DNA of 64,000 nt, taken from UHGV virus genome UHGV-1366603; one strand, 5' to 3'. This DNA is from a virus. Within the stretch, counting starts at the first letter, position 1. Each line of letters begins with the position of its first letter. This document shows positions 1 through 64,000 of the stretch, one piece after another. The position numbers were made by a program, and so were the translations under genes. The notes beneath the pieces are model-generated. The model saw only the letters and a list, made by a program, of their open reading frames with translations, was not told the origin of the DNA and made no database searches.

Positions 1-960
1 CGCCAGTTAATGTAACGTCCCGCACCTGTGCCTTCCAGATGCCCTACCGCTAATACCACAGAACCGTTGGATTTTAACGTAAAGCCATCATTCGCAAAAA
101 TGATTTCTGACTCGCCGTTTTTCGAACGGAACTGTGCGCGGTTTCCTGACACCGTACAGTTAAACACACCCCGTACTTCCGAAGAAATCCAGTGAGAGAT
201 ATACGTGTCGATAACCGACTGCGGTAAACGAAACGCTTTGAGTTCTTCCGTTAACGCTTTCAACTTTAACCCATACGCCATAAAGGTGTCGGGTGTTTTC
301 AGGTTAACGGGATGGGCATTAATTTGTGCGCTCGTGGTTTCGTGCGGGTTCGTCGCGGCGATATGTGCTGGGTAGTTGAACGCTTCAATTTCTTTACCCA
401 GCGCAGTCACTAACGCTTTAACTTCGGCTAATTTATCTTTAATTAGCTGGTTAGCATCATCGGTTTTCAGCTCAATATCGTGAATCGCTGACGCTAAATA
501 TTTTTTGTTCAGCAAATCCGCCCAAGACGTTGCCGCAGGCGTAGCTGGATATAACGACGGCCTTCCGTCTAACAACAGCCAGTCTGCACTGACCGGGTTA
601 TTCAAATATTTCACCAGCTCGTCGAGCATGTCAACGAACGGGTCGTAGAACGTACCGCCGAGCATTTGTCCTTCAAAGGTTACGATGCCTTTGATGGATG
701 GGTTGATAAGGTGTACCCCACAATACACGTTGGCTGCTACCGAGTCATCCAGTTCCGTCAGCTGATATTGCAGTTCGTAGTCCACCCCACGGCTCAGTGG
801 GGTGGTTGAACCTGGTTGTCTGACGACTAAATCTTCAAAGAACGGGCGATGGTCTAAAATCACCACCCGATCGTTGTTGTTTTCTGACCCGATGATACGC
901 TCCTCTAAGAAGTGATTCTCGGTTTTCGTCCCCCGAGGATCGTAAGGATACGCTTTCATC
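1..960 (-). CDS. tail-fibre-like protein, N-terminal ~320 codons (gene continues past window start)
   Basis: Minus-strand ATG at ~958-960 preceded by AAGGAGA. N-terminus (MKAYPYDPRG...HRPFFEDLVV...GVDY) parallels the N-terminus of the adjacent 1440-aa protein. Frame in the printed text needs a 1-nt correction near 900, so the call is tentative. Confidence 0.4.
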
Positions 961-972
961 AAAAAATTCTCC

Positions 973-3900
973 TTAATCGCGAATGATTACCGCCTGCACT
1001 TTATTGTTGGTGTCGATAAACGACATTACGCGCTCCTTGTTAAGATAAGGAGGTATCGGTAACGCAGCGTAATCCGCCAGGTTGTTATTAAACTCGGTTG
1101 CCACTAGCGCATTAAGCGTTTCGGGGTCTGAGCTTGTCCCGGCCAATTCCATGACACGTACACGATTTAACGAGGAGTAGTTGCTAATATAATCCAGCAG
1201 CGTACCGTAGAGTTTGTTCCCGGTTATGCTGTCTGCCGTAGAACGGATATTAGCACGCACTTCGTCCTCATAAAGTCCCCCTAAACCGTAGTAAATAGGG
1301 GTGTACGGATCGTTAACGATAGGTGCAATATTGAACCCGGTTAAACGGTCGCTTAGTGGGATTTTCTGCGTAGTGCCGCCTGCTGCTGTACAGCTTACGT
1401 ATTTATCTACCGCAGACAAGTACACCACGATAGTGTAAACGGTACCTGCTAAGGTCAGCGATGCGTTAAACGTTAAGTCGTTATTCGCACCACGCGTGTG
1501 TGTAAAAGTCACATCGGGTTGTAACGTACTCCACGGTGCAGGTGTAACACGTTTGGTGGGCGTGAAGCCTAACACCACAGATTTCCCGTTACCGAAGTTT
1601 AAACCAAACCCGGCGTAACAATACTCGCCGTTGCTATCAGTTAACCGATAACCACGGGTGACAAGTAACGACAACCGCATAAACTCGCCATCGGTGTTTT
1701 TCCAGCAACCCAGGACGGTTTCTAGCACCGTTCCGGTTTTTGCGTTGCTTTCGGTTTCCCAACTGACTCGCATCCCCGCATTGTTAAATACTGGGAACAA
1801 GTTGTGGATAAACCCGTGAACGTTATCACTTACCCCTTTCGCATCAAACACCCACTTCGACGCAAGCTGGTCGTATTTCACACCATCGAGTGCTTTATAT
1901 CCACCGCCAACCACATAACGCCAATCTGCCTCGCCACGCACAACCGCTTGAAGTCCAGAAGCCCAGCAGGGCGCACCTACTGTTAAATTGCTTAACCCCA
2001 GCACTGCACGCGGAGCAGAACGCTGAATATGTGCGTTGTCATTAGCGACGTGGTCTTTCAATTCACGGAAATCGCCTAACCGTGTCACGTTACGTAGTTC
2101 AGTAACGAACACTTCAGAAAGGTCGTTAATACCGATCAGCCCCACGCGCGTCATGGTATCCGTTTCAGCCTGACTGTAGCTGTCGTGAATAATATACTTC
2201 GCTTTGTTATCGACAATGTCAACAAAAATCCCTGCGTAAATTTCCTTATTCAGATTCGGGAAACGTTCAGTGACGTTAACCGACATCAACGGCACGTCGT
2301 ACGTTTCGCCGCCAATGAAATACGTGGAAGCAGGAAGTGTCACCAGGATTTTGTCTTTAACCGTAACGTCAATTAGGTCGTTACCGGACTTACCAAAGCG
2401 AATAATGTCAACGCGAGCACCCGAGTCAACCCCACCGACGGTATTCTCCAAATCTTCAATCTGGGAAGTCTGCGCCATCACCACACTACCATCGAGTGCT
2501 AAGGTGACATCATCCACATCCAGACCGAACTTAATCAGACCCCGTTTCGTGGTGTCTGCGTTTTCAACACCGAACACAGAAGACGGGTGTTGGTGAACCT
2601 TCGGTGAGTATTTGTCTAACTCAGTCTGTTGTGCAACAGAAATCGGTAAGTCAACGTCCGGGGTATTCGCAACGTTACCTAAACCAAAGGTAATTTTGTC
2701 GATAGTAACCGAACTGGTAAGCTGCATGTCGTTGATGTACGACTTGGCAGCAACCAACTTACCAGTAAACTCTGCGTCCAGTTTTTCAATTAGCGCAGGA
2801 GTCGCCGCGAGGTTTTCAGCCGTACCAAACTCGTCAGTCAACTGCCAACACGCTAACGTAGTAACGTCTTCGGCAACCGGAAGGATAAACGTTGCGACAA
2901 ACGGCGATGCTTTAATCCCGCTACCGGTAAGTTCCACCGTAGACGTCGACGCACCGTAGAACAGACCTGTACCGCCTGCGGTATTACCCGGCAAATACGG
3001 ACCGACCGTAGTGGGGTCTAAGAGCTTCTTACCACGCCACAACAATCCACGGTCATCGGGGTATAGCACAAGCTGGTTACCGCCTGCTTGTAACGTAACA
3101 GGGTTATTACCCACGTTAACATCGGTAGAACCTTGACCGATGAACTTAATGGATTTCGGATCAACGACGAACTGGGCACCTAAACGTTTTTCGTCAACTA
3201 CACCAGGTGCTTTCTTAATGGTAACCGTGTTACCTTTGTTTTGCGAACTAATAGAGACGCCGTCAGCAACATTATTGATCAGCGATTTAAAGTGATGCTG
3301 ATTCTCTAATGCTTCTAACGCAGCGTCCATGTTATCGAAGTTAATCCGGGAGCTATACGTTTTACCGTTTAAGCTAATAACGGCGTCAAACACGTTCCCT
3401 GTACGCTTCAGTTGAAAACGCAGCGTAAAATCCCCATCCGGTATTGCTGGATCAGGAGCTTGAGAAATGTACCGAACTGACGGTACCGGATTCCCGTAAC
3501 CGTGCAACGACAGTTCGATAGTAAGAGTACCACTCCGGACTTCACCGAAAATCTCTACGTACTTACCGGAGTTACTACCGGGATTTTCGTAGAAACGTAA
3601 ACCGGCCCTACCGACTGCCTCATTACCAGACGCTGTTTTACGTCCAGTAACAATAAAGTCAATATCTTGCAGGCTGGCGGGTACCGCGTTAAAAGAAGCA
3701 CTAAATCCATTCTTCGTTCCTGTGTAACGAAGTGCGCCGTGATACGTGCGACCTTGACTAACATAGCTTTCGCTAAAATAAGGATTCACGTATTTAGACA
3801 TCGAAACCGGATCAACTTCTGTCGTGAACGAAGTAAAACCGGATAGCGTTCCAATGGTTCCGTCGGCCGTTTTCGTAGTTGACGTGCGCAGTAGTTTCTT

Positions 3901-5295
3901 TTGCGCAGTCAATGTTGCTTGCGTTGGATACTTAGCATTAACATAATCTGTTAACTGCGGCTTCGTTTTTCCGTAAGCTAACGCTGCATCCGTCGCAATA
4001 CCATTCAACTCTAACGCACGAATCGGGCCCCAAGTGTCAGCGTGTGGGTTATCCTTACGAGTGACGTGTTCGTGTGCAGGGGCGTTGCGATAGAGTTGTT
4101 CTACTAACTGATGGTACTTAACGATTAGCTGATAAACGTCATTACTTACGTCGGCTTCTGGCGCACCAGGTAACGCAAGGAATTGAGCGTAATCGTTTTC
4201 AGCCGCCCACCAGTTTAAGTTAACGTTGGTTTTGTATTTCAGCCACTTCGCAACGTCGGTTTTGCTGTAACCTGCTGAGAATTCGTCTGGCGGTGTGTCA
4301 ACGTTAAACGTATAGTCCATGGACTGTTTGTTAGTCGTTACCTCGATAACGTATACACCATTACCCGGCTGACGAACGACACTAAACGTTAACTCGCCTT
4401 TTAATTCATCGTCGGTCAAACCGTTGATTAACGTATAATCGTAATCGGTCGAACCACTGCCTAACGCAACCGTTAGACGTAGGCCGATTTTACGTTGTTT
4501 TAATTGGAGACGAAGGATACTTGCGCCACCGTTCGCGTAACACAACATCCAATCGATTTGTTCGTTCGGATTAATACTCCCCATATTCGGAAAAATAGCC
4601 GGAATGCGGTATTTCATCGACAGGGAATATTCATTTAACGTGGTGGTTTTGTACGTAACAGAGAAACGACGTTTAGCGGTATTGTAAGTATACCCACCTT
4701 TGTTGTCGTACGTTGCGTACTGTTCAGACGTGATAACCGTGCCATTAGCGCGATGCTCGATATCTAACGTGTTACGTGCAATCGGGTCTACCCGATTCAC
4801 CACGTTACCTAACGAATCACCTAAGCCTGCAATGGCCTGCATTAATTCCAGTTCACCTTTCCAGTTTTCCCAGTCAAACTGAATATCAACCGGTGGAAAG
4901 TAAACGTCTCCGATAACGGTATCCCATTGACACGCAGACGGGTATTTATCTTTATTGAGTTCGCGTTCTGCGGTAATCTGTTCTTGGGTCGCTTCACCAC
5001 AACCTACGGCGTGGTAATCTACCGTGAAATTCGATTTGTATTTGTCGTTAACAATCCAAATCATCCCGTGCACGAGATAGGCTGTGCGCAACATACCGGT
5101 CTCGTACGGGTGTGTAATAACGTAATCGTCGCCTAAGGTCAGTATTTTGCCGCCGCTCTTGACCACCAGGGATGTGGTGAAAAAAGGGGCGTGGGCAGGT
5201 ACCAACATTCGGTACTTCGTACCAATGACGGCGACCGCTTCACCGGTTATTTTATTCCCCGGTTCTTTGAAGTGTGGGTCTAGGACGACAGCCAT
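973..5295 (-). CDS. large tail fibre / tailspike-like virion protein (1440 aa)
   Basis: ORF track. N-terminal domain (..AHAPFFTTSLVV..GDDYV..) is shared with the upstream partial gene. Size and Gly/Thr/Asn-rich repetitive body are typical of fibre proteins. No enzymatic motif recognised. Confidence 0.6.
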   Translation of the reverse strand: MAVVLDPHFKEPGNKITGEAVAVIGTKYRMLVPAHAPFFTTSLVVKSGGKILTLGDDYVITHPYETGMLRTAYLVHGMIWIVNDKYKSNFTVDYHAVGCGEATQEQITAERELNKDKYPSACQWDTVIGDVYFPPVDIQFDWENWKGELELMQAIAGLGDSLGNVVNRVDPIARNTLDIEHRANGTVITSEQYATYDNKGGYTYNTAKRRFSVTYKTTTLNEYSLSMKYRIPAIFPNMGSINPNEQIDWMLCYANGGASILRLQLKQRKIGLRLTVALGSGSTDYDYTLINGLTDDELKGELTFSVVRQPGNGVYVIEVTTNKQSMDYTFNVDTPPDEFSAGYSKTDVAKWLKYKTNVNLNWWAAENDYAQFLALPGAPEADVSNDVYQLIVKYHQLVEQLYRNAPAHEHVTRKDNPHADTWGPIRALELNGIATDAALAYGKTKPQLTDYVNAKYPTQATLTAQKKLLRTSTTKTADGTIGTLSGFTSFTTEVDPVSMSKYVNPYFSESYVSQGRTYHGALRYTGTKNGFSASFNAVPASLQDIDFIVTGRKTASGNEAVGRAGLRFYENPGSNSGKYVEIFGEVRSGTLTIELSLHGYGNPVPSVRYISQAPDPAIPDGDFTLRFQLKRTGNVFDAVISLNGKTYSSRINFDNMDAALEALENQHHFKSLINNVADGVSISSQNKGNTVTIKKAPGVVDEKRLGAQFVVDPKSIKFIGQGSTDVNVGNNPVTLQAGGNQLVLYPDDRGLLWRGKKLLDPTTVGPYLPGNTAGGTGLFYGASTSTVELTGSGIKASPFVATFILPVAEDVTTLACWQLTDEFGTAENLAATPALIEKLDAEFTGKLVAAKSYINDMQLTSSVTIDKITFGLGNVANTPDVDLPISVAQQTELDKYSPKVHQHPSSVFGVENADTTKRGLIKFGLDVDDVTLALDGSVVMAQTSQIEDLENTVGGVDSGARVDIIRFGKSGNDLIDVTVKDKILVTLPASTYFIGGETYDVPLMSVNVTERFPNLNKEIYAGIFVDIVDNKAKYIIHDSYSQAETDTMTRVGLIGINDLSEVFVTELRNVTRLGDFRELKDHVANDNAHIQRSAPRAVLGLSNLTVGAPCWASGLQAVVRGEADWRYVVGGGYKALDGVKYDQLASKWVFDAKGVSDNVHGFIHNLFPVFNNAGMRVSWETESNAKTGTVLETVLGCWKNTDGEFMRLSLLVTRGYRLTDSNGEYCYAGFGLNFGNGKSVVLGFTPTKRVTPAPWSTLQPDVTFTHTRGANNDLTFNASLTLAGTVYTIVVYLSAVDKYVSCTAAGGTTQKIPLSDRLTGFNIAPIVNDPYTPIYYGLGGLYEDEVRANIRSTADSITGNKLYGTLLDYISNYSSLNRVRVMELAGTSSDPETLNALVATEFNNNLADYAALPIPPYLNKERVMSFIDTNNKVQAVIIRD

Positions 5296-5362
5296 TATCT
5301 ACTCCTATAGTCCGTGGGCGTCGAGTTCATACTATGACTTGAATCTATTGAGGAAAAGAGCT

Positions 5363-6625
5363 GTGACTACTGCTTATCAAGTGCGGCCTGACAGCGCTTT
5401 TGGCTTCTCTCGTGAGACCCGTACCTGGGGAGCCATCGACGTCACGCAACCCTTAGAAACCTTGTGTTCTGATTACCATATTTTCGAAGTCGGTCTGAGT
5501 GCGCTTGGTAAAGACTATACGTTAATTAGCCAATATCACCTCGCTGACTTACAAAACCGTACCGATACATTACAAGACTGGCTGAATGAAAAAGCCGGTG
5601 TGGTTATCTCTGCGTTGAAAGACGGTTTACCGACGTTAGAGTTTGATTGGGCACACTATCAATCGATTAATGCTGATGTTCCAGTAGAAACCTATCTGTG
5701 TCCTCCTGGTTATCACTACAGTCAAGAATTCAGTATAGACGATGCTGACGACGTTGTGATTGTTTGCGAAGATAAATGGAAAGACAAATACCGTAACGGG
5801 GTGCTGTATAACATCAACGGTCAATGGGTACCACATCAGTCGGATACTGTTGGTGTACGTTTACCGGGTGCAGGTAAGATAGTACGTCGTGCAGGGACAC
5901 CGGATATCGGGTGCATGGTCTTTAGTAAATTGGGGAATGTTAAAACGTACCCCATTGCTAACTTGACCTTAAACAAACTCGACACCACCCGTGACTATTA
6001 TTCCACGTTAATGATTTCTTTACCGGAATCTATTACAGGTAAAACCGTGGGGTTTGTTATCGGGGGACTGATACACTGGTTACCGGTTACTGGGTACTTC
6101 TCCGACAAAGCCATTATGGTGTCGCTACCGAACTTTGACGTTGCGCGTACTGTGTTAGAAACACGTCGCTATTACGATTGGGACAGTATTGGTGTTGGCG
6201 ATTTATCATCGCCGACCAGCGTACAGCGTATCCGCAACCCAGAAACGTTAAAGGCGCTTTTAACCCACGAGTCGTCGTTTATCTTTACGGTGGATAATCC
6301 GTATCTGGAAGAAGAAGTTGTGGGGGTTTCTCACAACGCTATCTGGGGACGTTTATACCTTAAAGATCCTACTGACCCTGACGGGGAAAAGCAGCTGGGG
6401 TATCTGTTAAACCGCTTCGGTAAAACCGTTGCCTATTGGCCGACGTGGGAAGAAGGGGAATGGGTATTTAACACCACGGAGTTCGACAGTCAAAACTACG
6501 TGTTCCGTGAAGCCCGCTGGTATAACCAGAAGAAAATTAACGATGCACAGGCAATCGTAGGGCCTTTCGGTCCCTGGGAAAAAGTCTATTTGGAAATGCA
6601 TCGTTTCCGTGCAAGAAAAAAATAA
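5363..6625 (+). CDS. hypothetical protein (~420 aa)
   Basis: In-frame GTG at 5363 with AGGAAAAG 5 nt upstream. The longer TTG-initiated ORF from 5147 would overlap the upstream gene by ~150 nt. No recognisable domain. Confidence 0.5.
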   Translation: MTTAYQVRPDSAFGFSRETRTWGAIDVTQPLETLCSDYHIFEVGLSALGKDYTLISQYHLADLQNRTDTLQDWLNEKAGVVISALKDGLPTLEFDWAHYQSINADVPVETYLCPPGYHYSQEFSIDDADDVVIVCEDKWKDKYRNGVLYNINGQWVPHQSDTVGVRLPGAGKIVRRAGTPDIGCMVFSKLGNVKTYPIANLTLNKLDTTRDYYSTLMISLPESITGKTVGFVIGGLIHWLPVTGYFSDKAIMVSLPNFDVARTVLETRRYYDWDSIGVGDLSSPTSVQRIRNPETLKALLTHESSFIFTVDNPYLEEEVVGVSHNAIWGRLYLKDPTDPDGEKQLGYLLNRFGKTVAYWPTWEEGEWVFNTTEFDSQNYVFREARWYNQKKINDAQAIVGPFGPWEKVYLEMHRFRARKK

Positions 6626-6630
6626 GTAAC

Positions 6631-6672
6631 CTCCTACCCTCTTAGAGGGTAGGAGTAGCACGTTTTTTTTTT
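6631..6672 (+). terminator. terminator-like hairpin (CTCCTACCCT-CTTAG-AGGGTAGGAG) followed by T10
   Basis: 10-bp stem between convergent genes 5363..6625 and 6676..6885; the T-run starts ~8 nt after the stem. Confidence 0.45.
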
Positions 6673-6675
6673 CAC

Positions 6676-6885
6676 TTAGTCTTTTTTGTAGACGATCGCG
6701 TTACCGTGCAGTTTGTTGTTACCGGAAATACCGATAACTTTAAACGCTTCACCGCCGATCTTTTCAGCTTCGACAGCCAGCTTAGCAGTAACGTCGTCTA
6801 CGGTGTCACCGAAAGCGCTTACGTTACCAATTTTCTTGAACTCTTCAGGAATGTGTTCAGCAGAAGAGAATTCTTTAATAGCCAT
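6676..6885 (-). CDS. small YdgH/BhsA/McbA (DUF1471)-like domain protein, no signal peptide
   Basis: 69 aa. C-terminal pattern ..KLAVEAEKIGGEAFKVIGISGNNKLHGNAIVYKK matches the DUF1471 signature (..SG.N..HG.A..YK). Confidence 0.5.
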   Translation of the reverse strand: MAIKEFSSAEHIPEEFKKIGNVSAFGDTVDDVTAKLAVEAEKIGGEAFKVIGISGNNKLHGNAIVYKKD

Positions 6886-7084
6886 AGCTACTCTCCAGTT
6901 AAAGAAAGGAAGGACTGTATCGTGTTACAACCAAAGCATAAGATAGCTCCTCCCCGAAGGGAGGAGTGAGTGCGCGAAAAAAGTGGCCTGCTTAACTAAA
7001 CGATGAGGTTTAAGAAAAGTGTTGATAAGAAGCTTACCAACGTCAGGTCACAATATATAATACCAACGTAAGAAAAAGGGGAAA

Positions 7085-8050
7085 TTAGCGTGGGCCTGAA
7101 GTTGGGCCATGTACACCGTCGTGGATGTGTACGCTGAAGGTAATACCGGAAATCACCGCATCCTTAACTGTAAAGACACCCACACCTTCACCCGTACCAC
7201 CGTATTTGAAGTTCTTAGCAACTTCCAAATTACCGGTGAACATCGCTTCATTACCCTCTTGCTTAAAGTTCGGCGTTTTATACGTTGTGGAACCGGAGGC
7301 TTCGGTTAGCCACGTTTCTGTTTTAAAGGTAACCGATTTCGACGCTTCGGTATTCCGAACTTCGCATTTCTCATTAATCGTTTTCGTTTCCAGGTTAATC
7401 GAACGTTTTGCGTAAATGAACGCATCTTCTTTGTTGATGTTCACTTTCGAGAGCATCGCGTTCTCAAAACCTAAATCGTCTTCCACCGAGTTAATGTAAT
7501 ACTTATTCCCTTTATGGTCAACGCACTGCCACGACCCGTTAGCGTTATCGAATTGGAATAACCACGCCGCTTTCTCCCCGTTCACCATACTTGTTCTTAG
7601 GGTAACGTGTTTGTCAATCGTTGAGACGTTTAACACATACGCGTTCGACAAGTCATCCGCCATCTGGTTTTCAGGGTCAGCAGACCACGCGTAAACCGCA
7701 TCCTCTAATCGCTTAACGTTAGCGAAATTCAAATCAATCCAAAAATAAATATCGGTTTGCCCTAGACGTAGCAAGATAACATAATCTTCACGCTTAACGT
7801 CTGGGGAATTAATTCGATTGGAATTAAACTTCCACCACTTTGCGGTAATCGTGTTACCGGTTTTAATCGTTAGGTTGTCGGTAGCACCCCCGGCTTCGTG
7901 TACCTTTTCAGCGGTTGAGGAAACTGACTGTACAACGGTAGGGTTCGCAAAGTTGGTTTCAATGGGAATAACACTCACCCGATCCGTACCACGAGGTTTA
8001 TCTTCCGCGACGATACCAATCGAGAAAAAGTCAACGCTGGATTTCTCCAT
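7085..8050 (-). CDS. hypothetical protein (321 aa), possibly virion-associated
   Basis: ORF track; Thr/Asn-rich beta-type composition; lies in the minus-strand structural block. No motif recognised. Confidence 0.55.
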   Translation of the reverse strand: MEKSSVDFFSIGIVAEDKPRGTDRVSVIPIETNFANPTVVQSVSSTAEKVHEAGGATDNLTIKTGNTITAKWWKFNSNRINSPDVKREDYVILLRLGQTDIYFWIDLNFANVKRLEDAVYAWSADPENQMADDLSNAYVLNVSTIDKHVTLRTSMVNGEKAAWLFQFDNANGSWQCVDHKGNKYYINSVEDDLGFENAMLSKVNINKEDAFIYAKRSINLETKTINEKCEVRNTEASKSVTFKTETWLTEASGSTTYKTPNFKQEGNEAMFTGNLEVAKNFKYGGTGEGVGVFTVKDAVISGITFSVHIHDGVHGPTSGPR

Positions 8051-8080
8051 TAGGTCGTTCCTTAGATCGGAAATGTAATC

Positions 8081-8102
8081 AGATATATTTTACTTAGGTG
8101 AG
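8081..8102 (+). promoter_or_regulatory. candidate phage promoter motif AGATATATTTTACTTAGGTGAG, followed by a hairpin at 8104..8130
   Basis: Member of a recurring AT-rich motif family (see findings); sits at the head of the plus-strand block. Confidence 0.3.
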
Positions 8103-8438
8103 TAGGGGCTGAAGTGCGAATTCAGCCCCTATGGGCACGTTTCTTTCGAAACGGAGTTACCATGTGATTAGGAGACAGACCAATGTCTACTGAGAAGAAA
8201 AGCGGATTGGACGAAGTCATCGAATTGTTCAAACGCTACAACCCGGCTATTCCTCGGTAATCATAGTATTACTTAAAATTTACAGATTGTCCCTTTATTC
8301 TGCTACTCGGGATACCGGTAGGGGGTAGGGGGCAATATGTATACGGATATAAATAGCGGAGGTATACGTAGTATACCGACATACTCTTCCCAGAGGAACG
8401 TAGTGACTTCCTTATTCCTTTTTAGGAGAATAAACCTC

Positions 8439-9173
8439 ATGAGAGAATTATTAGACGATATCTTTACCAACACCAGTTTAGAACTTTCTTCTACAGTGGT
8501 TAACGAACTAATAAAACAATCGCAACCTGCTAAGTTAGTCACTGTCAGGGTAGTTAACCCTAAAGATTATCTAGGCTGCGATATCATAAACGGTACGATC
8601 GATGAGTACGCAATTGGTATTTACGCCGACTGGGTCTTCTTTGTTCTTAATACCGAAACCGGTGTCATGTTAACCTACACGATGAGTAGTGATGTCGAAC
8701 ACGAAGTTGTAGCGAAACATATTCGCCACATTGCCAGCACGCCTACCTTTTCCGACGTTACGTTTATTGGGGGAAGCACTATGCTGACGTTATTCTCTTA
8801 CTTCCCACTGTTTAGACATGGGGTAGGGTTAATCAAGCATGTAGAAAACCTTCCCGCTGATGTAGAATTAACGTTGCTCGGTCGGGACATTAGTCTTTAT
8901 CCCTTAAAAGATAACGGTAAGTTATACGGTTTACGTATCTATGTTTCTTGGTTAGAGGGATACCGCGTTATTGAACTGATTGCATCGGATTTAACAAAAC
9001 AAATCCCAGAGGTGGAAACGATTTCTAAAGCCACCCACCTGGTTGAGATTAACCCAGACGATCCGTTTTTACAGTATCACAATGAAATTGCCCTTCGTGG
9101 TATCGCTGCCGTAAAAGGGTGGGGGTGTGCTGAGATTACGAAGGGGTATCTGCTGTTAATTAAAACCGCGTAA
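8439..9173 (+). CDS. hypothetical protein, divergent member of tandem paralog family 1
   Basis: ATG at 8439 preceded by TAGGAGA. C-terminus ..AAVKGWGCAEITKGYLLLIKTA resembles the GW..V...G.QLLF.A tail of the next three genes. Confidence 0.55.
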   Translation: MRELLDDIFTNTSLELSSTVVNELIKQSQPAKLVTVRVVNPKDYLGCDIINGTIDEYAIGIYADWVFFVLNTETGVMLTYTMSSDVEHEVVAKHIRHIASTPTFSDVTFIGGSTMLTLFSYFPLFRHGVGLIKHVENLPADVELTLLGRDISLYPLKDNGKLYGLRIYVSWLEGYRVIELIASDLTKQIPEVETISKATHLVEINPDDPFLQYHNEIALRGIAAVKGWGCAEITKGYLLLIKTA

Positions 9174-9198
9174 GTAAAAACCTAAAGGAGAAAATATC

Positions 9199-9753
9199 AT
9201 GTTTCAAACTGAACTGAAAATTGAAATTATCCAAACCCTTGAAAAAGGCGTAGGCGAACATTTCTTTAGCTGTCCTTATACCGTACTGACCAATACCATT
9301 ATTCAGCCAGGCGCGATGATAGTAGGGGTGAGGGTACAAGCTGTGGAGGAAACCCCGCTGCGTCGCAACATCACTCGTAAAAACCATATCCCATTTAGAA
9401 CGGGTTTTACAGATTACTTTCAGAGCTTACTGAAAGATAGCGTTTGGAAAACGGGCAGCTTCTTCCACGAAGGGAAGACGTCCACGCTGGTTTATAAAGA
9501 AAATACCAAGTATCTGGTTGATTTTCTCTTAGCGCGGCAATACGATTTCTTTCCATCCCCTTCTGGCACCACCCCTGATAATCCAGGTAAGTTATTAAAC
9601 CAAGACGAAGCCGAAGCACTCTTTACAAAACTTCGGAATGAGCAGTGCGATGTTGACGACTGGGAAACATTGATCGCGGTCGCTAAAGCCCACGGTTGGT
9701 ATACTGTACGTAAACTCGGCCAGCAGTTGTTGTTCTTAGCTTATAATGTTTAA
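9199..9753 (+). CDS. hypothetical protein, paralog family 1 (C-terminal GW..V...GxQLLF motif)
   Basis: ORF track; SD AAAGGAG; C-terminus AKAHGWYTVRKLGQQLLFLAYNV. Confidence 0.7.
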   Translation: MFQTELKIEIIQTLEKGVGEHFFSCPYTVLTNTIIQPGAMIVGVRVQAVEETPLRRNITRKNHIPFRTGFTDYFQSLLKDSVWKTGSFFHEGKTSTLVYKENTKYLVDFLLARQYDFFPSPSGTTPDNPGKLLNQDEAEALFTKLRNEQCDVDDWETLIAVAKAHGWYTVRKLGQQLLFLAYNV

Positions 9754-9781
9754 GTAACGAAAACCCTAAAGGAGAGTAAAA

Positions 9782-10933
9782 ATGCGAAATATTATTTCTA
9801 AACCAGGACATGTCAAAATCCTAAAAGAACTGATGGACAGATGCTATAATCAGACTTGGCCTCTGCCAAGCTTAACCATCGAGTCTTCATTACAACGTGA
9901 GTTGTTTGGTTATAACTTGGGCTGCTGTGTACTTACTGAATACAATGAGATTATCGCGCCTGTCGATATCTGTACTTACGATGAAGAAATTGAAGGTTAC
10001 AAGTTCGCGGTTTACACAAATTCTGGACTAAATTACCGTAAACTCGTTGTTAGAGAAAAGAGTAGCAACCGGAAGATTATGTTTAAAGTCTTCCCAAGTG
10101 GTAAAGTCAGTAATTTATGTTTTCAGCTTGAGCAAGTGCCCTTTCACGGTGCGGACATTTTAACTAAACCAGAACTCGCGTTATTAAGCGGGTTAATCGG
10201 CTTTGAAGCAAAAACCATCAAAGTTGAGCAGGAACTTACACAAAACGATTTCGGCTCAAGTTGGTACGAAAGTTTCTTCCGCTACGAAATGTTAAGTGAT
10301 AAAGCTATCAAACTCACTTACCGTTCTACCGACGATCTCGTTTACCACATTTTAATTAGCGGCGAACCCCACCTGATTATTGAAGACAAAGGAGAAAATC
10401 AAATGTCTGCCTTAAAAGACGAATTAGCCCAATTCATTCGTGACGTTGAAGAGAAAAGCAAGAGCGATCATATTTTCTCACAACGCTATCCTGAACTTAT
10501 TGACGAAACCACCGATAGTGTTGTCGATGGTATACGCATTTTCCCAAGTGGTCTTGCAATTTACCGACTGCCTAGCGTTAACCAGCTTAAAGTCATGGAA
10601 ATGCTAAAAGACGTTTTAGCAGAAGCGGGTTGGGAATATCGCTTCGATTGCAATTTCGAAGGGATGGCGTTATTCGTTACAAAGAAAAACTATACCTTGT
10701 CAATCGATCTGCCTAAAAGTCAATACTACAGTTTCTTCCCAAAAGCGTATGACCGCACTGAAAAAGAACCTGCGATGTTACTTGATGCGGCAGAATCCAA
10801 TACGTTAATGATGCATTTGCGGTCAATTGACAAAAAGTTAAATACTAGTCATTTAACGACGATCGGTAAAGATTACGGTTGGAAATCTGTCGAACCGTAC
10901 GGCAGTCAGCTGCTGTTTGTTGCTGACCTTTAA
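9782..10933 (+). CDS. hypothetical protein, paralog family 1
   Basis: ORF track; SD AAAGGAG; C-terminus GKDYGWKSVEPYGSQLLFVADL. Confidence 0.7.
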   Translation: MRNIISKPGHVKILKELMDRCYNQTWPLPSLTIESSLQRELFGYNLGCCVLTEYNEIIAPVDICTYDEEIEGYKFAVYTNSGLNYRKLVVREKSSNRKIMFKVFPSGKVSNLCFQLEQVPFHGADILTKPELALLSGLIGFEAKTIKVEQELTQNDFGSSWYESFFRYEMLSDKAIKLTYRSTDDLVYHILISGEPHLIIEDKGENQMSALKDELAQFIRDVEEKSKSDHIFSQRYPELIDETTDSVVDGIRIFPSGLAIYRLPSVNQLKVMEMLKDVLAEAGWEYRFDCNFEGMALFVTKKNYTLSIDLPKSQYYSFFPKAYDRTEKEPAMLLDAAESNTLMMHLRSIDKKLNTSHLTTIGKDYGWKSVEPYGSQLLFVADL

Positions 10934-11000
10934 TAAGTGAAAATACACTTTCTCTAACTGCCGCGCTTTAGTCGCGGCTTTTGTTAAGAAGGAAATAGAA

Positions 11001-11774
11001 ATGAAAGTCCATTTAGACGATATCTTTAAAACCGAACCGTATATGATCGAAGGTCCGCTAACGTCCCTACTATTCGCCGATAGACTAGATCGTACGTTGC
11101 AATTACAATCGGTCGAATCTGCACCGATTAACGATGTAGAGCGCTACGAGCGTATCAACCATACGCGGGGTGAGTATCGTCGCTATAAGCCAAACTCACT
11201 AACCATCAAACTTTGGAAAGTAAGCACAGGTAAAGTATTAACTTATCGCGCCGTTGGTAGTTATTACATTCAACAGGCCAAAGAGTGGTTAGAAAAAGTT
11301 AAAGAACTGAACTTCGATCTACTGAGCAAAAAACTGCGCGATCATAACGCCAGTTTGCCGATACGTAATTATTTCGCCACGATTGAAAATAGTCGTTGCT
11401 TCGTTTCCAGCAAGTCTATGATCTTACCCGGGGCTGATGTTCAAACAACACTGAAAGATGTGGTTGTGAAGAAAATCTTTCATGAATCTGAACACGTTGG
11501 ATTTCGTATCTATTTAACGCACAAGAGGCCATTTACCGTGATTCATGTTGTTACCGCACCCGAAGGCTCAGCAGTCGTACGTGAACTTCCTGACGCACGT
11601 GACCGCAGCCCTAATGAGCCGCTTTACTTAATGTCAGGAACAAAATCAGAATCTTTGATGTCCCGTTACAGCATGGTTGATGTTGTTGATACTGCTATGA
11701 AGTTAGGTTGGAAAGAAGTACAGCAGCACGGCAAACAATTGCTGTTTATCGCAGATGTAAATCTCAATAACTAA
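11001..11774 (+). CDS. hypothetical protein, paralog family 1
   Basis: ORF track; SD AAGGAAA; C-terminus AMKLGWKEVQQHGKQLLFIADVNLNN. Confidence 0.7.
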   Translation: MKVHLDDIFKTEPYMIEGPLTSLLFADRLDRTLQLQSVESAPINDVERYERINHTRGEYRRYKPNSLTIKLWKVSTGKVLTYRAVGSYYIQQAKEWLEKVKELNFDLLSKKLRDHNASLPIRNYFATIENSRCFVSSKSMILPGADVQTTLKDVVVKKIFHESEHVGFRIYLTHKRPFTVIHVVTAPEGSAVVRELPDARDRSPNEPLYLMSGTKSESLMSRYSMVDVVDTAMKLGWKEVQQHGKQLLFIADVNLNN

Positions 11775-11786
11775 AGAGGTGGTACC

Positions 11787-12365
11787 GTGTACCGATTAAT
11801 AGAAATGAGAAAAGACGTTTGGTTGGAAAACCTCGTCGATGGGGAGCTTGAGGGAATAGAGCTTTCCTTACCAGAGAGAGCGGACACGGTATTGGCCTTT
11901 CTGGTAAAACAGGCAGACCGTGAACCGGTAGGAATCTTCACTGTGGACTATAAAGATCCACGAGGAATTCATTTACGGAACATTTGCAGTGGTTTGGAAA
12001 ACTTACCGGCTAATCCGTTCTTAAACTACGCAAAACGTAAACTCCAAACGGGACAACACCTCTGGGTAACGTTATCGCCTGACGTTAGGATCATACGTGA
12101 CGATTACTCGGCGTTTGTACAGGCAACGAAAGTCAGTCTGTATAACCCGAACGCAGAGCGTACCGATATGCCGTTTATAATTACCTTAGAAGACGATGGA
12201 ACGCAAGAAGGTATTGAGGCAATTACGGAATTAGTAAATTCTTATCCGGTTGCCACTATTGAGTTAGAAAACCCAAACCGATTACCGTTGGGTGACCTGC
12301 TCGAATGGATCGAACTGAATACAGAATTCTTAATCAATTCTCGTCAGTATCGATTCGACGTTTAA
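11787..12365 (+). CDS. hypothetical protein (192 aa)
   Basis: GTG start with AAAGAGGTGG just upstream; no motif recognised. Confidence 0.55.
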   Translation: MYRLIEMRKDVWLENLVDGELEGIELSLPERADTVLAFLVKQADREPVGIFTVDYKDPRGIHLRNICSGLENLPANPFLNYAKRKLQTGQHLWVTLSPDVRIIRDDYSAFVQATKVSLYNPNAERTDMPFIITLEDDGTQEGIEAITELVNSYPVATIELENPNRLPLGDLLEWIELNTEFLINSRQYRFDV

Positions 12366-12369
12366 CAAC

Positions 12370-12400
12370 GGTGGGGTGTAAGCCCCACCTTTTATTTTTT
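12370..12400 (+). terminator. rho-independent terminator (GGTGGGG-loop-CCCCACC + T-run)
   Basis: 7-bp GC stem followed by TTTTATTTTTT directly after the stop of 11787..12365. Confidence 0.6.
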
Positions 12401-12425
12401 GTTCGCTAACATTAAAAATAATCTC

Positions 12426-12447
12426 AGATATATATTACTCAGGTGAG
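12426..12447 (+). promoter_or_regulatory. candidate phage promoter motif AGATATATATTACTCAGGTGAG, followed by a hairpin
   Basis: Contains TATATTAC; lies between the terminator and the first secreted-protein gene; followed by hairpin AGAGTTAA-GAT-TTAACTCT. Confidence 0.35.
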
Positions 12448-12494
12448 AGTTAAGATTAACTCTTTTACTTGTTAACCCCACGAGGAGCAAAACA

Positions 12495-12956
12495 ATGAAA
12501 ATCTTCACTTCCTTTTTAATCGCCCTTTTCGCAATCGGATTCAATACTGCACACGCCGCAATCAATAGCTGGGAACAACTACCGAACCCAGGTCAGACTG
12601 TTTACGAAATTGAAGACACCGCCGGAAACGGACTGTCTATCAACTGTGACACTGAAACTGCGAATCGCAAATTTTACGGTCGTATGGTTTGGTATTACGG
12701 GGAACCTGTAGGTGCAACTAACGCTGAAGACAACACGATGGATATCGTCGTAAATGGCAAAACCTACAACATCCCTACGGTGGATGGCAGTGACAAAGCA
12801 GAGCTCGCTTGGGTGGCTTTCGTTAACGCTATCGGTAACGCCAAAACTTTCAGTGTGAACATCAATGGTAACGAAGCTGCTAACTTTACCGTAGAAGGCG
12901 AACGTCTGTCTGAAACTTTCTTCCAGAACTGTGGACACACCCGTCCTAACAAATAA
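12495..12956 (+). CDS. small secreted protein (signal peptide)
   Basis: N-terminus MKIFTSFLIALFAIGFNTAHA (hydrophobic core, AxA site); SD GAGGAG; two Cys. Confidence 0.65.
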   Translation: MKIFTSFLIALFAIGFNTAHAAINSWEQLPNPGQTVYEIEDTAGNGLSINCDTETANRKFYGRMVWYYGEPVGATNAEDNTMDIVVNGKTYNIPTVDGSDKAELAWVAFVNAIGNAKTFSVNINGNEAANFTVEGERLSETFFQNCGHTRPNK

Positions 12957-12978
12957 GTAATAATCTTTTTTAGAGTGC

Positions 12979-13371
12979 GTGAAAATGAATATCAGAACTA
13001 TACTTTATTCAATCATTATTTTCTGTGCAATCGGTATTACTGGCACTTATGCTTTCGGCGATTCGGACGTCCGCCATTACGAACCGGCTCCTGACTCGCC
13101 CATTATCAACCCGGATGAGTCCCCTACGTTAATGCGCAGTTTCGGTAAACTGCAAGTTTATCGCTTAGTACGTGGTGAAACGTGTACCGGATTACTCATT
13201 GCTGACACCCGTGCACAGGTCTACCAACGTCTGACGGATATCGCCTGCGAACAACCAAAAGTCATGTCGGTCAGTATTCATCCGTTAGAGGTCGGTAACT
13301 ATACTGCTGTGGACTTCTTCCATAATGCAGAACTGATTGGTCGTATCACTTTAAATCGTAGCGCTGAATAA
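12979..13371 (+). CDS. small secreted or membrane-anchored protein
   Basis: N-terminal hydrophobic segment ILYSIIIFCAIGITGTYAFG; start may be GTG 12979 or ATG 12985. Confidence 0.55.
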   Translation: MKMNIRTILYSIIIFCAIGITGTYAFGDSDVRHYEPAPDSPIINPDESPTLMRSFGKLQVYRLVRGETCTGLLIADTRAQVYQRLTDIACEQPKVMSVSIHPLEVGNYTAVDFFHNAELIGRITLNRSAE

Positions 13372-13389
13372 TTTAATGGAGAATTTACA

Positions 13390-13872
13390 ATGAAACGTTT
13401 ACACACCCTGATGCTTTTCGTGGCTATTCTGTTCACAGGCTTTACCTTTAACACAGAAGCGGCTACCGTAAAACAAGCACTTAGCTGTAACCCGGAAGCC
13501 TGGGCTGAACAACCTGGTGCGTGTCCTGACATCAATACGCTCTATACCGACGACGCGACTTATAAAGCCGCAATCGATAAAGCGTTGAAACCTGTCGGAC
13601 TAGACGGGTTATTCGGTAAAGATGGTGTAATGAATGGTCCTGGCGGCGATGTTATTCCCGTGCAAATCAACGGTAAAGTCTGGCTTGAGTCTACCGCTTG
13701 CAAAAGCAATGCTTGTGGTTGGGAATACATCACGACGCTTTATAACCCGCAGACCCATGTCGTGGTAGGTTACTATTACAACGTCGACCCAGGTTACCTG
13801 GTCTGGTTCGGCGATATCGGCGTTAACGAATTCGCCTATCTGGTTAAGAAATACGTAGCTACGGTTAATTAA
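13390..13872 (+). CDS. secreted protein, Ivy-like (candidate periplasmic lysozyme / lytic-transglycosylase inhibitor)
   Basis: Signal peptide MKRLHTLMLFVAILFTGFTFNTEA. Loop ..ESTACKSNACGW.. matches the Ivy-family ..SACKPHDCG.. arrangement (C-x4-C with Lys at position 2), but the loop His is replaced by Asn. Confidence 0.45.
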   Translation: MKRLHTLMLFVAILFTGFTFNTEAATVKQALSCNPEAWAEQPGACPDINTLYTDDATYKAAIDKALKPVGLDGLFGKDGVMNGPGGDVIPVQINGKVWLESTACKSNACGWEYITTLYNPQTHVVVGYYYNVDPGYLVWFGDIGVNEFAYLVKKYVATVN

Positions 13873-13887
13873 TTTAAGGAGTCTGTC

Positions 13888-14298
13888 ATGAAAACGTTTA
13901 TCAAAACTTTACTCGTTGCTGTAACTGTTCTGTTCTCTCTTAACGTAGCAGCAAAAACAATAAAGCTACCGGCGGGTATCAAATACGTCAACAGTACCGA
14001 TGAATTCTACTGCACTGAAATTGACGGCCTGTATTGCCAGACAAAGAATTTGTTTGAATACAAAGGTAACAGATATGTTTTCGTTGTTGAGCAAGGTGGT
14101 GCCTGGTGCTACGACAGCCCTATGTCGGTACTCAACCTGGAAACTTGGAAAGCACAGAAAATTGAATACAAAGACAACCAACTGTGTTCAGGCGAAAACA
14201 AACCGTTCTTCAAAATCAAAAATGGTGTGCCGACTGTAGGTATTATCGACACCTCTGGAGCACCCATCGTTGTAGCTCAGGACAAACTTAAAATCTAA
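13888..14298 (+). CDS. small secreted protein (signal peptide, multiple Cys)
   Basis: N-terminus MKTFIKTLLVAVTVLFSLNVAA; SD AAGGAG. Confidence 0.65.
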   Translation: MKTFIKTLLVAVTVLFSLNVAAKTIKLPAGIKYVNSTDEFYCTEIDGLYCQTKNLFEYKGNRYVFVVEQGGAWCYDSPMSVLNLETWKAQKIEYKDNQLCSGENKPFFKIKNGVPTVGIIDTSGAPIVVAQDKLKI

Positions 14299-14308
14299 GG
14301 AGTAAACC

Positions 14309-14698
14309 ATGCGTCTTATCTGCGCTTTGTTGGCGTTTTTCTCAATCGGAGTTATGGCTTCTACACACATCGACGATTTATTACTTACCCCGGCAACGAA
14401 CACAGACTATCACTACAACCCACCGGGTTTTGAAGTCTGCGAAGGCGATGCAGGCGAATGCCAAGAAGTTGGCGCAGATGGACGCTATATACTCGTAAAA
14501 GCAGACGGCGGGACAACCTGCCCTGCGGGTTATTATTTCGTACTTGACGCTGTAGCAAAAGAGGTACTTCCTGTAACGACCAAAACGTGTGACCCCACAG
14601 TTGTACTAACGCTTGCGAAAAGCAAATCACGTGACCGCCATCTTATCGTCATCGAAGAACGCGGTGAGATGCTAGGCGCTATCGAATTAGATTACTGA
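14309..14698 (+). CDS. small secreted protein (signal peptide, Cys-rich)
   Basis: N-terminus MRLICALLAFFSIGVMAS; SD TAAGGAG. Confidence 0.65.
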   Translation: MRLICALLAFFSIGVMASTHIDDLLLTPATNTDYHYNPPGFEVCEGDAGECQEVGADGRYILVKADGGTTCPAGYYFVLDAVAKEVLPVTTKTCDPTVVLTLAKSKSRDRHLIVIEERGEMLGAIELDY

Positions 14699-14709
14699 TG
14701 TGTAGTCTT

Positions 14710-14746
14710 GACCCCGGTTCGTGCCGATTCGTCCGGGGTCCTTTTT
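14710..14746 (+). terminator. rho-independent terminator (GACCCCGG ... CCGGGGTC + CTTTTT)
   Basis: 8-bp GC stem with a large loop and a short T-run after the secreted-protein cluster. Confidence 0.45.
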
Positions 14747-14777
14747 ACGACCTGTTTTACCTAAAGGAGAATTAAAA

Positions 14778-15254
14778 ATGCGTTTATCTAATGTTTATCA
14801 AGCGGCCCAATTCCATCACGAACTGACGGCTAAGCCTGAATATATTCGCCACAACTTAACGGTGGCTTGGAAACTGCTATTGATTGCTGACGCAGCACGG
14901 CACAACGACCAGGAAACTATTATCAAAACCGTGCGTACTTTACGCCCTATTGACCTGGAAACAATTTGGTCGTTTGACTTAATTCGAATTTATCATCGTC
15001 GTTTTAATGCGGCGGTGGATGCGATACGTCCTTATTTCCACTATTTGCAAGCAACATCAGACTGTGGTCCATCCTTAGAGTGGGTCTTGGTACAAAGCGT
15101 ATGGAGCGATTACATTTATCTCCTATCTTTAGAGACGGGTGAATGCATTATCGCTAACGAGGTATTCTCAACCAACGCTGAAATGTATCGTTCCCACGCT
15201 ACTATCCAGGGTGTCTCACAGCCTATCTTATCACTCACGCACTTAGGGCTGTGA
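14778..15254 (+). CDS. hypothetical protein (~158 aa)
   Basis: ATG at 14778 with AAAGGAG upstream; the ORF-track start at 14721 lies inside the terminator. Confidence 0.55.
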   Translation: MRLSNVYQAAQFHHELTAKPEYIRHNLTVAWKLLLIADAARHNDQETIIKTVRTLRPIDLETIWSFDLIRIYHRRFNAAVDAIRPYFHYLQATSDCGPSLEWVLVQSVWSDYIYLLSLETGECIIANEVFSTNAEMYRSHATIQGVSQPILSLTHLGL

Positions 15255-15262
15255 TTAGCCCG

Positions 15263-15290
15263 GCCCCGCTGTGTACGGGGCTTCTTTTTT
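15263..15290 (+). terminator. rho-independent terminator (GCCCCG-loop-CGGGGC + TTCTTTTTT)
   Basis: Seen directly in the sequence after the stop at 15254. Confidence 0.55.
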
Positions 15291-15308
15291 GCCCAAGGAA
15301 ACTGAAAC

Positions 15309-15917
15309 ATGAACGAAATTACTTTGGTTCGTTTTATTGAAGCGATGCATCTAAACGAAGCTAATCCGCACTCTCCGTTATTCATCGATTTAATGGAGGA
15401 AGAAGTCGAAGGGTTCTTAGCGTACCCGCGTTTGAAAGACTACTTCGAACGTAAAACACCAACCGCTTACGAAAAGCTGATGTACGCGTTAGATAACCGT
15501 ACTACGCTAAACAATACGCCGTTTAAAGCGCTGGAAGCAATAGACCCTACCGGGGGTGCAGGTATCCCACAACGTGTTGTGTTCTACTACATCGACAACG
15601 GACGTATTAAAGCCGACGTTGTAAACTGGATCTCCGAAGGGGAAATCCCAGAAACGCGTACTTTTAACCTCTGTCCGGTAGAAGAAGGTTGGGTTGCAGG
15701 AACGCATTATTCCTATCCGTATCAAAGCATCAAATCACCTTATCTGTATCCGGTGTATTTAGATGACGTTACGCCAGGGAAATGTATTCCCGTTACCAAT
15801 CTGATTTGTTTACTGACGATGGAAGTTGTTGCGTCGGACGCAGGCCAGGCTTGGGTTGAGCAATCGAAGAATATCCAAAACTGGCAGGAGATGGGTTACA
15901 AACTCTATCAGCCGTAA
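15309..15917 (+). CDS. hypothetical protein (202 aa)
   Basis: ORF track; SD AAGGAAA; no motif recognised. Confidence 0.6.
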   Translation: MNEITLVRFIEAMHLNEANPHSPLFIDLMEEEVEGFLAYPRLKDYFERKTPTAYEKLMYALDNRTTLNNTPFKALEAIDPTGGAGIPQRVVFYYIDNGRIKADVVNWISEGEIPETRTFNLCPVEEGWVAGTHYSYPYQSIKSPYLYPVYLDDVTPGKCIPVTNLICLLTMEVVASDAGQAWVEQSKNIQNWQEMGYKLYQP

Positions 15918-15923
15918 TACCAC

Positions 15924-15970
15924 GAGAGAACCTTCGGGTTCTCTCCCTTCTCTTTTATTTTTTTTTCTTT
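15924..15970 (+). terminator. rho-independent terminator (GAGAGAACC-TTCG-GGTTCTCTC + long T-run)
   Basis: 9-bp stem, tetraloop, then TCTTTTATTTTTTTTTCTTTTT. Confidence 0.6.
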
Positions 15971-16002
15971 TTACACCACGCTCCGTGAATATGGAGGTGG
16001 AC

Positions 16003-18507
16003 ATGTTAAAAGTTGAACGTATTGTACTTAAAGGATTTACCGGAATGGGATTACACGAAATCGAAACCTTCGATTTTACTATCCATTCCCCGACCACCAT
16101 TATCCTCGGTGGTAACGGGTGCGGTAAGACCAGCTTACTGTCCGTGTTTCTACCTATCGCACCTTCGAAATCCGAATTCCGTGACGGGGGTTCTTACACC
16201 AACATCTGTTTGGTTAACGACCATCGTTACAAATTTAAGGTTGCACGTAAAGGCAACTCACTGGTTTGCGATATCGAGAACCTGACGACGGGTACCAAAA
16301 TCGTCGAACAAGGTAATGCGAAAGTGTATAACTCTCGTGTAGAAGAAATCACGGGCATTACAAAAGAGATTAAAGAGTTACTGAACGGAGAAGTGCTTTT
16401 AACGGATGCAGGAACGGAGCTGCGTCGTAAGTGGTTCTACCGTTTAAGTACGTCAGACTTAACTTACGCGTTAGGTTTTTATCAACGTTTACGAAAAAAC
16501 CTGACGATGCTAAACGGTGGTATTGAAATCACCAGCCGTAAAATTGCAGAGTTGCGTACCCGCGTAATTGATAACGAGGAAGAACGTCAGCAGTTAGCAA
16601 CACGGTTAAAAGCATTAGAAGTAGATTTACGTGAACTCAACAAACAGATTGAACAACTGCCTGGTCTGAATCGTGACGTTACGGTGGCAACTATTCAATC
16701 GCTATTGCTTAAAATCGAAGCACCGATTAATGCTATCTTGGAACACCGTGGCGGATTACCTACGGAAGAACAGGTAGAGGAAGCACGACGGATTGAAGCC
16801 ACTGCCCGTGAAGCGGTGGTCTCTGCTGAAACAGAACTATCCATGCTAAACAAAGATTTGTCTTTGTTGATGGACGAGTCCACTCGCCAAGATTACCTGA
16901 TGCGGAATCACGAGGGGTTAAAAAACACGGTTGCGAAACTGCGCGAGTTATTAAAGCAGTGGGACACTGAGCATCTTTTCCCTGAACTGTTTGCGGAGAC
17001 CGTTAACATCGACCAGCTTAAAGCAGCGACGGATGCGCGTGTCTGGGGACAACGTTTAGGAACAACGCTGGATGCTATTAAATCAACGGAACGGTTGAAC
17101 GTACTGGAAGAGAAACTGTTGACCTTAGACCAAAACTCATCTGGGTTGCGTGACCGGTTACAACGCGTTGAAAACGTATTGCAGAACCTCAACCACGAAC
17201 GGAATCACTATTTGGAAACTGCCGAGGTTGATTGTCCGCAGTGTCAATTTAAATTCCGTCCGGGTGTCCGTCGATCGCTGCCTGAATTGGAAGAAGCCAT
17301 TCGTGGTCAGATGGAGCAACGTAATACGTTACAGACTCAACTTGATTCCGTATTGCGAGACCGTACGGAATTAGAGTCAGACGTTAATTACATGCGTCAA
17401 GTACGGGAAATTGTTTTAACATACTCGAAAGACCCGGTATTGAGCTTGTTCTTTAAACGACTCCAGGAGCGGAATGTCTTTACGGATAACCGTAGTCAGT
17501 TTGGTAGTTTGTGCGCAGAGTTTGATCGTGAACTTTATTCTGCAATTGAGTACCACGAAACGAAACACCGTTTCGCTAAAGCGGAAAAAGAGTGGGAAAA
17601 TGCAGTTGCAGCGGTAGGTAACGTTGACGGTGCACTACAGCAGAAAATTGCCTTCCAGCAGGAACGTTTGGGTAAGGCAACAGAAACGCTCTCAGAGCGC
17701 CGTAGAGAGCACGCAGTTGCTAATGATACCTTTTGTTATCTAAACGAACTTAAAGCCACTGTAGACAATTTTAATGCGGTTTTTGAGCGTTTAGAGAACG
17801 ATGTTAAGGTAACATTAACCAACACGGTGGTCGAAACGTTATTAAACGCCCGAGAAAACAAGTTGGATGCGTTCACCACAGCACGGGAACGGTACCGTCA
17901 GATGGAAAACGAACTCAACCAACTTACTGCGTTAGAAAAGGAGTTATCAGATTTACAAGCGCAGCAATTCAATAACAAGCTGATGATTCAAGCGTTCTCA
18001 CCTGAGAAAGGGGTATTACGCAAATACTTCTACAACGCTATCGTGAGAATCACGGAATTGATGACGCGGTATATCGAACAAGTCTGGACCTACCCTATGC
18101 GGGTCATGCCGTGCGACTTAACCGACGGTGACTTAGACTACACGTTCCCAGTGCAGTTGAAAACCCATCCTGAGCCGGTACCTGACGTGCGGAAAGGGTC
18201 GAAAGCGCAGCGAGCCATCTTTAATTTGATGTTTCGTTTAACCGCTTACAAAGCCCTGAAACTTCATCAGTATCCGCTACTGTTGGATGAACCGTCAGAA
18301 GGGATGGATGAGGAACACCGAAATAACCTCGTCGGGTTTATTAAAACCCTGGCGAATTCCGGTGAGTTCTCTCAGTTACTGGTGGTATCTCACGAAGCAG
18401 AAATTCATTCAAAACTTAACGAAGCCGCATACTGTGTTATTGAACCTGAAGGCGTAACACTGCCTGCGGTATACAACGAGGGAGTAAAAATTGTCTACGC
18501 AAACTGA
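16003..18507 (+). CDS. Rad50/SbcC/gp46-like ABC ATPase with coiled coil and CPQC zinc hook
   Basis: N-terminal Walker A ILGGNGCGKTSLL; long coiled-coil middle containing ..VDCPQCQF..; C-terminal signature-like GSKAQRAIFNL, Walker B LLLDEPSEGMD and H-loop VVSHE. ATG at 16003 preceded by GGAGGTGG. Confidence 0.7.
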   Translation: MLKVERIVLKGFTGMGLHEIETFDFTIHSPTTIILGGNGCGKTSLLSVFLPIAPSKSEFRDGGSYTNICLVNDHRYKFKVARKGNSLVCDIENLTTGTKIVEQGNAKVYNSRVEEITGITKEIKELLNGEVLLTDAGTELRRKWFYRLSTSDLTYALGFYQRLRKNLTMLNGGIEITSRKIAELRTRVIDNEEERQQLATRLKALEVDLRELNKQIEQLPGLNRDVTVATIQSLLLKIEAPINAILEHRGGLPTEEQVEEARRIEATAREAVVSAETELSMLNKDLSLLMDESTRQDYLMRNHEGLKNTVAKLRELLKQWDTEHLFPELFAETVNIDQLKAATDARVWGQRLGTTLDAIKSTERLNVLEEKLLTLDQNSSGLRDRLQRVENVLQNLNHERNHYLETAEVDCPQCQFKFRPGVRRSLPELEEAIRGQMEQRNTLQTQLDSVLRDRTELESDVNYMRQVREIVLTYSKDPVLSLFFKRLQERNVFTDNRSQFGSLCAEFDRELYSAIEYHETKHRFAKAEKEWENAVAAVGNVDGALQQKIAFQQERLGKATETLSERRREHAVANDTFCYLNELKATVDNFNAVFERLENDVKVTLTNTVVETLLNARENKLDAFTTARERYRQMENELNQLTALEKELSDLQAQQFNNKLMIQAFSPEKGVLRKYFYNAIVRITELMTRYIEQVWTYPMRVMPCDLTDGDLDYTFPVQLKTHPEPVPDVRKGSKAQRAIFNLMFRLTAYKALKLHQYPLLLDEPSEGMDEEHRNNLVGFIKTLANSGEFSQLLVVSHEAEIHSKLNEAAYCVIEPEGVTLPAVYNEGVKIVYAN

Positions 18508-18691
18508 TTGGTGGCGTCAGTTACTAAGCGTTTTAGGGTTTAGCGTCATGGTGCTGGTTGCCATTCTGTACGTGCTATTTTGTATAACGGCGATTTTATG
18601 GGTGGTCTTAGCGTACGCGATTAGACTCGCCTGGGGTTCAATTTGGCACCAACGCGAATGTGAGTGGCGGTGTGTTGGAGGGAAGTCATGA
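18491..18691 (+). CDS. small membrane protein (66 aa)
   Basis: TTG start with GAGGGAG upstream, overlapping the end of the ATPase gene; one long hydrophobic segment. Confidence 0.4.
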   Translation: MSTQTDWWRQLLSVLGFSVMVLVAILYVLFCITAILWVVLAYAIRLAWGSIWHQRECEWRCVGGKS

Positions 18692-18798
18692 TTGAGGGTA
18701 TTCTGTTAACACTTGGGTCGTTGTGGATTATTGGGAAATCCCTCAACTGGCTGATTAATAAGTACGGATGGGCTTTCAAAGGCTCTACGCACAGTTAA
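18688..18798 (+). CDS. small membrane peptide (36 aa)
   Basis: ATG overlaps the upstream stop (ATGA); SD GGAGGGAAG; sequence MIEGILLTLGSLWIIGKSLNWLINKYGWAFKGSTHS. Below the ORF-track size cutoff. Confidence 0.35.
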   Translation: MIEGILLTLGSLWIIGKSLNWLINKYGWAFKGSTHS

Positions 18799-18848
18799 GT
18801 TAGAACCCCCTCCTGGGTAACTGGGAGGGCGTTTTACGAGGGAAAACC

Positions 18849-18977
18849 ATGACTGTTGTCAATACTACCAATGCTGCAATTGGCGCTTTATACAACGCGG
18901 AACTAACATGGGGTGCGGGTTTTATCACCGTACTGCTTCTCGCCGCAGCCGCTTTTATCATTGGACGTTGGTTTTAA
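18849..18977 (+). CDS. small membrane peptide (42 aa)
   Basis: ATG with GAGGGAAAACC upstream; sequence MTVVNTTNAAIGALYNAELTWGAGFITVLLLAAAAFIIGRWF. Below the ORF-track size cutoff. Confidence 0.35.
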   Translation: MTVVNTTNAAIGALYNAELTWGAGFITVLLLAAAAFIIGRWF

Positions 18978-19010
18978 TTTCATCTTTTTTGCGTCTGTAA
19001 GGTCTGATAA

Positions 19011-19454
19011 ATGGAAATTTATTTGTTGAACGCACTTTCTAAAATCGGTGAAGAACAAGCGAAAGATTTACTCGCACTTCATTACCGTTACTTAGATCAT
19101 CAAGCAACGATGCTGAAAATCAAAACCGCTGTACCGAAATTAAACGTGCGTCAACTGATCGAAGGCAACTGTGTTGTTCTGATTTATATCGACGATGTTG
19201 CGGTGGGTTATTGCAGTTACCGCAATCGCAACGGGGTACTCAAAATTCGTTCGTTATACGTGCTGCCTGATTACCGTCAACGCGGGGTAATGAAAGAAAT
19301 CTTCAAAGCGATAGCCGCTGATGAAGCATTCGGTGAAATTGCCATTGGGATGTACACGAAGTGCAAAGAAGCGAAAGAGTATTTCATTCGTCGTGGCTAC
19401 AAAGCAACCTATTCTCACGATAAAGAATGGGTGGATTTCAGCAAAACTTTCTAA
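19011..19454 (+). CDS. GNAT-family N-acetyltransferase (putative)
   Basis: 147 aa; ..GYCSYRNRNGVLKIRSLYVLPDYRQRGVMKEIF.. resembles GNAT motif A (acetyl-CoA binding). Confidence 0.5.
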   Translation: MEIYLLNALSKIGEEQAKDLLALHYRYLDHQATMLKIKTAVPKLNVRQLIEGNCVVLIYIDDVAVGYCSYRNRNGVLKIRSLYVLPDYRQRGVMKEIFKAIAADEAFGEIAIGMYTKCKEAKEYFIRRGYKATYSHDKEWVDFSKTF

Positions 19455-19520
19455 AACAATAAAGGCTCTCTTGACGTTCCTCACTATGAGTGTGAGATTT
19501 TTACGTCAGGAGAGCTACTT

Positions 19521-19757
19521 ATGTTAAACAGTTTCGGTGTAGGTGGAATGGATACAAGCATTTGCTGGAAAGAATACGAACGCGCAAAAGCATTTCTCCA
19601 GCATCCCAACGTGGGTAAGATCGGTCAGGTGTGTTTTGGTAAACCTGAACTGACGGCCTGTATTCAAGGTGCGTTAGGAACGCTGCCACCTGAATCACCT
19701 TTCGAGCCTAAGGAGAATCCAGATGTTACCAGGAACCCAAACCCCGTATCTATTTAG
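19521..19757 (+). CDS. hypothetical protein (78 aa)
   Basis: ORF track; no motif recognised. Confidence 0.45.
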   Translation: MLNSFGVGGMDTSICWKEYERAKAFLQHPNVGKIGQVCFGKPELTACIQGALGTLPPESPFEPKENPDVTRNPNPVSI

Positions 19758-20097
19758 TGAACCACTGGATAACAGCGACATCTTACAAATCTGTTATCAG
19801 TGTCACGAAATCGGTGGTAGCGAACTTACGCGGATTAATAAACTACTGTGGCTGATTCCAGAAATCGAATTACCGTTCGTTAAACCGAGTTTGTGGCGTC
19901 GTGGTGCGTGTCGTGAAGCGTATATGCTGTCAAAATTTAACATTAATCTGGAGAAAGTCTGGGAGAAAATGAATGATGCTCAAACCCGAGAACAGATTAC
20001 GCACACGCTGGAATTGCATCTTGCCATGAAACGCCTCGGTCTTGAGCATGAAGGGCTAGAGTCCGTTATCAGTCAATGGGTGAAAAGGAATCGTTAA
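19723..20097 (+). CDS. hypothetical protein (124 aa)
   Basis: ATG with AAGGAGA upstream. Confidence 0.55.
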   Translation: MLPGTQTPYLFSEPLDNSDILQICYQCHEIGGSELTRINKLLWLIPEIELPFVKPSLWRRGACREAYMLSKFNINLEKVWEKMNDAQTREQITHTLELHLAMKRLGLEHEGLESVISQWVKRNR

Positions 20098-20170
20098 TGT
20101 CTAAAACGTATATAGCGATTTTGGTTGAGTTAGCGATTGGCGGAACGCGGTTTATCCCTGTGCATCAATT

Positions 20171-20695
20171 ATGCTTACCTCACTCGGTAAGACCGTTATG
20201 CTAACGATACTTCCAGAATCGGTTATTGACAACGACCTGTTTAACGCCCCTGAGCGCTTCAAGGTCGTTACGATAAATTGCGTAGGGGCAATGGGTCGGG
20301 GTATCGCTTTAGCGTGCAGAGAACGCTATCCTGGGCTTTATCAGGACTACCGGGAACGTTGCTTCGCTAACGAAATACGAATAGGGAATGTGTACGTTTA
20401 TCCCGAGGAAAACTGCATTCTCTTACCAACCAAAACACATTGGAAACTAAAATCCCAGGTTTCTTATGTTATCGCGGGTATCACCGCGTTGGCAGATGCC
20501 GCAGAAAACTTAGAGGGTGGGGTGGCTTTACCGCCGTTAGGGATGGCTAACGGTTGGTTGACAAAAGCTGAACGTCAACAAATCTTTTTGTTTATCGAAA
20601 AGAAACTCGTACCGAGGAGACAACATTACCGTTTCTATTTACCCGATACGCTTTATCAAGAAGCAAAACCTTTAATTCCAAACCTTTTTAAATAG
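20171..20695 (+). CDS. macrodomain protein, TARG1/DarG-like (putative ADP-ribose hydrolase)
   Basis: ..VVTINCVGAMGRGIALACRERYPGLY.. resembles TARG1 ..[24 protein letters not shown]..; downstream ..ILLPTKTHWK.. and ..VALPPLGMANGWL.. parallel TARG1 ..LITKKRASHK.. and ..LSMPRIGCGLDRL.. Start may be ATG 20171 or 20201. Confidence 0.5.
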   Translation: MLTSLGKTVMLTILPESVIDNDLFNAPERFKVVTINCVGAMGRGIALACRERYPGLYQDYRERCFANEIRIGNVYVYPEENCILLPTKTHWKLKSQVSYVIAGITALADAAENLEGGVALPPLGMANGWLTKAERQQIFLFIEKKLVPRRQHYRFYLPDTLYQEAKPLIPNLFK

Positions 20696-20795
20696 ATATT
20701 ATCATTAGGGCACACAACAAAGGAGTTCCAGCTGTCCGCGCCGTGATTTCGTTCTACGGAACACGGAAATGTATAAATCCAACTGGAGAACTAGT

Positions 20796-21482
20796 ATGTT
20801 TCGTATTTTCTTTCTTTTACTGGTAACACTTTTCGCGTTTAACGCATACGCATCCAAATCCGCACCCAGTGCCAAACACCATCGTGAATTCGAAATGATT
20901 CAAGACCGTTTCGAACGTGTAAAACCGTTGATTGTGGAAATCTCCCGAAAGCAGGGCGTCGATCCTAAGTTGATGACCACGCTAATCTATCGGGAATCGC
21001 GGTTTAATCCGAAGGCGTATAATCGAACGTCTAAAGCGCACAGTCTGGTTCAGATGCTACCGAGCACAAAGCGTAATTTGCTAAAACTCTACGGTGCCGA
21101 AATCGGACTTAGTCGTAACGCGGATTTGTATAATCCTCGTAATGCGGTGCTATTGGCTTCCGTCTACGTTAAACATTTAGAAAAGGGGTTGACTAAACGA
21201 CTCAAACGCAAGCCCACTATTGCAGAAATTGCATTGGCTTATCACTGGGGTGAAAGTGGTGCACACGCCAGGATTAAAAGCAAGTCTCGGGCAGCACAAC
21301 GAGAAATGGCGAGCTTTATGAAAGATGCAACGTTCTACAGTGCGAAAATCGACAAGCCTGTAGCATCTCGTCAGCTTGCGTTTGCGAAGAAACCAGAACG
21401 CCAGATTCAGTTAGCGGAAGTTAACCGAATTTGGGATACGATAAACACCAGTTTTCCATTTAAACAAGGAGTCACCCTTTGA
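20796..21482 (+). CDS. secreted soluble lytic transglycosylase (SLT domain), endolysin candidate
   Basis: Signal-peptide-like N-terminus MFRIFFLLLVTLFAFNAYA; SLT motifs ..LIYRESRFNPKA.. (catalytic Glu-Ser) and ..AHSLVQMLPST..; ATG at 20796 has GGAGAA upstream (ORF-track start at 20769). Confidence 0.65.
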   Translation: MFRIFFLLLVTLFAFNAYASKSAPSAKHHREFEMIQDRFERVKPLIVEISRKQGVDPKLMTTLIYRESRFNPKAYNRTSKAHSLVQMLPSTKRNLLKLYGAEIGLSRNADLYNPRNAVLLASVYVKHLEKGLTKRLKRKPTIAEIALAYHWGESGAHARIKSKSRAAQREMASFMKDATFYSAKIDKPVASRQLAFAKKPERQIQLAEVNRIWDTINTSFPFKQGVTL

Positions 21483-21988
21483 GCATCGTTGTAACCGATT
21501 GGTATAAAGGTATCACTAAGGCTACCCAAATTACTGCCCAGGACGTGTACAGTATCGTTCGTAGCAGTAACGAAGACCAGATAAAGTCCGACGAAGACTT
21601 TGCAACGCGTCATGAGTTTTACGATGCCCTTAAAACGGCTTTCGGTGATGACGAAGAAGAAGGTTTAGAGTTTGACTGGAACGTCAACCTTGCCTTGTTG
21701 TGGATTTGCGGATTACGTCCGAGTGTGAAAGACACGGAGCAAGGGAAAGTTCTGTTGTGGCGCTACACCGGTAAATACAATCCGAACCAGGTCTTTAAAG
21801 AAGCGTATATGGAAGCCACTGTAGAGTTACAGAATCTGCTGTTGGGTGAGAACACCTACTGTCAACGCAGCTTCCTGACGATTCTGGAGAAACTGGCGAC
21901 TACACACAAAATCTGGCGTCAAGCAGATGCCCCTGAACACATCTTCGTTCTGGAATATGCTGTGATTCCAAACCAACCGTTCTTTTAA
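21479..21988 (+). CDS. hypothetical protein (169 aa)
   Basis: TTG start overlapping the upstream stop, with AAGGAG upstream. Confidence 0.5.
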   Translation: MSIVVTDWYKGITKATQITAQDVYSIVRSSNEDQIKSDEDFATRHEFYDALKTAFGDDEEEGLEFDWNVNLALLWICGLRPSVKDTEQGKVLLWRYTGKYNPNQVFKEAYMEATVELQNLLLGENTYCQRSFLTILEKLATTHKIWRQADAPEHIFVLEYAVIPNQPFF

Positions 21989-21994
21989 TACTTG

Positions 21995-22030
21995 CCCCTA
22001 ATCCGATTGGATTAGGGGTACTTTTATTTA
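21995..22030 (+). terminator. rho-independent terminator (CCCCTAATCC-GATT-GGATTAGGGG + T-run)
   Basis: 10-bp perfect stem followed by TACTTTTATTTATT. Confidence 0.6.
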
Positions 22031-22051
22031 TTCCCCTAAAGGAGCAAAGGT

Positions 22052-22531
22052 ATGTTGAAGTTTATCTGGCGTTACCCAACCCGCTTTTGGTTCGTGGTAT
22101 TAGAGGTAATCACCGTTTTACTGTTAGTGACGTTCGTAAACGCCTCTACGAAACAAATGGTGATTTTCTGTGTATTCGTGGCTATACCGCTGTGGGTGTT
22201 TGCAAAGATTATTAAGTTTTACATGATAAGCTGGGCGAACTACACCTGTCCATTTAAACCCAGAGAAATCATGAACTGGTTGATGTATATCGAAGACCGT
22301 TTACCCGCTCAGTCTAAAACGTTAGGTTGGCAATCGATGTTGGATATTGCGCTAGAAACAAACGCAAAATTCCCTGGGTCAAAGAATCCTTATTTGCTGC
22401 TGGCTGTTATTGTTGCCCAGCAGAAACGTGCAGGCGAACGTTGGTTACCGAAAGAAGCGAAAGAGTATATTCGTAAACATCCGAAGGCTTTCTATTCCGT
22501 AGGTCAATGGCGTAACCTCCCACTCTTTTAA
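22052..22531 (+). CDS. membrane protein (two N-terminal TM segments), function unknown
   Basis: SD AAAGGAG; hydrophobic stretches FWFVVLEVITVLLLVTFV and MVIFCVFVAIPLWVFAKII. Confidence 0.6.
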   Translation: MLKFIWRYPTRFWFVVLEVITVLLLVTFVNASTKQMVIFCVFVAIPLWVFAKIIKFYMISWANYTCPFKPREIMNWLMYIEDRLPAQSKTLGWQSMLDIALETNAKFPGSKNPYLLLAVIVAQQKRAGERWLPKEAKEYIRKHPKAFYSVGQWRNLPLF

Positions 22532-22583
22532 CTTTTTACAAAACCCTTAGTTGATTTGAACAAACCTAAAGAGGACTATTAAA

Positions 22584-23516
22584 ATGACTTTTCCATCTGA
22601 AGTAATTTACGAACTGGCTAACACACTGCGCCGTCGTTATAACTACCATATGCTGCAAACCAGCGTAGGTGCAACCGCTACCTTTCTGCGCAACCATTTC
22701 CTAGGCAGTAATCAATCTTCAATTACGCAGGAAATGGTTTTCTCTATCGATCGAACCACCAAAATTCTTCCGATTGACAGTGCAATTGCGGTTCAAAATG
22801 GTGATATGTTCAACTTCTCCATGGGAATGCGCCATACAACCGTTACTGTTGACCCAAACGTAGGGATCGAACATTCTTTCATGCGCAACCCGTATCCTCT
22901 CCCGGATAGCTGGTTCGTTGTTGTAGAACAAGGGGTGAATCAGTACGAAGTTGTTGCGGCACGCGACGAGTCTTTCTTTGACTTGGGGCAGATTTCGCGC
23001 CGCCTGGAAATTGCTCTCGAACTTCGCCAAGGCAATATCGGATTAAATGGGGGCGTCGTCTACTTCATCCTGAGCAACTGGGCGCATGTGAGCTACGTCC
23101 TGAGAAAAGCTGACGCAACGTTCCACGCAACAGAAGTAAATTACCTCTCCGCTGAGAATGAAGATCAAGACGAAGAAGAAACCGTCCCTGGTACAGAAGT
23201 CGCCGTTTGCGAAGACTACGATGATCTGAAATCTGTGCTTGTTAAGCGCGATGTTTTCGAATCGTTAAACCTGGATTTCCCTGGTGACGAAAATGAAATA
23301 TCCGTAGCTGACCTGGTAGAAGCATTGTGTCAGAAAGACCAAGCTAATGAAATCAGTGACGAAGAAGCGGAACTCTTCCAAGTTCAACAACTCGTCAGCA
23401 AGGTTATCGGCGGCCAGGAAATCGTTGACACCCTTATGGCTTTACCAGCGAAGAAACGCACTCAAAAGTACATTCGTGAACTGGTTCTTAAAAATCTGGG
23501 TCAAACCAAAAAGTAA
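22584..23516 (+). CDS. hypothetical protein, paralog pair 2 member, acidic C-terminal region
   Basis: N-terminus MTFPSEVIYELANTLRRR and ..LNGGVVYFILSNW...EV shared with 23577..24125. Confidence 0.6.
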   Translation: MTFPSEVIYELANTLRRRYNYHMLQTSVGATATFLRNHFLGSNQSSITQEMVFSIDRTTKILPIDSAIAVQNGDMFNFSMGMRHTTVTVDPNVGIEHSFMRNPYPLPDSWFVVVEQGVNQYEVVAARDESFFDLGQISRRLEIALELRQGNIGLNGGVVYFILSNWAHVSYVLRKADATFHATEVNYLSAENEDQDEEETVPGTEVAVCEDYDDLKSVLVKRDVFESLNLDFPGDENEISVADLVEALCQKDQANEISDEEAELFQVQQLVSKVIGGQEIVDTLMALPAKKRTQKYIRELVLKNLGQTKK

Positions 23517-23523
23517 TATAAGT

Positions 23524-23557
23524 CCCCTACTCCTCCGGGAGTAGGGTTATTCTTTTT
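23524..23557 (+). terminator. rho-independent terminator (CCCTACTCC-TCCG-GGAGTAGGG + T-run)
   Basis: Member of the CCCTAC-type hairpin family. Confidence 0.6.
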
Positions 23558-23576
23558 TCCATCTTAGGAGTATTAA

Positions 23577-24125
23577 ATGTTTCCATCGTCTGAATATTTA
23601 ACCCACCTGGCTTACGGTATTCGTCGTGGTTCTGTTTTCCGTACACGTTTAAAGGATATAAATTTCCTGGCTAATTTCTTATTTGATCGTTTGGGAGATG
23701 GCAATAGCGTTTACAAAAAGATCACCACAACACAACTTTATTCCCTTATAGCAGCATCGGAAATTGTACCTACAGATATTTGGCGATTCAAACGGTATTG
23801 CGAGGGAATTACGATCAGTTTTCTTGATCATTCTCCGATTACCGTTGAAATCGTCGATCGCGTTGATATTAATAGTGAAGTATCAGGTTGGAAGATTCTG
23901 TTCGATTGTGGCAATCGTTATGCGGTACTTGGTTCCTCTGATGAGCGTGACTTCCCATTCGACAAACCCTACTACTACCTCAACGAGGATGAATTCCCGG
24001 ATAAAGAATCCAATATCTTTTTAAACGGGAATACCGTTTACTTCATTTTTCGTACCTGGAACGATGTTGCTGCTATGATTGCTCAAGGCGTCATCGATTA
24101 CCGTAAACTAGAAGTCGACATTTAA
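23577..24125 (+). CDS. hypothetical protein, paralog pair 2 member
   Basis: N-terminus MFPSSEYLTHLAYGIRR and ..LNGNTVYFIFRTW...EV. Confidence 0.6.
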   Translation: MFPSSEYLTHLAYGIRRGSVFRTRLKDINFLANFLFDRLGDGNSVYKKITTTQLYSLIAASEIVPTDIWRFKRYCEGITISFLDHSPITVEIVDRVDINSEVSGWKILFDCGNRYAVLGSSDERDFPFDKPYYYLNEDEFPDKESNIFLNGNTVYFIFRTWNDVAAMIAQGVIDYRKLEVDI

Positions 24126-24136
24126 AATAAAAGCTA

Positions 24137-24172
24137 CCCTACTCCCGAAAAGGAGTAGGGTAATTTCTTTTA
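24137..24172. terminator. bidirectional terminator between convergent genes (CCCTACTCC-CGAAAA-GGAGTAGGG, T/A runs on both sides)
   Basis: Same stem sequence as the hairpin at 23524; flanked by A-rich 5' and T-rich 3' sequence. Confidence 0.6.
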
Positions 24173-24793
24173 GTTAACTAACCCGTTAGCTTTAAGAATC
24201 TCTAACATCTGGTTGTTTAACTCTTTTAATTTTTTGTTTTCGTTTGTCAACGAAGTAACCTGTTCTGACAACGGAATAGCCTCCCGAATTTTCCTTTTCC
24301 GAGCTGCTTCCATTTGCAGGTGTTGCTCCTCCGTCACTTTCCCTTCATACTCCATGGTCGTGATTTCGACTTTCGGGTCGATACCCAACGTTCGGGTAAG
24401 AATATCCGAAACGTCTTTAGTCATCACCGACACATCTACGTAATCCGGTACAAACGATAAGTCCACTACCATCACATTACGCTGATACGCAATCCCCGAT
24501 AAACCAGGACACGATTCTACGTAAGTATCGGGGATATAAACGACTTGGCCATCGCGTGATTTAAACGTAAGTATTGACGCGTTAACGGTGGCATCAGCAA
24601 GATATTCTTCTCGCTCCAACCCGACAGGCTTGTAATACTCGTTGTAAACATCAATATTCTGACGTACTAAATCTGGGAAGGTACGTGATGCCTCCACCGT
24701 GAAGATAACCGTTTCGGCTAACGTAAACGGTGTTTTTACCTTAAATAAACCCGTTGTGTTAACGGGAACCAAAAGAGGTAAACGCGTAGCCAT
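24170..24793 (-). CDS. hypothetical protein (207 aa)
   Basis: ORF track; no motif recognised. Confidence 0.55.
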   Translation of the reverse strand: MATRLPLLVPVNTTGLFKVKTPFTLAETVIFTVEASRTFPDLVRQNIDVYNEYYKPVGLEREEYLADATVNASILTFKSRDGQVVYIPDTYVESCPGLSGIAYQRNVMVVDLSFVPDYVDVSVMTKDVSDILTRTLGIDPKVEITTMEYEGKVTEEQHLQMEAARKRKIREAIPLSEQVTSLTNENKKLKELNNQMLEILKANGLVN

Positions 24794-24796
24794 TCA

Positions 24797-26170
24797 TTAC
24801 TCCTCGTCGATTTCAGTGTACCATTTCGCTTTACGAGACAGTATGCGATATTCGACGTTATCGTATTCGAACACCCAGAAGTAGTTATCGGGATCAGCTT
24901 CATCAACGAGTTTCACGACATCCAGACTGGTCTGGTACGGATGGTATTCTTCCGCTGCGATTAACGCCTGGAAGAACAACGCTAACCACTCGGTGGTGGA
25001 TTTCGACATTCGTGCAATGTCTGGGTTTGTTGTTGCAATCAGTGCATAGTCTGGTAACGTTTCGTGTAAGGTATTCTTACGGGTGTCATTCTCAGGACCA
25101 CTGATAACCACCATGTTCAGTGATTTATACACAGTAGGTAAATCGGTAACATCCGTCGTCGGTTTGCTTACCGTTTTACTATTTCTTTCTGCAACAGACT
25201 GATCAGACCATTCCCCAAACTTTGTAATGGCTTTGACCCAGAAATCATATGGAAGGATGGGGGAATAGAGAGCCGCCACGTCTTCCTCATTCGGTATACC
25301 ACGGATTTTCCACCCCGGAACCATTGTGAATTTCGTGGTGGTAAAGATCTCAGGGAATACCTTCACTCCAATCGGAACCGTAAAGCTGGAGTTTGCAAGA
25401 ATATGTTCACGCAACGCTTGCTTTATTTTCGTTGGGTTTTTTCCTGCGCGTCCGTAAATGATAACCGACATTGGAACAACCAGTGTTGACTCGTAGTTTT
25501 CTTGGTCATGCCAGGTGTAGTAGTTAGTCTGGATGGCAGTATACGGGAACCCTGCCATTAACTCGTTGATTTTCTTATGGTGTTCGGTAAGGTTAAACCC
25601 TTCCATCGCTTTTTCAACGACTGACTTCGTGGCCAAAAACGTGTCGATTGGCTCAATCGGCATTTGCACTTCGATTTCATAACCCGTGTAGTCCTGGTCG
25701 AAGTCTTCATCCGAGAACCAAACTATGATTTGGTTATCTACATCAGTGTCATCTTGTACTTGATCTGCTGTTGCTTCATATTTCCAGCTCACCCAACGTG
25801 GGAACCAGTTACTGTTCGTCTGGATCATCGCACCGGATTGAACACCGGAAATGGTTGATTGGAATTGGCCTAATAATAGGCGCTGGAATTCAAGTTCGTC
25901 ATTTCTCAGATTCCCCAAGATGGCTTGCTGGTAAATCCATTGAGAAACGGTTAGAATATGATCAGAAAACTCGGCTGGAACAACAACCGTCTGTTTTTCT
26001 CGTTTAGACGTAAATGTCACCAACTGCACTTGCAGATTGGATTTAGTAAACGTCTGTTTACTCTTCGCGTACGAGAGGGTCAGATCAGACAGCTCACCTA
26101 CCGGAGCGGTGACGCCGTCCTGATTGTCAAACAGAGCCGGTATCTGAATAAAACCTTGTAAGTCTAACAT
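24797..26170 (-). CDS. hypothetical protein (~457 aa; start uncertain, 26170 or 26230)
   Basis: ORF track gives 24797..26230; an internal ATG at 26170 avoids overlap with the divergent gene at 26196. Confidence 0.5.
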   Translation of the reverse strand: MLDLQGFIQIPALFDNQDGVTAPVGELSDLTLSYAKSKQTFTKSNLQVQLVTFTSKREKQTVVVPAEFSDHILTVSQWIYQQAILGNLRNDELEFQRLLLGQFQSTISGVQSGAMIQTNSNWFPRWVSWKYEATADQVQDDTDVDNQIIVWFSDEDFDQDYTGYEIEVQMPIEPIDTFLATKSVVEKAMEGFNLTEHHKKINELMAGFPYTAIQTNYYTWHDQENYESTLVVPMSVIIYGRAGKNPTKIKQALREHILANSSFTVPIGVKVFPEIFTTTKFTMVPGWKIRGIPNEEDVAALYSPILPYDFWVKAITKFGEWSDQSVAERNSKTVSKPTTDVTDLPTVYKSLNMVVISGPENDTRKNTLHETLPDYALIATTNPDIARMSKSTTEWLALFFQALIAAEEYHPYQTSLDVVKLVDEADPDNYFWVFEYDNVEYRILSRKAKWYTEIDEE

Positions 26171-26195
26171 AATTAAAAATACTCCGAGGTGAGCA

Positions 26196-26699
26196 ATGGG
26201 TTCATTTCTTAAAGTGCTTCCGTTCTTCATTCAGATGTTGATGGAAGCATTTAAACCAGGAGAAGGAGAAAACGTATCAAGAGCAAACAAGATAATGACT
26301 TTAATCATCACGGTCTTGTTATCCTATTCGACTTTCGTCTCCTATGCGTACGTAGTGCAGTTTCACAAGCTCGTTACAGTACAATCTCATGATCAATACA
26401 TGTCGCAATCTTACCAAGAGATGAAGCAAGATCGTGACAAACTGAAAGATGATAATGGTAGATTATACGACAAGCTCTTTATTTGCCTCGGCCAGAAACC
26501 GCCATATGAAAGCGGGTACAGCACGGTAAAAGAAGACAACTCTACCAAAGATTTAACACCTAAGAAACCAGAAACTCCTGTTAGCCCAGCTTCAACACCA
26601 GAACAACGCAAAGAAGCTTCGGCGCGACCTGTTGGTAGTCAAAACGCTAACAGTTTCCGTCAGGAGATCATAAAGACGTTATCCTCACCTAAGGAGTAA
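26196..26699 (+). CDS. hypothetical membrane-anchored protein with disordered Ser/Pro/Lys-rich C-terminus
   Basis: SD GAGGTGA; N-terminal hydrophobic segments. Confidence 0.55.
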   Translation: MGSFLKVLPFFIQMLMEAFKPGEGENVSRANKIMTLIITVLLSYSTFVSYAYVVQFHKLVTVQSHDQYMSQSYQEMKQDRDKLKDDNGRLYDKLFICLGQKPPYESGYSTVKEDNSTKDLTPKKPETPVSPASTPEQRKEASARPVGSQNANSFRQEIIKTLSSPKE

Positions 26700-26702
26700 C
26701 TG

Positions 26703-27158
26703 ATGAAATTGCTGTTATTCATCATGATTTTGTGCGTGGGTTTGGTGAGTAATAGCTATGGAGAACCCGGTAAACGGCCATCCTATACTGCGTTACAACC
26801 TCCGCCAGCGCCGCCTATCATGCTAAATTGGAAGATTGATAAAGACGCGATGCGGGAATATGTTGCGGATGTGAATACATACGCTTATTACGTTTATCTC
26901 TACACACGAAACTTAAATCAACAAGCAGTCAAGCGCGGGTGGAATCCACCGATGTTAGCGCCTATCTGCGAACGGTTTGAAATTCCTAAATTACATTCCG
27001 TTCCAGAGAAGATGTTATTAGACGACAAAGCGTTAACGCCACAAGAAATCAGTCGCGATTTATCACGTAAACTGAATTCGTTGTTGTGGAATTATCGCTC
27101 TGACCGGCAAGCTTTATTAGACGCCTACGATCAGTATCTGACAACGTGTTTGAACTGA
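26703..27158 (+). CDS. small secreted protein (signal peptide)
   Basis: N-terminus MKLLLFIMILCVGLVSNSYG; SD TAAGGAG. Confidence 0.6.
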   Translation: MKLLLFIMILCVGLVSNSYGEPGKRPSYTALQPPPAPPIMLNWKIDKDAMREYVADVNTYAYYVYLYTRNLNQQAVKRGWNPPMLAPICERFEIPKLHSVPEKMLLDDKALTPQEISRDLSRKLNSLLWNYRSDRQALLDAYDQYLTTCLN

Positions 27159-27163
27159 CAACG

Positions 27164-27205
27164 CCTCCTGTATCCTTCGGGGTACAGGAGGTATTTTCTT
27201 TTTAA
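27164..27205 (+). terminator. rho-independent terminator (CCTCCTGTA...TACAGGAGG + TATTTTCTTTTT)
   Basis: Seen directly in the sequence after the stop at 27158. Confidence 0.55.
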
Positions 27206-27245
27206 CGTTTAACCCCCTTCTAATGTATAGAGAAAGGAGCTTAAC

Positions 27246-27980
27246 ATGACATACCCGAAAACGATTCAACCTACCTTACCGACGCTGGTAATCGGTGCTG
27301 ACGCAGAAACCAAATCACTGCGTCCTGATGCGTATCTGTTAACCACAGGCTTAGTTGCCTTTGACGTACCGACTTTAAAAATGGTAGGGTCGTCGTATAT
27401 GCGTATTGATCCTAACGACCCTAAAGCAAAAGCTGTGTTCCACGAAGACCCGCAAACCGTGGGGTGGTGGGAAGGTAAAGGAGAACCTGAATACGCACCG
27501 TCTCGCGAAGCCTATACGGAAGCATGGGGCGGTACTACACCTATGCCGGAAGCGCTGTGGGCGATGCGTAAGTGGTTAGACGAAATCACCGGTAAACACA
27601 ATTTTGTTATCACCATGCGTGGCCCGGATTTCGATTCTCCGATTTTCATGAACGCGTTCGCACAATGTGACGTCCCTCCAGGTAAGTTCCGTAAATTCAG
27701 CGCGTTAGACAGCGACCGCACCGCAGAACGTTTAGCGTTGGCGTTTGGTTTTGAACCTGACTTGACCGTTGAGCAAGTTTACTGGACGCGTGGCAAACCT
27801 GCATTTGAACACCATGCTTTGTGGGACGCTGCGAAAGAAGCGTACACCACCGCACGTATTTATCACCTTGCACTGATTACCCGCGAGTATGGGTACGAAC
27901 GTGCTAAAGCCTGTCACGAAGAACTGAAAACCGGTGAATATATTCCACCACAGATTCGTGATCAGTTAACCAGGGATTAA
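27246..27980 (+). CDS. DEDDh (DnaQ-like) 3'-5' exonuclease (putative)
   Basis: Exo I-like IGADAETKS, Exo II-like GPDFDSPIFM, Exo III-like HHALWDAAKEAYTTARIYH. Confidence 0.55.
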   Translation: MTYPKTIQPTLPTLVIGADAETKSLRPDAYLLTTGLVAFDVPTLKMVGSSYMRIDPNDPKAKAVFHEDPQTVGWWEGKGEPEYAPSREAYTEAWGGTTPMPEALWAMRKWLDEITGKHNFVITMRGPDFDSPIFMNAFAQCDVPPGKFRKFSALDSDRTAERLALAFGFEPDLTVEQVYWTRGKPAFEHHALWDAAKEAYTTARIYHLALITREYGYERAKACHEELKTGEYIPPQIRDQLTRD

Positions 27981-27982
27981 GA

Positions 27983-29494
27983 ATGAAGAACGTTGATGTT
28001 GCTGTACTTTATACCGACGGTAGCCATTTAACCTCACCGATGGGAACAGGCGGTGGGATTCACGGTTACCTGTTTAATAAGGAAGAAATTGTTGACGGTG
28101 GCGTTTATCGCCACCCTACCATTCCCGAAGGGATTACAACCTCCGGCTATCGCCAGATTAACAAAGAGGAAAAACTTCCTGCGTTACCAGACTCTGTTGA
28201 GTTCGTGGACTGTGTTATTCCGGTACCGAAACACCACCACTCTGACGTTGCAGAGATTGTTGCTTTTTTAACCGTTTTCGAAAAAGCACCGTTCGTTGCA
28301 AAGAACTACATTATCTATATCGATGCGTCTTACGTTGTGAATACGTTTAACGATTGGATTGACGGTTGGGCTAAGCGGGACTGGCGACGGGCTGATGGAA
28401 CCCCTATCGCGAACCTTGAGCTGGTTCAACGGATGTGGGAAATTAAGAAACGTCTGAAGCGTGAAGGAAAAGGGATTCGTGTTCTTAAAATCAAAGGACA
28501 CTCTGGTCACTACGGTAACGAACGGGCTGACGGGCTGGCACGAAAAGGATCGTCCATCTCTGCACACGGAGAAGGCTTAGATTATCAGGCGTACTGGTCA
28601 GCAGACGAAATCCCGGAAGAACAGCAGGAAGAAATCGTCAGTGAAGGCGTTAACGTTGCCGCGTTTCCTGATATTTGCGTAACTAAGTTCTGTTACCCGA
28701 TGGTAAATGAGCAGCACCCTACAGTTAAAGTAAACGGTGAAAATCTCTATTACATGTTCGGGGGTAACCACGCAAAACAGAAGGACGATATTGTCTTCGT
28801 CGGAAAATACATTCCTGATGCGCAGTTTTGTGTGATGTTTACACGTGAGCCGTGGACAAACGTTTACGATTTGGTTAACACCCACGCTGCTAAAGCCTGG
28901 GAAGGTGTGCCGCGTTTGCGTCAGTTTGACCCTATCGCAGTTGTTTTTAACCTGTTCGTAAAACGTAAGAAGTTTGCGGAAGCAGCGGCTAACGGTATTC
29001 CGGTTGACAAAATGCACTTTAGCGAAGACAAAAACCTGTGGATGTACGAAGACTTGTCCATCAGTCGTATTCTGCGTCCTGCGTTATTGTCTTACCGTTG
29101 CATTTCCATTCGTGATGAACTGGCAGTGTGGCTGCGTGACTGTTTGGAAGGCAAATCAAACGTTGTCTTAAATGACATTACCGATTTGCTTTATGACGAA
29201 AAAGGTAAACCCACCAAAGACTTTTACCGAAACGTGGATAAAGGGTTTGACGTCTCCATTAAAATCCCTAACGGGAAGGTTGCCGTTAAAACTATTTTGA
29301 CGCGTGCTATCGACTTACCGACGCGTACGGAAATCAACCGTATCAAAGAACCGAATGGACGATTCTACGTCGCTGTACGTCGTCCAGAACGTCAGTACGT
29401 TGAATACGCGTTAGTGTATATCGGTGAGAAGTATCACGGTCTGTGGTGTGGTTATTATTCAAACAAACGAATATTGACCGATAAGGAACTTTGA
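27983..29494 (+). CDS. RNase HI-like domain protein with ~300-aa C-terminal extension
   Basis: VAVLYTDGS (Asp), ..VAEIVAFL.. (Glu), ..IYIDASYVVNTFNDWIDGWAKRDW.. (Asp), ..KIKGHSGHYGNERADGLARKG.. (His/Asp) parallel E. coli RNase HI catalytic motifs. Confidence 0.75.
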   Translation: MKNVDVAVLYTDGSHLTSPMGTGGGIHGYLFNKEEIVDGGVYRHPTIPEGITTSGYRQINKEEKLPALPDSVEFVDCVIPVPKHHHSDVAEIVAFLTVFEKAPFVAKNYIIYIDASYVVNTFNDWIDGWAKRDWRRADGTPIANLELVQRMWEIKKRLKREGKGIRVLKIKGHSGHYGNERADGLARKGSSISAHGEGLDYQAYWSADEIPEEQQEEIVSEGVNVAAFPDICVTKFCYPMVNEQHPTVKVNGENLYYMFGGNHAKQKDDIVFVGKYIPDAQFCVMFTREPWTNVYDLVNTHAAKAWEGVPRLRQFDPIAVVFNLFVKRKKFAEAAANGIPVDKMHFSEDKNLWMYEDLSISRILRPALLSYRCISIRDELAVWLRDCLEGKSNVVLNDITDLLYDEKGKPTKDFYRNVDKGFDVSIKIPNGKVAVKTILTRAIDLPTRTEINRIKEPNGRFYVAVRRPERQYVEYALVYIGEKYHGLWCGYYSNKRILTDKEL

Positions 29495-30162
29495 TGCTGA
29501 TTGTTTTTAGTCATGCGTTATCGATGGCACCGAGTTATATTCAGATACGCTTTTCAGCAATTGCGCGTCAGCAGTGGGGCTTTAAAGCCCCCTATTCTGA
29601 CGACCACTATACTCTTGGTGAAGTAGCACTTGAACTTGCCTTACGCTCATTGTGGGAAATCATCGCATTGTATAATGCAGGTTGTGATATACCGAAAGAT
29701 TGTTTCCCGCAACGGTTGATTGCGCAAGGTACTACGAACACTTACGGTAATCCGGCATTGGTAGAAGAGTGCTTAGGCTACGCTAACCAGTCTGGGGAAC
29801 TGCAACACAACTTTAATCTGGTGATTAACAAAGTCTGGAGTGAGCTGGAAAGCTATCCTGAAAAGATTATCTGGTTTGATCGTAACCAATTCGTTAAGGA
29901 GGTGGCCAGTAAACGACCTGTTCGTTTAGTTACCTTAAAACCCGCCGACCTTGATTTGAAACAAACGTATCCCTTCCCGGAAGAAATTCGGCTTTCTCCA
30001 GAAACTGTAGGTCACACTATTTTCAAACAAGGTGACGCCTGGATATTGCCTCACGATCTAGACCGTTTCCTGCTCAACTCCGATCAGATTCACTCCGGCT
30101 ATGATTCTCTCGTGAAAGCGTTTCACATCGATCCCTATTTCGCTAAAAACTTTCTTAGATAG
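29494..30162 (+). CDS. hypothetical protein
   Basis: ATG overlapping the upstream stop (TGATG); ORF track 29491..30162. Confidence 0.55.
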   Translation: MLIVFSHALSMAPSYIQIRFSAIARQQWGFKAPYSDDHYTLGEVALELALRSLWEIIALYNAGCDIPKDCFPQRLIAQGTTNTYGNPALVEECLGYANQSGELQHNFNLVINKVWSELESYPEKIIWFDRNQFVKEVASKRPVRLVTLKPADLDLKQTYPFPEEIRLSPETVGHTIFKQGDAWILPHDLDRFLLNSDQIHSGYDSLVKAFHIDPYFAKNFLR

Positions 30163-30176
30163 ATATTATTCAGGTG
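30158..30176 (+). promoter_or_regulatory. candidate phage promoter motif AGATAGATATTATTCAGGTG
   Basis: Matches the recurring AGATAT-ATT-AC/TC-AGGTG motif, upstream of gene 30200. Confidence 0.3.
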
Positions 30177-30199
30177 TAGAACCCTCGGAGTTAATCACC

Positions 30200-30937
30200 A
30201 TGTTGAAAGTTTATGTCCCTCAATTACAACGTATTAATCCCTCGTTGTTCGAGGGACTCTTTTATAAAATTTGGCCACAATACTTCAATGAACGCCTGAA
30301 AGACCCAAAATGGTCAACTGTCCAAGGAGAATTCTTTTACACCGCACAAACAGCCTGTACAAATGTCTTTACTCACCTCATCTCTGAGGTTATTGACGCT
30401 ATCAACACCAACCGAAACTTTGACCTTCGTGACATCATAATAGATCTCTCAGCAATCTTCGATAACTACGATTGTGATGACGCCGTATTCGAACATTTCT
30501 CCTCTGAAGATGTCTGGGAGGCCGTTTATCAATGGCTAGAATACTACGTAAATTTTCTACTTTCCCCGAACATGTTAGAAAATTACAATAAAGCACTCTT
30601 TCCCATTTATAACGACTTAATGAACGTCAAACGAACAAAGAATCTCGTTGGTTTCTGGTATTCGACTTATGACGCTGAATGTAAGTTGTGGGAAAAAGAA
30701 ATGATTGCTTACGGTATCGAGCGCGATGATTTTGATGAATTACATCGTGGTTATTGGCCGTTCAATCATTACGAAAATGGGTGTCATGGCGATCCGTATT
30801 TGTGGTCTTTTTATTTCTGTAATCAGACTGGTGTTATCTATCTTGAAGACACCGGTGTGCGAATCCCTAACGGTGCGGATGTGACATACTGCCAGTTACG
30901 TAAAGACCGGGCTGACGTCATTTATCAGGATTATTAA
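30200..30937 (+). CDS. hypothetical protein (245 aa)
   Basis: ORF track; no motif recognised. Confidence 0.6.
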   Translation: MLKVYVPQLQRINPSLFEGLFYKIWPQYFNERLKDPKWSTVQGEFFYTAQTACTNVFTHLISEVIDAINTNRNFDLRDIIIDLSAIFDNYDCDDAVFEHFSSEDVWEAVYQWLEYYVNFLLSPNMLENYNKALFPIYNDLMNVKRTKNLVGFWYSTYDAECKLWEKEMIAYGIERDDFDELHRGYWPFNHYENGCHGDPYLWSFYFCNQTGVIYLEDTGVRIPNGADVTYCQLRKDRADVIYQDY

Positions 30938-30938
30938 C

Positions 30939-31487
30939 ATGAAATTACTTATTGATTTCTCTCTGAGCTCGTCACGAGACAGGCTAAATAAAATACTTAC
31001 TGAAATGCGAAATAAAGTGACGTTAGAACTGCACGACGCGATAGCGGTGTACGAGAGAAAGCTAACAAAAGAGAACAACGGGGAAACCGTGGTGATCTTA
31101 GACGCTAAGGCGATGGTGGATTTTCTGGTAGACGTATTAGAAAGGCGGATTCACGCAGTGATAGAACGACCTTATCTGGTTCGTGTAACTGACCCAGACA
31201 CTACGGTAGAATCAATACTGGAAAAGGCGTTCGTCGACGCAGCACACTATTTACAAAACCATTCCCCAGACGATTTCGAAACGATTTACGTTGGCGTTAT
31301 ACAGCAACAGAATGCTGAAACCAACATCGTGGATACCGTCTGCTGGAGCGATATCCTTACTAATGAAACCATGTCTCGTATTCGAGATATCTTTATTGAA
31401 AATCTGGCATTAGTGAAAAGGGTGTGTAGTTCCGAGATTATTTATTTATCATCAAAACTTCAACCCGCTAAGACAAGCACCGTTTAA
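30939..31487 (+). CDS. hypothetical protein (182 aa)
   Basis: ORF track; start 2 nt after the upstream stop. Confidence 0.6.
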   Translation: MKLLIDFSLSSSRDRLNKILTEMRNKVTLELHDAIAVYERKLTKENNGETVVILDAKAMVDFLVDVLERRIHAVIERPYLVRVTDPDTTVESILEKAFVDAAHYLQNHSPDDFETIYVGVIQQQNAETNIVDTVCWSDILTNETMSRIRDIFIENLALVKRVCSSEIIYLSSKLQPAKTSTV

Positions 31488-31504
31488 CTTAAGGAGATTA
31501 AAAC

Positions 31505-31993
31505 ATGAATTTAAATCAAATTATCGCTTTGAAAAACTCAGACATCATTCATGAATTCCTCAACCATACCGACCGTGTACATGCCACGATCAGAAATAAA
31601 CTCGCACCAATGGTCGTCGATACTCCCTGGATGGCTGGCGTTGCCAGCGACTACATCGAAAATAGTTACAGAGCCCGACTTATAACGAATCTGGATGATT
31701 TCTTTGTTGGTTTCTTTGGCGGAATCACAAAATCATTTATCGATAGACGGTTATACGGAATCCGTATTGAAACATTACAATCGCTAATTAACGAATACCA
31801 TAACGGTTTTATCCCAGCAATTGTACCGCCTTATGCAGAAGGTGAGTGGCGTCGTTTCTATAGTCAAATTTGGGGCAATGAAGCACACTCACACGGTATT
31901 GTGGAAATCATTAGCTACGATCAAGGTATGCTCGCACTACACCTGTGGGAATGGCTAAAAGCTAACTATCCAAATTACGTCAAGATCGACTAA
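31505..31993 (+). CDS. hypothetical protein (162 aa)
   Basis: ORF track; SD TAAGGAG. Confidence 0.6.
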   Translation: MNLNQIIALKNSDIIHEFLNHTDRVHATIRNKLAPMVVDTPWMAGVASDYIENSYRARLITNLDDFFVGFFGGITKSFIDRRLYGIRIETLQSLINEYHNGFIPAIVPPYAEGEWRRFYSQIWGNEAHSHGIVEIISYDQGMLALHLWEWLKANYPNYVKID

Positions 31994-31998
31994 TATAC

Positions 31999-32030
31999 AC
32001 CCTAGCCTCGGCTAGGGTTACTTTATTTTA
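31999..32030 (+). terminator. rho-independent terminator (CCCTAGCC-loop-GGCTAGGG + T-run)
   Basis: Hairpin followed by TTACTTTATTTT. Confidence 0.5.
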
Positions 32031-32051
32031 ACCATTTTAGGAGTATATACC

Positions 32052-32984
32052 ATGTATTTGTACAAAAGTAAAAAAGTAAAAGGTATTAAAGACTGTCTTA
32101 GACAAATGGGGAGTCAGCATCTAGAAAATGTCATGGAAGAAAACCAAACAAAAGAAAATCCTGTCTCGAAATGGATAAAAAAGAATCGTAACCATTTAAC
32201 CAATTCCTTTATACCCTACGACACTGAGTTAGGTCTCAAAGATCCACGTTCCCTTCACGCACAAACGTTGGCAATCGGGTGGCTATATGGCGGGGTTTCC
32301 TTAATATCCAACCAAGCACTTAGAGAACTTGTTTTCGAGACTGAGATGCCCAGTAAATTCCCTGAAGAATGGTTGGACTTTATACCCGCATGGACTGTGG
32401 CAATCGACGTAGGTAAAGAGGATGAGACTTTCTTTCTCGGCTATCGAAAAAATGGGAAGAAAAGGTTTATTATAATCGCTACAAATACTGATTACGGGTT
32501 AACAGAAGGAGTTACCACAATTGCCACTTGTTCGTTAGAGCTTCGTAGTGTAGGAAACGGGCTTGTTGAAATTGATTATACAACTGGCGTACAGACCGAA
32601 GAAGAGAAGATGTTATGGTTATCTCTGGCCAAAGCCGCCACTTCGATGATATTTCTGTGCACGCTAATCCCGCCTAATTACAGGGAGTCTTTTAATGATA
32701 TTAAGTTCAGGGAAATCAAAAAGAACGGTAGTATTAGTTACGACGTTAAACCGCGAGAACGTGATGTTAAGGTTGATATCACACCAGGACAAGTAAAATA
32801 TCTAAAAGGATTTAACACCGACTTGAAAGCCATGCAGGGTATCAAACACGCCAAAGCTGCACATATTCGTCGTGCACACTGGCGTAGATATTGGGTCGGT
32901 CCAAGAGATGGGGAAAGGAAGAGAAAACTTTGCTGGATTCCACCGACGTTTGTCCGAGGCTACGTACCCCACACGCAAGACTAG
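32052..32984 (+). CDS. hypothetical protein, paralog pair 3 (Arg-rich C-terminal HIRRAHWRR..W.WI.PTF motif)
   Basis: C-terminus KAAHIRRAHWRRYWVGPRDGERKRKLCWIPPTFVRGY; SD TTAGGAG. Confidence 0.6.
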   Translation: MYLYKSKKVKGIKDCLRQMGSQHLENVMEENQTKENPVSKWIKKNRNHLTNSFIPYDTELGLKDPRSLHAQTLAIGWLYGGVSLISNQALRELVFETEMPSKFPEEWLDFIPAWTVAIDVGKEDETFFLGYRKNGKKRFIIIATNTDYGLTEGVTTIATCSLELRSVGNGLVEIDYTTGVQTEEEKMLWLSLAKAATSMIFLCTLIPPNYRESFNDIKFREIKKNGSISYDVKPRERDVKVDITPGQVKYLKGFNTDLKAMQGIKHAKAAHIRRAHWRRYWVGPRDGERKRKLCWIPPTFVRGYVPHTQD

Positions 32985-32995
32985 GAGAATTATAA

Positions 32996-33879
32996 TGTTA
33001 AGACGCAGAATTTATGGAGACACGCTTCGTCGTATTAGTGAAGCTATAGAGACTGCACACAAAGACTTGTTTGGTCTGAAAGAAGATCGGTTTCTAACGT
33101 TTGTCAGGGAACACAAGAGACAACTCCCCGTAACCTTTCTGCCCGTTAACGACCCAACGTACCGTGAGTTCGGCACCACCAAACAGGTGCCGTATTCTAT
33201 TCGCCAGTCGTTAGGTTTGGGTTGGCAATACGCAGGTATTGAAATTATCTCTGATAAAGAGCTGATGGGATTACTTGCAGACACAGAACGTTTAACGGAT
33301 ATTCCGTACGCGTGGATTGAAGCCATCCCTTCATTCACCTTTTCCGTGACTGTCAAGATTAACGAACTTCCTGCTACGCTCTTTATCGGTCGTCGTAAAT
33401 TCGAAGGTGAAGAAGTATTGTTCGTTTTACGATGGGTGGAGATAAATCAGCGGCACTGTTGGTCAACCAAGATTTATCGGTTCAACAGAAAGGCAGACGA
33501 CTTTGTTAGTTTAGAACCTTACTTTGCTAACGAGTCAAAGGACGAGGAACTTCTGGATGAGGTACATATCGGTTTATATCTTTCCTCGCGGGTGAAGAAA
33601 TCGGAACGCGAGCGACGGGAATACCGTGGTAGAACGACACGTTACGTACCTGATACAGAAATCCTCCCACGCAGAGAACCTGTCGTTGTTGACGTAAGTC
33701 CAGTACAACGCGAAGACTTAGAGAAGCAACGCAGAGAAGGCAGGAGAATCTGTTTAACGCCGCATCGCGCAGCGCACATACGCAGAGCACATTGGAAACG
33801 GGTCTGGTGTGGACCAATGACAGGGACACGCTGGCAGGAATGGCGTTGGATTGCACCCACCTTTATATCCGGTTTTTAG
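32996..33879 (+). CDS. hypothetical protein, paralog pair 3
   Basis: ATG at 32996 preceded by AGGAGA; C-terminus RAAHIRRAHWKRVWCGPMTGTRWQEWRWIAPTFISGF. Confidence 0.6.
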
Positions 33880-33896
33880 CGTGAAAATAAAGATTA

Positions 33897-33942
33897 CCCC
33901 TAGACCTTGTGGTCTAGGGGTAGCTTTTACTTATTATTTTTT
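33897..33942. terminator. bidirectional terminator (CCCCTAGACC-TTGT-GGTCTAGGGG, T-runs both sides)
   Basis: 10-bp stem between convergent genes 32996..33879 and 33934..34689. Confidence 0.6.
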
Positions 33943-34689
33943 GTTTGCCTTCAGCGCTTTCAGGCGTTCAGCCGTCACGTTCAGGCATTCAATCAATTCG
34001 TTCACTTGTTTCATGAACAAACCAAACAGTTCAACCCAATCGGATGCAAAGTCTAACATCGCTGTCAGTTCTTTTGCCACATTAGGATGGATGTTTTGTT
34101 CAGACAGAATCGTTGCAGAAGCTTTAATGGACTCGATGGATTTATCGATGTTCGTACGAAGTTTCTTCGTGATTTCAACGTTCAGTGCTTTTGCACGGTT
34201 AAACGCAATATCGATTTCCGTAGCACTGTGGTACGTTTTCTCAATCGGACGCTGGTCAATAACGTTGTTGGTGTAAGACTTAGCCAACTGGTTAACCAGG
34301 TCTTTCGGATTCACGTTACGTAACGGAATGTTAACGTTTTTATAACGGAAACCGATAGGTAATGACAGTACGCCCACATCATGTGTAAGGGCGGAAAGTT
34401 GCAACTCAACAGGTAAAAGGACACCGTCGTAGATCTTCTGTAATGAACTCCACACCGATTCTAAGCGGTTAATGTGATCCATTACGTAGGTATTGAAGCC
34501 TGGCGGTACAATAACCAACATGCCTGCAAAGTGTAAGAATTTTTCCTGTTGCATCCACTTGGAAACGTCTGACATGTCGTCGTAAGTGGTTAATGCAATC
34601 TCTTGTTGAGGGCCACTGAACCCTTTGGGTAAGATTGCAGACGCTTTAGCGGCAAAGCTAGTTAACGCTGCAAGTGGATTTACGTTCAT
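33934..34689 (-). CDS. hypothetical protein (251 aa)
   Basis: ORF track; no motif recognised. Confidence 0.6.
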   Translation of the reverse strand: MNVNPLAALTSFAAKASAILPKGFSGPQQEIALTTYDDMSDVSKWMQQEKFLHFAGMLVIVPPGFNTYVMDHINRLESVWSSLQKIYDGVLLPVELQLSALTHDVGVLSLPIGFRYKNVNIPLRNVNPKDLVNQLAKSYTNNVIDQRPIEKTYHSATEIDIAFNRAKALNVEITKKLRTNIDKSIESIKASATILSEQNIHPNVAKELTAMLDFASDWVELFGLFMKQVNELIECLNVTAERLKALKANKK

Positions 34690-34786
34690 TTAAAACCTCG
34701 GATTATAAGTCAGGGTTACATAGTAAAGTCTTTTTACAGTTCATCCTGAACTTATGACCGAGATTATCTCACAAAGGTAAAGCTCG

Positions 34787-35086
34787 ATGAAAATCAAATT
34801 ACTGACTCGAAACACCACGCCTCGTCTGGAACCGGAAATCTATCTTACCCCGGTGAAAAAAGACAAAGAAGGTAAGCCTATTCAAGTAGGTAAGATTCTT
34901 AGCGTGACTTCTTTACCTAACGGTAAGCGCGTGATGGAATTAGAAATCGACGAGCGCAACAAACGTCGTTTCGAGTCTATTGAGAACCCCTATCCTGAAA
35001 AATCGGAAGAAGTCACCGAGTGGGCAGAGACCTACTTTGAATTCTGGCACAAACGCCGTCTTCTTCTTCCGACCAAGAATCGTTAA
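34787..35086 (+). CDS. hypothetical protein (99 aa)
   Basis: ORF track. Confidence 0.5.
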   Translation: MKIKLLTRNTTPRLEPEIYLTPVKKDKEGKPIQVGKILSVTSLPNGKRVMELEIDERNKRRFESIENPYPEKSEEVTEWAETYFEFWHKRRLLLPTKNR

Positions 35087-35101
35087 TTATTGGAGCGCTA
35101 A

Positions 35102-36598
35102 ATGGCAGGCCCAACTAAGCAAGTTATCGGTGAAGTAATTCGTCCTCGTTTTAACGTTTATACCATCATGGACCACGCCTTAGGCAACTACGAAAGAGGC
35201 GAAGATGGTTTATACTACCTTAACGGTGGTTTTGCCCACATCATGGGTTTCGCGGGTCGTGGTAACACCTTCAAATCTACACTGTTGGATTTCTGTATCT
35301 TCCAAATCCTGCAACGCTATAAAGCAGAGTGGGGTTCGAAATACGATACCGAAGTGTCTGCTGCCCTCGATCGCTTAGAGACTGGTTATATTTCTGCCAT
35401 GCACGCCAACGGTATTGACGATGGAACTTCGGTACTGGAACTTATTCACGAAGGTCGTTATAACCTCGTTGGTTCTGACGTGATGCCAGGGGAACAGTAT
35501 TACAGTGACTATATTCGTGACGAAGTGGAAAAACGCTTCAAGCAGTATATGTCTGGTAAAACCCGTGTAACCCCGTTCCTTGACCCAGTTCGTCGTAAGC
35601 AAAAAGAAATCCTTGACCCGTGGCTGTATTCTATCGACTCCCTGTCTGAGTGGCACTCGTCTTCTCTGGAAGACAAGCACGCTAAAACGGATATCGGTGA
35701 TTCCGATCAGAACATTCTCAACGCCCACGACGCCTTACAGAAATCGAACATGATGAGCCGTTGGCCGTCTGCGTTTGCCCGTGGTGGTTTCTACATGGGC
35801 TTTGTTGCACAGATGGCGGACGACTCCGGTAAGGCGATGGCTGGCGGTCGTCAAGGGCAGAAAGCAAACGCGAAACTGCTGGACGATGCGAACGACGATC
35901 TCAAATTCGCAGGGATTCCTCGTCGTCAGTTAAGCTTCCTGACTAACTCGTTTATTGTTGCGACAAAATCAGGCGAGCTGAAAAAAGACCAGAGTTATAA
36001 TGCCCAGACCGGTGTTAACGAAGAACTTTACCCAACTGCACGTTCAAAAGCCATGAACGCGTCGGTTAACGACCTGAAAGTTATCACCTTTACGCAATAC
36101 CGTGCTAAAGGCGGTCACACGGGTGTGAAGTTCCAGATGATCTTCTCACAAGAGATGGGTCTACTGTACCACCTGAGCCTGTGGCATTACCTGAGTGACA
36201 CCCTGAAAAAATCCGAATTTGGGTTTACGTCCAGCGGTAGCGGTGGTTCCATTAAAGAACTCCAGATTCTTCCTGGTGTTAAATTCCAGCGTACGACGAT
36301 TCGTGACATGATTGACGATAACCCGAAACTGCGTCGGGCATTAGAAATCACGGCTGCGATTGCGTACATGCAAAACAACTACCATCGTTTAGAGGTTAAA
36401 TACCACCTCACGATGGAAGAAATCTACAAACTCATTGATGAAAAATGGGATTGGAATGAGATTCTGGAAAACACCGTAGAATACTGGATGTTTAAAGACC
36501 AGGAAACGAAAGGTGGTAAACGCACGTTAACTGCCCGTACGATTCTGGGTATGGCCGTGGACGGCCTGGAACCGAAGTTCCTCACCAAAAAGAAATAA
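35102..36598 (+). CDS. RecA/UvsX-like P-loop ATPase (putative recombinase)
   Basis: ..GGFAHIMGFAGRGNTFKSTLLD.. resembles the T4 UvsX P-loop ..GLTIFAGPSKHFKSNMSL..; candidate Walker B ..PWLYSIDSLSEW.. Confidence 0.45.
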   Translation: MAGPTKQVIGEVIRPRFNVYTIMDHALGNYERGEDGLYYLNGGFAHIMGFAGRGNTFKSTLLDFCIFQILQRYKAEWGSKYDTEVSAALDRLETGYISAMHANGIDDGTSVLELIHEGRYNLVGSDVMPGEQYYSDYIRDEVEKRFKQYMSGKTRVTPFLDPVRRKQKEILDPWLYSIDSLSEWHSSSLEDKHAKTDIGDSDQNILNAHDALQKSNMMSRWPSAFARGGFYMGFVAQMADDSGKAMAGGRQGQKANAKLLDDANDDLKFAGIPRRQLSFLTNSFIVATKSGELKKDQSYNAQTGVNEELYPTARSKAMNASVNDLKVITFTQYRAKGGHTGVKFQMIFSQEMGLLYHLSLWHYLSDTLKKSEFGFTSSGSGGSIKELQILPGVKFQRTTIRDMIDDNPKLRRALEITAAIAYMQNNYHRLEVKYHLTMEEIYKLIDEKWDWNEILENTVEYWMFKDQETKGGKRTLTARTILGMAVDGLEPKFLTKKK

Positions 36599-36643
36599 AA
36601 GCGTTAGGGTAGGGGATTACCCTACCCTAGCTAAGGAGTCGTT

Positions 36644-36943
36644 ATGCGTTATCAAACGGAGATTGTGGAACGCTTAAGCGAAGGTTTAGCCAGCGTCAGT
36701 CTGGAAACAGCAGCGGCATTTCGTGAGACTTTCGCTACTTTCTTTCCCGATCGTGAATCTTTTTGTTTAAAGGTCGGTGAATATTATTCCAAGTTACTCG
36801 AACACTACGGTTATCCGCCGGTGAAATTCGACGTACCTGAAAACACCGACGACATCAGTTATTGGATTGAAACCCTCGAAGCAGGGACACTTTCCAACTT
36901 GCGTAAGGCGGTAGAAAATGAAACTCGATCCAGCGCGGCGTAA
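36644..36943 (+). CDS. hypothetical protein (99 aa)
   Basis: SD TAAGGAG; preceded by hairpin GGGTAGGG-GATTA-CCCTACCC with no T-run. Confidence 0.5.
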   Translation: MRYQTEIVERLSEGLASVSLETAAAFRETFATFFPDRESFCLKVGEYYSKLLEHYGYPPVKFDVPENTDDISYWIETLEAGTLSNLRKAVENETRSSAA

Positions 36944-37586
36944 AAAAGCGGAAGCTTACGCCTTACAAATCTTAAGCCTGGTTGACCCCTCTGGGATTAA
37001 CGCGGAAGCAGCAAAGAAAGCCTTTGCTCGAATGACGGACGAACAGTTTAATCGTCTTCGTGAAGGGCTACCGATTTACAACCCGGTCGGTAGTAAAGTT
37101 AAAATCGACCACATGCGAAACGTTAAGCTTTGTCGTGTTTTAGGTTTGAACCTGGAACAACGGTTGTGGTTAACTGAGCCGAAAACGGGTGTTTTCCATC
37201 GTACTCGCTATCCCCATCTGGTGCTACGTTTACCTGCGCGTCGTCAAACACAGATGCAAGAAAAGAAAATGGCGGTAGCGAAGAACGACAAAGTTCGTGA
37301 TAAACTCTCCGGTCAGGTTGTGGGTCCTTCTAAGGCATCTGGCGTCTCTTTCCCAGAAGCGTACATCATGTACTCGGATGGTCACGACTGGACACTGAAA
37401 GAGTTTCTGTGGGCGCGTGGGGGTAACGAAGCGTTACAACGTGCGTTCTATCAATCGTTACGTCAAACCGGTAAGGGACGTATTGACCTACCGGGGGCAG
37501 AACGTACCAGTTCGAAAGCAACACGTACCTGGTCTGCGTATCTGAAAGCGATGCACATTGGTAACAACATAGGCCATCCGTCATGA
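36918..37586 (+). CDS. hypothetical protein (222 aa)
   Basis: ORF track; overlaps the upstream gene by 26 nt. Confidence 0.5.
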   Translation: MKLDPARRKKAEAYALQILSLVDPSGINAEAAKKAFARMTDEQFNRLREGLPIYNPVGSKVKIDHMRNVKLCRVLGLNLEQRLWLTEPKTGVFHRTRYPHLVLRLPARRQTQMQEKKMAVAKNDKVRDKLSGQVVGPSKASGVSFPEAYIMYSDGHDWTLKEFLWARGGNEALQRAFYQSLRQTGKGRIDLPGAERTSSKATRTWSAYLKAMHIGNNIGHPS

Positions 37587-38305
37587 GATTTTCTCGACGT
37601 TTTTTGATTGATATCGATGCGTTGTTTGACACCCGAATCGGTTGGGTCAAAGCCATCAAACCTGAAAGATTGGAAATTATGGATTACGACGTTTATCGTC
37701 GTCGTTTTACGGAGGAATGGGCGACTGTCTTGGGGTTTGAGAATTGGGAAGAGGAGTATCAGAAACGCGATAAACGCGCGTTGATGAATGCGGAACCCAC
37801 CGAACTGTTGTTGACGATGAAGAACGAGTTCGAATGTATGTTACTCGAAATCGAGATGCATTCGCCTATCGAAAAACCGACGCTGACGATCAACACCTGG
37901 CCGTATACTGATCTTACTGACCAAGAAATGCAAACGTTCTTGCAGATGTTCCGTATCTATTACGATATGGTGCAGGTTGAGTTAGTGTCGTGGCCGCATT
38001 CGGAGCTCACACCAGGTCGTTTAGCGACGGCTTGGGATTGTTGGATAATGTACGATTGGTTCGCTTGGATTGAACTCAATGCGAAACATCTGAAAAAACC
38101 TATCCCTAGCTTTACCATTACGCACCCTGCCCTGCTAACACCGGAGCTTACAAAAGAGACGGTAGAGCAGCTTAAACGCGATGGTGTAAATCCGTTCAAG
38201 GAACACATCCGGTTTATGGCAGAGTGGGTCGGTGTCGACCCACGTGATTCTGCGTTATTTAGTCTTGCTCGTCCGAAGAAGGACGCGCAAACGCCGCAGT
38301 CATAA
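37583..38305 (+). CDS. hypothetical protein (240 aa)
   Basis: ORF track; start overlaps the upstream stop. Confidence 0.55.
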   Translation: MRFSRRFLIDIDALFDTRIGWVKAIKPERLEIMDYDVYRRRFTEEWATVLGFENWEEEYQKRDKRALMNAEPTELLLTMKNEFECMLLEIEMHSPIEKPTLTINTWPYTDLTDQEMQTFLQMFRIYYDMVQVELVSWPHSELTPGRLATAWDCWIMYDWFAWIELNAKHLKKPIPSFTITHPALLTPELTKETVEQLKRDGVNPFKEHIRFMAEWVGVDPRDSALFSLARPKKDAQTPQS

Positions 38306-38723
38306 TGGACTTCACGTCAATTTGTTCGCCAACCGGAGCCAACTCCCCTTCCGAGATTTCTACGTTAGGAATGTCTGGAAGGGTGGGTTGGTAACTATTA
38401 TTTTCATCAGGTTCTTCGTCGTGACGTTTTATTTTCACGTTACCGCGTTGCATCAGAATTGTATTCAGTGCGTTAGCCAAGTCTTGGTTCGCTTCACTGT
38501 TTTTCTGAGCAGCAGCAACACGACGTTTAGAAATGATTTGCTTATCTAGGTCGTTTAATAACGTCCCGATACGATCCACGGTCTTTAAATCTTTGTGGGC
38601 ATTAGGATCGTCTAAGATTAGATTGACAATTCTGACACGGGCTTGTTGCGTTTGGCGGAGAAGCGATTCTTCGTCGTCTACTTCACCATCTAACGCCTGG
38701 TATTTCACTTCTTCTTCAGCCAT
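38259..38723 (-). CDS. hypothetical acidic protein (154 aa)
   Basis: ORF track; 3' end overlaps convergent gene 37583..38305. Confidence 0.45.
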   Translation of the reverse strand: MAEEEVKYQALDGEVDDEESLLRQTQQARVRIVNLILDDPNAHKDLKTVDRIGTLLNDLDKQIISKRRVAAAQKNSEANQDLANALNTILMQRGNVKIKRHDEEPDENNSYQPTLPDIPNVEISEGELAPVGEQIDVKSIMTAAFARPSSDEQD

Positions 38724-38757
38724 TTAAAACCACCTCATTTTCAAAAAGAAGTCAGAC

Positions 38758-38775
38758 AGATATTATTTACGTGAG
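38758..38775 (+). promoter_or_regulatory. candidate phage promoter motif AGATATTATTTACGTGAG
   Basis: Member of the recurring motif family, ~20 nt upstream of gene 38796. Confidence 0.3.
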
Positions 38776-38795
38776 ACATTCTTTCGGAGTGAATT

Positions 38796-39344
38796 ATGTT
38801 TACAGGATTAATAGCACGTTTTAAGAAACGTCTACAGCAAAAGCGTTTACAGGCTCTCAGAGAGTCTCTAAGGCAGGAGTTTCATAAGAACATCCATAAC
38901 CCCTACGTAAGAACGTTTAGCGGCTTACGGTTGCTTACGTTGCCTATAAACGTAGATACCGAACCCTACCACCCCAGCTTACGTGGTAATCTCGAGTTAC
39001 GTATCGCTAATCTCGATATTCTTTACCAACGTCTTGCTTTTTATATCAACGAATACCAACGCACGATTAACGGCACCTCTATCGAGTGGTTATCATTGCC
39101 AGAGTCGTTAAGTAAACAAAAAGACTCGTCAGAAAACCGCTGGTTAGACACTTATTTTGGGACGTCCAATCCGGCGGTTGCCTATTATAAGCTAACGCAG
39201 TTACTCGAGCTTATCGATCCTTACGAAGATATTTTCTTAAAGCCCAAGACCGATGAAGATCGGGCATTGGTGAATCACTGTGCACATTTGTTTCGTGAAA
39301 TGGAGGTACTCATCGAACACTACCTTTTAAACCGACCTGTTTAA
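38796..39344 (+). CDS. hypothetical protein (182 aa)
   Basis: ORF track. Confidence 0.6.
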   Translation: MFTGLIARFKKRLQQKRLQALRESLRQEFHKNIHNPYVRTFSGLRLLTLPINVDTEPYHPSLRGNLELRIANLDILYQRLAFYINEYQRTINGTSIEWLSLPESLSKQKDSSENRWLDTYFGTSNPAVAYYKLTQLLELIDPYEDIFLKPKTDEDRALVNHCAHLFREMEVLIEHYLLNRPV

Positions 39345-39377
39345 TAACCAGTTAACCCCTTGTAACAAGGTGAAGTG

Positions 39378-40190
39378 ATGGATAACGAAGCAAAAGCAAA
39401 ACTGCAACGAGACGAAGACGAACGTGCGGGTAAACCGTTGCAAAAACTTTACTGGGAATATAAAACTCAGATTGGGTGGGAACCTAAAGATTATAAGCTT
39501 GCGGTTGCAAGACACATCCTATCCCCTGATTTCCGCACACGTTCGAAGGCCGTTCTCGAAGATCGAGTACAACGCATCTCAACGAAACTTACCTCGGGTA
39601 ACAACCGTGACTTACCGGTTGACCTTACGTGGCGAGGGTTCACGGAAGGGTTAGTGATTACCGGGGTAGAATCGTTGAGAATCTGTATAACGACTTACCG
39701 TGGACGTTTCCAGACAAAAACCATTTCTGAAGTCACCACACGAGTGCGTGACGATCTTATCCGCTACGATTTCGAGGACTGTAACGAGAAACCGACGGCC
39801 AGTGCCAGTACGGAACTGAATCGTTTCTTCCGAGATTGTGCGGGAACCGCAAAGACGATGGAGCACCCCCTTTCGAGACTCCTGTGGACAATTTTTGCGA
39901 ATATCAAAATGACTTCGGATTGGTGGCATCGACTTTCAACGAACTATGTTAATAATCCAGAGAACTGTCTTCCTATCTCTTCTAAACGCAATGACATGCG
40001 GCACAATATGCAGCACAACATGCGACTGAAAAAGAAGCTGTCTTGGAAATGGTTTATGAGGATACTCAAGGCGATTGATGTGAAGAAATTCGACATTCTG
40101 TTGACGTTAAAACGCAAAAACGACAACAAGATTTACGAAGTCGTTCACACGGTTGACCTCGAGGCTTATCAATTTCGGAGTACAGAATGA
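39378..40190 (+). CDS. hypothetical protein (~270 aa)
   Basis: ATG at 39378 with AAGGTGAAG upstream. Confidence 0.6.
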   Translation: MDNEAKAKLQRDEDERAGKPLQKLYWEYKTQIGWEPKDYKLAVARHILSPDFRTRSKAVLEDRVQRISTKLTSGNNRDLPVDLTWRGFTEGLVITGVESLRICITTYRGRFQTKTISEVTTRVRDDLIRYDFEDCNEKPTASASTELNRFFRDCAGTAKTMEHPLSRLLWTIFANIKMTSDWWHRLSTNYVNNPENCLPISSKRNDMRHNMQHNMRLKKKLSWKWFMRILKAIDVKKFDILLTLKRKNDNKIYEVVHTVDLEAYQFRSTE

Positions 40191-41461
40191 AACTCGATCA
40201 GATAACCAGCCAGATTAACAAAGGTCAATCGGCTATCGACAACTCGGTTAATACCGCGAAGAATGCGGTTAACCGAGTACAGTCTACGGTGGAGAACGCC
40301 GAACGTGGCATTCAGAATACCGTCGATAAAGTCAGTCAGCTTTCCGATCGTGCTGGTGAAACCTTTAACAAACTCATCAGCGGTGGGAGCGAACTGACCT
40401 CAAAAATCGGTAACCTTTTCGGTGGTAGCGACATTGCAAGCGTAGGGGGTACCAAAACAGCGGGTAGCTCCACTTCCGGTGTTTCCCCAGGACAAAAAGT
40501 TCCTGGGTTTGCTTCTAACACTAAAGAGACACTGCCTGTTCTCGATCCGCAGAAGCGTGATGTTTCAGAACCTTTCAAAAAGGTTAATGAGGAAGGACTT
40601 AAAGCACTAGGGTATCTGTCACCGGGTGACTCAGGAAGTTTACTGGGTAAAGGTTGGAACAGTCTTTCGTCGCTTAGTGATTCTCTTCTGTCAGGAATCG
40701 GTACTGACTTCTCCTCCGTGAAGAAACGTCTCGAAGGAACGCTGAATATCGCAGGTCAACTGGCTAAGCTTCCTTCGGAAATCAGTCATGAAGTCAACAA
40801 CTTTATGTCTGAAGTCAACAGTATGCGTTACCAGATAACCTCGGTTATTGATGACGTACAACACACGTTTGACAGCTATAAAGACCTTGACGATTTCTTA
40901 GCCATCGACAACTTGATTAACAGTTTCAAAGGCAGCGACAGTTTTTCAGCGTTAGACATTAACACATCGTCTGCATTGATCTACGGTCTGTCTACGAAAC
41001 TTAACAGTTACGGACTGCCTGCAAAAATCGACCCGATGATTCAGGCTATTACTGACGATCAAGCAAAAGAGGCGCTTTACGGGGAGTTGATGATTCAAGC
41101 TGCTGCGACCGGTAACTTGGACTCAACGGAATATTACCTGGACAAACTTCAGGAAGGTCAGGGCAAACAGATTGCGGAAACCGTGATTCAAAACATCATG
41201 GCTAACTTGCGTGTAGAACCCGGTACGAGTTTTAGTACGTACGGGACACGAATGTTGGCGTTGTTTAAAGCACTGGATGCCAAATGGGATAAAACGAAAA
41301 ACGTTACTCCCGAAACTACCGAATTGAAACTCTATACTTACGCAGGCGCTAACGCGATACAAGCGCTGATGACCACCGAAAAACGTAACTACGTTTTAGC
41401 GGCAGGTAGTGTAAGTTATCAGTCTACCGATGAAATCGTGGAAGACTACTTTGCAATCTAA
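40187..41461 (+). CDS. hypothetical protein with N-terminal coiled-coil and Gly/Ser-rich segment (424 aa)
   Basis: ORF track; start overlaps the upstream stop. Confidence 0.6.
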   Translation: MKLDQITSQINKGQSAIDNSVNTAKNAVNRVQSTVENAERGIQNTVDKVSQLSDRAGETFNKLISGGSELTSKIGNLFGGSDIASVGGTKTAGSSTSGVSPGQKVPGFASNTKETLPVLDPQKRDVSEPFKKVNEEGLKALGYLSPGDSGSLLGKGWNSLSSLSDSLLSGIGTDFSSVKKRLEGTLNIAGQLAKLPSEISHEVNNFMSEVNSMRYQITSVIDDVQHTFDSYKDLDDFLAIDNLINSFKGSDSFSALDINTSSALIYGLSTKLNSYGLPAKIDPMIQAITDDQAKEALYGELMIQAAATGNLDSTEYYLDKLQEGQGKQIAETVIQNIMANLRVEPGTSFSTYGTRMLALFKALDAKWDKTKNVTPETTELKLYTYAGANAIQALMTTEKRNYVLAAGSVSYQSTDEIVEDYFAI

Positions 41462-41471
41462 GAGGCCGGAT

Positions 41472-42293
41472 ATGTCCGAACCACAATTACTGCGCTCCGT
41501 ATTAATGAAAATCAAAAGTCAACGTGAAGACATTCAATCATTGGCTTTAACGCTCGGTTATGCGCCGGGTGACTTACGTTCTAAATCCTACGTGAACGCG
41601 TCAAGCATTGTACTCACGCCTGATGAGCGCCTTGCTTATGTCCTATACCTGAGACGGTTAGGCTATGTTTGTGCTTTACCTGAACAACTCCCGTTTACCG
41701 ATGGGGTGAACCACATCAACTTTTACTCCAACGGTCGTACTACCGTGGGTAAGATGATCAGTAACTTCTACGCGAAACCTGACGGGTCAAAATTCGACAC
41801 GATTCACGGTCAGTTCCTGACGTTGGAAGGTTACTATCACTACTTGCGTATCGTTGACTACATGTTACACATGGGTTATTCGATTAAAACGATGGGGCGT
41901 CTGGAAACTGAATTTCCTGATATTCTTCGTTTACGTACGTTAACGGGTACGGAATGTATTCAGTTAGGTCGTCGATTAAAAGCGGCAATTTACGGGAAAA
42001 CGGATTACCGTCCGGGCGAGTTTAGTAGCTACGCGACTGGCGCATTTAAGAATGCACTGCTGCGTAAGTTACACCTGTTACAATACGACGGGTCTTGTTT
42101 AGGTAATACCCTGTCTTACTGCCATTCAATGAATCTTCCGTTCTTGCATTATTACGTTATGAACGGTCGGGTGATTACACCACCGCATTCTGAATGGCTT
42201 CCTAATCTGGTGATTTCTATTGTAGAAAACATCGACTATAACGACTCGACGTTCGATATTACGGACGTCAGTGAACGTATGGGATTAATCTAA
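41472..42293 (+). CDS. hypothetical protein (~273 aa)
   Basis: ATG at 41472 with AGAGG upstream; ORF-track start at 41430. Confidence 0.55.
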   Translation: MSEPQLLRSVLMKIKSQREDIQSLALTLGYAPGDLRSKSYVNASSIVLTPDERLAYVLYLRRLGYVCALPEQLPFTDGVNHINFYSNGRTTVGKMISNFYAKPDGSKFDTIHGQFLTLEGYYHYLRIVDYMLHMGYSIKTMGRLETEFPDILRLRTLTGTECIQLGRRLKAAIYGKTDYRPGEFSSYATGAFKNALLRKLHLLQYDGSCLGNTLSYCHSMNLPFLHYYVMNGRVITPPHSEWLPNLVISIVENIDYNDSTFDITDVSERMGLI

Positions 42294-42952
42294 TGGGATT
42301 GTTCGATACCCTAGCGCGGCTGGATAAAGCGCAGGAAGAAGAAATCATTCGTGTTGCAGGTGAATCCATTAAACACGAAGTCGAAAAGGAATACTGCGTT
42401 TGGGTAAAACCGACGCAAGCGGGATGGGATTGGCTCCACGCACAAGAAGCCAAGATGTTCATGGACATTCTCATGCCGATAGAAGGTGGGCGTCGTCGTA
42501 TCCGTATTAAAGAAGACGGTACGGCACAGCTAACGCTTAAGCGTAAATTCCAGGACGGAAAGGTTGAAGAGAATTCGGATATCGGGATTAGTTCCGCACT
42601 CTCTTTTTACAAAGATGGCTATTTGGCACACCTGGTGAAGCGTGTTCACTTAGAGCCAGGTGAATTAGCCGATAAAGGTGCTAAGCATTGGGATATTGAT
42701 ATTTTCAGTATCACCACCGGACACCCTGCTATTGAAGTTTCGGCTGACTTTAACGATCTCCTCACCGAGATGCGTAGTAGTACCAGCGTCGGAGACTGGG
42801 TGAAAGTTGAACTGGAAGTCGAGCGTTACGAGATTGCGGATGTGTTGTCCGTGATTCCGTTTGAGTTTGACGGCCATATTCCGGCTACGCCAAAAGATCC
42901 TGAAGACCAAGAATACCTTCGCGATTACTGGGATTCAGTTACCCGTATGTAA
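42293..42952 (+). CDS. hypothetical protein (219 aa)
   Basis: ATG overlapping the upstream stop. Confidence 0.6.
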   Translation: MGLFDTLARLDKAQEEEIIRVAGESIKHEVEKEYCVWVKPTQAGWDWLHAQEAKMFMDILMPIEGGRRRIRIKEDGTAQLTLKRKFQDGKVEENSDIGISSALSFYKDGYLAHLVKRVHLEPGELADKGAKHWDIDIFSITTGHPAIEVSADFNDLLTEMRSSTSVGDWVKVELEVERYEIADVLSVIPFEFDGHIPATPKDPEDQEYLRDYWDSVTRM

Positions 42953-42958
42953 CACCTA

Positions 42959-42997
42959 CCCTACTCCTGTCTGGGAGTAGGGTATTTTCATTTTTTA
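42959..42997 (+). terminator. rho-independent terminator (CCCTACTCC-loop-GGAGTAGGG + T-run)
   Basis: Third copy of the identical CCCTACTCC/GGAGTAGGG stem, followed by TATTTTCATTTTTT. Confidence 0.6.
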
Positions 42998-43016
42998 CCC
43001 TAAAGGAGAATTTACC

Positions 43017-43385
43017 ATGCAAGCTCAGTTTTTTAATACTCCCAACGGATTCGGTTTTAGATTCCCTGAATTTGTTTTACCAAAACAAGTTATTGAAGTA
43101 CCACTCACACGTGGTGTGCTATTAAAGCTACGCACCGTACTGGCCAACTTCTCAGGAAAGACTGTGGATATTCGTGTATGGTCAGGTTCGGGAAGTCCTG
43201 GTGGTGTTTTGTTTGTCGATTACAATTGGATTAAAAGGACAGGTTTTCCGCTTGTACGAAAAGTTGAAGCTGTACACGGATTATCCTTCCACACTCTGCT
43301 GGGTGATTTAACGTTCCCTGAAAGTGGCGAATATTCTACTCCTGCTGAAGACGAATACCAAATTCATCTCGTTTTGTTGAAGTAA
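43017..43385 (+). CDS. hypothetical protein (122 aa)
   Basis: SD AAAGGAG. Confidence 0.55.
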   Translation: MQAQFFNTPNGFGFRFPEFVLPKQVIEVPLTRGVLLKLRTVLANFSGKTVDIRVWSGSGSPGGVLFVDYNWIKRTGFPLVRKVEAVHGLSFHTLLGDLTFPESGEYSTPAEDEYQIHLVLLK

Positions 43386-43448
43386 TTTTTACAATTAGGT
43401 GTAGATTTATGTCTCCCCTAGAACAAAATCTAAATCGGAGAAACAATT

Positions 43449-43859
43449 ATGCGTGAACATATCCTCGATCTTAGTGTTTCTGTAGAAGAACTTGTCAATC
43501 AACTTGGCGGCACGGGTCATGGTCTTCATTCAAAGACGAACAGTATAAGCCATCTCCTCGACCCAGAGTACGAACGAAAACTCCACATGATCGCAACCGT
43601 TCGTAACAAAGCCATGCACGAGAATATTCTCCCTACCAACATTCAAGCCTTTGAACAAGCCGTAGCAGATACAAAAGTTTATTTGCTTGACCTCTGTTTG
43701 CGCCAAGAAAACCCTAGCCAGTCGGAACCCAAAGAGCCGGGTAAAAGAAAGCTTGGGTGGTCTGAAATGAATAAGAAGCAAAGAATCTATTACGGTATCG
43801 GTATTGCTATCGGCTGTGTCGCTATTGGTATTTTCGGTATAACAGGACCTAAAAGATGA
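43449..43859 (+). CDS. hypothetical protein with C-terminal TM anchor (136 aa)
   Basis: C-terminal hydrophobic segment IYYGIGIAIGCVAIGIFGI. Confidence 0.55.
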   Translation: MREHILDLSVSVEELVNQLGGTGHGLHSKTNSISHLLDPEYERKLHMIATVRNKAMHENILPTNIQAFEQAVADTKVYLLDLCLRQENPSQSEPKEPGKRKLGWSEMNKKQRIYYGIGIAIGCVAIGIFGITGPKR

Positions 43860-44401
43860 AACTCGTAAACATGACGGACGAGGTTTCTAAGTTTATTGTT
43901 TTCTTAGAAAACCAAAATGTAAAGCCGGGTGAGAACATTGACGAATGGATGCTTAGACTACACAGCACGATAGGTAAAGTGTGTGGGTCAATCACCTCAA
44001 TCGACAGTTTAGGTCTGGCCAGAAACATTGGGGTAGCCTTTTGGGATATTGCTGCTTTTGTCTACGTTACTAATAAAGGAAACTTACACCCGTTCTTAAG
44101 CTCTCTGGTAAGGATGAATGGGGTTCGTAAATGGAGCAACGACCCTATCGTGATACAGGGAAGTAAATTAGTTAACGCGGCAGTACGAACTATTGCTCTT
44201 GGGCAATGCCGTACGGGAAAATACACGGACAAATGTGAGATAGAACTCACGACGTTAACTTATCGCCTGGCGTCTGTTGCCAGAACCAACGGCTTAGTCG
44301 TAGACCGCGTTATCAAAAACGGTCGCGAGACGTGGGTTAAGGAACAAAACAAAGGCGATTTTCTCTCTTATCTTGAATTACACAAAATGATTAAAGGATA
44401 A
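43856..44401 (+). CDS. hypothetical protein (181 aa)
   Basis: ORF track; start overlaps the upstream stop. Confidence 0.55.
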   Translation: MKLVNMTDEVSKFIVFLENQNVKPGENIDEWMLRLHSTIGKVCGSITSIDSLGLARNIGVAFWDIAAFVYVTNKGNLHPFLSSLVRMNGVRKWSNDPIVIQGSKLVNAAVRTIALGQCRTGKYTDKCEIELTTLTYRLASVARTNGLVVDRVIKNGRETWVKEQNKGDFLSYLELHKMIKG

Positions 44402-44409
44402 TCAGTACG

Positions 44410-44718
44410 ATGGAAAACTATTCGGGTTGGGCAATTTCGCAGTGCATTGGCTATTCTTTACGTTCTTTAGTGCGTACACTTTATAACAAAAACTCAGGTG
44501 AAGCTATTACACCACAGTTACTGGGCAAATTGGAAGTCGAAGTTAACCACAAATTAAAGCAGTTACTCGACAACCACGTAAGAACAATGCGTTGGGAGTT
44601 TTTGTTGCGTGGTAAGAAGCCGTCAATTACTGTTGTGGCAGAAGGCAGTGAAATTGTTCTCCAATCCAACGCAGACCTGTTTGAAATTTTAACTGAACTC
44701 GAAAAGGACAAAATCTGA
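44410..44718 (+). CDS. hypothetical protein (102 aa)
   Basis: ORF track. Confidence 0.5.
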
Positions 44719-45752
44719 TGAAACAGTATTTAGCGTTAATGCAAGACATTCTGGATAACGGCGTTGTCAAGAAAGACCGTACAGGCGTAGGGACACTTTC
44801 TGTATTTGGCCGTCAACTACGTTTTGACCTGAAAGAAGGTTTCCCATTAGTTACTACGAAAAAGGTTCACCTGAAAAGTATCATTCATGAACTGCTGTGG
44901 TTCTTAAACGGTGACACTAACGTGAAGTACCTGCAAGAGAATGGGGTAAGAATTTGGAACGAATGGAGTGATGAAGAGGGGAACTTAGGGCCAGTATATG
45001 GTAAACAATGGCGCGAATGGCGCGACTGTAAAGTTGTGGAATGTCACGATGTAGGACGTACACAACAACTAATGCAGCTCGGTTACAAGTATATTGGGAA
45101 CATAAAGGAAGACGGTACGACGTATTTGGTCTATGAAAAAGCACATGACCAGATCAGTAAAGTTATCCAACAACTTCGTGAAGACCCAGATTCTCGCCGC
45201 ATTATTGTTAGTGCCTGGAACGTAGCCGACCTGGACGACATGGCACTTAACCCATGCCACAACTATTTCCAATTCTACACTACAGAAATGACACTGCTTG
45301 AACGACTGGATTGGTACGAAGTAAACGAGCCGGAAAAATTTGCGAGCGCACCGCTTATTAATCACGAAGATATTGATGATGAAGAGCGGCTTCAAGAAAC
45401 TTTAGATCGTGAGGGCATTCCACGCCGTAAGCTTTCATGTTTTTACATGATGCGGAGCAACGATTACCTACTCGGCGCGCCATTTAACATCGCTTCCTAC
45501 GCTCTGTTAACCTATATGGTTGCACAGCAGTTGAACATGGTTCCAGACGAACTCGTTTACAGCGGCGTAGATGTTCATCTGTACTCTAACCATCTGGAGC
45601 AAGCAAAACTTCAGCTTACACGCGAACCATACCCGTTACCTAAACTGGTTATCAAACGTAAACCTGATTCTATCTTCGATTACAAATACGAAGACTTCGA
45701 ATTAGTCGGCTATCAAGCACATCCACATATTGCGGCCCCCGTCGCAGTATAA
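44718..45752 (+). CDS. thyA: thymidylate synthase (ThyA-family) with two insertions
   Basis: N-terminal ~100 aa close to enterobacterial ThyA ([45 protein letters not shown]); catalytic NPCH and [10 protein letters not shown] present; C-terminus ..[28 protein letters not shown]..; extra segments at ~45020-45125 and ~45300-45440. Confidence 0.85.
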
Positions 45753-45782
45753 ATTACCACCTAATTAAAAAGGTATGATAAA

Positions 45783-46229
45783 ATGTCTAAAACTCATGTT
45801 AACTATAACATCGTAGTAGAAGAATTATCAAAAGGTTTAACCGATCTGGATTCTAAAGATAATCCGTTTACCGATCGCTATGGTCCCAATGCTTTGTCTG
45901 AATTTCGTACTATCCGCTACGGTACAGGTAGGCAGATGGGGCTTACAGACTTTGGTGTCGAGTTAGCTAAGAACCATAAAGGGAAAGTATTATTCGTTAA
46001 CCCAAAAGGGTTCTTAGAGGACGATGTGCTATTCCGTTTAGGTCTCGAAGACTTACCGGAGAATATCACACAAATCAGCGGTTACCAAATGGGTACAGAA
46101 AAAGAAAAATACAGCCTTGTCATTGTAGACGACGCTGGGGTTTTCTTTAGCATGTTCCGTTACATGAAGTTCTTCCGCTTACTTGCAAACTCAGTAACTA
46201 AAGACGTTGTAATCCATTTAATAGGTTAA
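45783..46229 (+). CDS. hypothetical protein (148 aa)
   Basis: ORF track. Confidence 0.55.
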   Translation: MSKTHVNYNIVVEELSKGLTDLDSKDNPFTDRYGPNALSEFRTIRYGTGRQMGLTDFGVELAKNHKGKVLFVNPKGFLEDDVLFRLGLEDLPENITQISGYQMGTEKEKYSLVIVDDAGVFFSMFRYMKFFRLLANSVTKDVVIHLIG

Positions 46230-46249
46230 TTAATGACGAGGGAATTCTT

Positions 46250-46400
46250 TATGTCGAATGATGTCATTAAAGTTACTATAAAGTATATCAATCTGAATAA
46301 GAGAATCCGTTGCAAAGTAAATCGTAAAGCTATCGCTAGTCGCTGGCGTAAAGGACCACACAAGGGTCGTAAACGCTTTCTGGCTTTTTGGGATGTCTGA
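46250..46400 (+). CDS. small basic protein (49 aa)
   Basis: MSNDVIKVTIKYINLNKRIRCKVNRKAIASRWRKGPHKGRKRFLAFWDV; below the ORF-track cutoff. Confidence 0.3.
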
Positions 46401-46624
46401 TGAAAAAACCACGTTTTCACAGCCTGAGATACTTTACAGGTACTCTATATTTTATTGGCTACAACCGTGTACGTAAGGGTCCTGGTAAATCGAAGATGCG
46501 CATCGTGCGATATAAAGAGACGCCGCCAGGTCTAGCACCGATGGCGAAACTTCTGTCGCCGTTCGCTAACCTTAATATCAAAACTGTTAACCCCTTTGTA
46601 AGAAATCTGGAAACTAAAAAATGA
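46400..46624 (+). CDS. small basic protein (~74 aa)
   Basis: ATG overlapping the upstream stop (TGATG); ..RVRKGPGKSKMRIVRYK.. resembles the RWRKGPHKGRKRF segment of the preceding ORF. Confidence 0.4.
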   Translation: MKKPRFHSLRYFTGTLYFIGYNRVRKGPGKSKMRIVRYKETPPGLAPMAKLLSPFANLNIKTVNPFVRNLETKK

Positions 46625-46764
46625 CTGAAGAAGTTAAAGTAGAAGCCGTTAAAGAAACTGACGAATTTGCAATCCCTGGCTTAGACCCGGAAGCGACCGT
46701 AGAGAAAGGTGCTGACCCAACTACGGAAGACGATAACTGCTCAGGCGGGGCTTGCAAAATTTAA
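46621..46764 (+). CDS. small acidic peptide with C-terminal CSGGACKI (47 aa)
   Basis: ATG overlapping the upstream stop; below the ORF-track cutoff. Confidence 0.3.
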   Translation: MTEEVKVEAVKETDEFAIPGLDPEATVEKGADPTTEDDNCSGGACKI

Positions 46765-46772
46765 CAGTTCAC

Positions 46773-46813
46773 GGGGTGCTTATGTAGCACCCCTAATCCT
46801 TATTCTTTTTTTG
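46773..46813 (+). terminator. rho-independent terminator (GGGGTGC-TATGTA-GCACCCC + long T-run)
   Basis: Seen directly in the sequence. Confidence 0.6.
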
Positions 46814-46834
46814 TTAATCTAATGGAGTTTTAGA

Positions 46835-47665
46835 ATGGGCGAACGTTTTAACATCAACGCTATTTACAACATCGTAGTTAATCCTGGTCAGCACCTGGAA
46901 GAAGTTAACGCGCAACTGCGTGCTCTGAATGAGAAGGCAATACAGTTCGACGCCATTTACACAATCGGTGTAAACCCTGGTACCAATCGTATTCGCGTGG
47001 AAGGTAAACGACACACCGGCACTCAAGAACTGGACATCGAAACGATTGAAGCACCGATTAAACTTACTGATGCTGTTTATAACGGTACAGTAATGCACAC
47101 CGTATCGGTTCCGGTCTATTCTATTGCGAACTGTGCAGAACATGTTAAAGGTTGGTCTAAAGAACGCGGCATCCTCGATAACGGTAAACTGGAAACTCAA
47201 ATCACGAAATTCTTTGAAGAGTTTGGTGAAATTGCAACGGGTATCAGTAAAAACAAACCTGATTTGATCATGGACGGGATCGGCGATGCGTTAGTGGTTT
47301 TAGTGAACATCCTGGAGCTGGGTAAAGACAAACTGTCTGGAGAAATGACAACCGCTGAAATCATCGAGCACGGTTTACAGTTGCAGGTAGATGATGTCGC
47401 TGACGTTGAAGAACATTTTGATGACAACGGGTATCCACATCATTTGTATCTCCACGCTACCGAAATCTTCGCTACCGCATTTATTCGCTCCGATGCTGGG
47501 TTCGATCAGCTTAACTGGGCTTTGTACCGCCTTGCAAAACTGGCTCTCTACTATCGTCTTGACATTCGTCATTGTTTCTCTTTAGCCTGGCACGAAATCA
47601 AAGACCGTAAAGGTTACCTGAACGCCGACGGCATCTTTGTAAAAGAAGCAGACTTGGCGAAATAA
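46835..47665 (+). CDS. MazG-like nucleoside triphosphate pyrophosphohydrolase domain protein with N-terminal extension
   Basis: ..KFFEEFGEIATG..(x10)..LIMDGIGDALVVLVNILELG.. matches the MazG EExxE ... E/DxxGD helix pair. Confidence 0.6.
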   Translation: MGERFNINAIYNIVVNPGQHLEEVNAQLRALNEKAIQFDAIYTIGVNPGTNRIRVEGKRHTGTQELDIETIEAPIKLTDAVYNGTVMHTVSVPVYSIANCAEHVKGWSKERGILDNGKLETQITKFFEEFGEIATGISKNKPDLIMDGIGDALVVLVNILELGKDKLSGEMTTAEIIEHGLQLQVDDVADVEEHFDDNGYPHHLYLHATEIFATAFIRSDAGFDQLNWALYRLAKLALYYRLDIRHCFSLAWHEIKDRKGYLNADGIFVKEADLAK

Positions 47666-47673
47666 ATAAAAGT

Positions 47674-47720
47674 ACCTACCTCCGAAAGGAGGTAGGTTAA
47701 CTTTCTTTTTTTCTTTTTTT
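47674..47720. terminator. bidirectional terminator (CCTACCTCC-GAAA-GGAGGTAGG, T-runs both sides)
   Basis: Between convergent genes 46835..47665 and 47719..48282. Confidence 0.6.
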
Positions 47721-48282
47721 AAGCGCCAGGAACAATCCCAGAAGAGATATACGTCAAACCGTCAAGTTCGGTAACTTTAATCAGTTTCGAAATATCCTTA
47801 CCGTCAGACGGCAGTTCAGTTAAGTACACTTCCAACTGACCTGTCCAAGCTAAAGATCTCCCGTTCATGATAATGATGGTTTTATCTTTGCTGTCTGGCG
47901 CAGCTGTTGGGTTCTCAACTTCGTCGTCCGTAATCTGTAAGTTATATTTCGTACGGAATAGTTCCAATACTTCAGAAACAGTAGCAGCGTTCACACCTGC
48001 GACAGAGACAACGAAATCACCTAACAGATGTTCCAAATCCAACCGACGATAAATAACGTCAATTTTACCAAACGTTTTCTGTTCAATAATTCCCTGGACG
48101 CTGAGTTGAGTATTTAATCGCGTAAATTGAGTTTCTGGTGTTTCTACTGCGGGGATATGTGCCGGTGTGCCGAAATTCAATTTATCGATTGTAATACCTT
48201 TCTCTACCAAACCTGGATTCTTTTTTACTAATAACTCATAAACCAGTTGTTTTCCTGATTTACCTAATAGCGTATTAGCCAT
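47719..48282 (-). CDS. hypothetical protein (187 aa), possibly virion-associated
   Basis: ORF track; first gene of the minus-strand block. Confidence 0.55.
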   Translation of the reverse strand: MANTLLGKSGKQLVYELLVKKNPGLVEKGITIDKLNFGTPAHIPAVETPETQFTRLNTQLSVQGIIEQKTFGKIDVIYRRLDLEHLLGDFVVSVAGVNAATVSEVLELFRTKYNLQITDDEVENPTAAPDSKDKTIIIMNGRSLAWTGQLEVYLTELPSDGKDISKLIKVTELDGLTYISSGIVPGA

Positions 48283-48298
48283 TATTTCCTCTCAAACA

Positions 48299-50500
48299 TT
48301 AACGTGCTTGCGGCAGGAAGATGTTCGCGATCTGGCGTGCTGGGATAACATCCAGTGCCGAGTTAATAAAACTACCCTGCGACCATGCAGATGCCCAGTT
48401 TTGTGCCCAGATGCTCGCATTAATCTTGGCACGCGCAATACCGTTAGTACGTTCGTACAACGTAGCACCACCTAAACACGCCATAAATTCACTGAATTTG
48501 TTATCATCATCCCACACACCTGTGTCAGTAACAATGGGCATGTACATAACGCGAGTCAAATCACGAATAGTAACAGAGATGTCGCAAGACAGTGGGACGG
48601 AATCACCTGGCCGCCAACCTAAACCACCCACACCGAACTGTAACGACATCGACGTTACCATTGCATTACGGAACGAGAAACGTCCTTGAGAGTAACACTC
48701 TAAGTAGAACGGGTGGGTAAAGGATTGTTTACCGGTTGCGAGCGGACACACTGCTGCAATCCAAAACGAAAGCGGAACTAACAAATCCTGGAAAATATCC
48801 AGGTCGTTACCCGACCAACAACGTAAAGGAATGGTTAAAGTAATGTCGTCTCCTGATGCGTCAGAACTATCCCAGACTTCTGGGAAGTCTATCACCGAGG
48901 AGTTGTACAACGACATTATCCCTGTCAAATGTAGGGTGTCTGCAACGCCTCGCATCGCTGACTTAATACCGGAAACTAAAGCATCGACCGCACTAAAACC
49001 GGTTTGTCCACCCGACAGGTTAACCTCCAACGAACGCGCTTTTGCTGTTGCGGAGTTTACCATCCCGGAAATCTCAGGTTCTTTCGTGGAGTTAGAGAAC
49101 GAACGCGAAACGGTGTCTTTACCGTCAATACGCCAAGTAACCCATTGTGAACCGTTCTTAATCTCTGACAGGACGTTATCGCCAACATCCGCAACCATGT
49201 CGGTAAACTCTTTAAAGAACGTTCCTACTTTGGATTCATCTTTACCTTTGTTCATCCAATCTTGGACTTGAACGATGTCTCCTTCGGTAAGGTCTTCTGG
49301 GTTCTTTTCATCTAACGTAGAGTTCAACTGCTTAGCTGCTGCCGCACGTTTCTCCATGGTCTGACGGGTTTTTTCCTGCTCAGATTGGATTTCTGCGGCT
49401 TGCTGTTGTAGTTCATTAGCGGTACCACCCACCACCAGGCTATTACTCATCTGTCCGATGAGCTGGTCTTCCTGACTGTCAATATCCTGTATCGGAGAAG
49501 CGTAACCACCCTTTTCACTTCTGGCAACTTTTTCCAAGTCGTATAGCGAGACTTCGAACTGTTCTGCTTTTAGACGTACGTTATCGCTGTAAGTAGCATT
49601 ATAGTAAAACGCACGTAAGCGACTAGCAAACAATTCTTCATCGTCACCGGATTCTACACGAATCGCATCGATAGTTTTAGCCTGATAGTTCGCCAAGGTC
49701 TGGTAACGGTTAATCATTCGGTAAATGTCAAACTCACCGTTCGCTTTCCAGACTTCGGGTAAGGATTTATACCACTCTTCACGATCTTTATGGTAACTAT
49801 TTTCTTTGCTTTCGGTATCGTAGCCCAACGCAAAAGTCCCTAACACCCCTGTAGGTACCAAACGACGGTAAATTAGCTGGGTATTCAGGATGTTTTGCAC
49901 CGCGCGCAAATACAGATGCATTGTGGGCTTAACGTAATAGTATCTTGACGTTTCTTTATTCAGCGCTGCCGAAAGAATCCTCGGTGTAATCAGAATCACC
50001 GCAAACGCTACAGTACCCACCGTCGCCCAAATAGCAGCCGCACCGATGTACGATGCCGCTGTTCGAATAATTCCTGGATAGTCACCTGTACGCGCAAGAT
50101 ACGCCAGGTTAGAATCGTACATGTTCGCAAAGAACGAAGCCATGCCCAGATACTTCGGTTTACCGAAACGGCAATGAACGTAAAATGAGTTCTGGCTGAT
50201 ACTTTCGTAGTAATACGTCCCTAAGCGATAAGACCCTGCGGCTGAGGAGTTATAAAGGGACTCGGTACCGCTCTTAGTCGCGTCGGGTTGTGCAAACGCG
50301 CCTGTTGAGGAAGGGTCTGCAAAAAGTGTAAACTGGGGCGGTGTGTTAATCGCTTTACTGCCACCAACTGTGGTGTCTTCAAACGACATCATACCACCGG
50401 AATAGCGGCGCAAGGCCAGGAAACGTTCATCTCGGCCATCGACTGCGCCATTAAATAGGTTTTTGACCCAGCTTGAGTCGTTAACTGTTCTAGCGTCCAC
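48299..50500 (-). CDS. large hypothetical virion-type protein (733 aa) with internal hydrophobic segment
   Basis: ORF track; hydrophobic stretch ..IGAAAIWATVGTVAFAVILI..; coiled-coil-like central region. Confidence 0.6.
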   Translation of the reverse strand: MDARTVNDSSWVKNLFNGAVDGRDERFLALRRYSGGMMSFEDTTVGGSKAINTPPQFTLFADPSSTGAFAQPDATKSGTESLYNSSAAGSYRLGTYYYESISQNSFYVHCRFGKPKYLGMASFFANMYDSNLAYLARTGDYPGIIRTAASYIGAAAIWATVGTVAFAVILITPRILSAALNKETSRYYYVKPTMHLYLRAVQNILNTQLIYRRLVPTGVLGTFALGYDTESKENSYHKDREEWYKSLPEVWKANGEFDIYRMINRYQTLANYQAKTIDAIRVESGDDEELFASRLRAFYYNATYSDNVRLKAEQFEVSLYDLEKVARSEKGGYASPIQDIDSQEDQLIGQMSNSLVVGGTANELQQQAAEIQSEQEKTRQTMEKRAAAAKQLNSTLDEKNPEDLTEGDIVQVQDWMNKGKDESKVGTFFKEFTDMVADVGDNVLSEIKNGSQWVTWRIDGKDTVSRSFSNSTKEPEISGMVNSATAKARSLEVNLSGGQTGFSAVDALVSGIKSAMRGVADTLHLTGIMSLYNSSVIDFPEVWDSSDASGDDITLTIPLRCWSGNDLDIFQDLLVPLSFWIAAVCPLATGKQSFTHPFYLECYSQGRFSFRNAMVTSMSLQFGVGGLGWRPGDSVPLSCDISVTIRDLTRVMYMPIVTDTGVWDDDNKFSEFMACLGGATLYERTNGIARAKINASIWAQNWASAWSQGSFINSALDVIPARQIANIFLPQAR

Positions 50501-50545
50501 TTTCTACCTCTTTAAGATGGGGGTGGTTTCCCACCCCCGTTTGTA

Positions 50546-53500
50546 TTAACCTGCACGTCTAACGTTAAGCTGTCGTGCTGGCTGTTCAACGGACATTTGT
50601 CGTGATGCTGAACCTGCTGGTGCCATAGGTTGAGCCGATGCGGTGTTTTGTACCGGTTGTGGACGTTGCTTAAGGATCGTGACAATCTCTTTGAGATAAC
50701 CCGCCGATTCTTTCGCAACAGCCAACTGCTGAACACTAATCGGATCGCCACTGCTAAGTGTAGGTCCGTTTTGTGCATCAGAAGTAACCGCAGGTGCCGG
50801 TTTACTCGTCGCTGCTGCGCGCTGCACAGCACCTTCTTTCACCTTCTCGACATCTTCTTCAGGCAACCCTTCATTTCTGGCTCCAGTTGCAACAGTCTCC
50901 CCAATCATAGAGGCGTCACCGCCTGCACTACTACCGCCAGGTGACGGTACTGCTGGACCACCACTGGTTGCAGCTTTGACGTTGTCCGCACCCATTGCAC
51001 CTTTCTCTGCTAACGCTTCATCACGACGCGCAGCATTGGACGCAGGCAAGTTATCCGTCGCTCCAGAAATTGATGGATCGTTAGCTGCCCCTGCTGCTAC
51101 CGCCGGAGAGGAGGCAACCGCAGGCGTTAGCCCTTTCACCATGTCTTTCGTTGAAGCTGGGTTAGCCGCAATTTCGTTTGTCGCCACAGCACCCATACGG
51201 CGGTTCAGTTCATTAATAACTTCACCAACAGTACGAATACGAACAATCTGCTTGCCGCGCATTTCGTAGAAGACCCCCTTATTACCACTAAGGATTTGAG
51301 GAGTAATGCCTTCTGCTTTGTCGGCTGGCATGTTCGGATTCTGCCGCCATGCATTAAGGAACTTCTTACCACCGCCTGGGCCCAAGAAGTGATACAGATA
51401 CGCAACAGCCGGAGGCGGTTCTACACCACCTAAGTCTTTCTGCGCCTGCATGATATTGTCACGAATAAACTGTACCCCGAGGATGGTATTTGCCCACGGG
51501 TCGTACTGGTTTACTTGCGGTATACCGTACCGACGAGAGTACCCTTTCATCATTCCAGACCACGTTTTGTCAATGAACTGGAACAACCCTGCTGCTGACG
51601 CACCTGGGTTCTTGACACCATATTTGAAATCAGATTCGGCTTTCGCCATCGCAATCGCGACCGCAGGCGGAACACCTAAGGTATTTGCGACATCCGCAAT
51701 CATCGCTTTAACGCCTTCTACGTTAGGTGACTTACCATCACCCAGTTTGCTGATTGGATACTTCTCAGCCAAGGTTTTGTAATCACCTTCTTTGACGTCC
51801 CCGAGTTTAATCCCGGATTGGCCCGTAGAGAACTTCGCGTAATTGCTAATACCCATCTCACCCACAACTTGAGACAGATCACCCGGTGTACCGTAAGACG
51901 ACCCACCGTTTGGCAAGTACCCATCCTTAGACGCTGTACCCCAATCAACAACACCTTTGAAACGATCTTTGGTGTCTTCGTCGGTTTGGTACATTCTCGT
52001 CGCACGATCGGCTTTCTGCCACTTCGCACGTTTACCTGCTGCGGGTGTAGACCGCAGGGTATCACGAACAGCCAGGTCAGGTTCTTTGGACAGTTCTTTC
52101 AGGTTGGCAAGTTCAGTAGCAACAGAACCTGCGTCGGTGTTTGCTTCTTCACCCAGTGGGTTGAACGGAATCTCCCACACGGACTGACGAATACCACCCT
52201 TCATGTTGTAAGCGCCACGAATCATCAACGCCAATTCGTACATGAACCCACCGGATACTTTCAGTTCGGTAGGGTCTGCTTGCGGAATGTAACGTTTCAG
52301 ACCAACGACGTAGGTCATATACGCCGGTAAGAAACGGTTGTAGAACCAGTTCTTACAACGCTCCTCTTTAGGACCACCTATCAGGTCAGGCGAGATAACC
52401 GCAATGGCTTCTTTCCAGTTGCCTTTATAGGTACAGTTCTTCACATCAATGTCTTTCAACACGTTCTTCTCTAACAGTGTGAAAAGATTACGCGTTGTTT
52501 GGTTGATAGTAACCGCACCGTAGGTTTTCCACCTGACCGATTCCAGGTCTTCCAAATCACTTTTCTTCGGTAAGGAATGCCAGTCAACTTGGATTTGAAC
52601 CTGTTCAGTTCCGTCTTCCCAACCTTCGACCTTCGCAACTTTCTCGTTACGTTCAGCATCTGCATTCGCCAGTACCTGACTGGTTTCAGCAACGGACGCA
52701 ACTTTGTGGCCTTCGACAGCATCACGCATACCTGAACGTTGTTTCCGTTTGTCGTCAGTACGCATGTTGATTGACCGCCACACACGTTCCTGTGCTTCGA
52801 CAACCTCTTCCCCTGACAAGAACTCTGCCGGAGTAAAGGTAACGAAATCCCACGCTTTAGAGAACCAACCCTGGTTAACTTTACGCGGGTCAGTCAATGA
52901 ACGGAATTCCGCAGAATCTTTACCCATCTTCATTTTGTTGTAGAGGGTAATCATATCCGCTTTCGACACTTTCTTCGGATCACCAACATCTGCCAAAGCG
53001 ATGTCGTTATCCATCGACTTCAGTGCTGAAATCCAGCGGAGGTAAATCGGTGCGAAACGTTGTAGCATAAACGCAGTAAATGCTAACATCTCACCACGTT
53101 CTTCCAAGTTTACACCGAACCCTTCTGCGAGTTTCTTCACGTCTTCGGAAGACAAGCCACGTAATTGTGCTTCACCCCCTTCGGTATACGAGACGTAAGG
53201 TTTCAAAGCGTCTTCTAAATAACGGGCTTTCATACCGTCTTCAGAAGACCACTGGTCGTAGTCACGGAAACCGTATTGTGCCAGACGCATATAGTCGAGG
53301 TACTGTGCTTTCACACGGGTAGCGCATTTATACGCCCAATAACCCAGACCAGCGGCAGTCGCACCGATCGCAATTGCAGGCCAACCCACCGCAGCCACTA
53401 CCGTAGATGCAGCCGAGGCTACCGCAGTCACTGCCGGTACCGCTAAACGTTGTACAGCAAACTTACCAACGTTCCACGCTGCTTTACCGAGGAACCCGGT

Positions 53501-56500
53501 AGGTTTAAAAATACCCCACTTCGCAACTTTGCCCAGTATCGAACCCACCGTACCTAAGATACTCACGATTGGTCCTACTAACGGTAAGTCTTTGAGGAAG
53601 TCCATCACCCCGCCTTTACGTCCTTTCTGCTCAGCGGTTTTCTTGGCTTTCTCTTCTTCCTTAGAACGTCTACGACGACGGAAGAATTGGAAGTAGTCAC
53701 GTTTTTCATCGTTGGCTGCCGGTTTGTTACGTTGTCCGAACTTACTGAACATCGTACGAATCAGGCCATCAGGTGCACCAGCACGTTCCGCAGAGTCACG
53801 CATGGTGTTAAACCAGGACATTTCCTGGAGGTTAACCATCCGGTTTAAACGTTCCAATAATGCTGAACCAACACTCTTCGCTTTCTGCTTACCTTTGTTG
53901 ATAACGCGTCCTGCGGTATCCGTTGCGGTTTCGAAATCCTCCTTCGCTGCGTTAAACACGCGTGTTGGAGAAACCTTACCACGAGCGTACAAGTGTTGAC
54001 GGTAAAACTCCGCAACGTCATCATCACGACCCGCTAAACGCGACTCCGCCCGATAACGTGTGGCAATATCGTAGCGTGGGTCACGGAAGCTATCTACTGT
54101 TTCACCAAAGCGCCCACGGAAACGGTCAAACCACCCTTTACCCGCAGCGCCCCAACGAGACAGTCTATCGCCAACGCCATGACGGAAACGTGAGAATCGG
54201 TCACGTTGTCTGCCTCGCCAATCCCGGAAATTCTGGAAGTAATCTTTAAATCCGTCGCGGAAATCCTTAACACGGTTAAGCATCCCTTTGATAGATTTCG
54301 AGCCAACGTTTTTCTCCAGTTGCTCCGTCCAGGATTCATCTTCAGGCTCACCGTCTAAACGACGGTTAAGGAGTTTATAGATACGAATCAGGATATGGTT
54401 GGTCTTACGGCCATTCGACCAAGAGAACATGCTGAAGCCACCGCCAGAACCACCTTCCTTACGATTCTGCCACCACCGGGTAAGCGGGTTGTCGGTCGCT
54501 AACTCTTTGAATTTCTCAAAGCCACGTTTTGCATTGTTCCACAAACGAGCAGGCATTCCGGTTACGCGAGAAATCATGCTTTGTAAACGTGTTTTCTCAC
54601 TCCCCTCAGGAATCTCATTAAGCCACTCACGCGCTTTCTCGAAGATAGACGCTGCTCTTGGCGAGATTAGACCAATCAGTTTCTTCGGTAAGTTAACAGC
54701 TTTGTTTACTGCTGTACCTGCTTTACCGGAGATATACTGGAACAGGGCCTGGAGTTTACCGCCTTTATAGAAGCGCAGTTTACCCGCAGCCGCTAAGTCT
54801 GCCGCTGCGAGAATCAAGTTCCCGGCTTCGTCAACAATATCACGACCCAGCTTAATGTCGTCTAACGAGCGGAGTTGTACCAGCTTGTTGGTTTTAGGGT
54901 CAGCCTGATAATACTCACCTGCCTCTAAACGGCTTCCTTGTAAAACAACATTGCCTTTCTCGTCGTAGATGTCCCGAACACCAAGAACACCTTTCCCGAA
55001 GGCGACCGCCGAATTCCAGCCTGTGGACAACGTACCAGTAACTAAACCTTTCAGTCGTTCAAAAACACCTGGACCGTCAGATGGCCCACCGGAGAATTTC
55101 CCACGAATAAAACTGCCCAGTGACTGTAAACGCCCTTTCCCTCTCAGGAACATGTTCTTCGCAAAACGACCCGCGCCCGTACCGGTGTCCCAAAGTACGC
55201 CCGCCCAACGACGGAACAGCCCACTTTCACCAAGCACGATGCGTTTACGCTTGCGTTTGTTACCGGTGCTACCTGCATCTTCAGAAGCGTCACCCTCGTC
55301 ACCGTCACGACCACCACCTAAGCTGGCCAGCAGGATACCTTCCTCATCCATGTTCTTAACATGTTTCAGAATTTCCTGCACGGTGTTGGATTCGGACTTA
55401 TTACGAATAGCATCAACGATTCTATCAAACTGTTGCTCTAACCCTGCGGTGGTATCAGGACGTTCGCTTAGCAGTTCAACAAAGTTGGTAGATTTTTCAC
55501 CGTAGAGGACAGCAGCAAGTTGTCGTGCCGACAGTCCACGGCCACCGCGACCGCCTTTACCTTTAACGGTGTCAATTGTCGACTCGTCACCGGTTACGGA
55601 GGCGTCTACCCCTAAACGACGTAAATAGTCACCTAGCGCAGAACCGTTTTTCAGTTTGCGCTGGATTTCTTGTTCACGCGTTAACGAACGACCGGAACGG
55701 GTTTTCCCCATGGCCAGGTCGTTATACAGCGTATACGGATCGTTAATGTCTTTATCTACATCAAACCGATCGTTCTTCGCATCGTACTTAAAGATACCTG
55801 CATCACGTAACGCATTCTCACCGTAGATAATTGAAGCTTCGTCTACCGTGTTTTGACGTGCACGAATTGTTGACTGAATGGCCGAAATCTTACCAGCGAT
55901 TTCGTTGCTAAGTTCGTGATGACCGCCTGTCAGTTCTGAAGACCGTGCTTCTAAGACCGCCTGAATCGCTTCTACCGCGTTTGCATTCATGTAACGATAC
56001 ATGTGCATCGGGTCTTTCAGCAGACTGCCTACGTCGAACGCCTTACCTTCAGACGCACGTGATTCGATATAGTCCGCCAGCGCTTGGCGAGTTTTCGAAT
56101 CCAGAGTTTTGTCTTTGTCGATAAAGTCAACGGTTTCGTTAATGTACTGCTGTAAACGCTTCCGCTGTTCATCGTTCGCAACCGCTTTACGGACACGGTT
56201 GCCGACAACTTTACGGTCAATCATCCCACGCGTGGTTAAATCGTACACCTGGTCGTGGTGTTCGCCGTACCCGCGACGAATAGATTTGTTAATCTCCGTC
56301 AGCAAAGTCGGGATGACTTCCGTGATGCTAAGATACGCTTTACGGTCGAACTTCGCAGCGGCGGATAACGCTTCTGCTGAACGTTCTTCTAAAGCTAATC
56401 CCTCACGACGCAGCGGTGTCACTAACCCCATCTCGTGCATTAAACGGAAGACGGTGGCCAGTGGGCCGTCTATCTCACCAGCAATCGCCGAGTTAGAGAT

Positions 56501-57682
56501 AGAAGATAAGTTACCGAACCCGTAGCGTGCCAACTGAAGCCGTTTCATGACTTCTGGGTTCTTTTCTAACTCACTGCGTGTCCAGTTCTGTAAACGTTCT
56601 ACCTGAGGTTGTAAGAACCGTTTTGCTAACCAACTACCGGCAAACCCTGCGACTTTACCTCGGGAATTCGTACGACGACGTTCTGGCGACAGTGTAGAAC
56701 TGTCTTCCATGCCGAAGTCGTCTTCCTGACTCATTGACAGAACTTGTTCTAATATCCCGCGTCCGTCGCTGAAGATATTCGAAATCTTTTTCTTCGCGTT
56801 CTCACGAATCTGATCAATAAAGTTATCCGCGTAACGCAAGGGGTTCATCCATTCGGCAGCTTTACGTTTTACGTTAGCCCAACGAACTTCAGAGAATTCC
56901 TCTTTTGCGTAGTCCGGCAACGCGGTGTTTTTAACAATCGCTTCAAGTGCCGGGGTGTTACGGCTAAACTCATCCTGTTTAAGTTTAGCAATATCTTGCA
57001 ACGCGAATAACGTACGGTATTGCAGCTCTAGCTGTTTACGCTGAACGTTAAGCATTACCCCGCGACTTAAACTGGTCGTCAGGTTAACGTCTTTCGCAAT
57101 ACCGATAACCGTCTGGAACAGCGCATCGGACTTCATGTCCTTGATGGTGTCACGAAGACGGTCTTCTACCATTCCTTCCTGAACTTCACGTTGTTGTTCA
57201 GGTGTTTGTGGCGTACCTGCAAAAACAGAGTCTAACTCACGATCCATTAACGCTTGTTTAGGATCGTAATTCCCGTAATCGTACTGGTCGCTTTTCGCCC
57301 ACTTGTCGATCTTACGGGTTACACTGTCAGGCAAATACCGTTTTAGGGTTGGGCCTAACTGACGAGCTTGTGCCTTCACCACACGGGAGGTCTTTTCAAT
57401 CTCGTCTTTCGTATGGGCCAGAATGTCTTGACCTGCGGCTTTGACGTTCTTATAACCTTCATAAGCGTCAGTCGCCGGTTTTGGCATTCCTTTTAAAATG
57501 ACCTGATCACGTTTATTTTCGGGCCAGATAGTCGACAACGCCGACTTACGGGCAGCACGAAATGTGTCCATGACCGGGTTACGCGATTGGTCTTGTTGAC
57601 GAGGGGGCTCATCAAAATCGTCCCAGTCGTCCATGTTATCAAGATCGATTTCATCGAAATCGTCTTTACCTTTTTTAGCCAT
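50546..57682 (-). CDS. giant virion-type protein (2378 aa) with C-terminal lytic transglycosylase (SLT) domain
   Basis: SLT motifs ..AMAKAESDFKYGVKNPGASAAGLFQFIDKTW.. and ..AYLYHFLGPGG.. (coding ~51290..51720); acidic N-terminus; Gly/Arg repeats; Ala/Pro-rich C-terminal tail. Confidence 0.8.
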   Translation of the reverse strand: MAKKGKDDFDEIDLDNMDDWDDFDEPPRQQDQSRNPVMDTFRAARKSALSTIWPENKRDQVILKGMPKPATDAYEGYKNVKAAGQDILAHTKDEIEKTSRVVKAQARQLGPTLKRYLPDSVTRKIDKWAKSDQYDYGNYDPKQALMDRELDSVFAGTPQTPEQQREVQEGMVEDRLRDTIKDMKSDALFQTVIGIAKDVNLTTSLSRGVMLNVQRKQLELQYRTLFALQDIAKLKQDEFSRNTPALEAIVKNTALPDYAKEEFSEVRWANVKRKAAEWMNPLRYADNFIDQIRENAKKKISNIFSDGRGILEQVLSMSQEDDFGMEDSSTLSPERRRTNSRGKVAGFAGSWLAKRFLQPQVERLQNWTRSELEKNPEVMKRLQLARYGFGNLSSISNSAIAGEIDGPLATVFRLMHEMGLVTPLRREGLALEERSAEALSAAAKFDRKAYLSITEVIPTLLTEINKSIRRGYGEHHDQVYDLTTRGMIDRKVVGNRVRKAVANDEQRKRLQQYINETVDFIDKDKTLDSKTRQALADYIESRASEGKAFDVGSLLKDPMHMYRYMNANAVEAIQAVLEARSSELTGGHHELSNEIAGKISAIQSTIRARQNTVDEASIIYGENALRDAGIFKYDAKNDRFDVDKDINDPYTLYNDLAMGKTRSGRSLTREQEIQRKLKNGSALGDYLRRLGVDASVTGDESTIDTVKGKGGRGGRGLSARQLAAVLYGEKSTNFVELLSERPDTTAGLEQQFDRIVDAIRNKSESNTVQEILKHVKNMDEEGILLASLGGGRDGDEGDASEDAGSTGNKRKRKRIVLGESGLFRRWAGVLWDTGTGAGRFAKNMFLRGKGRLQSLGSFIRGKFSGGPSDGPGVFERLKGLVTGTLSTGWNSAVAFGKGVLGVRDIYDEKGNVVLQGSRLEAGEYYQADPKTNKLVQLRSLDDIKLGRDIVDEAGNLILAAADLAAAGKLRFYKGGKLQALFQYISGKAGTAVNKAVNLPKKLIGLISPRAASIFEKAREWLNEIPEGSEKTRLQSMISRVTGMPARLWNNAKRGFEKFKELATDNPLTRWWQNRKEGGSGGGFSMFSWSNGRKTNHILIRIYKLLNRRLDGEPEDESWTEQLEKNVGSKSIKGMLNRVKDFRDGFKDYFQNFRDWRGRQRDRFSRFRHGVGDRLSRWGAAGKGWFDRFRGRFGETVDSFRDPRYDIATRYRAESRLAGRDDDVAEFYRQHLYARGKVSPTRVFNAAKEDFETATDTAGRVINKGKQKAKSVGSALLERLNRMVNLQEMSWFNTMRDSAERAGAPDGLIRTMFSKFGQRNKPAANDEKRDYFQFFRRRRRSKEEEKAKKTAEQKGRKGGVMDFLKDLPLVGPIVSILGTVGSILGKVAKWGIFKPTGFLGKAAWNVGKFAVQRLAVPAVTAVASAASTVVAAVGWPAIAIGATAAGLGYWAYKCATRVKAQYLDYMRLAQYGFRDYDQWSSEDGMKARYLEDALKPYVSYTEGGEAQLRGLSSEDVKKLAEGFGVNLEERGEMLAFTAFMLQRFAPIYLRWISALKSMDNDIALADVGDPKKVSKADMITLYNKMKMGKDSAEFRSLTDPRKVNQGWFSKAWDFVTFTPAEFLSGEEVVEAQERVWRSINMRTDDKRKQRSGMRDAVEGHKVASVAETSQVLANADAERNEKVAKVEGWEDGTEQVQIQVDWHSLPKKSDLEDLESVRWKTYGAVTINQTTRNLFTLLEKNVLKDIDVKNCTYKGNWKEAIAVISPDLIGGPKEERCKNWFYNRFLPAYMTYVVGLKRYIPQADPTELKVSGGFMYELALMIRGAYNMKGGIRQSVWEIPFNPLGEEANTDAGSVATELANLKELSKEPDLAVRDTLRSTPAAGKRAKWQKADRATRMYQTDEDTKDRFKGVVDWGTASKDGYLPNGGSSYGTPGDLSQVVGEMGISNYAKFSTGQSGIKLGDVKEGDYKTLAEKYPISKLGDGKSPNVEGVKAMIADVANTLGVPPAVAIAMAKAESDFKYGVKNPGASAAGLFQFIDKTWSGMMKGYSRRYGIPQVNQYDPWANTILGVQFIRDNIMQAQKDLGGVEPPPAVAYLYHFLGPGGGKKFLNAWRQNPNMPADKAEGITPQILSGNKGVFYEMRGKQIVRIRTVGEVINELNRRMGAVATNEIAANPASTKDMVKGLTPAVASSPAVAAGAANDPSISGATDNLPASNAARRDEALAEKGAMGADNVKAATSGGPAVPSPGGSSAGGDASMIGETVATGARNEGLPEEDVEKVKEGAVQRAAATSKPAPAVTSDAQNGPTLSSGDPISVQQLAVAKESAGYLKEIVTILKQRPQPVQNTASAQPMAPAGSASRQMSVEQPARQLNVRRAG

Positions 57683-57711
57683 AACGTTTAATCCGTATCA
57701 GGAGATTTAGC

Positions 57712-59337
57712 GTGAATAAACTTAATTGGGTTGACTTTTATCTGCTCAATGTAAACAAGTCTCTTGTGTCGCGATTACGACCCGTCACGACCACAGATAC
57801 TTTTCAAGGGTTGACAAAAAACTTTCACCCTGAAGGGTTATACTCCACGGAGATATTCGGTCTTACGGGAAGTGAAGCCCGAGACTCAACGTTTTCTTAC
57901 ATTGATATTAAATTAGATATCATTTCGCCGACGGTGTGTTTGGCGTTATTCCAACTAAAACAACTCTACGAAGAAATTTGTTCTGGAAAACGCTACGCAA
58001 CCTGGAGCGAAAAAGAAAAAGATTTTGAACCGGCTTTGCCTGGCGACGCTGGCGCAGATACCGGTTTTAACTTTTTCCTTAGTCACTACAACGACTTAAA
58101 ACCCGGACGTAACGAATCGTTACAACGTGACGAAACGGTGGATTTCTTCGAGAAGTTCCGTCCCGTGAGTCTTAGCCGCTATGTTCTCGTATTACCCGCA
58201 GGTTTACGTGATTTGGTGGTTAGACAAGACGGTAGGGAACAGGAAGAGGAAATCGGCGGGTTATATCGTCGTTTGATTTCTTTGGCCAGGGCGATTCCTG
58301 ACCGTGCCACACGGGTTGAATTAACGAACCCTGTGCGATGGAAACTCCAACAAACCTTTAACGAAATCTGGATGTACTTCTTTAACATCCAGGACGGTAA
58401 AGGGGGTTTCCAACGTCGTAAAGTGACGTCGCGTAAACTGATGAACGGGACACGTAACGTATTGTCCTCATTCTCCACAGGCTCTAAATGCATGGGGCGT
58501 GAGGATGCGATTCGACCAACTGACACCAAAATTGGTTTGTATCAGGGTCTGAAGGCGTTACTGCCCGTTGCGCAATACCAGATACGTGAACGTTACCTCG
58601 GTAACATTCGTGCTGGCGATGGCAACCTTTACGGCGTAAACACCAAAACGCTTAAACGCGAGTTCTTGGAAGTTGGGGGTCGAGTTTACGACACCTTTAC
58701 CACGGACGACGGTATCGAAACATTAATTAACCGAATGGAAGCTCGCGAGCTTCGTCATCAGCCGTTAATGATTAACGATACCCATTACGTCGCGTTAGTC
58801 TACCAAGACAACAAACATTTTAAGGTGTTCTACGATATCGATGAACTGCCTAAAACGTTTGACCGTAAAAACGTCCACGGAATGACCCTGGTAGAACTAC
58901 TCTACTTATCGGGTTACGATCTGTGGAACAACTATTTCGGTTTCGTTACACGTTATCCCGTCACCGGTCGAGGCTCGACGTACTCATCGACCATAAGATT
59001 GGAGACCACCACGTCATCTTTATACTTAAAAGAACTGGAAGATGACTGGGAGACTGAAAAGCCTCGCGGGGCAATCAGTTATCCTGACCGGTCGGTTCCA
59101 ACCTTTGTTGAGTCGATGGCACCGCACCCGTCACGACTGGGTGGCTTAGGGGGTGACTACGACGGTGACACCGGTTCACTTAACGCGCCTATGTCGGAAG
59201 AAGCGCTCGAGGAAAACCGTAACTGGGTACACTCGAAGAACTACTGGTTCGACTCTGACGGGAATTTCAAAATCAACCCCGTCAACAACGTGATTAAACG
59301 TGCGACGCAAGCGTTATTAAAGAATCCAAAAGGCTAA
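57712..59337 (+). CDS. multisubunit RNA polymerase beta-prime-like subunit, N-terminal fragment (split RNAP)
   Basis: GTG start with AGGAG 7 nt upstream. Motifs ..GLYSTEIFG.., ..IDIKLDIISPTV.., ..VLVLPAGLRDLV..GGLYRRLISL.., ..GGDYDGDTGSLNAP.. align with bacterial RpoC landmarks (ARIFGP, HIELASP, VLPVLPPDLRPLV / LYRRVIN, NADFDGD). No Zn-finger cysteines. Confidence 0.65.
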   Translation: MNKLNWVDFYLLNVNKSLVSRLRPVTTTDTFQGLTKNFHPEGLYSTEIFGLTGSEARDSTFSYIDIKLDIISPTVCLALFQLKQLYEEICSGKRYATWSEKEKDFEPALPGDAGADTGFNFFLSHYNDLKPGRNESLQRDETVDFFEKFRPVSLSRYVLVLPAGLRDLVVRQDGREQEEEIGGLYRRLISLARAIPDRATRVELTNPVRWKLQQTFNEIWMYFFNIQDGKGGFQRRKVTSRKLMNGTRNVLSSFSTGSKCMGREDAIRPTDTKIGLYQGLKALLPVAQYQIRERYLGNIRAGDGNLYGVNTKTLKREFLEVGGRVYDTFTTDDGIETLINRMEARELRHQPLMINDTHYVALVYQDNKHFKVFYDIDELPKTFDRKNVHGMTLVELLYLSGYDLWNNYFGFVTRYPVTGRGSTYSSTIRLETTTSSLYLKELEDDWETEKPRGAISYPDRSVPTFVESMAPHPSRLGGLGGDYDGDTGSLNAPMSEEALEENRNWVHSKNYWFDSDGNFKINPVNNVIKRATQALLKNPKG

Positions 59338-59340
59338 TCA

Positions 59341-62300
59341 ATGCTGCTCATTAAACAGTTTAACCAACGCTTCTCTGTGCGTAAAACAGACGAGTTTGGT
59401 AATCCGAGGATTATCCCGCTCGAGAAGCTCCAGATACCACGAGGCTCCATACTGCACGTCGTGGATCTCGATCAGGTGGTCTTAGCGCCACCTGCTACGC
59501 TGGAAATCATCCAGCCGTTGGAAAAACCTGCACAAATTCGCCACCACTTTAAACTTCCCGAAGAAGGGATTAGTGGGCATCCACGTAACAAACCTGTGCA
59601 GGGGCAAGAACGTGCTATCTTTGCGTACCATCGCGCTAACCGTCCAATTCGTCGTCTGACTTCAGATGACCTGGTGCGTAAAGACTTAAAAGTTCTCCTT
59701 ATTGAGAACTACACACCGATGTTATCGCACTACTATTATCCAGACACTCAGTTAGCCTGGTACGATAGACTGCGTAATATCCAGCTGTTAATGACCAACC
59801 AGTTCAAATACGACACGCAAGAATACATGCGTCAGAACTATTTCGTGATTGAGCTGGGATCAACGTTACCGTCTTTCCAGAAGTTCCAAACGACGTATAA
59901 CGATCGCGTTAAAAGCAAGATTGAAAAGTTCCAGGACTTTAACCTGCTGTGGCTGTTGGAACTTTTCGCTTGGGCGTACGGTAAACAGTCCGATTCTCTG
60001 TTTGCGGGAATGGACTTAACGCAACTGTCTCGAATGAACTTCATCTTCACCCATAACGGCGGCTTTACGTCGATGAACATGGGTGTCGTGGAGAAGATGC
60101 GTAAATCGTCCGGTGGTCGTTTAAGTGACGACCAGATGGCCAGGATGTTCTATCGTACGTTAGTGCGTGTAATGACACAAGCACCGTCTAATGCGTACGA
60201 AGCTGAATTCCTGACACCGGAAGGTGATGAACGTATCTTTGTTAAAGACATCGAAGAAGAGACGGTTGACGTCGCTGACGATGGAGACGTTGTTAACGAC
60301 GCTGTGGTTGAATCGGATAACGCATTCGATGAAAAAGAAGACCTCGTTATTGAGGAACCGAAAGAAGACGTTAAGCCGACGACTATCGTTATCGAAAAAA
60401 CGATTGCTCACGATGACATTATCAAACAGGAAGCGCAGAAACTGGCTGAGGCGGGCCGCTTAAGCTCTAAAGCGTATCAGTTCCTGTCTGATTCGACTAA
60501 ACGTTTCGTTCAGTTACCGAACCCGTATAACCCGAAAGAGACTTACGGTGAAGCATTAACCATTCACGAAAAAGACATTGCCGTGAAAGCGGAACCGAAG
60601 AAAGTCCAGCGACTGGTTACGGATGAAGGTTGGGCAGAAAACGTCACCGACCAAATGGTGAAACAATACAACCAGACCATGATGAGTAAAGACGTACTGG
60701 CAGCTGTCGCCAGCTCGCAGCGTCTTGGTTTGGCTATTCACAACCACACGATCGAGAAAGAGATTTCCGTTACGGGAACTATCGAACACCACACCCTGCG
60801 TGTTCAACCGATTGGTGGTGAACCGACGACAGTGCGTTTCTCTATCCCTGGTCTAACCGAAGACGGTACCTGGGTAGCAAACGGTGTTGAATACACCATG
60901 CGTCGTCAGCGTGTAGACGTGCCGATTCGTAAGGTCGCCCCAGACACCGTAGCGTTAACGACCGCTTACGGTAAAAACTTCGTACGTCGCAGTGACAAAG
61001 TCGCAAACGACTACGGTCGCTGGTTAACGAACGCGATTATCACGCGTGCCGTAGACCCGACCAACACGGAGATCACTGACGCACGTCTCGCGAACGTTTT
61101 CGATCCTACTGAGAAACTTCCTCGTCAGTATACGGAGATTGCACGTCGTATCGCCAGCTTTAATGCAGGCGGGTATATGTGGAACTTCGATTATAAAGAA
61201 GCGGTTAACTTCTTTAATGACGAACAGCTTACTGACGCAAACAACGTTGAGATGTTGCCGGTTGCGAAACGTCCGCGTAGTGAAGTTATTGTGGTGATGG
61301 ATACCAAGTCCATGCTCTATACCGTTAAGGGTAAAGAGTGCACACCGCTGGGCACCATCTCTGAAGTGCTTGGTTTCAGTAACCAGAAAGCGCCAAGAGA
61401 GATGACCGAACTTTCACTGATGGGCAAATCGCTCTCACTGGGCTTCATCTTCTCGTTCTATTTAGGTCTGCAAGGGATGCTTAAGCATTTCGGCATTCAG
61501 TACGAAATCGTCCCTGTTGGCCAACGTGTAGATAAGAGCACGTACGATTCTATTATTCGTCTCCAGGACAGTAAGTTCCTGGTAACGTGTGATAACGATC
61601 AGCAACGAATGATTCTACACGGTCTGGATAAGTACCTGAAACACCTGGTAGCTTATACCGAGTCCGAAGTCGACCGCGAAGACATTTACCTGAACTTAAT
61701 ACGTGATGCAGATGGGCTAACTCCACGCTACATCAACGAGCTGAAACAAATGCGGGCCGCGTTTGTTGATGACATGCACGCACGTATCCTCAGGAAAATG
61801 GGTGAACCGGAAACCTTTATCGGGCTGTTGGAACGTTCTAACGAACTGTTACAAACCGACCACTCTTTGCCGGAGATTAACGGTGATGAGATGATGTTCT
61901 TAGGGAACCAACGTATTTCCTACCACATCTACACCGCGTTGGTCAGGGCGATGCGTAACTACAACAACGCACCGAACAGTAACCGTAAGTTCGAACTTAC
62001 TCAGGACATGATTTGGGGTGCCATTAACTCCGACCCGTCTGTTCTGTTAGCGCCGGGTGCTAACCCTATCCAGTCGATTAAAGAGAAAGACGTTATCACC
62101 ATGGGGGGCACGGGTGGCCGTAACCGTAAAACAATGGTTTATCACACGCGTGAGTTCCAACCGAGTGACCTGGGTATTGTATCCGGTAACACGGTGGATA
62201 ACGGTGACGTAGGTATTACTGCTTTCGCCACTAACAACCCACGTTTTGATACCGTTGACGGCACCACCTATAAACGGGATGAAAAGAAACTGAAGCCGAG

Positions 62301-63507
62301 TGACACTCTGTCATTTATTGACGGTCTCGTACCGGATACCCTGATGGATGACGCTAAACGTCAAAACTTCGTTGGGATTCAGTTAGGTTCTGCCACCAGT
62401 TGCAACGGCGCTACCACTACCCCTTATCGTACCGAACAGGAGAAATTTGTCGCTCACCGTACGTCGGTGAAACACGCACGCGTTATTGATAAAGCAGGTA
62501 AAATCACCGGTCTGTCTAAAGACCATATCGAAATTACGTACGAAGATGGAAGTAAAGAAGCCTTTCCTCTAGGGCGCTGGTTCGGCCCCCACGAAGGTAC
62601 CTTCTATCCGCACACCCTGGTGACTCGCTGGAAAGCCGGTGACAAACTCCCGGCCGGGGCAGTCATCACCTATAACGAGCAACACTTTGAACCCGATATC
62701 TACGACCCTACTCAGGTTTCCTGGAAAAACGGGGTGCTGGCTACCGTCGCTCTAATCGAAGCTGAAGAAGTAATCGAAGACTCCAATGCTATTTCTGAAC
62801 GGTTCGCGAAGAAAATGGTTGGGCAGGTTACTAAGCTGAAAGAAGTGGTGATTAACAGCAACCAGATGCTCCTGGAAATCGTTAACGAAGGGGAACACGT
62901 TGACGTCGACACAATCCTATGCACATTTACTGACGACCTTACGGGGGATATGAGTACCTTTAGTAAGGAAGCAGCACAAACGTTGCAAAGTTTAAGTTCG
63001 TACGCGCCTCGTGCTGGGGTTCGTGGTATCGTGGATAAAATCGAAGTCGTGTATCACGGTGAAACCGAAGACATGACGCCTTCACTGGCAGAACTGGTAC
63101 GTAAATACGATCGCATTCGTCGTAAAGCAGCATTGGCTGTTAATCGTGGCGATCCGGTATCAGGGAGTGTTAATGGGGATTACCGTGTAGAGGGTGTACC
63201 GTTAGCCTTTAACTCGCTTTGTGTTCGATTCTTTATTACGCACGAAGTTGAAATGGCCGCAGCGGATAAGATGGTTATTGCTAACCAGCTGAAAACCACT
63301 GTACAAGAAGTGATGTACGGGGAAAACAAAACAGAAGATGGCGACGACATTGACATTTTGTTCGGTCGTGATTCTGTCGACGCACGTATCGTAGGTTCTA
63401 TCCAACGAATCGGTACCGCAAATGCTGTGGGTGAACAAGCAGGGATTCTTATCGGTCGTATTCTCGACGGCGAGTCCGTGCCTGAGTTACCAGCGACACT
63501 TAAATAA
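59341..63507 (+). CDS. multisubunit RNA polymerase beta-like subunit, N-terminal fragment (putative)
   Basis: ..NPIQSIKEKDVITMGGTGGRNRK..FQPSDLGIVSGNTVDNGDVGIT..NNPRFDTVDGTTYKR.. parallels E. coli RpoB ..[60 protein letters not shown]..; the RpoB C-terminal catalytic region is absent. Confidence 0.55.
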   Translation: MLLIKQFNQRFSVRKTDEFGNPRIIPLEKLQIPRGSILHVVDLDQVVLAPPATLEIIQPLEKPAQIRHHFKLPEEGISGHPRNKPVQGQERAIFAYHRANRPIRRLTSDDLVRKDLKVLLIENYTPMLSHYYYPDTQLAWYDRLRNIQLLMTNQFKYDTQEYMRQNYFVIELGSTLPSFQKFQTTYNDRVKSKIEKFQDFNLLWLLELFAWAYGKQSDSLFAGMDLTQLSRMNFIFTHNGGFTSMNMGVVEKMRKSSGGRLSDDQMARMFYRTLVRVMTQAPSNAYEAEFLTPEGDERIFVKDIEEETVDVADDGDVVNDAVVESDNAFDEKEDLVIEEPKEDVKPTTIVIEKTIAHDDIIKQEAQKLAEAGRLSSKAYQFLSDSTKRFVQLPNPYNPKETYGEALTIHEKDIAVKAEPKKVQRLVTDEGWAENVTDQMVKQYNQTMMSKDVLAAVASSQRLGLAIHNHTIEKEISVTGTIEHHTLRVQPIGGEPTTVRFSIPGLTEDGTWVANGVEYTMRRQRVDVPIRKVAPDTVALTTAYGKNFVRRSDKVANDYGRWLTNAIITRAVDPTNTEITDARLANVFDPTEKLPRQYTEIARRIASFNAGGYMWNFDYKEAVNFFNDEQLTDANNVEMLPVAKRPRSEVIVVMDTKSMLYTVKGKECTPLGTISEVLGFSNQKAPREMTELSLMGKSLSLGFIFSFYLGLQGMLKHFGIQYEIVPVGQRVDKSTYDSIIRLQDSKFLVTCDNDQQRMILHGLDKYLKHLVAYTESEVDREDIYLNLIRDADGLTPRYINELKQMRAAFVDDMHARILRKMGEPETFIGLLERSNELLQTDHSLPEINGDEMMFLGNQRISYHIYTALVRAMRNYNNAPNSNRKFELTQDMIWGAINSDPSVLLAPGANPIQSIKEKDVITMGGTGGRNRKTMVYHTREFQPSDLGIVSGNTVDNGDVGITAFATNNPRFDTVDGTTYKRDEKKLKPSDTLSFIDGLVPDTLMDDAKRQNFVGIQLGSATSCNGATTTPYRTEQEKFVAHRTSVKHARVIDKAGKITGLSKDHIEITYEDGSKEAFPLGRWFGPHEGTFYPHTLVTRWKAGDKLPAGAVITYNEQHFEPDIYDPTQVSWKNGVLATVALIEAEEVIEDSNAISERFAKKMVGQVTKLKEVVINSNQMLLEIVNEGEHVDVDTILCTFTDDLTGDMSTFSKEAAQTLQSLSSYAPRAGVRGIVDKIEVVYHGETEDMTPSLAELVRKYDRIRRKAALAVNRGDPVSGSVNGDYRVEGVPLAFNSLCVRFFITHEVEMAAADKMVIANQLKTTVQEVMYGENKTEDGDDIDILFGRDSVDARIVGSIQRIGTANAVGEQAGILIGRILDGESVPELPATLK

Positions 63508-63554
63508 TCTCAAGGGGTGGGTCGCTCCCACCCTGATAAACTCCGGAGTAGAGA

Positions 63555-63848
63555 ATGTCTATTTTAGATAAAATCAAACAGCGACACGGTATTCCGACTG
63601 GGAAAAATATTACCCAGCAAAGCGTGGAGGGCTATAGCCCTATCCAACGTACTAACTACGTGTCTTTGGGCAACACGGTTGAACTGACAACGGAAATCGT
63701 GCACGGCTTGATTCGTGGCAATTCTGGAATGTCTGACCGTATCGGCGATCAGAAACTGCTGAAACGCGATATCGCTGACCTGGTGGGAGCTCGTTTGTAC
63801 ACGAAGCTTCAGGATGCCGTCACCACCAATAATGAGGTTAAACAATGA
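63555..63848 (+). CDS. hypothetical protein (97 aa)
   Basis: ORF track. Confidence 0.5.
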   Translation: MSILDKIKQRHGIPTGKNITQQSVEGYSPIQRTNYVSLGNTVELTTEIVHGLIRGNSGMSDRIGDQKLLKRDIADLVGARLYTKLQDAVTTNNEVKQ

Positions 63849-64000
63849 TCAGTTTATACTCGCTGAACGCAGTTACCAACGCCATGAAGCTGTGCAAACA
63901 GCACAACATTCAACTCGGCACCGACGTTGACTCTCCGGTTGACCTGTTAAACCGTGCGGTAGATCCATCTCGTGTTTTTGACACCACCATTACTGACGAA
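63845..64000 (+). CDS. hypothetical protein, 5' part (runs off window end)
   Basis: ATG overlapping the upstream stop (ATGA); open to the window end. Confidence 0.35.
   Translation, partial: MISLYSLNAVTNAMKLCKQHNIQLGTDVDSPVDLLNRAVDPSRVFDTTITDE

Follow-up and report, generated by a model that had tools for sequence, protein, structure and literature searches.

The closest described counterparts of the locus analysed here lie in the jumbo phages SPN3US and Asesino, in which SPN3US gp187 and Asesino gp208, the peptides of phrog_13448 and SPN3US gp189 are direct homologues of three small open reading frames designated A, B and D, respectively. SPN3US gp187 was noted in 2016 as a transmembrane protein following SbcC, and the SbcC gene product itself, gp186, is essential in that phage (PMC5105663). 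Amber genetics is available for SPN3US. By analogy, an idea put forward for T4, in which gp47.1 was proposed as a membrane anchor for the gp46/47 nuclease, was applied to gp187 (PMC5105663). A further point of reference is the phiKZ lysis cassette, gp141-gp144; its holin, gp142 (131 aa), belongs to class III and has a large cytoplasmic domain (PMC12894885). For SPN3US-type phages, the literature searched contained neither a description of the lysis system nor a report of a holin, and no holin is annotated in this group.

The window, a stretch of 64,000 nucleotides from the virus genome UHGV-1366603, belongs to an SPN3US/Asesino-type jumbo phage. On its forward strand, positions 15997..18507 encode an SbcC/Rad50-like SMC ATPase of 836 aa, a homologue of SPN3US gp186 and phiKZ gp165, with tblastn identities of 69% to Asesino gp207, 58% to SPN3US gp186 and 25% to phiKZ gp165; its Pfam matches, SMC_N and AAA_15, both lie under their cut-offs. 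The C-terminus of this protein, VYNEGV, is kept in relatives, and its stop codon occupies 18505-18507. The small ORFs follow on the same strand: A (18491-18691, 66 aa, TTG start) belongs to the SPN3US gp187/Asesino gp208 family and to phrog_16515, B (18688-18798, 36 aa, ATG start) to phrog_13448, and D (18849-18977, 42 aa, ATG start) to the SPN3US gp189 family. A GNAT acetyltransferase gene (19011..19454, forward strand; Pfam Acetyltransf_1, E = 2e-8; homologues Asesino gp212 and SPN3US gp191) forms the conserved downstream edge of the cluster, whose families are labelled A to F in this analysis. Phages of this type are abundant in sequence data from enterobacteria, the exact D peptide occurring on 565 contigs.

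An earlier sequence-only reading had described three ORFs of 66, 36 and 42 aa, each with its own ribosome-binding site, the first two overlapping their upstream neighbours, and this architecture is borne out by the sequence and the ORF list. Shine-Dalgarno elements of the GGAGG type stand at the correct spacing before all three starts, all on the forward strand: GAGGGAG (18478-18484), 6 nt before the TTG of A and embedded in the conserved SbcC codons N-E-G-V, GGAGGGA (18677-18683) before B, and GAGGGA (18838-18843) before D. The TTG of A lies inside the end of the ATPase gene, giving a 17-nt overlap in which A runs in the +1 frame relative to SbcC, and the ATG of B overlaps the TGA stop of A (ATGA). 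Since A starts within the last sbcC codons and B on the stop of A, both are probably translated off the sbcC mRNA through coupling. Three nucleotides past the stop of B begins a terminator-like stem-loop (18801..18836, forward strand), followed by CGUUUUACG. Its GC-rich stem of 9 bp (18808-18816 / 18821-18829) carries a GUAA loop, and the element folds at -22.8 kcal/mol (z = -2.9); a consensus terminator scan does not call it, because only 4 U are present. A different hairpin occupies the same site in two relatives (L005 and L009), and further hairpins lie at 15924-15945 and 19480-19496 in the window. This stable hairpin would close an sbcC-A-B unit, with D opening the next unit together with the GNAT gene.

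A, B and D are very probably real small membrane-protein genes, as indicated by their conservation. The check on conservation in related phages, suggested with the earlier reading, finds the three ORFs intact in 16 related loci, and they stay open in all relatives examined, the SbcC identity of which ranges from 87% to 52%. Against the 87%-identity relatives, dN/dS is 0.30-0.33 for A, 0.32-0.40 for B and 0.16-0.22 for D (overall range 0.15-0.40), and the substitution pattern, rich in third-position changes in A and D and poor in second-position changes in B, fits coding sequence. Of 3000 shuffles of the region, a single one gave three hydrophobic ORFs of 36 aa or more on the same strand. The shortness of the ORFs, the lack of an ATG start in A and its +1 frame with a 17-nt overlap would also suit chance ORFs in a spacer rich in hydrophobic codons, or a frameshift extension yielding a membrane-anchored SbcC isoform; such explanations are highly improbable, given the conservation, the dN/dS below 1, the clade-wide homologues and the correctly spaced Shine-Dalgarno element ahead of each start. 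Moreover, the residues before the first internal Met of A match homologues that start with ATG (MQTQHKGWR versus MSTQTDWWR). A frameshift fusion of A to SbcC is rejected by a TAA in the A frame two codons before the TTG and by the conserved Shine-Dalgarno element, and no slippery heptamer is evident.

The expectation that such ORFs would be missed by routine annotation holds only in part. The B homologue is absent from the SPN3US and Asesino records but is annotated in phiEaH2, pEa_SNUABM_29, SPAsTU and SPFM17, and relatives already list homologues of A, B and D as hypothetical proteins. In one MAG, A is called from an internal ATG, that is, from the wrong start, as a 47-aa ORF.

Profile searches with A, B and D return clade-wide homologues at E = 1e-14 to 1e-25, and the three families are confined to the SPN3US/Asesino-type clade, where they carry no assigned function. 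A matches residues 1-60 of the 62-position profile of phrog_16515 (hmmscan, E = 3e-6); a clade profile search with A reaches E = 1e-24, with the position after SbcC conserved, and among 1.84 billion representatives the A profile finds matches only inside the phage clade. B, the most widely conserved of the three, matches phrog_13448 over residues 1-34 (E = 1.8e-12), finds 31 phage records by tblastn and aligns with its Machinavirus version (hhalign probability 96%, E = 2.7e-9). For D, tblastn comes back empty, an outcome probably due to low-complexity filtering, and the PHROG match (perhaps phrog_29196) reaches only E = 0.64. An alignment-based search retrieves the gp189-type proteins of SPFM17, SPAsTU and pEa_SNUABM_29 at E = 1e-16 to 1e-20, which supports the homology of D to SPN3US gp189 and not the PHROG assignment. 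Three further relationships are rejected by hhalign: D is not a relative of family E, the Machinavirus ‘A’ (probability 4.5%) is a positional analogue only, and the small Derbicusvirus peptides are unrelated to A, B or D. A megablast of the small-gene region against phage records gives no match.

In SPN3US and Asesino the homologues follow the same SbcC-like gene in the same order, with the same overlaps and the same conserved motifs as in the window, whereas their identity to the window peptides is only 25-60%, and three cluster members found in relatives, C (gp188 family), E and F, are missing from the window. The cluster varies from 3 to 6 small genes, almost all of them for membrane proteins, and the trio is its reduced form in the window; families C, D, E and F have been acquired or dropped from one genus to the next. 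Throughout this phage group the cluster is bounded by sbcC on one side and, on the other, by a neighbourhood that encodes a candidate endolysin, a Sec-exported SLT enzyme, and a spanin pair. Relative to the 87%-SbcC relatives, identity is 53% for A, 50-58% for B and 64-67% for D, while SbcC and the GNAT protein retain 86-87%.

This fast evolution relative to the neighbours, the coming and going of families and their restriction to the clade agree with A, B and D being other envelope-directed accessory peptides in a permissive slot, unrelated to SbcC and to lysis, and acting, for example, in superinfection exclusion, as a block of a membrane-acting host defence or of a transporter, or as a membrane assembly factor. 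The adjoining GNAT and macro domain genes are of typical accessory or host-modifying kinds, and most small transmembrane proteins of large lytic phages, such as T4 Imm, Sp and Ac, are not known to have a lysis role. An accessory function of this type is nevertheless rather doubtful: every genome of the SPN3US/Asesino/Machina group carries B and most carry A, a steadier presence than that of typical arms-race cargo, the slot is filled almost exclusively by membrane peptides and not by mixed cargo, and no homology to known exclusion or anti-defence proteins was found.

The peptides were described in the sequence-only reading as consisting mainly of one transmembrane helix each. All three are indeed hydrophobic, with Kyte-Doolittle maxima over 15 residues of 2.96 (A), 1.89 (B) and 2.72 (D), and the profiles show the one or more transmembrane domains expected of a small holin protein; the description needs qualifying for A and B. 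In A, the hydrophobic stretch spans about 39 residues (10-48) with basic residues on both flanks, and by its length it may accommodate a two-helix hairpin and not just one transmembrane helix; because the AF2 model draws one continuous helix (4-63), the hairpin receives no support from it. In B, a single short N-terminal hydrophobic segment is borderline and is followed by an aromatic/basic tail with a conserved GWAFxG. D combines a conserved polar N-terminus (MTxxNxxNA..Y..W) with a C-terminal transmembrane helix ending in WF. Each family thus carries conserved motifs outside the membrane segment. The invariant residues of A are R9, Y27, F30, C31, Y42, E58 and R60, with a C-terminal CEWR motif, and its conserved residues concentrate in the predicted cytoplasmic C-terminal tail (RxCEWR motif).

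Through this tail, A, perhaps together with B, could be a partner of the SbcC/SbcD nuclease that tethers it to the inner membrane or regulates it there, an idea already published for SPN3US gp187 (PMC5105663). In every SPN3US/Asesino/Machina lineage, the start of A either overlaps the stop of SbcC or lies directly against it. Small hydrophobic ORFs without homology to it are found at this coupled site in Derbicusvirus (Phobos gp182/183) and 201phi2-1 (gp251/252); the SbcC operon goes unmentioned in the transcriptome paper on 201phi2-1. T4 47.1, which encodes a predicted membrane protein of 46 aa, overlaps gene 47 by 4 nt, so that gp47.1 and A are both tiny hydrophobic proteins with genes overlapping an SbcCD-family gene. 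However, the T4 gene precedes the SbcD-like gene 47 whereas the A gene follows SbcC, and the two proteins are unrelated in sequence (phrog_6693 versus phrog_16515), with no visible similarity. A tether is unlikely on several further counts. SbcC homologues occur without a coupled small transmembrane gene in phiKZ, PCH45, RSF1, VP4B, Joad, LAh10 and Deimos-Minion, and the phiKZ homologue is core and apparently essential. Start/stop overlaps are common among unrelated adjacent genes within the window and are generic in this genome. In phiKZ-related phages, DNA replication is enclosed in a protein shell at a distance from the membrane. In SPN3US, the SbcD gene is distant from the SbcC gene (PMC5105663).

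The remaining reading, and the one placed first here, is a tentative one: A, B and D may form a lysis-timing device for a signal-peptide SLT endolysin encoded downstream. Holin-like, antiholin-like and membrane-anchor roles had all been named as possibilities in the sequence-only reading. This SLT lytic transglycosylase (20769..21482, forward strand; Pfam SLT, E = 4e-14) has a cleavable-looking signal peptide (..FNAYA, then SK), is a homologue of SPN3US gp198, a ‘putative endolysin’, and resembles the catalytic domain of phiKZ gp144 (E = 7e-8). With its signal peptide it is kept across four genera, annotated ‘putative endolysin’, and it is the only nearby endolysin candidate, starting 1.8 kb and six genes 3' of D (including a 78-aa ORF at 19521-19757). 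The three peptides would insert into the host inner membrane, where A would be a two-TMD, N-in/C-in, pinholin-like protein; its accumulation would depolarise the membrane and thereby activate the SLT that has already been exported. B (N-out/C-in, with its GWAF tail) and D (polar N-terminus and transmembrane helix) would serve as single-pass partners or antiholin-like modulators.

Size and charge layout of A resemble a class II holin or pinholin, a type exemplified by phage 21 S68, which has two TMDs and about 70 aa. The likeness extends to a hydrophobic stretch whose length would suffice for two TMDs, basic flanks and a charged C-terminal tail, and the window endolysin candidate, exported by its signal peptide without a holin, provides the setting in which pinholins operate. 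On the other hand, A has no homology to class II holins, and its gene is tied by coupling to a DNA-repair gene and lies apart from the endolysin. Nothing significant comes from Pfam scans with the three peptides, the best match being Phage_holin_3_6 (E = 0.58; 10.7 bits, where the cut-off is 28.4), and the PHROG families of A and B are classed as ‘unknown function’ and not ‘lysis’. Holins are normally late proteins, yet the coupling of A and B to an essential gene of DNA metabolism suggests that these two are not expressed late.

Candidate lysis genes elsewhere in the window also bear on this assignment. A 159-aa protein with two N-terminal transmembrane helices (22052..22531, forward strand; phrog_20030) is encoded two genes after the SLT and is a rival holin candidate. 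SPN3US gp200 and Huxley gp210/211 are its positional analogues; no similarity links it to gp200. In 3 of 4 lineages (window, SPN3US and Huxley), a 2-TMD protein is encoded at this distance of two genes from the endolysin, to which A, B and D are not adjacent; by position, the 2-TMD protein is the better holin candidate. A candidate spanin gene pair lies at 26196..27158 on the forward strand, 7.2 kb 3' of D, and encodes an i-spanin of 167 aa with a TMD at its N-terminus and a Pro-rich o-spanin of 151 aa with a signal peptide; this distance places A, B and D outside any endolysin/spanin cassette. The o-spanin homologues carry lipoboxes (LLTGC in SPN3US, LLVGC in Asesino, LLTAC in Huxley), while the window motif, IMILC, is atypical. 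A, B and D are themselves rejected as spanins: none has a lipobox, B and D contain no Cys, and the cysteines of A (C31, C57 and C61) lie outside a lipobox context.

Two comparisons with other phages lean towards the lysis-timing role. In Asesino, no transmembrane gene stands beside the endolysin, so its holin must be elsewhere, and the A/B/C/E cluster contains the transmembrane proteins nearest to its endolysin. In Joad and LAh10, an SLT with a signal peptide lies directly 3' of SbcC, which points to the region 3' of sbcC as an old home of envelope-acting genes. phiKZ and the window phage belong to the same broad lineage and share SbcC and the SLT catalytic domain, but the phiKZ endolysin has no signal peptide whereas the window SLT has one, and the window also has the candidate i-/o-spanin pair. 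In a BLAST of phiKZ gp139-144 against the window, only the SLT domain is matched, neither gp142 nor the regulator gp143 finding a counterpart; a 136-aa tail-anchored protein of the window considered as a gp142 relative gives a non-significant E = 0.33. After gp165, phiKZ carries no homologues of A, B or D.

In conclusion, the locus provides a solid annotation result and not a new kind of system, and the function of A, B and D is still a matter of rival readings. It is conceivable, at modest odds, either that A-B(-D) is the missing pinholin-like timing component, tied to the SbcC gene and activating the Sec-secreted SLT, or that A is an SbcCD membrane tether. Small membrane proteins are systematically under-annotated, as the missing B homologue of SPN3US and Asesino illustrates, and the holin candidates that suggest themselves in SPN3US-type phages are the small-peptide cluster and the 2-TMD proteins encoded next to the endolysin. 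A pinholin-like or tethering role, if true, would be the first function for a clade-wide set of orphan micro-proteins, and tethering of SbcC by A, if true, would bear on the old suggestion made for T4.

The gene for the SMC/SbcC-like ATPase (sbcC, 836 aa, + strand) ends at 18507, and three small ORFs follow on the same strand, as read from the sequence and the ORF list. ORF A (66 aa, 18491-18691) begins at a TTG located 17 nt ahead of the sbcC stop codon, with the Shine-Dalgarno sequence (SD) GAGGGAG 6 nt upstream, embedded in the conserved SbcC codons N-E-G-V. ORF B (36 aa, 18688-18798) is preceded by GGAGGGA, and its ATG overlaps the TGA of A as ATGA. ORF D (42 aa, 18849-18977), with GAGGGA upstream, is followed by a GNAT acetyltransferase gene (19011-19454, +). 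The sequence-only reading had described this same anatomy of three ORFs with their own SDs, a TTG inside the end of the ATPase gene and an ATGA junction, and it is borne out. A stable stem-loop (18801-18836, +; −22.8 kcal/mol, z = −2.9), consisting of a 9-bp GC-rich stem and a GUAA loop, begins 3 nt past the stop of B, with CGUUUUACG directly 3' of it; in relatives the site of this hairpin between B and D is kept and its sequence is not. The hairpin sets A and B, which are coupled to sbcC, apart from D and GNAT.

All three products are hydrophobic. A contains an unbroken apolar stretch of ~39 residues (10-48) flanked on both sides by Arg/Lys. B carries a short apolar helix at its N-terminus, followed by an aromatic/basic tail, and in D the first 20 residues are polar and a TM helix lies at the C-terminus. 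A, B and D each encode a small membrane protein and are real genes, and several observations place them beyond chance. Only one of 3000 shuffles of the region produced as many as three hydrophobic ORFs on one strand, each 36 codons or longer and together covering 86% of it. The ORFs are open in all relatives compared (Asesino, SPN3US, IMG/VR contigs), with the same order and overlaps. Comparison with relatives at 87% identity gives dN/dS values of 0.30-0.33 (A), 0.32-0.40 (B) and 0.16-0.22 (D), and of 0.05 for the flanking GNAT gene; flanking SbcC gives 0.02-0.03 in closer pairs (window against L004, and L005 against L009, all related loci) and no value for the window against L005 or L009, where dS is saturated. 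Third codon positions are enriched among the differences in A and D, and second positions are depleted in B. Each family keeps motifs outside its membrane core: R9, Y27, F30, C31, Y42 and a C-terminal CEWR in A, W21 and GWAFxG in B, and M-T-x-x-N-x-x-N-A...Y...W in D. The residues of A ahead of its first internal Met match those of ATG-started homologues, which supports the TTG start; one MAG starts A at an internal ATG (P0025, 47 aa). That A, B and D are non-genes, or part of a frameshift fusion, is highly improbable given this conservation, the conserved SDs and a TAA two codons 5' of the TTG. Lack of conservation in related phages had been part of the grounds named for rejecting the ORFs; they are conserved there.

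On sequence grounds the window belongs to a jumbo phage of the SPN3US/Asesino type, with an SbcC that shares 69% identity with that of Erwinia phage Asesino, 58% with Salmonella phage SPN3US and 25% with phiKZ gp165; IMG/VR holds near-identical contigs, plus others at 87% identity. Among the PHROGs, A falls in phrog_16515 (E = 3e-6) and B in phrog_13448 (E = 1.8e-12), neither with an assigned function, and D has only a weak PHROG match. Profile searches of a 5.8-billion-protein collection recover families A, B and D at E = 1e-14 to 1e-25 with matches only from the SPN3US/Asesino-type clade, and the A-family profile has no match outside the clade among 1.84 billion representatives. Each of the three adds a new member to an already known orphan family of small membrane proteins from phages. 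This type of phage is common in enterobacterial data, from isolates and metagenomes alike; the exact D peptide (P0040) occurs on 565 contigs, some of them in isolate assemblies of Salmonella and E. coli. NCBI assemblies with the labels Salmonella enterica serovar Chester and E. coli are among these; Shigella flexneri assemblies contain A-family relatives.

In relatives, the sbcC-GNAT interval holds up to six small genes (families A-F), the others being C (~70 aa, two TMDs, RPPLLRDPAYD motif), E (~35 aa, C-terminal LTQGWF) and F (a basic, non-membrane protein). The clade of the window retains A, B and D only; D is missing from Erskinevirus and C from pEa_SNUABM_29. B is common to Machinavirus (hhalign probability 96%); by hhalign the first Machinavirus gene corresponds to A in position alone, and families D and E are not related to each other. 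This gain and loss of members, together with their fast evolution, speaks for another envelope-directed accessory role, a somewhat doubtful possibility. The suggestion that such ORFs are missed by routine annotation holds for the B homologue (34-36 aa), absent from the GenBank records of SPN3US (locus L002, 6192-6296) and Asesino (locus L001, 6195-6305), and fails in that the families are already recorded, unevenly, as 'hypothetical proteins'. SPN3US has a further unannotated, E-type ORF (L002, 6589-6696).

Thomas et al. (2016) already noted SPN3US gp187, next after the essential SbcC gene gp186, as a 63-aa TM protein and likened it to T4 gp47.1, a proposed gp46/47 membrane anchor (PMC5105663). 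Non-homologous small hydrophobic genes occupy the same coupled site after SbcC in Derbicusvirus (Phobos gp182/183), and in 201phi2-1 it holds gp251 and gp252, likewise non-homologous, together with a 59-aa 2-TMD ORF that lacks annotation. The 41-aa gp251 of 201phi2-1 overlaps the stop of SbcC, and the 59-aa ORF (locus L030, 2539-2718; two predicted TMDs) sits between gp252 and gp253. A membrane tether of SbcC draws support from the precedent of T4 and from coupling having recurred in several lineages, yet many phages with an SbcC homologue lack a coupled small gene, the phiKZ homologue is core and apparently essential, and gene overlaps are generic in the window, so that a tether is unlikely. 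The coupled site holds no small hydrophobic genes in phiKZ, PCH45, RSF1, VP4B and Deimos-Minion.

The early-promoter-like motif ATATWTTACNNAGGTG has exact copies at 8085 and 12430. The AT-rich repeat ATAT(A/T)TTACNNAGGTG, exact at 8085-8100 and 12430-12445 and weaker at 30161 and 38758, lies upstream of + strand gene blocks and probably serves this phage as its early promoter motif, for the virion RNA polymerase; in jumbo phages of SPN3US type an AT-rich early motif is known to be conserved (PMC7598289). The block downstream of the motif includes three predicted secreted proteins of ~130 aa with N-terminal signal peptides (12979-13371, phrog_9424; 13888-14298, phrog_8968; 14309-14698, phrog_5248). 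[quoted passage not shown] TTTT(T)AC occurs just past terminator-like hairpins and ahead of genes at 15968, 18832, 19498, 22533, 34731, 42992 and 43386, and six of the 12 + strand copies of TTTTTAC are intergenic, in a window that is 8% intergenic; it could be a promoter element, or merely terminator U-tracts.

Downstream, 1.8 kb 3' of D, lies the gene for a lytic transglycosylase (SLT, 20769-21482, +), an endolysin candidate homologous to SPN3US gp198, with a cleavable-looking signal peptide (...FNAYA, then SK). Its homologues in SPN3US, Asesino and Huxley carry the label 'putative endolysin', and every one of them retains the signal peptide. In two distant relatives, Erwinia phage Joad (L029, 4057-4755) and Aeromonas phage LAh10 (L032, 4162-4920), a signal-peptide SLT transglycosylase immediately follows SbcC, which suggests that the adjacency is old and that small-gene insertions pushed the two apart in SPN3US-type phages. 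The SLT gene is overlapped by one for a conserved acidic cytoplasmic protein (21479-21988, phrog_8114), and next comes 22052-22531 (+), for a protein of 159 aa with two TMDs at its N-terminus; 20769-22531 is possibly the core lysis cassette. The layout recurs in SPN3US (gp198-200) and Huxley (gp208-211) with unrelated 2-TMD proteins, and is without the TM gene in Asesino. The interval 26196-27158 (+) encodes a candidate spanin pair, the putative i-spanin being 167 aa long with an N-terminal TMD (phrog_8719) and the putative o-spanin 151 aa long and Pro-rich (phrog_8165), both of unknown function in PHROGs; homologues of the second gene carry the clear lipoboxes LLTGC (SPN3US gp205), LLVGC (Asesino gp224) and LLTAC (Huxley gp216), and the window's own sequence, MKLLLFIMILCVG, is atypical. 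With its SLT, candidate spanin pair and small membrane genes, the region 3' of sbcC reads as an envelope-directed neighbourhood in which GNAT and macro-domain genes, typical host-modifying or anti-defence accessory genes, are interspersed; between the small-peptide cluster and SLT lie GNAT and a macro-domain/Appr-1-p processing gene (20171-20695). Elsewhere, at 43449-44401, a 136-aa protein (~110-residue cytoplasmic domain, C-terminal TMD) resembles the phiKZ class III holin gp142 in gross topology, and a 181-aa ORF overlaps and then follows it; no PHROG and no significant match to gp142/gp143 came up here.

Holin-like, antiholin-like and membrane-anchor roles had been proposed for the peptides, and they stand as candidate functions. 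Action in lysis timing is, tentatively, the leading single mechanism. With a Sec-exported endolysin, the phage would need only a membrane-depolarising, pinholin-type protein. Lysis timing is favoured by the Sec-exported SLT, by the similarity of A to class II holins in size and charge layout, by a literature search in which no holin was reported for the SPN3US-type group, and by the lack of a TM gene beside the Asesino endolysin. Against it, A, B and D do not sit beside the endolysin gene, their coupling is to an essential gene of DNA metabolism, AF2 models A as a single helix, and a 2-TMD protein stands two genes past the endolysin (window, SPN3US gp200, Huxley gp210/211), behind the conserved acidic protein, a layout that recalls the phiKZ order of holin, regulator and endolysin (PMC12894885). 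A, B and D have no significant holin homology (best Pfam E = 0.58). In conclusion, the result usefully corrects annotation without amounting to a new kind of system, and the three genes offer experiments a reasonable way into the lysis system of SPN3US-type phages, which is still unsolved.

Follow-up and report, generated by a model that had tools for sequence, protein, structure and literature searches.

The window, i.e. the whole stretch of 64,000 nucleotides (64 kb) analysed from the ~222-kb virus genome UHGV-1366603, encodes an orphan DarG2-like macrodomain protein. The protein most probably acts as the chimallivirus AdfM orthologue of its phage and erases DarT2 marks from phage DNA. Judged by homology and gene order, the gene is an orthologue of jumbo-phage AdfM, a family whose function was already published in 2026. 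A preliminary description of the DNA had proposed a phage-encoded eraser of ADP-ribosylation with a role in counter-defence. This reading is supported by sequence, profile, predicted fold, active-site residues, gene order and the experimental work on AdfM (PMC13309987).

The anti-DarT factor macro, AdfM, has been defined in chimalliviruses (Morgan et al., Cell Rep 2026, PMC13309987). Named members are PhiKZ gp104, PhiPA3 gp108, Goslar gp83 and Asesino gp217, and a macrodomain protein of this kind is present in about half of the chimalliviruses. PhiKZ gp104 strips DarT2-made ADP-ribose from a TNTC-containing ssDNA oligonucleotide, with lowered activity in the N23A variant. Toxicity of DarT2 in E. 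coli is relieved by gp104, which is also imported into the phage nucleus. Deletion mutants of PhiKZ and PhiPA3 that lack AdfM are three to six logs more sensitive to DarTG2. Nuclear localisation has also been observed for Asesino gp217, while activity and protection against DarTG2 have been shown only for the members from Pseudomonas phages (PMC13309987).

The protein from the window shares 62.8% identity with gp217 of Erwinia phage Asesino over 164 amino acids and 64.6% with SPN3US gp070. Identity to PhiKZ gp104 is 34% (E 5e-27). All in silico features of an AdfM are present: a stand-alone macrodomain of ~160 amino acids in a phiKZ/SPN3US-type jumbo phage, DarG2 as nearest relative, the catalytic Asn and Lys, and orthology with gene order. 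The flanking genes are those of the Asesino gene. In contrast to PhiKZ gp104, the window protein has a GMANGWL loop and a C-terminal helix region longer by ~20 residues. It differs from the cited members also in its source, an uncultivated phage.

An uninterrupted reading frame of 174 amino acids spans exactly 20171..20695 on the plus strand, the coordinates given in the preliminary description (ORF translation). The real start is almost certainly the downstream ATG at 20198, which yields a gene at 20198..20695 and a protein of 165 amino acids. The start is placed there because the starts of homologues and the codon conservation in two relatives, L012 (92% identical) and L013 (78% identical), point to this codon. 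The Met aligned with residue 10 of the long frame is the first residue in all 44 of 44 homologues with lengths of 160-177 amino acids. The ATG at 20171 reads ATA in L012 and is deleted in L013. The ATG at 20198 is kept in both relatives together with its context, gttATGcTAAc. A micro-ORF that ends at the macro gene start is conserved in L012 and L013 and is annotated as a gene of 35 amino acids in a further relative, L014. A Shine-Dalgarno-like sequence, AAAGGA, lies upstream. Translational coupling of the micro-ORF to the macro gene is possible. Residue numbers refer to the protein of 165 amino acids. They have been mapped to T. aquaticus DarG (TaqDarG) by alignment to 5m31/5m3i and by a published residue list (PMC5179494). 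The features of the gene are:

20097..20204, plus strand: micro-ORF of 35 amino acids; its TAA stop overlaps the macro gene start codon (ATGcTAA)
20171..20197, plus strand: nine-codon extension of the mechanical reading frame, probably untranslated
20198..20695, plus strand: AdfM-like coding sequence of a stand-alone macrodomain protein of the DarG2 type, 165 amino acids plus stop, with PDB, NCBIfam, PADLOC, AlphaFold2 and Foldseek matches
20270..20278, plus strand: codons of T25-I26-N27, equivalent to TaqDarG T20/N22 and PhiKZ AdfM N23; predicted positioning of ADP-ribose and thymidine
20429..20443, plus strand: codons of T78-K79-T80-H81-W82 (PTKxHW motif), equivalent by alignment to TaqDarG T79/K80 and H82/W83
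20531..20560, plus strand: codons of P112-L121 (PPLGMANGWL), putative ADP-ribose diphosphate-binding loop, equivalent to TaqDarG G117-L123 (GAGNGGL)

The macrodomain reading of the preliminary description is borne out by DarG matches in PDB, NCBIfam and PADLOC, with a similarity far beyond chance. As a single sequence searched against PDB (phmmer), the protein matched the DarG macrodomains of M. tuberculosis (5m3i, E 2.5e-20) and T. aquaticus (5m31/5m3e, E 5.8e-18). A profile of 45 homologues raised these matches to 3.2e-34 and 2.8e-31, respectively, and reached TARG1 only at 4e-4. DarG was ahead of TARG1 or Poa1p by 30 orders of magnitude. The NCBIfam model antitoxin_DarG was matched with an E-value of 6.5e-31 and 108 bits at profile positions 7-154 of 338. 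The PADLOC DarG model gave an E-value of 3.5e-31, likewise in the macrodomain half of the model alone. The generic Pfam family Macro (PF01661) was hit below threshold, with 19 bits versus a gathering threshold of 22. As an argument against a macrodomain this low score was rejected, as DarG-specific models, PDB matches and fold concur. Pfam used alone would miss this macrodomain protein. A precomputed PF01661 match is carried by some relatives at 78% identity.

An AlphaFold2 model built on the alignment of 45 sequences consists of one compact domain (pLDDT 95.0, pTM 0.91). In a Foldseek search against PDB, the first match was 5m3e, TaqDarG with bound ADP-ribose (E 2.2e-13, TM 0.84). The next matches were apo TaqDarG, the DarG of M. 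tuberculosis and the DarTG of T. africanus, with TARG1 in sixth place (~3e-7). The predicted fold is unambiguously that of a macrodomain despite the low Pfam score; the preliminary description had named the failure to predict such a fold as an outcome that speaks against its reading. In the HMM and structure comparison with TARG1 and DarG that it had proposed as a check, DarG came out on top by both methods. Its double label, TARG1/DarG, holds for the DarG part (profile 3e-34) and falls for the TARG1 part (profile 4e-4). On these scores, the gene product is a DarG-type and not a TARG1-type macrodomain.

TARG1 acts on Glu-linked ADP-ribose of proteins, DarG-type enzymes on thymidine-linked ADP-ribose. 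Human TARG1 (C6orf130, 4J5S) shares with the window protein the macrodomain fold and a catalytic-lysine equivalent in a T-K motif. It differs in the poor profile score, in a Foldseek identity of 17-18%, and in Asp125, for which an equivalent is lacking. The Lys84/Asp125 dyad of TARG1 is thus represented by the lysine, K79, and not by the aspartate. By alignment, the window protein is not a TARG1 orthologue. A more general hydrolase of ADP-ribose derivatives on proteins or small molecules, of the TARG1, MacroD or Poa1p kind, is an unlikely reading. It would cover a protein mono-ADP-ribosylhydrolase, an O-acetyl-ADP-ribose deacetylase or an ADP-ribose-1''-phosphate phosphatase. Such functions are suggested by the label of PHROG 335, 'phosphatase', and by the names 'Appr-1-p processing protein' and 'protein-ADP-ribosylation protein' in several GenBank records of orthologues. 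These database names are inherited annotations, not tests, and an assignment to the DarG type has its annotation value where relatives are labelled 'phosphatase' or 'Appr-1-p processing protein'. The profile and Foldseek searches against PDB detected TARG1, Poa1p and viral macrodomains as fold relatives, and macrodomains are frequently promiscuous. Against the general hydrolase stand the lead of DarG over TARG1 and Poa1p, the missing Asp125 partner and the retention of the DarG-specific H82/W83 pair. In addition, the PhiKZ orthologue works on ADP-ribosylated ssDNA, and the deletion phenotype depends on DarTG2 (PMC13309987).

A DarG2-like eraser of thymidine-linked ADP-ribose remains the preferred reading, and the active-site residues are consistent with it. 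Bacterial DarG2 (5M31/5M3E, 5M3I; Jankevicius et al. 2016, PMC5179494) is the best match in sequence and fold. Equivalents of TaqDarG T20/N22, T79/K80, H82/W83 and the G117..G121 loop are conserved. The Lys-containing TK segment noticed in the preliminary description is present (LLPTKTHWKLKS) and forms part of a PTKTHW segment. K79 aligns with the catalytic lysines TaqDarG K80, TARG1 K84 and PhiKZ K78. The K80A variant of TaqDarG is inactive, and N22A of the same enzyme lowers activity (PMC5179494), as does N23A in PhiKZ AdfM (PMC13309987). W82 is equivalent to TaqDarG W83, for which stacking on thymine has been proposed. In an exhaustive HMMER search, 4366 relatives at E <=0.001 were retrieved from 1.84 billion representatives, and the best 146 were aligned. 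Among these best 146 of 4366 relatives, N27 and K79 are invariant (146/146), while 141 carry W82 and 119 carry H81.

The glycine-rich loop, the second landmark of the preliminary description, reads PPLGMANGWL. TaqDarG G117-A-G119-N120-G121-G122-L corresponds to G115-M-A117-N118-G119-W120-L, so that the window protein differs from DarG2 in an Ala for G119 and a Trp for G122. G115 and G119 of the window protein are conserved in this alignment. In the best 146 of 4366 relatives, the consensus is PPLGCGNGGL. Position 117 is Ala, Ser or Thr in about 20 of these 146. Position 120 is Gly in 103 and Trp in 10 of them, elsewhere Glu, Gln, Arg, Lys or His. PhiKZ AdfM, an active enzyme, likewise has an Ala (GCANGGL) where TaqDarG has G119. 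The preliminary description had taken the GWL, found in place of the GLD of TARG1, as a sign of altered chemistry. This inference fails because T. aquaticus DarG, an enzyme with demonstrated activity, also lacks the Asp (loop GAGNGGLPW), and because TARG1 D125 aligns one residue past the L of GWL and not on the W (HMMER alignment). No Asp is located at or beside the D125-aligned position in the window protein, whose loop continues as GMANGWLTK. As stated, W120 was rejected as a marker of altered chemistry, its position being a variable one.

The loop GMANGWL deviates from GCANGGL of PhiKZ AdfM and from GxGNGGL of cellular DarG, and some shift in specificity is possible. That the protein reverses another ADP-ribosylation of nucleic acids, retuned by the Trp120/Ala117 loop, is quite unlikely. 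The targets would be RNA marks of other host toxins, guanine-linked marks or the marks of a phage-encoded ADP-ribosyltransferase. This reading could draw on W120, which is invariant across a clade of 45 sequences from enterobacterial phages, including Asesino gp217 (GMAHGWL), and replaced by Gly in PhiKZ AdfM and most DarG. In TaqDarG, the exchange of G119 for Glu lowers activity, and loop 117-122 shifts upon ligand binding (PMC5179494). However, an Ala at the G119 position is compatible with activity in the PhiKZ enzyme. Trp is moreover one of several residues at the naturally variable position 120 and also appears in two DarG-like proteins as long as 374 and 498 amino acids. The catalytic and base-stacking residues are all retained, and the searches of the window revealed neither an ART nor a DarT homologue. 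With a correspondingly small probability, the substrates of the enterobacterial AdfM sub-clade, characterised by the invariant Trp and by the Ala of GMANGWL, may differ from those of PhiKZ AdfM and cellular DarG2. The clade retains every catalytic residue alongside its specific loop. If its substrates do differ, the sub-clade would represent a broader anti-ADP-ribosylation factor and not a simple DarG2 mimic, with the marks of other DarT variants and ADP-ribosylated RNA or protein as possible targets.

That the gene is decayed, or that its product is a non-catalytic ADP-ribose binder in the role of a sponge or reader, is very unlikely. The sub-threshold Pfam Macro score and the altered glycine-rich loop are the observations in favour of this reading. 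They are opposed by the intact reading frame, by the catalytic Lys and Asn invariant in the best 146 of 4366 relatives, by the occurrence of the exact protein in 263 assembly blocks and by a very confident model which superposes on an active enzyme.

The putative DarG2-like eraser is encoded within a conserved block of genes. The neighbours of the macro gene are:

19011..19454, plus strand: GNAT acetyltransferase (Pfam Acetyltransf_1, 2e-08; PHROG 3810)
19521..19757, plus strand: orf78, no Pfam family
19723..20097, plus strand: orf124, no Pfam family
20769 or 20796..21482, plus strand: SLT transglycosylase (Pfam SLT, 4.4e-14)
21479..21988, plus strand: orf169, in conserved order
21993..22020, plus strand: terminator-like hairpin with 12 base pairs and a T-run after it

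The preliminary description had placed the gene beside a GNAT acetyltransferase and two ORFs of no recognised function, and these were indeed found upstream, the two ORFs without a Pfam family. The order SMC, small ORFs, GNAT, orf78, orf124, macro, SLT and orf169 is common to SPN3US (gp080..gp067) and Asesino (gp207..gp219) (tblastn). Both phages carry differing insertions of small genes within the block, including the interval between the GNAT and the macro gene. Beside PhiKZ gp104, tblastn detected no GNAT, orf78 or orf124, and the macro gene alone was recognisable. The shared order was rejected as evidence for a functional module of GNAT, orf78 and orf124 with the macro gene, as the inserted genes vary and the block was not found beside PhiKZ gp104.

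A search with P. aeruginosa DarT2 gave no DarT homologue in the 64-kb window at E <3 (tblastn), which supports the orphan status of the macrodomain. The adjacent genes are without a DUF4433 ADP-ribosyltransferase (darT) domain (Pfam, PADLOC). In Pfam, 20 further ORFs of the window gave no match to NADAR, ART or another domain related to ADP-ribose. Bacterial DarG2 carries a C-terminal DarT-interacting domain next to its macrodomain and is encoded beside darT; the window protein has neither the domain nor the partner gene. The equivalog cut-off of the NCBIfam antitoxin_DarG model is 250 bits, and the 108 bits of the window protein were obtained with the N-terminal half of this two-domain profile alone. 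By these comparisons, the protein is not a strict DarG antitoxin. It is not a component of a toxin-antitoxin system because a C-terminal DarT-binding domain and an adjacent darT partner are both absent. That the protein serves as the antitoxin of a phage-borne DarTG module is therefore extremely unlikely: DarG antitoxin profiles are the best model matches, but only the macrodomain half is matched, the protein has no more than 165 amino acids, the gene is flanked by a GNAT, two small ORFs and an SLT transglycosylase, and no DarT homologue is present in the 64-kb window of the ~222-kb genome.

In the proposed mechanism of the stand-alone eraser, host DarT2 would transfer ADP-ribose from NAD+ to thymidine within TNTC-type motifs of single-stranded phage DNA, a mark that would stop replication and packaging of this DNA. 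Together, the T25/N27 loop and the diphosphate loop G115-L121 would make up the macrodomain pocket that holds the ADP-ribose. Asn27 is predicted to position the substrate, and Trp82 possibly stacks on the thymine. Lys79, with the adjacent His81 and Trp82, would cleave the N-glycosidic bond between ribose and thymine. The expected products are free ADP-ribose and unmodified DNA, which would be replicable and packageable. The action would be purely enzymatic and would not include sequestration of the toxin, because the protein lacks the C-terminal domain for DarT binding. By analogy with the orthologues from PhiKZ, PhiPA3 and Asesino, the protein is probably imported into the phage nucleus, the site of the replicating genome.

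Phage-borne neutralisation of DarT is also the strategy of AdfN, AdfA and AdfB, the folds of which are unrelated to the macrodomain (PMC11825919, PMC11481870). AdfN from T4-like phages is an orphan NADAR protein, an antitoxin-like glycohydrolase for the guanine-linked ADP-ribose of DarT1. It has no effect against DarTG2. For AdfB, binding of the toxin is the presumed mode of action (PMC11825919, PMC11481870).

The window stems from an SPN3US-like jumbo phage that is widespread and uncultivated. Split RNA polymerase beta subunits of the phiKZ type are encoded at 57712..63507. The window further codes for an SbcC/SMC-like protein, a UvsX-like recombinase, an RNase H-like nuclease and jumbo-phage virion proteins. 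A tail-fibre-like protein of 2378 amino acids contains an SLT domain. SPN3US and Asesino have been shown experimentally to form a nucleus (review, PMC13282480), and these relatives suggest nucleus formation in the phage of the window as well. Tblastn searches with the distant PhiKZ proteins gp54 and gp69 gave no match for the nuclear-shell protein ChmA or the import factor PicA better than E 0.7 in the window, which comprises less than one third of the genome. A megablast of positions 18500-22600 against the phage collection gave no match; the phage is thus not closely related to any genome deposited there. With the macrodomain as tblastn query, 238 phage records were retrieved, chiefly SPN3US-like Salmonella and Escherichia phages, Erwinia jumbo phages and phiKZ-like Pseudomonas phages. 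The identity of the macrodomain is ~65% in the SPN3US-like Salmonella and Escherichia phages and 55-63% in the Erwinia jumbo phages. The assignment extends the AdfM counter-defence family to this uncultivated phage and may help in the choice of jumbo phages that resist DarTG2-carrying Enterobacteriaceae. The 263 blocks of public assemblies in which the exact protein recurs are located on metagenomic contigs of 220-226 kb.

The start codon of the macrodomain gene, which encodes an AdfM-like, DarG-type protein of 165 aa (20198..20695, + strand), is overlapped by the TAA stop codon of a conserved 35-aa micro-ORF (ATGcTAA). Because of this overlap, translational coupling of the two reading frames is suggested. 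The micro-ORF and the features downstream of it are as follows.

20097..20204, + strand, micro-ORF of 35 aa (MSKTYIAILVELAIGGTRFIPVHQLCLPHSVRPLC), preceded by a Shine-Dalgarno-like AAAGGA
20769..21482, + strand, SLT transglycosylase adjoining the macrodomain gene, start called by gene callers at ATG 20796
21993..22020, + strand, strong terminator-like hairpin with a 12-bp stem, 6 G-C pairs and a T-run
22584..23516, + strand, paralogue ORF of 310 aa
23577..24125, + strand, adjoining paralogue ORF of 182 aa

The micro-ORF is kept in the relatives with 92% and 78% identity, and at a further locus (L014) it is annotated as a gene. SPN3US gp071 (82 aa), from a related jumbo phage, has a similar N-terminal beginning (MQKTIIGIMV). 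The N-terminus of the SLT transglycosylase, read from ATG 20796 (MFRIFFLLLVTLFAFNAYAS), is hydrophobic and resembles a signal peptide. In the jumbo phage Asesino, its orthologue is annotated as a putative endolysin. The SLT domain occurs a second time, within a tail-fibre-like protein of 2378 aa (50546..57682). The hairpin is located directly 3' of orf169 (21479..21988, + strand) and probably marks the end of the transcription unit that holds the macrodomain and SLT genes.

Searches of the phage collection identified DarG-like stand-alone macrodomains with approximately 41% identity to the named AdfM, PhiKZ gp104, in the Escherichia phages vB_EcoP_DE5 and 1-6af (H44 and H45). As these are non-jumbo phages of approximately 77 kb, genes of the AdfM type are not confined to phages that form a nucleus. 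A megablast comparison with the same collection gave no match for the phage of the window. Nevertheless, contigs of 220–226 kb from many metagenomes (loci L003–L008) encode the exact macrodomain protein, which recurs in 263 assembly blocks. The phage belongs to an SPN3US-like lineage of jumbo phages that is common and uncultivated.

The ORFs 22584..23516 and 23577..24125 are paralogous to each other: they align over 191 aa with 26% identity (E 3e-09) and have a VYFI..W..V motif in common. A Pfam scan assigned no family to either. Upstream of the macrodomain gene, two further stretches were considered.

7085..15917, + strand, run of approximately 13 consecutive ORFs of 129–383 aa each
15826..18507, + strand, SMC/SbcC-like protein, mechanical ORF of 893 aa with a TTG start

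The run, in which the Pfam scan found no family for any ORF, is typical jumbo-phage dark matter. The 5' end of the SMC/SbcC-like ORF is probably too long, since gene callers give a protein of 834 aa on identical contigs and the match to PHROG 77 starts at residue 55.

What the first reader, a model, noticed from the sequence alone, without database searches (positions are those of the whole stretch)
32052..33879. Paralog pair with an Arg/Trp-rich C-terminal motif HIRRAHWRR..W.GP....W.WI.PTF
Two adjacent genes end in nearly the same 35-aa basic segment and also share an N-terminal region (..LG.GW.Y.G...IS...L..L..). The second has a further Arg-rich stretch just upstream of the motif. The composition suggests nucleic-acid binding, but I cannot place the motif in a known family.
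Basis: seen in the sequence. Interest (0 to 1): 0.5.

Follow-up and report, generated by a model that had tools for sequence, protein, structure and literature searches.

The report
Tandem AcrVA2-like genes, jumbo phage
The two neighbouring genes are diverged copies of the known AcrVA2/FinQ family, whose founding member shuts off one chosen protein by destroying its mRNA while it is being translated; they sit in a nucleus-forming giant phage, so the motif has a known family and is not a new kind of nucleic-acid binder.

Summary
Gene A (32052-32984, 310 aa) and gene B (32995-33879, 294 aa) are full-length paralogs (BLASTP E=2e-24). They share a basic C-terminal block (21 of 36 residues identical) and an N-terminal GW.Y.G...IS(D/N) block.

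- AcrVA2 (PDB 7ci1) is the only solved structure matched by sequence (E=5e-42 through a bridging profile).
- The motif HIRRAHW is AcrVA2's H286/R288/H291. Those residues are needed for translation-coupled destruction of Cas12a mRNA, but not for binding the target.

The window comes from a jumbo phage related to Asesino and SPN3US (Chimalliviridae), probably infecting Enterobacter. The gene slot is accessory. It holds 0 copies in SPN3US, 1 in EC001 and Asesino, and 2 here. Across six near-identical strains, B is 98-99% conserved. The first ~216 residues of A fall into divergent alleles (69-83% identity), while A's C-terminal module stays constant.

The most likely function is two nascent-chain-directed mRNA silencers aimed at non-Cas12a targets. 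That function is inferred, not shown.

Verdict: new members of a known kind, of moderate interest.

The parts
31999..32018 (+). Terminator-like hairpin (ACCCTAGCC-TCGG-GGCTAGGGT followed by a T-rich tail) between the upstream 162-aa gene and gene A. It marks the 5' edge of the two-gene cassette.
   Evidence: The same arrangement (hairpin, then RBS, then gene) precedes the single-copy homolog in phage EC001.
32039..32043 (+). Shine-Dalgarno AGGAG, 8 nt before the ATG of gene A.
   Evidence: Read directly from the sequence.
32052..32984 (+). Gene A, an AcrVA2-like protein of 310 aa.
32268..32312 (+). Gene A block L73-N87 (LAIGWLYGGVSLISN). W77 corresponds to AcrVA2 W79. N87 sits at the AcrVA2 D89 position, where most relatives have D.
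   Evidence: Alignments (the W77 column is invariant or at least 90% conserved). The profile-to-7ci1 alignment places the family W and D on AcrVA2 W79 and D89.
32052..32700 (+). Allele-variable part of gene A, residues 1 to about 216: the N-terminal helices, the central beta-sheet and the long helix. This is the presumed target-recognition module.
   Evidence: The window and five other strains fall into allele groups of 69-83% identity while the flanking genes are 98-100% identical. DNA identity drops to 50-80% here and returns to about 98% after about position 32700. dS is about 1.2-1.4 and dN about 0.28.
32856..32966 (+). Gene A C-terminal domain, residues 269-305 (AAHIRRAHWRRYWVGPRDGERKRKLCWIPPTFVRGY). 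H271, R273 and H276 correspond to AcrVA2 H286, R288 and H291. It is predicted as a four-stranded beta unit.
   Evidence: These columns are invariant in every alignment. Predicted strands are 271-273, 276-282, 290-296 and 299-302. The role of these residues is described.
32983..32987 (+). Shine-Dalgarno AGGAG for gene B. It overlaps the stop codon of gene A and lies 7 nt before the ATG. The 10-nt gap between the genes implies co-transcription.
   Evidence: Read directly from the sequence.
32995..33879 (+). Gene B, an AcrVA2-like protein of 294 aa.
33211..33255 (+). Gene B block L73-D87 (LGLGWQYAGIEIISD). W77 and D87 correspond to AcrVA2 W79 and D89.
33589..33768 (+). Gene B Arg-rich linker, residues about 199-258. 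It is largely predicted disordered and corresponds to the basic linker before the C-terminal domain in the family.
   Evidence: Composition. pLDDT is below 50 at 201-224 and 249-258. The family consensus has a basic P.P.R..K linker.
33769..33876 (+). Gene B C-terminal domain, residues 259-294 (AAHIRRAHWKRVWCGPMTGTRWQEWRWIAPTFISGF), carrying H261, R263 and H266.
33894..33923 (.). Bidirectional terminator-like hairpin (13-bp stem with T-rich tails on both strands) between gene B and the convergent 251-aa gene. It marks the 3' edge of the cassette.
   Evidence: inverted repeat I3. The equivalent hairpin in EC001 and SPN3US is seen.
31505..31993 (+). The 162-aa gene directly upstream. It belongs to the same hypervariable segment (about 31457-32700). 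Its function is unknown and it may or may not work together with gene A.
   Evidence: It is 28-71% identical between strains, and its copy number varies between 1 and 2. It has no Pfam or PHROG match.

Best explanation
Genes A and B are two old, diverged, co-transcribed members of the AcrVA2/FinQ protein family (Pfam PF26125). They sit in an accessory slot of a jumbo phage related to Asesino and SPN3US (Chimalliviridae), whose host is probably Enterobacter.

By analogy with AcrVA2, each protein would use its N-terminal helical domain and central domain to recognise a short peptide on a specific target protein as it emerges from the ribosome. Its conserved basic C-terminal beta domain (H-x-R-x-x-H: H271/R273/H276 in A, H261/R263/H266 in B) would then trigger destruction of the mRNA being translated, so that the target is never made.

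The two copies differ almost completely in the recognition part, so they would silence two different targets. The target of B would be conserved. The target of A would be variable, because A's recognition part is exchanged by recombination between otherwise identical phages. The targets are probably host or rival-element proteins, such as inducible defences, and not Cas12a.

What is shown here: paralogy, family membership, fold, conservation of the functional residues, the operon anatomy, accessory status, and the pattern of a variable recognition module joined to a constant C-terminal module.

What is inferred: the activity itself, recognition of a nascent chain, and the nature of the targets.

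I put family membership at about 0.95. The confidence given below is for the functional mechanism.
For: Family membership:
- PDB phmmer with A hits only AcrVA2 7ci1, at the motif (E=9e-5).
- A profile built only from the jumbo-phage clade hits only 7ci1, over profile positions 101-306 (E=1.6e-5).
- That same profile finds 3061 cluster representatives at E<=1e-3 in 1.84 billion proteins.
- A profile of 51 sequences (genes A and B plus 49 of those representatives) hits 7ci1 over its full length at E=5e-42.
- An HMM of 116 representatives, built without A, B or their phage relatives, scores A at 84 bits and B at 58 bits.
- PF26125 is named 'AcrVA2-like' and is recorded on both tandem genes in five related contigs.

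Fold:
- The predicted layout is N-terminal helices, a mixed central domain and a four-strand C-terminal unit. This matches the published description of AcrVA2.

Functional residues:
- The H, R and H of the motif are invariant in all alignments.
- In AcrVA2, the mutations H286A, R288A and H291A abolish mRNA down-regulation but keep target binding. W79A and D89A give partial loss of function.

Modularity:
- Between six strains the flanking genes are 98-100% identical and B is 97.6-99.3% identical.
- Residues 1 to about 216 of A form divergent alleles (dN about 0.28, dS above 1). Residues 217 to the end of A stay under strong constraint, with dN/dS of 0.03-0.11.

Accessory status:
- SPN3US lacks the gene cleanly. 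EC001, of the same species, carries it on a 987-bp insertion.
- EC001 and SaP7 alleles are 42.9% identical while their neighbouring genes are 96-100% identical.

Marino et al. note that most family members occur where Cas12a is absent, and they propose other targets for them.
Against: - No activity has been measured for any member of the family in a jumbo phage.
- How the motif causes mRNA loss is unknown even for AcrVA2.
- Sequence identity to AcrVA2 is only 11-12% in the structural alignment, and the models are of moderate confidence (A) or low confidence (B).
- In the window's allele, A carries N and not D at the AcrVA2 D89 position.
- The raised dS in A's variable part shows import of old alleles, not demonstrable positive selection (dN/dS 0.2-0.35).
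- The gene lies in a replication and transcription gene neighbourhood (exonuclease, RNase H-like, UvsX-like, RNA polymerase fragments). That is not the classic setting of an anti-defence island.
- A terminator-like hairpin directly upstream leaves its promoter unidentified.
Confidence: 0.55

Rival explanations
1. These are inter-element competition factors of the FinQ type. The proteins would lower the expression of genes belonging to co-resident plasmids, prophages or co-infecting phages, as FinQ does for F-plasmid transfer genes, and would not act on host defence genes. The molecular mechanism would be the same as in the best explanation, with a different class of target.
For: FinQ is a recognised member of the family and reduces the mRNA of F transfer genes. 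A jumbo-phage homolog (Special G gene 231) is annotated 'putative protein FinQ'. Allelic diversity and presence/absence polymorphism fit any arms race, including one between mobile elements.
Against: A strictly lytic, nucleus-forming phage has only a short window in which rivals matter. Nothing in the window points to a particular rival. This reading cannot be separated from the best explanation by sequence alone.
Confidence: 0.15
2. The proteins would be general nucleic-acid-binding proteins whose Arg/Trp-rich C-terminus binds DNA or RNA directly, for example in phage mRNA handling or genome metabolism, with no polypeptide-specific targeting.
For: The C-terminal domains are very basic (pI 11.3 and 11.8), and B has a further Arg-rich disordered linker. 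The neighbouring genes are nucleic-acid enzymes. The motif is needed for an RNA-level outcome in AcrVA2.
Confidence: 0.15
3. These are genuine anti-CRISPRs that inhibit Cas12a (type V-A), like AcrVA2 itself.
For: Family membership.
Against: Relatives of this phage infect Erwinia, Salmonella, E. coli and Enterobacter. To my knowledge type V-A systems are not typical of these hosts; I did not test this here. Marino et al. report that most homologs occur without Cas12a. Identity to AcrVA2 in the recognition domains is negligible. Nucleus-forming phages are already shielded from DNA-targeting CRISPR nucleases.
Confidence: 0.03
4. These are core replication, transcription or virion components that share only an ancient fold with AcrVA2 and have lost its activity.
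For: The position is syntenic next to the conserved 251-aa gene and the UvsX-like gene across several chimallivirus genera.
Against: The gene is absent from SPN3US with an otherwise intact locus. Its copy number varies from 0 to 2. It shows extreme allelic divergence. The H-x-R-x-x-H residues are strictly retained, which argues that the family's activity is kept.
Confidence: 0.05

Closest known systems
AcrVA2 (Moraxella bovoculi prophage; PDB 7ci1/7ci2; Pfam PF26125 AcrVA2-like)
   Same: - Similar length (294-310 aa here, 322 aa for AcrVA2).
- Colinear full-length alignment through family profiles.
- The same C-terminal PHIRR(G/A)HW...W.G...W.P..V block, with H286/R288/H291 conserved.
- The same W79(/D89) block.
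- Carried by a mobile element.
   Different: - Only 11-12% identity in the structural alignment, and the recognition domains are unrelated in sequence.
- The host range of the phage clade makes Cas12a an unlikely target.
- The genes sit in a strictly lytic nucleus-forming jumbo phage, not a prophage.
- They occur as a tandem pair with one hypervariable and one conserved copy.
- No AcrVA1-type partner gene was noticed nearby.
FinQ (fertility inhibition protein of IncI-type plasmids)
   Same: Marino et al. report it as an AcrVA2 homolog with the conserved HxR motif and a similar predicted C-terminal domain. It lowers the mRNA of a rival element's genes. A related jumbo-phage gene is already annotated 'putative protein FinQ'.
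   Different: FinQ is plasmid-borne and acts on the F transfer operon. I made no direct comparison with a FinQ sequence: tblastn of A against 72,556 plasmids found only a mis-filed phage genome.
Syntenic single-copy homologs in Chimalliviridae: Asesino gp235, EC001 MGA_211, SaP7, ChrisDB gp236, pEa_SNUABM_4 (PHROG 6160)
   Same: They occupy the same slot between the small upstream genes and the conserved convergent 251-aa gene and UvsX-like gene. The cassette anatomy is the same (hairpin, RBS, gene, bidirectional terminator). They are 27-31% identical to A and B and fall in the same clade in a neighbour-joining tree.
   Different: Those phages carry one copy, or none in SPN3US, whereas this phage carries two. 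All are annotated as hypothetical proteins.

Membership tests
AcrVA2-like (Pfam PF26125) | Significant sequence match to the family model | tested here: met
   The local Pfam copy lacks this model and returns nothing. However, PF26125:AcrVA2-like is precomputed, with no weak or faint mark, on the 97%-identical A homolog and the 98-99%-identical B homologs. My own HMM of 116 family representatives scores A at 84 bits (E=5e-28) and B at 58 bits (E=4e-20). The bridging profile hits 7ci1 at E=5e-42.
AcrVA2-like (Pfam PF26125) | AcrVA2 fold: N-terminal helical domain, central alpha/beta domain and a small four-strand C-terminal domain | tested here: met
AcrVA2-like (Pfam PF26125) | Conserved C-terminal H-x-R-x-x-H, corresponding to AcrVA2 H286, R288 and H291, which are required for mRNA down-regulation | tested here: met
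   A has H271, R273 and H276. B has H261, R263 and H266. These columns are invariant in alignments of 9 to 51 sequences.
AcrVA2-like (Pfam PF26125) | Conserved N-terminal W and D, corresponding to AcrVA2 W79 and D89, whose mutation gives partial loss of function | tested here: inconclusive
   W is present in both (W77). D is present in B (D87) and in other alleles of A, but the window's allele of A has N87.
AcrVA2-like (Pfam PF26125) | Translation-dependent, polypeptide-specific down-regulation of a target mRNA | not testable with these tools
   This needs expression, RNA-seq and recoding experiments. It has been shown only for AcrVA2 itself.
Anti-CRISPR type V-A (functional class) | Inhibits Cas12a immunity | not testable with these tools
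The context argues against it, since the phage clade infects Enterobacterales and most family members occur without Cas12a. I therefore do not file these genes as anti-CRISPRs.
FinQ fertility inhibitors | Plasmid-borne inhibitor of F-type conjugation | tested here: not met
   The genes are in a phage genome. The homology to FinQ is taken from Marino et al. and from a GenBank annotation, not from a direct comparison made here.
Chimalliviridae (genomic context) | Synteny and protein similarity with classified members; multisubunit RNA polymerase fragments | tested here: met
   Gene order matches Asesino (Erskinevirus) and EC001/SaP7 (Seoulvirus), and both genera are Chimalliviridae in the NCBI taxonomy. 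The UvsX-like protein is 82-83% identical and the 251-aa protein 74-77% identical. RNA polymerase beta-subunit fragments are present. Chimallin and PhuZ were not looked for in the window.

The most novel reading that the evidence does not exclude
The pair would be a natural two-channel system of 'programmable' gene silencing in a nucleus-forming phage. A constant C-terminal effector module would destroy any mRNA whose nascent product is recognised by an exchangeable N-terminal and central module. Phage populations would then retarget gene A by swapping that module through recombination, to follow variable host defence proteins, while gene B holds a fixed target. If so, the natural allele series in isogenic phage backgrounds would reveal which proteins AcrVA2-family members target when Cas12a is absent. 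The series consists of at least three A alleles, the 43%-identical EC001 and SaP7 alleles, and the SPN3US null. It would also show which residues encode peptide specificity.
Probability: 0.3. Interest if true: 0.65.

Novelty: new member of a known kind. Interest (0 to 1): 0.38.

Why it matters
AcrVA2 is so far the only bacterial-virus protein reported to destroy a specific mRNA by reading the protein being made from it. Two questions about its large family remain open: what most of the thousands of homologs target, and how the C-terminal motif works.

This locus adds no new family, but it offers a convenient natural experiment:
- Two diverged copies sit side by side in one phage.
- One copy has a recognition half that differs between otherwise identical phages, joined to an unchanged effector half.
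- Related phages have one copy or none at the same site.

These contrasts could be used to find non-Cas12a targets and to map the determinants of specificity. They could also test whether nucleus-forming phages, which already hide their DNA, use translation-coupled silencing against defences that act in the cytoplasm.

There is a practical result as well. About a dozen 'hypothetical protein' annotations, and one 'putative mycothiosynthase' annotation, in jumbo phage genomes can now be given a family name.

Tried and rejected
- Local Pfam-A and NCBIfam scans of A, B and 10 relatives found nothing. This is because the local Pfam copy lacks PF26125, not because the proteins are orphans. The name came from the precomputed annotation.
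- A literature search for 'PF26125' found nothing.
- Megablast of 4 kb against 50,697 phage records found no match. The phage is known only from metagenomes and from one record filed as a plasmid.
- Recent gene conversion between the two C-terminal blocks is rejected, because there is no DNA-level repeat.
- C-terminal-only tblastn hits in RisingSun ('putative mycothiosynthase') and FBKp24 suggested that the motif might be a module fused to other domains. This is rejected: both are full-length AcrVA2-like proteins of 333 and 324 aa.
- The sigma-70 promoter scan gave one site inside gene A, fewer than the shuffled expectation, so no promoter is assigned.
- Foldseek against AFDB50 was unavailable. 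BFVD returned only uncharacterised phage proteins.
- The word-indexed homolog search returned only 3-14 proteins per run. The exhaustive HMMER search was needed to see the true size of the family.
- Simple positive selection on gene A is not supported. dN/dS is 0.2-0.35 with saturated dS, which points to recombination of old alleles.
Full report
**1. What is there**

The interval contains two + strand genes. Gene A runs from ATG 32052 to TAG 32984 (310 aa). Gene B is best read from ATG 32995 to 33879 (294 aa).

The mechanical ORF list extends B back to GTG 32872, inside A. However, AGGAG lies 7 nt before ATG 32995 and overlaps A's stop codon, and gene callers on five related contigs all give a 294-aa product. 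A has its own AGGAG 8 nt before its ATG.

A terminator-like hairpin (31999-32018) separates A from the upstream gene. A 13-bp bidirectional hairpin (33894-33923) separates B from the convergent 251-aa gene. The pair is therefore a compact, co-transcribed two-gene cassette. No promoter could be assigned.

**2. Checking the observation**

BLASTP of A against B gives 24% identity over the whole length with E=2e-24. The paralogy is therefore not a chance resemblance.

- 53.7% identity in the C-terminal 41 aligned residues.
- 35% in residues 66-120.
- 12% in the central beta-sheet.
- 19% in the following helix and linker.

The C-terminal blocks read AAHIRRAHWRRYWVGPRDGERKRKLCWIPPTFVRGY in A and AAHIRRAHWKRVWCGPMTGTRWQEWRWIAPTFISGF in B, with 21 of 36 residues identical. 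The N-terminal blocks read LAIGWLYGGVSLISN in A and LGLGWQYAGIEIISD in B.

B's extra Arg-rich stretch is real: B has 37 Arg against 19 in A, and residues about 199-258 are predicted disordered.

At the DNA level the two C-terminal blocks share only 57 of 108 nt, and no repeat is detected. The duplication is therefore old, and the motif is maintained by selection on the protein.

**3. Which family it belongs to**

Both proteins match PHROG 6160, a family of unknown function. Local Pfam and NCBIfam scans were empty.

Sequence evidence:
- A phmmer search of all PDB sequences with A returned one hit, the anti-CRISPR AcrVA2 (7ci1). The alignment runs through the motif: HIRRAHWRRYWVGP...WIPPTFV against HIRRGHWHGYWQG...WQPAVFV, E=9e-5.
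- A profile made only from the jumbo-phage clade again hit only 7ci1, now over profile positions 101-306 (E=1.6e-5).
- The same profile, run exhaustively against 1.84 billion cluster representatives, found 3061 proteins at E<=1e-3 and 1301 at E<=1e-10. Most are 300-350 aa long and aligned from the GW block to the C-terminus.
- A profile of 51 sequences (genes A and B plus 49 of those representatives) matched AcrVA2 over its full length at E=5e-42.
- An HMM I built from 116 representatives, without A, B or their phage relatives, scored A at 84 bits over residues 30-304 and B at 58 bits.
- The precomputed annotation of related contigs names the domain on both tandem genes as PF26125:AcrVA2-like. 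This explains the PF26125.1 tag seen on every homolog. The local Pfam copy simply lacks that model.

Structural evidence:
- AlphaFold2 models were built from an 18-sequence alignment. A reached pLDDT 70.8 and pTM 0.64. B reached pLDDT 58.7 and pTM 0.50.
- The predicted order of elements is N-terminal helices, a mixed central domain and a four-stranded C-terminal unit. This agrees with the published three-domain description of AcrVA2.

**4. What the motif means in the characterised relative**

Marino et al. (bioRxiv 10.1101/2022.11.29.518452) show the following:
- It causes translation-dependent loss of cas12a mRNA, independent of promoter and codon sequence.
- H286A, R288A and H291A abolish the down-regulation, but the mutants still bind Cas12a stably.
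- W79A and D89A give partial defects.

- H286, R288 and H291 correspond to H271, R273 and H276 in A and to H261, R263 and H266 in B. These columns are invariant in all my alignments.
- W79 corresponds to W77 in both proteins.
- D89 corresponds to D87 in B and N87 in A, although other alleles of A have D.

The same paper reports about 1,800 orthologs on diverse mobile elements, 'including plasmids and megaphages', typically where Cas12a is absent. It names the plasmid fertility inhibitor FinQ as a homolog and proposes that the family acts on other targets. A 2026 review still lists the decay mechanism as unknown. Al-Shayeb et al. 2020 had already noted proteins in huge phages that cluster with AcrVA2.

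**5. Genomic context**

The window belongs to a jumbo phage.
- It encodes multisubunit RNA polymerase beta fragments, an SbcC-like protein, an exonuclease, an RNase H-like protein, a UvsX-like recombinase and large virion proteins.
- Gene order around the pair matches Erwinia phage Asesino (Erskinevirus) and the E. coli and Salmonella phages EC001 and SaP7 (Seoulvirus), and also ChrisDB. Erskinevirus and Seoulvirus are both Chimalliviridae in the NCBI taxonomy.
- The UvsX-like protein is 82-83% identical to those phages and the 251-aa protein 74-77%. The AcrVA2-like genes are only 27-31% identical.
- tblastn against plasmids found one record, Enterobacter ludwigii 51A:C 'plasmid unnamed1' (NZ_CP134650.1, 222,441 bp, circular). 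It carries the same locus, with both genes annotated as hypothetical. This is a strain of the same phage filed as a plasmid, and it suggests Enterobacter as the host.
- Only these two ORFs in the window match the family.
- At least 77 phage records, mostly Erwinia, Klebsiella, Serratia and Dickeya jumbo phages, carry a family member. One is annotated 'putative protein FinQ' and one 'putative mycothiosynthase'.

**6. An accessory, polymorphic slot (new here)**

SPN3US itself lacks the gene. Relative to SPN3US, EC001 has a clean 987-bp insertion consisting of hairpin, RBS and gene, with flanks 97-99% identical. EC001 and SaP7 belong to the same species, yet their alleles are only 42.9% identical while neighbouring genes are 96-100% identical. 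Copy number at this slot is thus 0, 1 or 2 (2 in the window's phage).

I compared six strains of the window's phage: the window, L007, L012, L013, L014 and L017.
- The 251-aa and UvsX-like proteins are 100% identical, and B is 97.6-99.3% identical.
- A falls into allele groups of 69-83% identity.
- The 161/162-aa gene just upstream is 28-71% identical and varies in copy number.
- The divergent DNA spans about 31457-32700 and ends inside A near residue 216.
- Nei-Gojobori estimates between allele groups: for A residues 1-216, dS is about 1.2-1.4 and dN about 0.28 (dN/dS 0.19-0.35 over all strain pairs). For A residues 217 to the end, dN/dS is 0.03-0.11. For B, dS is 0.06-0.14 and dN/dS 0.02-0.14.

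The picture is recombinational exchange of old, diverged alleles of the N-terminal and central part of A. That part is joined to a constant linker and C-terminal module.

An unbootstrapped neighbour-joining tree puts A and B in the same clade as the syntenic single-copy genes. This is consistent with an old tandem duplication within this phage lineage.

**7. How it most likely works**

Shown here: paralogy, family, fold, conserved functional residues, cassette anatomy, dispensability, and the variable-recognition / constant-C-terminal pattern.

Inferred by analogy with AcrVA2: each protein binds a peptide on a nascent target through its N-terminal and central domains. Through the H-x-R-x-x-H domain it then triggers loss of the mRNA being translated. 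Because A and B share almost nothing in the recognition part, they should have different targets, that of A varying between host populations.

Cas12a is an unlikely target in Enterobacterales. This rests on my own knowledge plus the statement, and was not tested here. Nucleus-forming phages are in any case shielded from DNA-targeting nucleases. Cytoplasmic, inducible or RNA-directed defences, or the genes of rival elements, are more plausible targets.

It is unproven, however, and is not what gives the family its specificity.

**8. Verdict**

The genes are new members of a known kind.

The modest added value is threefold: the tandem arrangement, the allele-swapped recognition module, and the 0/1/2 copy-number series in nucleus-forming phages. 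Together these make the open question 'what do AcrVA2 homologs target outside Cas12a hosts?' experimentally approachable.

Noticed in passing
window 31457-32051 (162-aa gene at 31505-31993); L012 4415-5941; L007 4931-5942: The gene just upstream of A is hypervariable between otherwise identical strains (28-71% identity). It is present in 1 or 2 copies. A neighbouring 174-aa gene found in the other five strains is missing from the window. None of these genes has a Pfam or PHROG match. This looks like an accessory hotspot that continues into the first 216 codons of gene A.
   Followed up: partly
L017 (NZ_CP134650.1, Enterobacter ludwigii 51A:C 'plasmid unnamed1', 222,441 bp circular): A RefSeq 'plasmid' carries the same locus with the same gene order (exonuclease, RNase H-like protein, the tandem AcrVA2-like pair and a 498-aa gene at the position of the window's UvsX-like gene). 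It is evidently a complete genome of this jumbo phage filed as a plasmid. That points to Enterobacter as the host and possibly to a carrier state.
   Followed up: partly
L018 (SPN3US JN641803, 186719-186782) versus L002 (EC001, 5686-6672): The type strain SPN3US lacks the AcrVA2-like gene entirely. EC001, SaP7, JN03 and Lh1B, which are of the same species or nearly identical to it, have it. The EC001 and SaP7 alleles are only 42.9% identical.
   Followed up: yes
L010 1628-2629 (Erwinia phage RisingSun gp126); KU886222.1 189547-190260 (Special G gene 231): RisingSun gp126 is annotated 'putative mycothiosynthase' but is a full-length AcrVA2-like protein (145 bits to the family HMM), so this is probably a mis-annotation. 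The Special G homolog is annotated 'putative protein FinQ'.
   Followed up: partly
window 31999-32018 and 33894-33923; L002 5690-5715 and 6685-6715: In both the window and EC001 the AcrVA2-like cassette is bracketed by GC-rich hairpins with T-rich tails. SPN3US, which lacks the cassette, has a single hairpin at the junction. The two hairpins in the window share a CCCTAG core. Whether the hairpins act as recombination sites for cassette gain and loss is unknown.
   Followed up: no
window 50001-56000: GC content rises to about 0.50, with a strongly negative GC skew, over the 2378-aa minus-strand gene (tail-fibre-like, with a transglycosylase-like region; phrog_3201 and phrog_4067). The rest of the window is at about 0.42-0.47.
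   Followed up: no
window 33934-34689 (- strand) and 35102-36598: The convergent 251-aa gene (phrog_4682, unknown function) and the UvsX-like gene are 100% identical at the protein level across all six strains. They are 74-83% identical to Asesino and EC001. This contrasts sharply with the adjacent variable cassette.
   Followed up: partly

Follow-up and report, generated by a model that had tools for sequence, protein, structure and literature searches.

The probable recombinase gene and its surroundings

In the window, that is, the whole 64,000-nt stretch of the viral genome UHGV-1366603 that was analyzed, the mechanical list of open reading frames (ORFs) contains a plus-strand ORF with an ATG start that encodes a 498-amino acid (aa) protein related to RecA and UvsX (Table 1). 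When the 270 ORFs of the window were searched with an HMM of T4-type UvsX, this was the sole RecA-like ORF. A chance ORF was rejected, because a search with the family profile matched 863 representative relatives end to end (E ≤ 1e-3), and because K58 and D179 were invariant in 146 diverse relatives sharing 23–41% identity with the query (median length, 485 aa), which also served for the conservation counts given below.

Table 1. Features of the recombinase locus and related genes, with positions in the window
Feature	Position (nt)	Strand	Remarks
SbcC/Rad50-like ATPase	15826-18507		
DEDDh-type exonuclease	27246-27980		
RNase H-domain protein	27983-29494		
Ribosome-binding site GGAG	35092..35095	+	6 nt 5′ of ATG; read from sequence
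RecA/UvsX-like recombinase gene	35102..36598	+	ORF list; phrog_97, E 1e-54; 81.4% aa identity to SPN3US; AF2 pLDDT 87; RecA fold matches
Walker A / P-loop G52-R-G-N-T-F57-K58-S59-T60	35255..35281	+	Phe replaces second canonical Gly
D82-T83-E84	35345..35353	+	Paired with UvsX "YDSE" where hhalign is confident
Beta-hairpin insertion, residues 154-171	35561..35614	+	Just before Walker B strand; family-specific; gapped against UvsX (hhalign)
Walker B strand L-Y-S-I-D179-S180	35624..35641	+	Aligns with UvsX "FIDS" (D143) and RecA "VVDS"
L1-like loop, residues 196-204, T-D-I-G199-D-S-D-Q-N204	35687..35713	+	Putatively DNA-binding, by alignment
Q237, end of strand beta5	35810..35812	+	Position of RecA Q194 / UvsX H195; aligns with UvsX "INH" and RecA "INQ"
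Extended L2-like loop, residues 240-273, with K258-x-L260	35819..35920	+	~34 aa, against ~15 in RecA/UvsX
Insertion, residues 293-324	35978..36073	+	Between core strands beta6 and beta7; family-specific; model secondary structure; gapped against UvsX (permissive hhalign)
Basic-x-basic motif R334-A-K336	36101..36109	+	Position of UvsX K246/R248 and RecA K248/K250
C-terminal domain, residues 352-498	36155..36595	+	Mostly helical, with a small hairpin; family-specific
Perfect 10-bp hairpin TAGGGTAGGG-GATTA-CCCTACCCTA	36605..36629	.	7 nt past the recombinase stop codon
Virion RNA polymerase (RNAP) subunit	36918-37586		Matches PhiPA3 gp172 / phiKZ gp149, E 8e-34

Immediately upstream of the recombinase gene, phages of the SPN3US lineage carry a 99-aa ORF (phrog_10750), which is absent from this place in phiKZ-like phages. 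Downstream, the gene is followed by a perfect hairpin with no T-run on the plus strand; this element is possibly a transcript end or a processing signal between the recombinase gene and the next ORF. The latter, a small conserved ORF assigned to phrog_6181, overlaps the RNAP subunit gene by 26 nt. Because of this overlap, and because the hairpin separates it from the recombinase gene, we considered coupling to the RNAP subunit gene more likely, and a role as an accessory factor of the recombinase was set aside. A scan for sigma-70 promoters found fewer sites than in shuffled sequences, a result that is uninformative because the phage uses its own RNA polymerases.

The first-pass annotation of this DNA had listed a Rad50-like ATPase, an RNase H and an exonuclease alongside the recombinase, and all of them were found in the window. 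Its further suggestion, that these genes form a self-contained toolkit for recombination-dependent replication, fared less well: the genes are present but scattered over 20 kb, and the toolkit is plausible at most. Earlier work (PMC7824862) had put forward the same idea for jumbo phages.

Profile and structural evidence for a RecA-type ATPase

The only significant profile match of the 498-aa protein was to PHROG 97, "UvsX-like recombinase" (E = 1e-54, residues 10–468), a match that is not fully independent, since this profile was built by remote-homology clustering, probably with jumbo-phage members; T4 UvsX (9e-105) and Escherichia coli RecA (3e-91) also match it. No RecA/Rad51-type match was obtained in Pfam, and no RecA-type match in NCBIfam, even at E ≤ 10, and none of the PDB sequences was matched, either by phmmer with the single sequence or by hmmsearch with the family profile. 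An HMM built from nine true UvsX sequences of T4-like phages placed the 498-aa ORF at the top of the 270 ORFs of the window, yet with an E-value of 0.71. When the family profile was aligned to that of true UvsX, hhalign returned an E-value of 8.8e-5 (probability 60%), with Walker A, the D-x-E motif, Walker B, L1 and the His/Gln sensor all in register. Against E. coli RecA as a lone sequence, hhalign gave no significant alignment (E = 0.4), and this result was used for local motif register alone.

The AF2 model of the protein (pLDDT 87.1, pTM 0.89) has a RecA-type α/β ATPase core fold. In a Foldseek search against the PDB, the best 50 matches were all RecA with a probability of 1.00 (E = 3.3e-11 to 4e-8; TM-score to target, 0.59–0.74; sequence identity, 10–14%). 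In a library of viral structures, a jumbo-phage "UvsX" ranked first and phage RecA proteins came next, with DnaB-type helicases well below, from rank ~30 (E = 1e-7 to 1e-6); DnaB-type helicases were absent from the PDB top 50. Because the fold and profile–profile evidence was positive, the misses in Pfam, NCBIfam and the PDB sequences were not taken against homology.

As a whole, the PHROG 97 match, the profile–profile match to UvsX and the AlphaFold model with its 50 RecA matches place the protein in the RecA family, and the first-pass description of a UvsX/RecA-like ATPase stands. No profile of another P-loop family, be it helicase or terminase, was matched significantly, and helicase-family PHROGs were absent from the matches even at E ≤ 1; a helicase or terminase identity was rejected, since PHROG 97 was the sole significant profile match, RecA filled the PDB top 50, and helicases scored far more weakly. 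Considering that the T4-type UvsX HMM gave an E-value of only 0.71 and that the RecA models of Pfam and NCBIfam miss the protein, it is not UvsX in the narrow sense but represents a jumbo-phage lineage of its own.

Catalytic and DNA-binding motifs

The P-loop, read from the sequence as GFAGRGNTFKST (residues 49–60, nt 35246-35281), aligns with G60-PSKSF-K66-S of UvsX. The Walker A Lys, K58, was present in 146/146 relatives, N55 in 142/146, and Ser or Thr at position 59 in 146/146. Position 57 was Phe in 88 of the 146 sequences, Tyr in 29 and Gly in 15, i.e. F/Y in 80%, with the Gly kept in 10%. The first-pass annotation had likened this non-canonical loop to that of UvsX, correctly so: in the two proteins alike, Phe stands where GxxxxGK[ST] has its second Gly. 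The loop it quoted for T4, FAGPSKHFKS, was inexact: T4 UvsX itself has LAGPSKSFKS, and the GPSKHFKS form is found in other T4-like phages, but the Phe-for-Gly point holds. GxxxxFK[ST], with Phe before the Lys, occurs in 7/9 true UvsX sequences and in 33/34 sequences of alignment A1 (the remaining one having Tyr). The canonical Gly is kept by a minority in both the UvsX and the jumbo-phage lineages, so the position is polymorphic in both.

Further motifs of the RecA core were recognized downstream. Within D82-T83-E84, E84 was conserved in 144/146 relatives and D82 in 138/146; from the alignment, E84 is probably the catalytic, water-activating Glu equivalent to E92 of UvsX and E96 of RecA. The Walker B-like LYSIDSL pointed out previously is present at residues 175–181 (nt 35624-35644, read from the sequence), with D179 in 146/146 and S180 in 142/146. 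In the L1-like loop (G199, 134/146; N204, 126/146), the segment aligns with the L1 region of UvsX and also with RecA "EIGDSHMG", the RecA alignment being non-significant on its own. RecA Q194 and UvsX H195 are gamma-phosphate sensors that couple ATP to L2, and the corresponding position 237 was His in 125/146 and Gln in 19/146. Farther along, R334 and K336 were each found in 145/146 and Q350 in 143/146; R334 falls on R248 of UvsX, only in a permissive, low-confidence extension of the hhalign alignment. In the RecA filament, K248 and K250 reach the ATP of the neighboring protomer, and by analogy R334 and K336 may act in trans in the same way. Because K58 and D179 are invariant, and E84, R334 and K336 nearly so, at only ~25% identity to the query, ATP hydrolysis appears to be under strong selection.

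Comparison with T4 UvsX and bacterial RecA

At 498 aa, against 391 aa for T4 UvsX (PDB 3IO5), the protein is 107 aa longer, in line with the ~100 aa noticed in the first-pass annotation. The surplus is made up of the core insertions, an L2 loop of twice the length and the C-terminal domain. The family resembles UvsX in its Y-D-[ST]-E and I-D-S-L motifs, in the His sensor of most members and, less securely, in the basic-x-basic motif. It differs from UvsX in carrying the insertions at residues 154–171 and 293–324, the former modeled by DSSP as two strands (154–161 and 166–171), in having an L2 of about double length, in an N-terminus ~25 aa shorter and devoid of a helix, and in a C-terminal domain for which the fold search returned no relative. 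The likeness to RecA is closest in the segment from Walker B through the "IGDS" L1 to the "xxQ" sensor, which aligns residue for residue, and where RecA has Q194 the protein likewise carries Gln. In contrast, the P-loop of RecA is canonical (GPESSGKT), its N-terminal helix is long, and the fold search with the 352–498 domain returned no match to the RecA C-terminal domain.

Confidence in the model is low nowhere except within the L2-like loop (K258, 105/146; L260, 126/146), with pLDDT <50 at residues 241–259, as expected because a loop of this kind becomes ordered on DNA. The C-terminal domain (~145 aa) is conserved along the whole family and, when modeled alone, reached a pLDDT of 93.9; a PDB fold search with this domain gave no match (best E = 3.5, prob 0.02). 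Relative to UvsX, its first helix and hairpin alone line up, in a low-confidence alignment. At the other end, the stretch ahead of the first core-equivalent segment is just ~13 residues long (MAGPTKQVIGEVI), versus ~30 in RecA; the model predicts no helix in it, and the N-terminal polymerization helix of the RecA/UvsX type appears to be absent, although a short strand might dock there instead.

Orthologues and conserved gene order

The source phage is an SPN3US-like jumbo phage (Seoulvirus/Chimalliviridae). Its recombinase is an orthologue of SPN3US gp216 (81.4% aa identity), which was named a diverged UvsX homolog (PMC5694885), and shares 27% aa identity over 98% of its length with phiKZ gp152 (Nlp1) and phiKZ-like phages. 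A tblastn search returned 278 phage records with one match place each, 225 of them at ≥80% coverage. The nearest known phage record showed ~74% DNA identity, indicating that the sequence is new, and one metagenomic protein was 96% identical to the 498-aa protein. Conserved synteny equates PhiPA3 gp175, phiKZ gp152 and 201phi2-1 gp237. The Nlp1 family, which includes SPN3US gp216, PhiPA3 gp175, 201phi2-1 gp237, Goslar gp193, RAY gp150 and PCH45 gp72, has the same length class and motif set as the 498-aa protein, which differs in having Gln where the family typically has His at position 237. The gene order is also the same: the RNase H gene and, farther on, a minus-strand virion gene, the recombinase gene, the phrog_6181 ORF and the gene of the virion RNAP subunit. 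The phrog_6181 ORF lies between the recombinase and RNAP subunit genes in all lineages checked.

In one family member the protein occurs as a natural fusion with an ATP-dependent DNA ligase, a hint in favor of a recombinase. In phage Moabite, a DprA-like protein is encoded two genes downstream of the recombinase. When this protein and the PhiPA3 and Moabite neighbors were compared with the window by tblastn, the RNAP subunit alone was found, and no DprA-type mediator was detected. The partners UvsY and UvsW were reported to be absent from the jumbo-phage group (PMC7824862).

The family is already known as a core gene of nucleus-forming jumbo phages and has been characterized genetically, not biochemically; in the literature searched, no ATPase, filament or strand-exchange assay was found for any member. 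A phiKZ Δnlp1 mutant replicates slowly, forms small plaques and is sensitive to the CBASS nuclease NucC (PMC12676376), and the PCH45 UvsX is reported to be non-essential. In being non-essential and in the small plaques and damage sensitivity of the mutants, the orthologues resemble UvsX. Goslar gp193, RAY gp150 and PCH45 gp72 localize to the phage nucleus, import of Nlp1 requires Imp1 and Imp2, and orthologues are described as robustly imported and able to carry fused cargo into the nucleus. TopA is the only host protein reported inside the phiKZ nucleus.

Proposed function

Considering these data, the 498-aa protein is very probably a RecA-superfamily recombinase of an SPN3US-like, nucleus-forming jumbo phage, orthologous to SPN3US gp216 and phiKZ gp152/Nlp1, with the designation "recombinase" to be read as a putative one based on homology and genetics. 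In the mechanism that we propose, the protein would be synthesized in the cytoplasm and would then enter the phage nucleus, which is bounded by chimallin, through import of the kind demonstrated for its orthologues. There it would bind ATP through the variant P-loop (K58/S59), with Mg2+ held by D179, and polymerize on single-stranded phage DNA, each protomer lending R334 and K336 to complete the ATP site of its neighbor. L1 (196–204) and the long L2 (240–273) would hold the DNA, E84 would activate water for ATP hydrolysis, and Q237 would couple the gamma-phosphate to L2. The resulting filament would pair single-stranded DNA with a homologous duplex and exchange strands, which would serve both double-strand break repair and the supply of primers for recombination-dependent replication.

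The strongest alternative, in itself improbable, is a RecA-fold ATPase incapable of strand exchange, which would act as an accessory or mediator protein in the manner of Rad51 paralogues or RadB, for example by aiding host RecA or remodeling DNA ends. The missing polymerization helix and the C-terminal domain unrelated to known ones would fit such a role, as would the dispensability of the PCH45 UvsX and the finding of no family biochemistry in the literature searched. However, this is the only RecA-like ORF of the window, and 278 phages carry the gene, in each case as a single copy. Among host proteins, only TopA has been reported in the phiKZ nucleus, so that host RecA is probably not at hand there. 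Moreover, the full catalytic set is almost invariant, including the basic pair typical of filament-dependent ATPases, and the phenotype of phiKZ Δnlp1 resembles that of T4 uvsX mutants.

We regard as highly unlikely a mainly non-enzymatic role, in which the protein would be an abundant DNA-coating or scaffold protein of the nucleus with a dispensable ATPase. The robust import of orthologues with fused cargo is compatible with it, and the large family-specific C-terminal domain and the insertions could make protein–protein contacts, but the conservation of K58, D179, E84, R334 and K336 in such distant relatives indicates selection on ATP hydrolysis. There is just as little to be said for a ring-forming RecA-fold motor that is no recombinase (a DnaB/SF4 helicase or a RadA/Sms-like or KaiC-like protein), since the weaker DnaB matches in the viral library are expected from the RecA-like core of DnaB, whereas the best PDB matches were all RecA, helicase PHROGs were not hit, the DnaB N-terminal domain is absent, and features specific to RecA and UvsX line up: the D-x-E motif, an L1 of the G-D-S type, the His/Gln sensor with a disordered L2 after it and, at low confidence, the basic-x-basic hairpin.

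Within the recombinase reading, a more far-reaching idea is offered tentatively and with considerable doubt: the jumbo-phage proteins may constitute a third, structurally distinct lineage of phage recombinases that lost the N-terminal helix and gained two insertions, a double-length L2 and a C-terminal fold unseen in the PDB. Such proteins would assemble through a different protomer interface and load onto single-stranded DNA without a UvsY-type mediator, and their new surfaces (the C-terminal domain and/or the insertions) would be the licence read by Imp1 together with a lineage-specific adaptor such as Imp2. In addition, T4 UvsX is reported to produce both ADP and AMP, and the Phe/Tyr-for-Gly replacement that it shares with the jumbo-phage proteins might alter nucleotide chemistry.

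Implications for jumbo phages

The gene described here confirms a known core gene and opens no new question; the details to which it points are polymerization without the N-terminal helix, the role of the C-terminal domain and the aromatic residue of the P-loop. Correct annotation nevertheless matters, as the SPN3US orthologue is still labeled "hypothetical protein" in RefSeq and both Pfam and NCBIfam are blind to the family. The recombinase is probably the only engine of homologous recombination inside the jumbo-phage nucleus, and its phiKZ orthologue decides whether the phage survives attack by the CBASS nuclease NucC.

Assignment of the recombinase to the RecA superfamily

In DNA searches, the window grouped with the SPN3US-like (Seoulvirus) jumbo phages of enterobacteria, the closest records being only ~74% identical. 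The first-pass annotation had described a UvsX/RecA-like ATPase ~100 aa longer than UvsX; the ORF and both quoted motifs, GFAGRGNTFKST (residues 49-60) and LYSIDSL (residues 175-181), were present exactly as claimed, and the protein was 107 aa longer than T4 UvsX (391 aa). The HMM search proposed there gave a divided result. Pfam and NCBIfam yielded no RecA-type match even at E≤10, no PDB sequence matched the recombinase alone or a 34-sequence family profile, and a profile from nine genuine UvsX proteins ranked the recombinase first of 270 window ORFs, yet only at E 0.71. In contrast, PHROG 97 (“UvsX-like recombinase”), which was also matched by T4 UvsX (9e-105) and E. coli RecA (3e-91), matched residues 10-468 at E 1e-54, a match that is not fully independent because this group, made by remote-homology clustering, probably includes jumbo-phage members. 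Profile-profile comparison of the recombinase family with true UvsX gave E 8.8e-5 (probability 60%), with Walker A, D-x-E, Walker B, L1 and the sensor His/Gln all in register. The AlphaFold2 model was confident (pLDDT 87.1, pTM 0.89), with a single disordered stretch (241-259), and bacterial RecA accounted for every one of its best 50 PDB fold matches (E 3e-11 to 4e-8; TM to target 0.59-0.74). A viral structure library ranked jumbo-phage “UvsX” proteins at the top (TM 0.85), then phage RecA-type recombinases, with DnaB helicases much lower. The PHROG 97, profile-profile and fold matches support the proposed identity, placing the recombinase of this nucleus-forming jumbo phage in the RecA superfamily. 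A helicase or terminase identity was rejected, as neither fold nor profile searches gave a better match than RecA/UvsX.

P-loop and conserved residues

An exhaustive profile search retrieved 863 representatives at E≤1e-3, of which 509 reached E≤1e-30; they form a discrete family, almost all being 450-540 aa long and matching end to end. Conservation was counted in 146 representatives, each 23-41% identical to the recombinase. K58 (Walker A), D179 (Walker B) and G353 were invariant; R334 and K336 were each kept in 145, E84 in 144, Q350 in 143, S180 and N55 each in 142, and D82 in 138. The Walker B-like reading of LYSIDSL thus holds, D179 being in register with UvsX Walker B. Judged from sequence, these counts are in keeping with an active, oligomer-dependent ATPase and not with a degenerate paralogue.

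The family P-loop signature is G-x-[GP]-N-x-[FY]-K-[ST], and position 57 was occupied by F in 88 of the 146 relatives, by Y in 29 and by the canonical G in 15. True UvsX shows the same polymorphism, with F-K-[ST] in seven of nine sequences and G-K-[TS] in a cyanophage and an Asteriusvirus sequence. Since the polymorphism is common to both, the aromatic P-loop is a real, UvsX-like trait and a tolerated variant, not unique to the family; the near-invariant Asn55 is particular to the family. The UvsX parallel drawn initially, Phe for the second Gly of GxxxxGK[ST], was sound, but the T4 loop had been slightly misquoted: it is LAGPSKSFKS, and GPSKHFKS belongs to other T4-like phages.

Additional segments and extended relatives

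The N-terminus comprises ~13 residues, versus ~33 in RecA (helix A plus a strand) and ~30 in UvsX. Segments extra to UvsX/RecA were placed using the AlphaFold2 model and alignments (see table). The C-terminal domain modelled by itself reached pLDDT 93.9, and a PDB fold search with it found no relative (best E 3.5).

P0062, a 773-aa metagenomic protein, carries ATP-dependent DNA ligase domains (PF01068 at 11-175, PF14743 OB domain at 196-261) N-terminal to a full-length family member (285-759); this putative natural fusion would link the family to DNA break repair in Rosetta-stone fashion. The N-terminal extensions of the relatives P0021-P0024 (635-636 aa; ~140 aa extra) and P0077 (716 aa; ~236 aa extra) had no Pfam match; P0023 keeps the usual “MAGP” start at an internal position, which suggests fusion with an upstream gene. 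Short matches in Salmonella phages SPFM1/5/8/9/12/15 (P0030, P0031, P0033, P0037 and P0038; 4-12% of length aligned, high bit scores) seem to reflect gene calls that are frameshifted or fragmented in these assemblies.

Locus and neighbouring genes

Features of the window (nt) and segments of the recombinase extra or longer relative to UvsX/RecA (aa)
Feature	Position	Strand	Remarks
ORF	nt 973-5295	-	very long, 1440 aa
SbcC/Rad50-like ATPase	nt 15826-18507		phrog_77 E 1e-92; SMC_N match below Pfam cut-off
DEDDh-type exonuclease	nt 27246-27980		PF16473
RNase H-domain protein	nt 27983-29494		PF00075; counterpart of phiKZ gp155/Nlp2
Hairpin	nt 33894-33923		perfect, GC-rich, 13-bp stem; between convergent genes ending 33879 (+) and 33934 (-)
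phrog_10750 ORF	nt 34787-35086	+	99 aa; function unassigned in PHROG; directly upstream of recombinase
Recombinase ORF	nt 35102-36598	+	ATG start, 498 aa
Hairpin	nt 36605-36629		perfect, GC-rich, 10-bp stem; immediately 3′ of recombinase stop
phrog_6181 ORF	nt 36644-36943	+	99 aa; between recombinase and virion-RNAP subunit genes
ORF	nt 50546-57682	-	very long, 2378 aa
ORF	nt 59341-63507	+	very long, 1388 aa
Small hairpin	aa 29-41		extra
Helical segment	after E84		longer
Beta-hairpin	aa 154-171		extra; before Walker B strand
L2 loop			~34 residues vs ~15; carries conserved K258-x-L260
Insertion	aa 293-324		extra
C-terminal domain			extra; 145 residues

A GGAG ribosome-binding site, read from the sequence, lies 6 nt 5′ of the recombinase ATG. 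The phrog_10750 ORF stops 16 nt before this ATG, so the two genes probably share one transcript; the divergent intergenic region 34690-34786 appears to start this plus-strand unit. The phrog_10750 ORF was found upstream in SPN3US/SPLA5c and was absent at the same position in PhiPA3, PA7 and Moabite. The phrog_6181 ORF, orthologous to PhiPA3 gp173/phiKZ gp150, overlaps the RNA polymerase subunit gene (start 36918) by 26 nt; it keeps this place in both SPN3US-like and phiKZ-like phages, with weaker conservation in Moabite. The two GC-rich hairpins may serve the phage RNA polymerases as terminators or as processing sites. At 50-56 kb, GC content is raised (0.49-0.51) and the GC skew is strongly negative, coinciding with the giant minus-strand ORF.

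A self-contained toolkit for recombination-dependent replication had also been suggested. The Rad50-like ATPase, exonuclease and RNase H genes are indeed in the window, but together with the recombinase gene they are scattered over ~20 kb, interleaved with virion and unknown genes. DprA is a RecA loader. Serratia phage Moabite encodes a DprA-like protein (6699-7193; depositors’ HHpred probability 100) two genes downstream of its UvsX-like gene, and RAY gp153 is likewise named DprA in the literature; tblastn of the Moabite protein, and of the PhiPA3 and Moabite neighbours, against the window found no counterpart of it and detected no mediator. The toolkit is reasonable but unproven, and not a new idea: Iyer et al. 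proposed a form of recombination-dependent replication for jumbo phages, reporting RecA homologues as widespread in them and UvsY and UvsW only in T4-like ones (PMC7824862).

Orthologues and probable function

The recombinase was single-copy, one per genome in 278 records. Amino acid identity was 96% to one metagenomic protein, 81.4% to the SPN3US orthologue, 56-80% to Erwinia phage orthologues and ~27%, across 98% of length, to those of phiKZ-like Pseudomonas phages. Gene order is kept from phiKZ/PhiPA3 to the window: RNase H, a minus-strand virion gene, recombinase, phrog_6181 ORF and virion RNA polymerase subunit. In the PhiPA3 record, gp175 is given as equivalent to phiKZ gp152 and 201phi2-1 gp237. 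A published study names SPN3US gp216 as a diverged homolog of UvsX (PMC5694885), and phiKZ gp152 is Nlp1, a “UvsX/RecA homolog” and model nuclear cargo whose import requires Imp1 and Imp2 (bioRxiv 10.1101/2024.03.27.586873). Without nlp1, phiKZ replicated more slowly, formed small plaques, had a competitive index of 0.05 and became sensitive to the CBASS nuclease NucC (PMC12676376). Goslar gp193, RAY gp150 and PCH45 gp72 were found in the phage nucleus; for PCH45, UvsX is dispensable.

Most probably, the recombinase forms filaments and exchanges strands within the phage nucleus. An accessory RecA-paralogue role, a ring motor and a mainly structural role share the small remaining probability.

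In the literature search, no member of the family turned out to have been characterised biochemically; the recombinase is a new sequence within a known family studied genetically, not biochemically. The SPN3US orthologue (NC_027402.1 187951-189444; 81% identical) is still labelled “hypothetical protein” in RefSeq and GenBank, an annotation gap that extends to Pfam and NCBIfam, neither of which has a model recognising the family. What remains new is the lack of an N-terminal helix, the orphan fold of the C-terminal domain and the aromatic residue in the P-loop.
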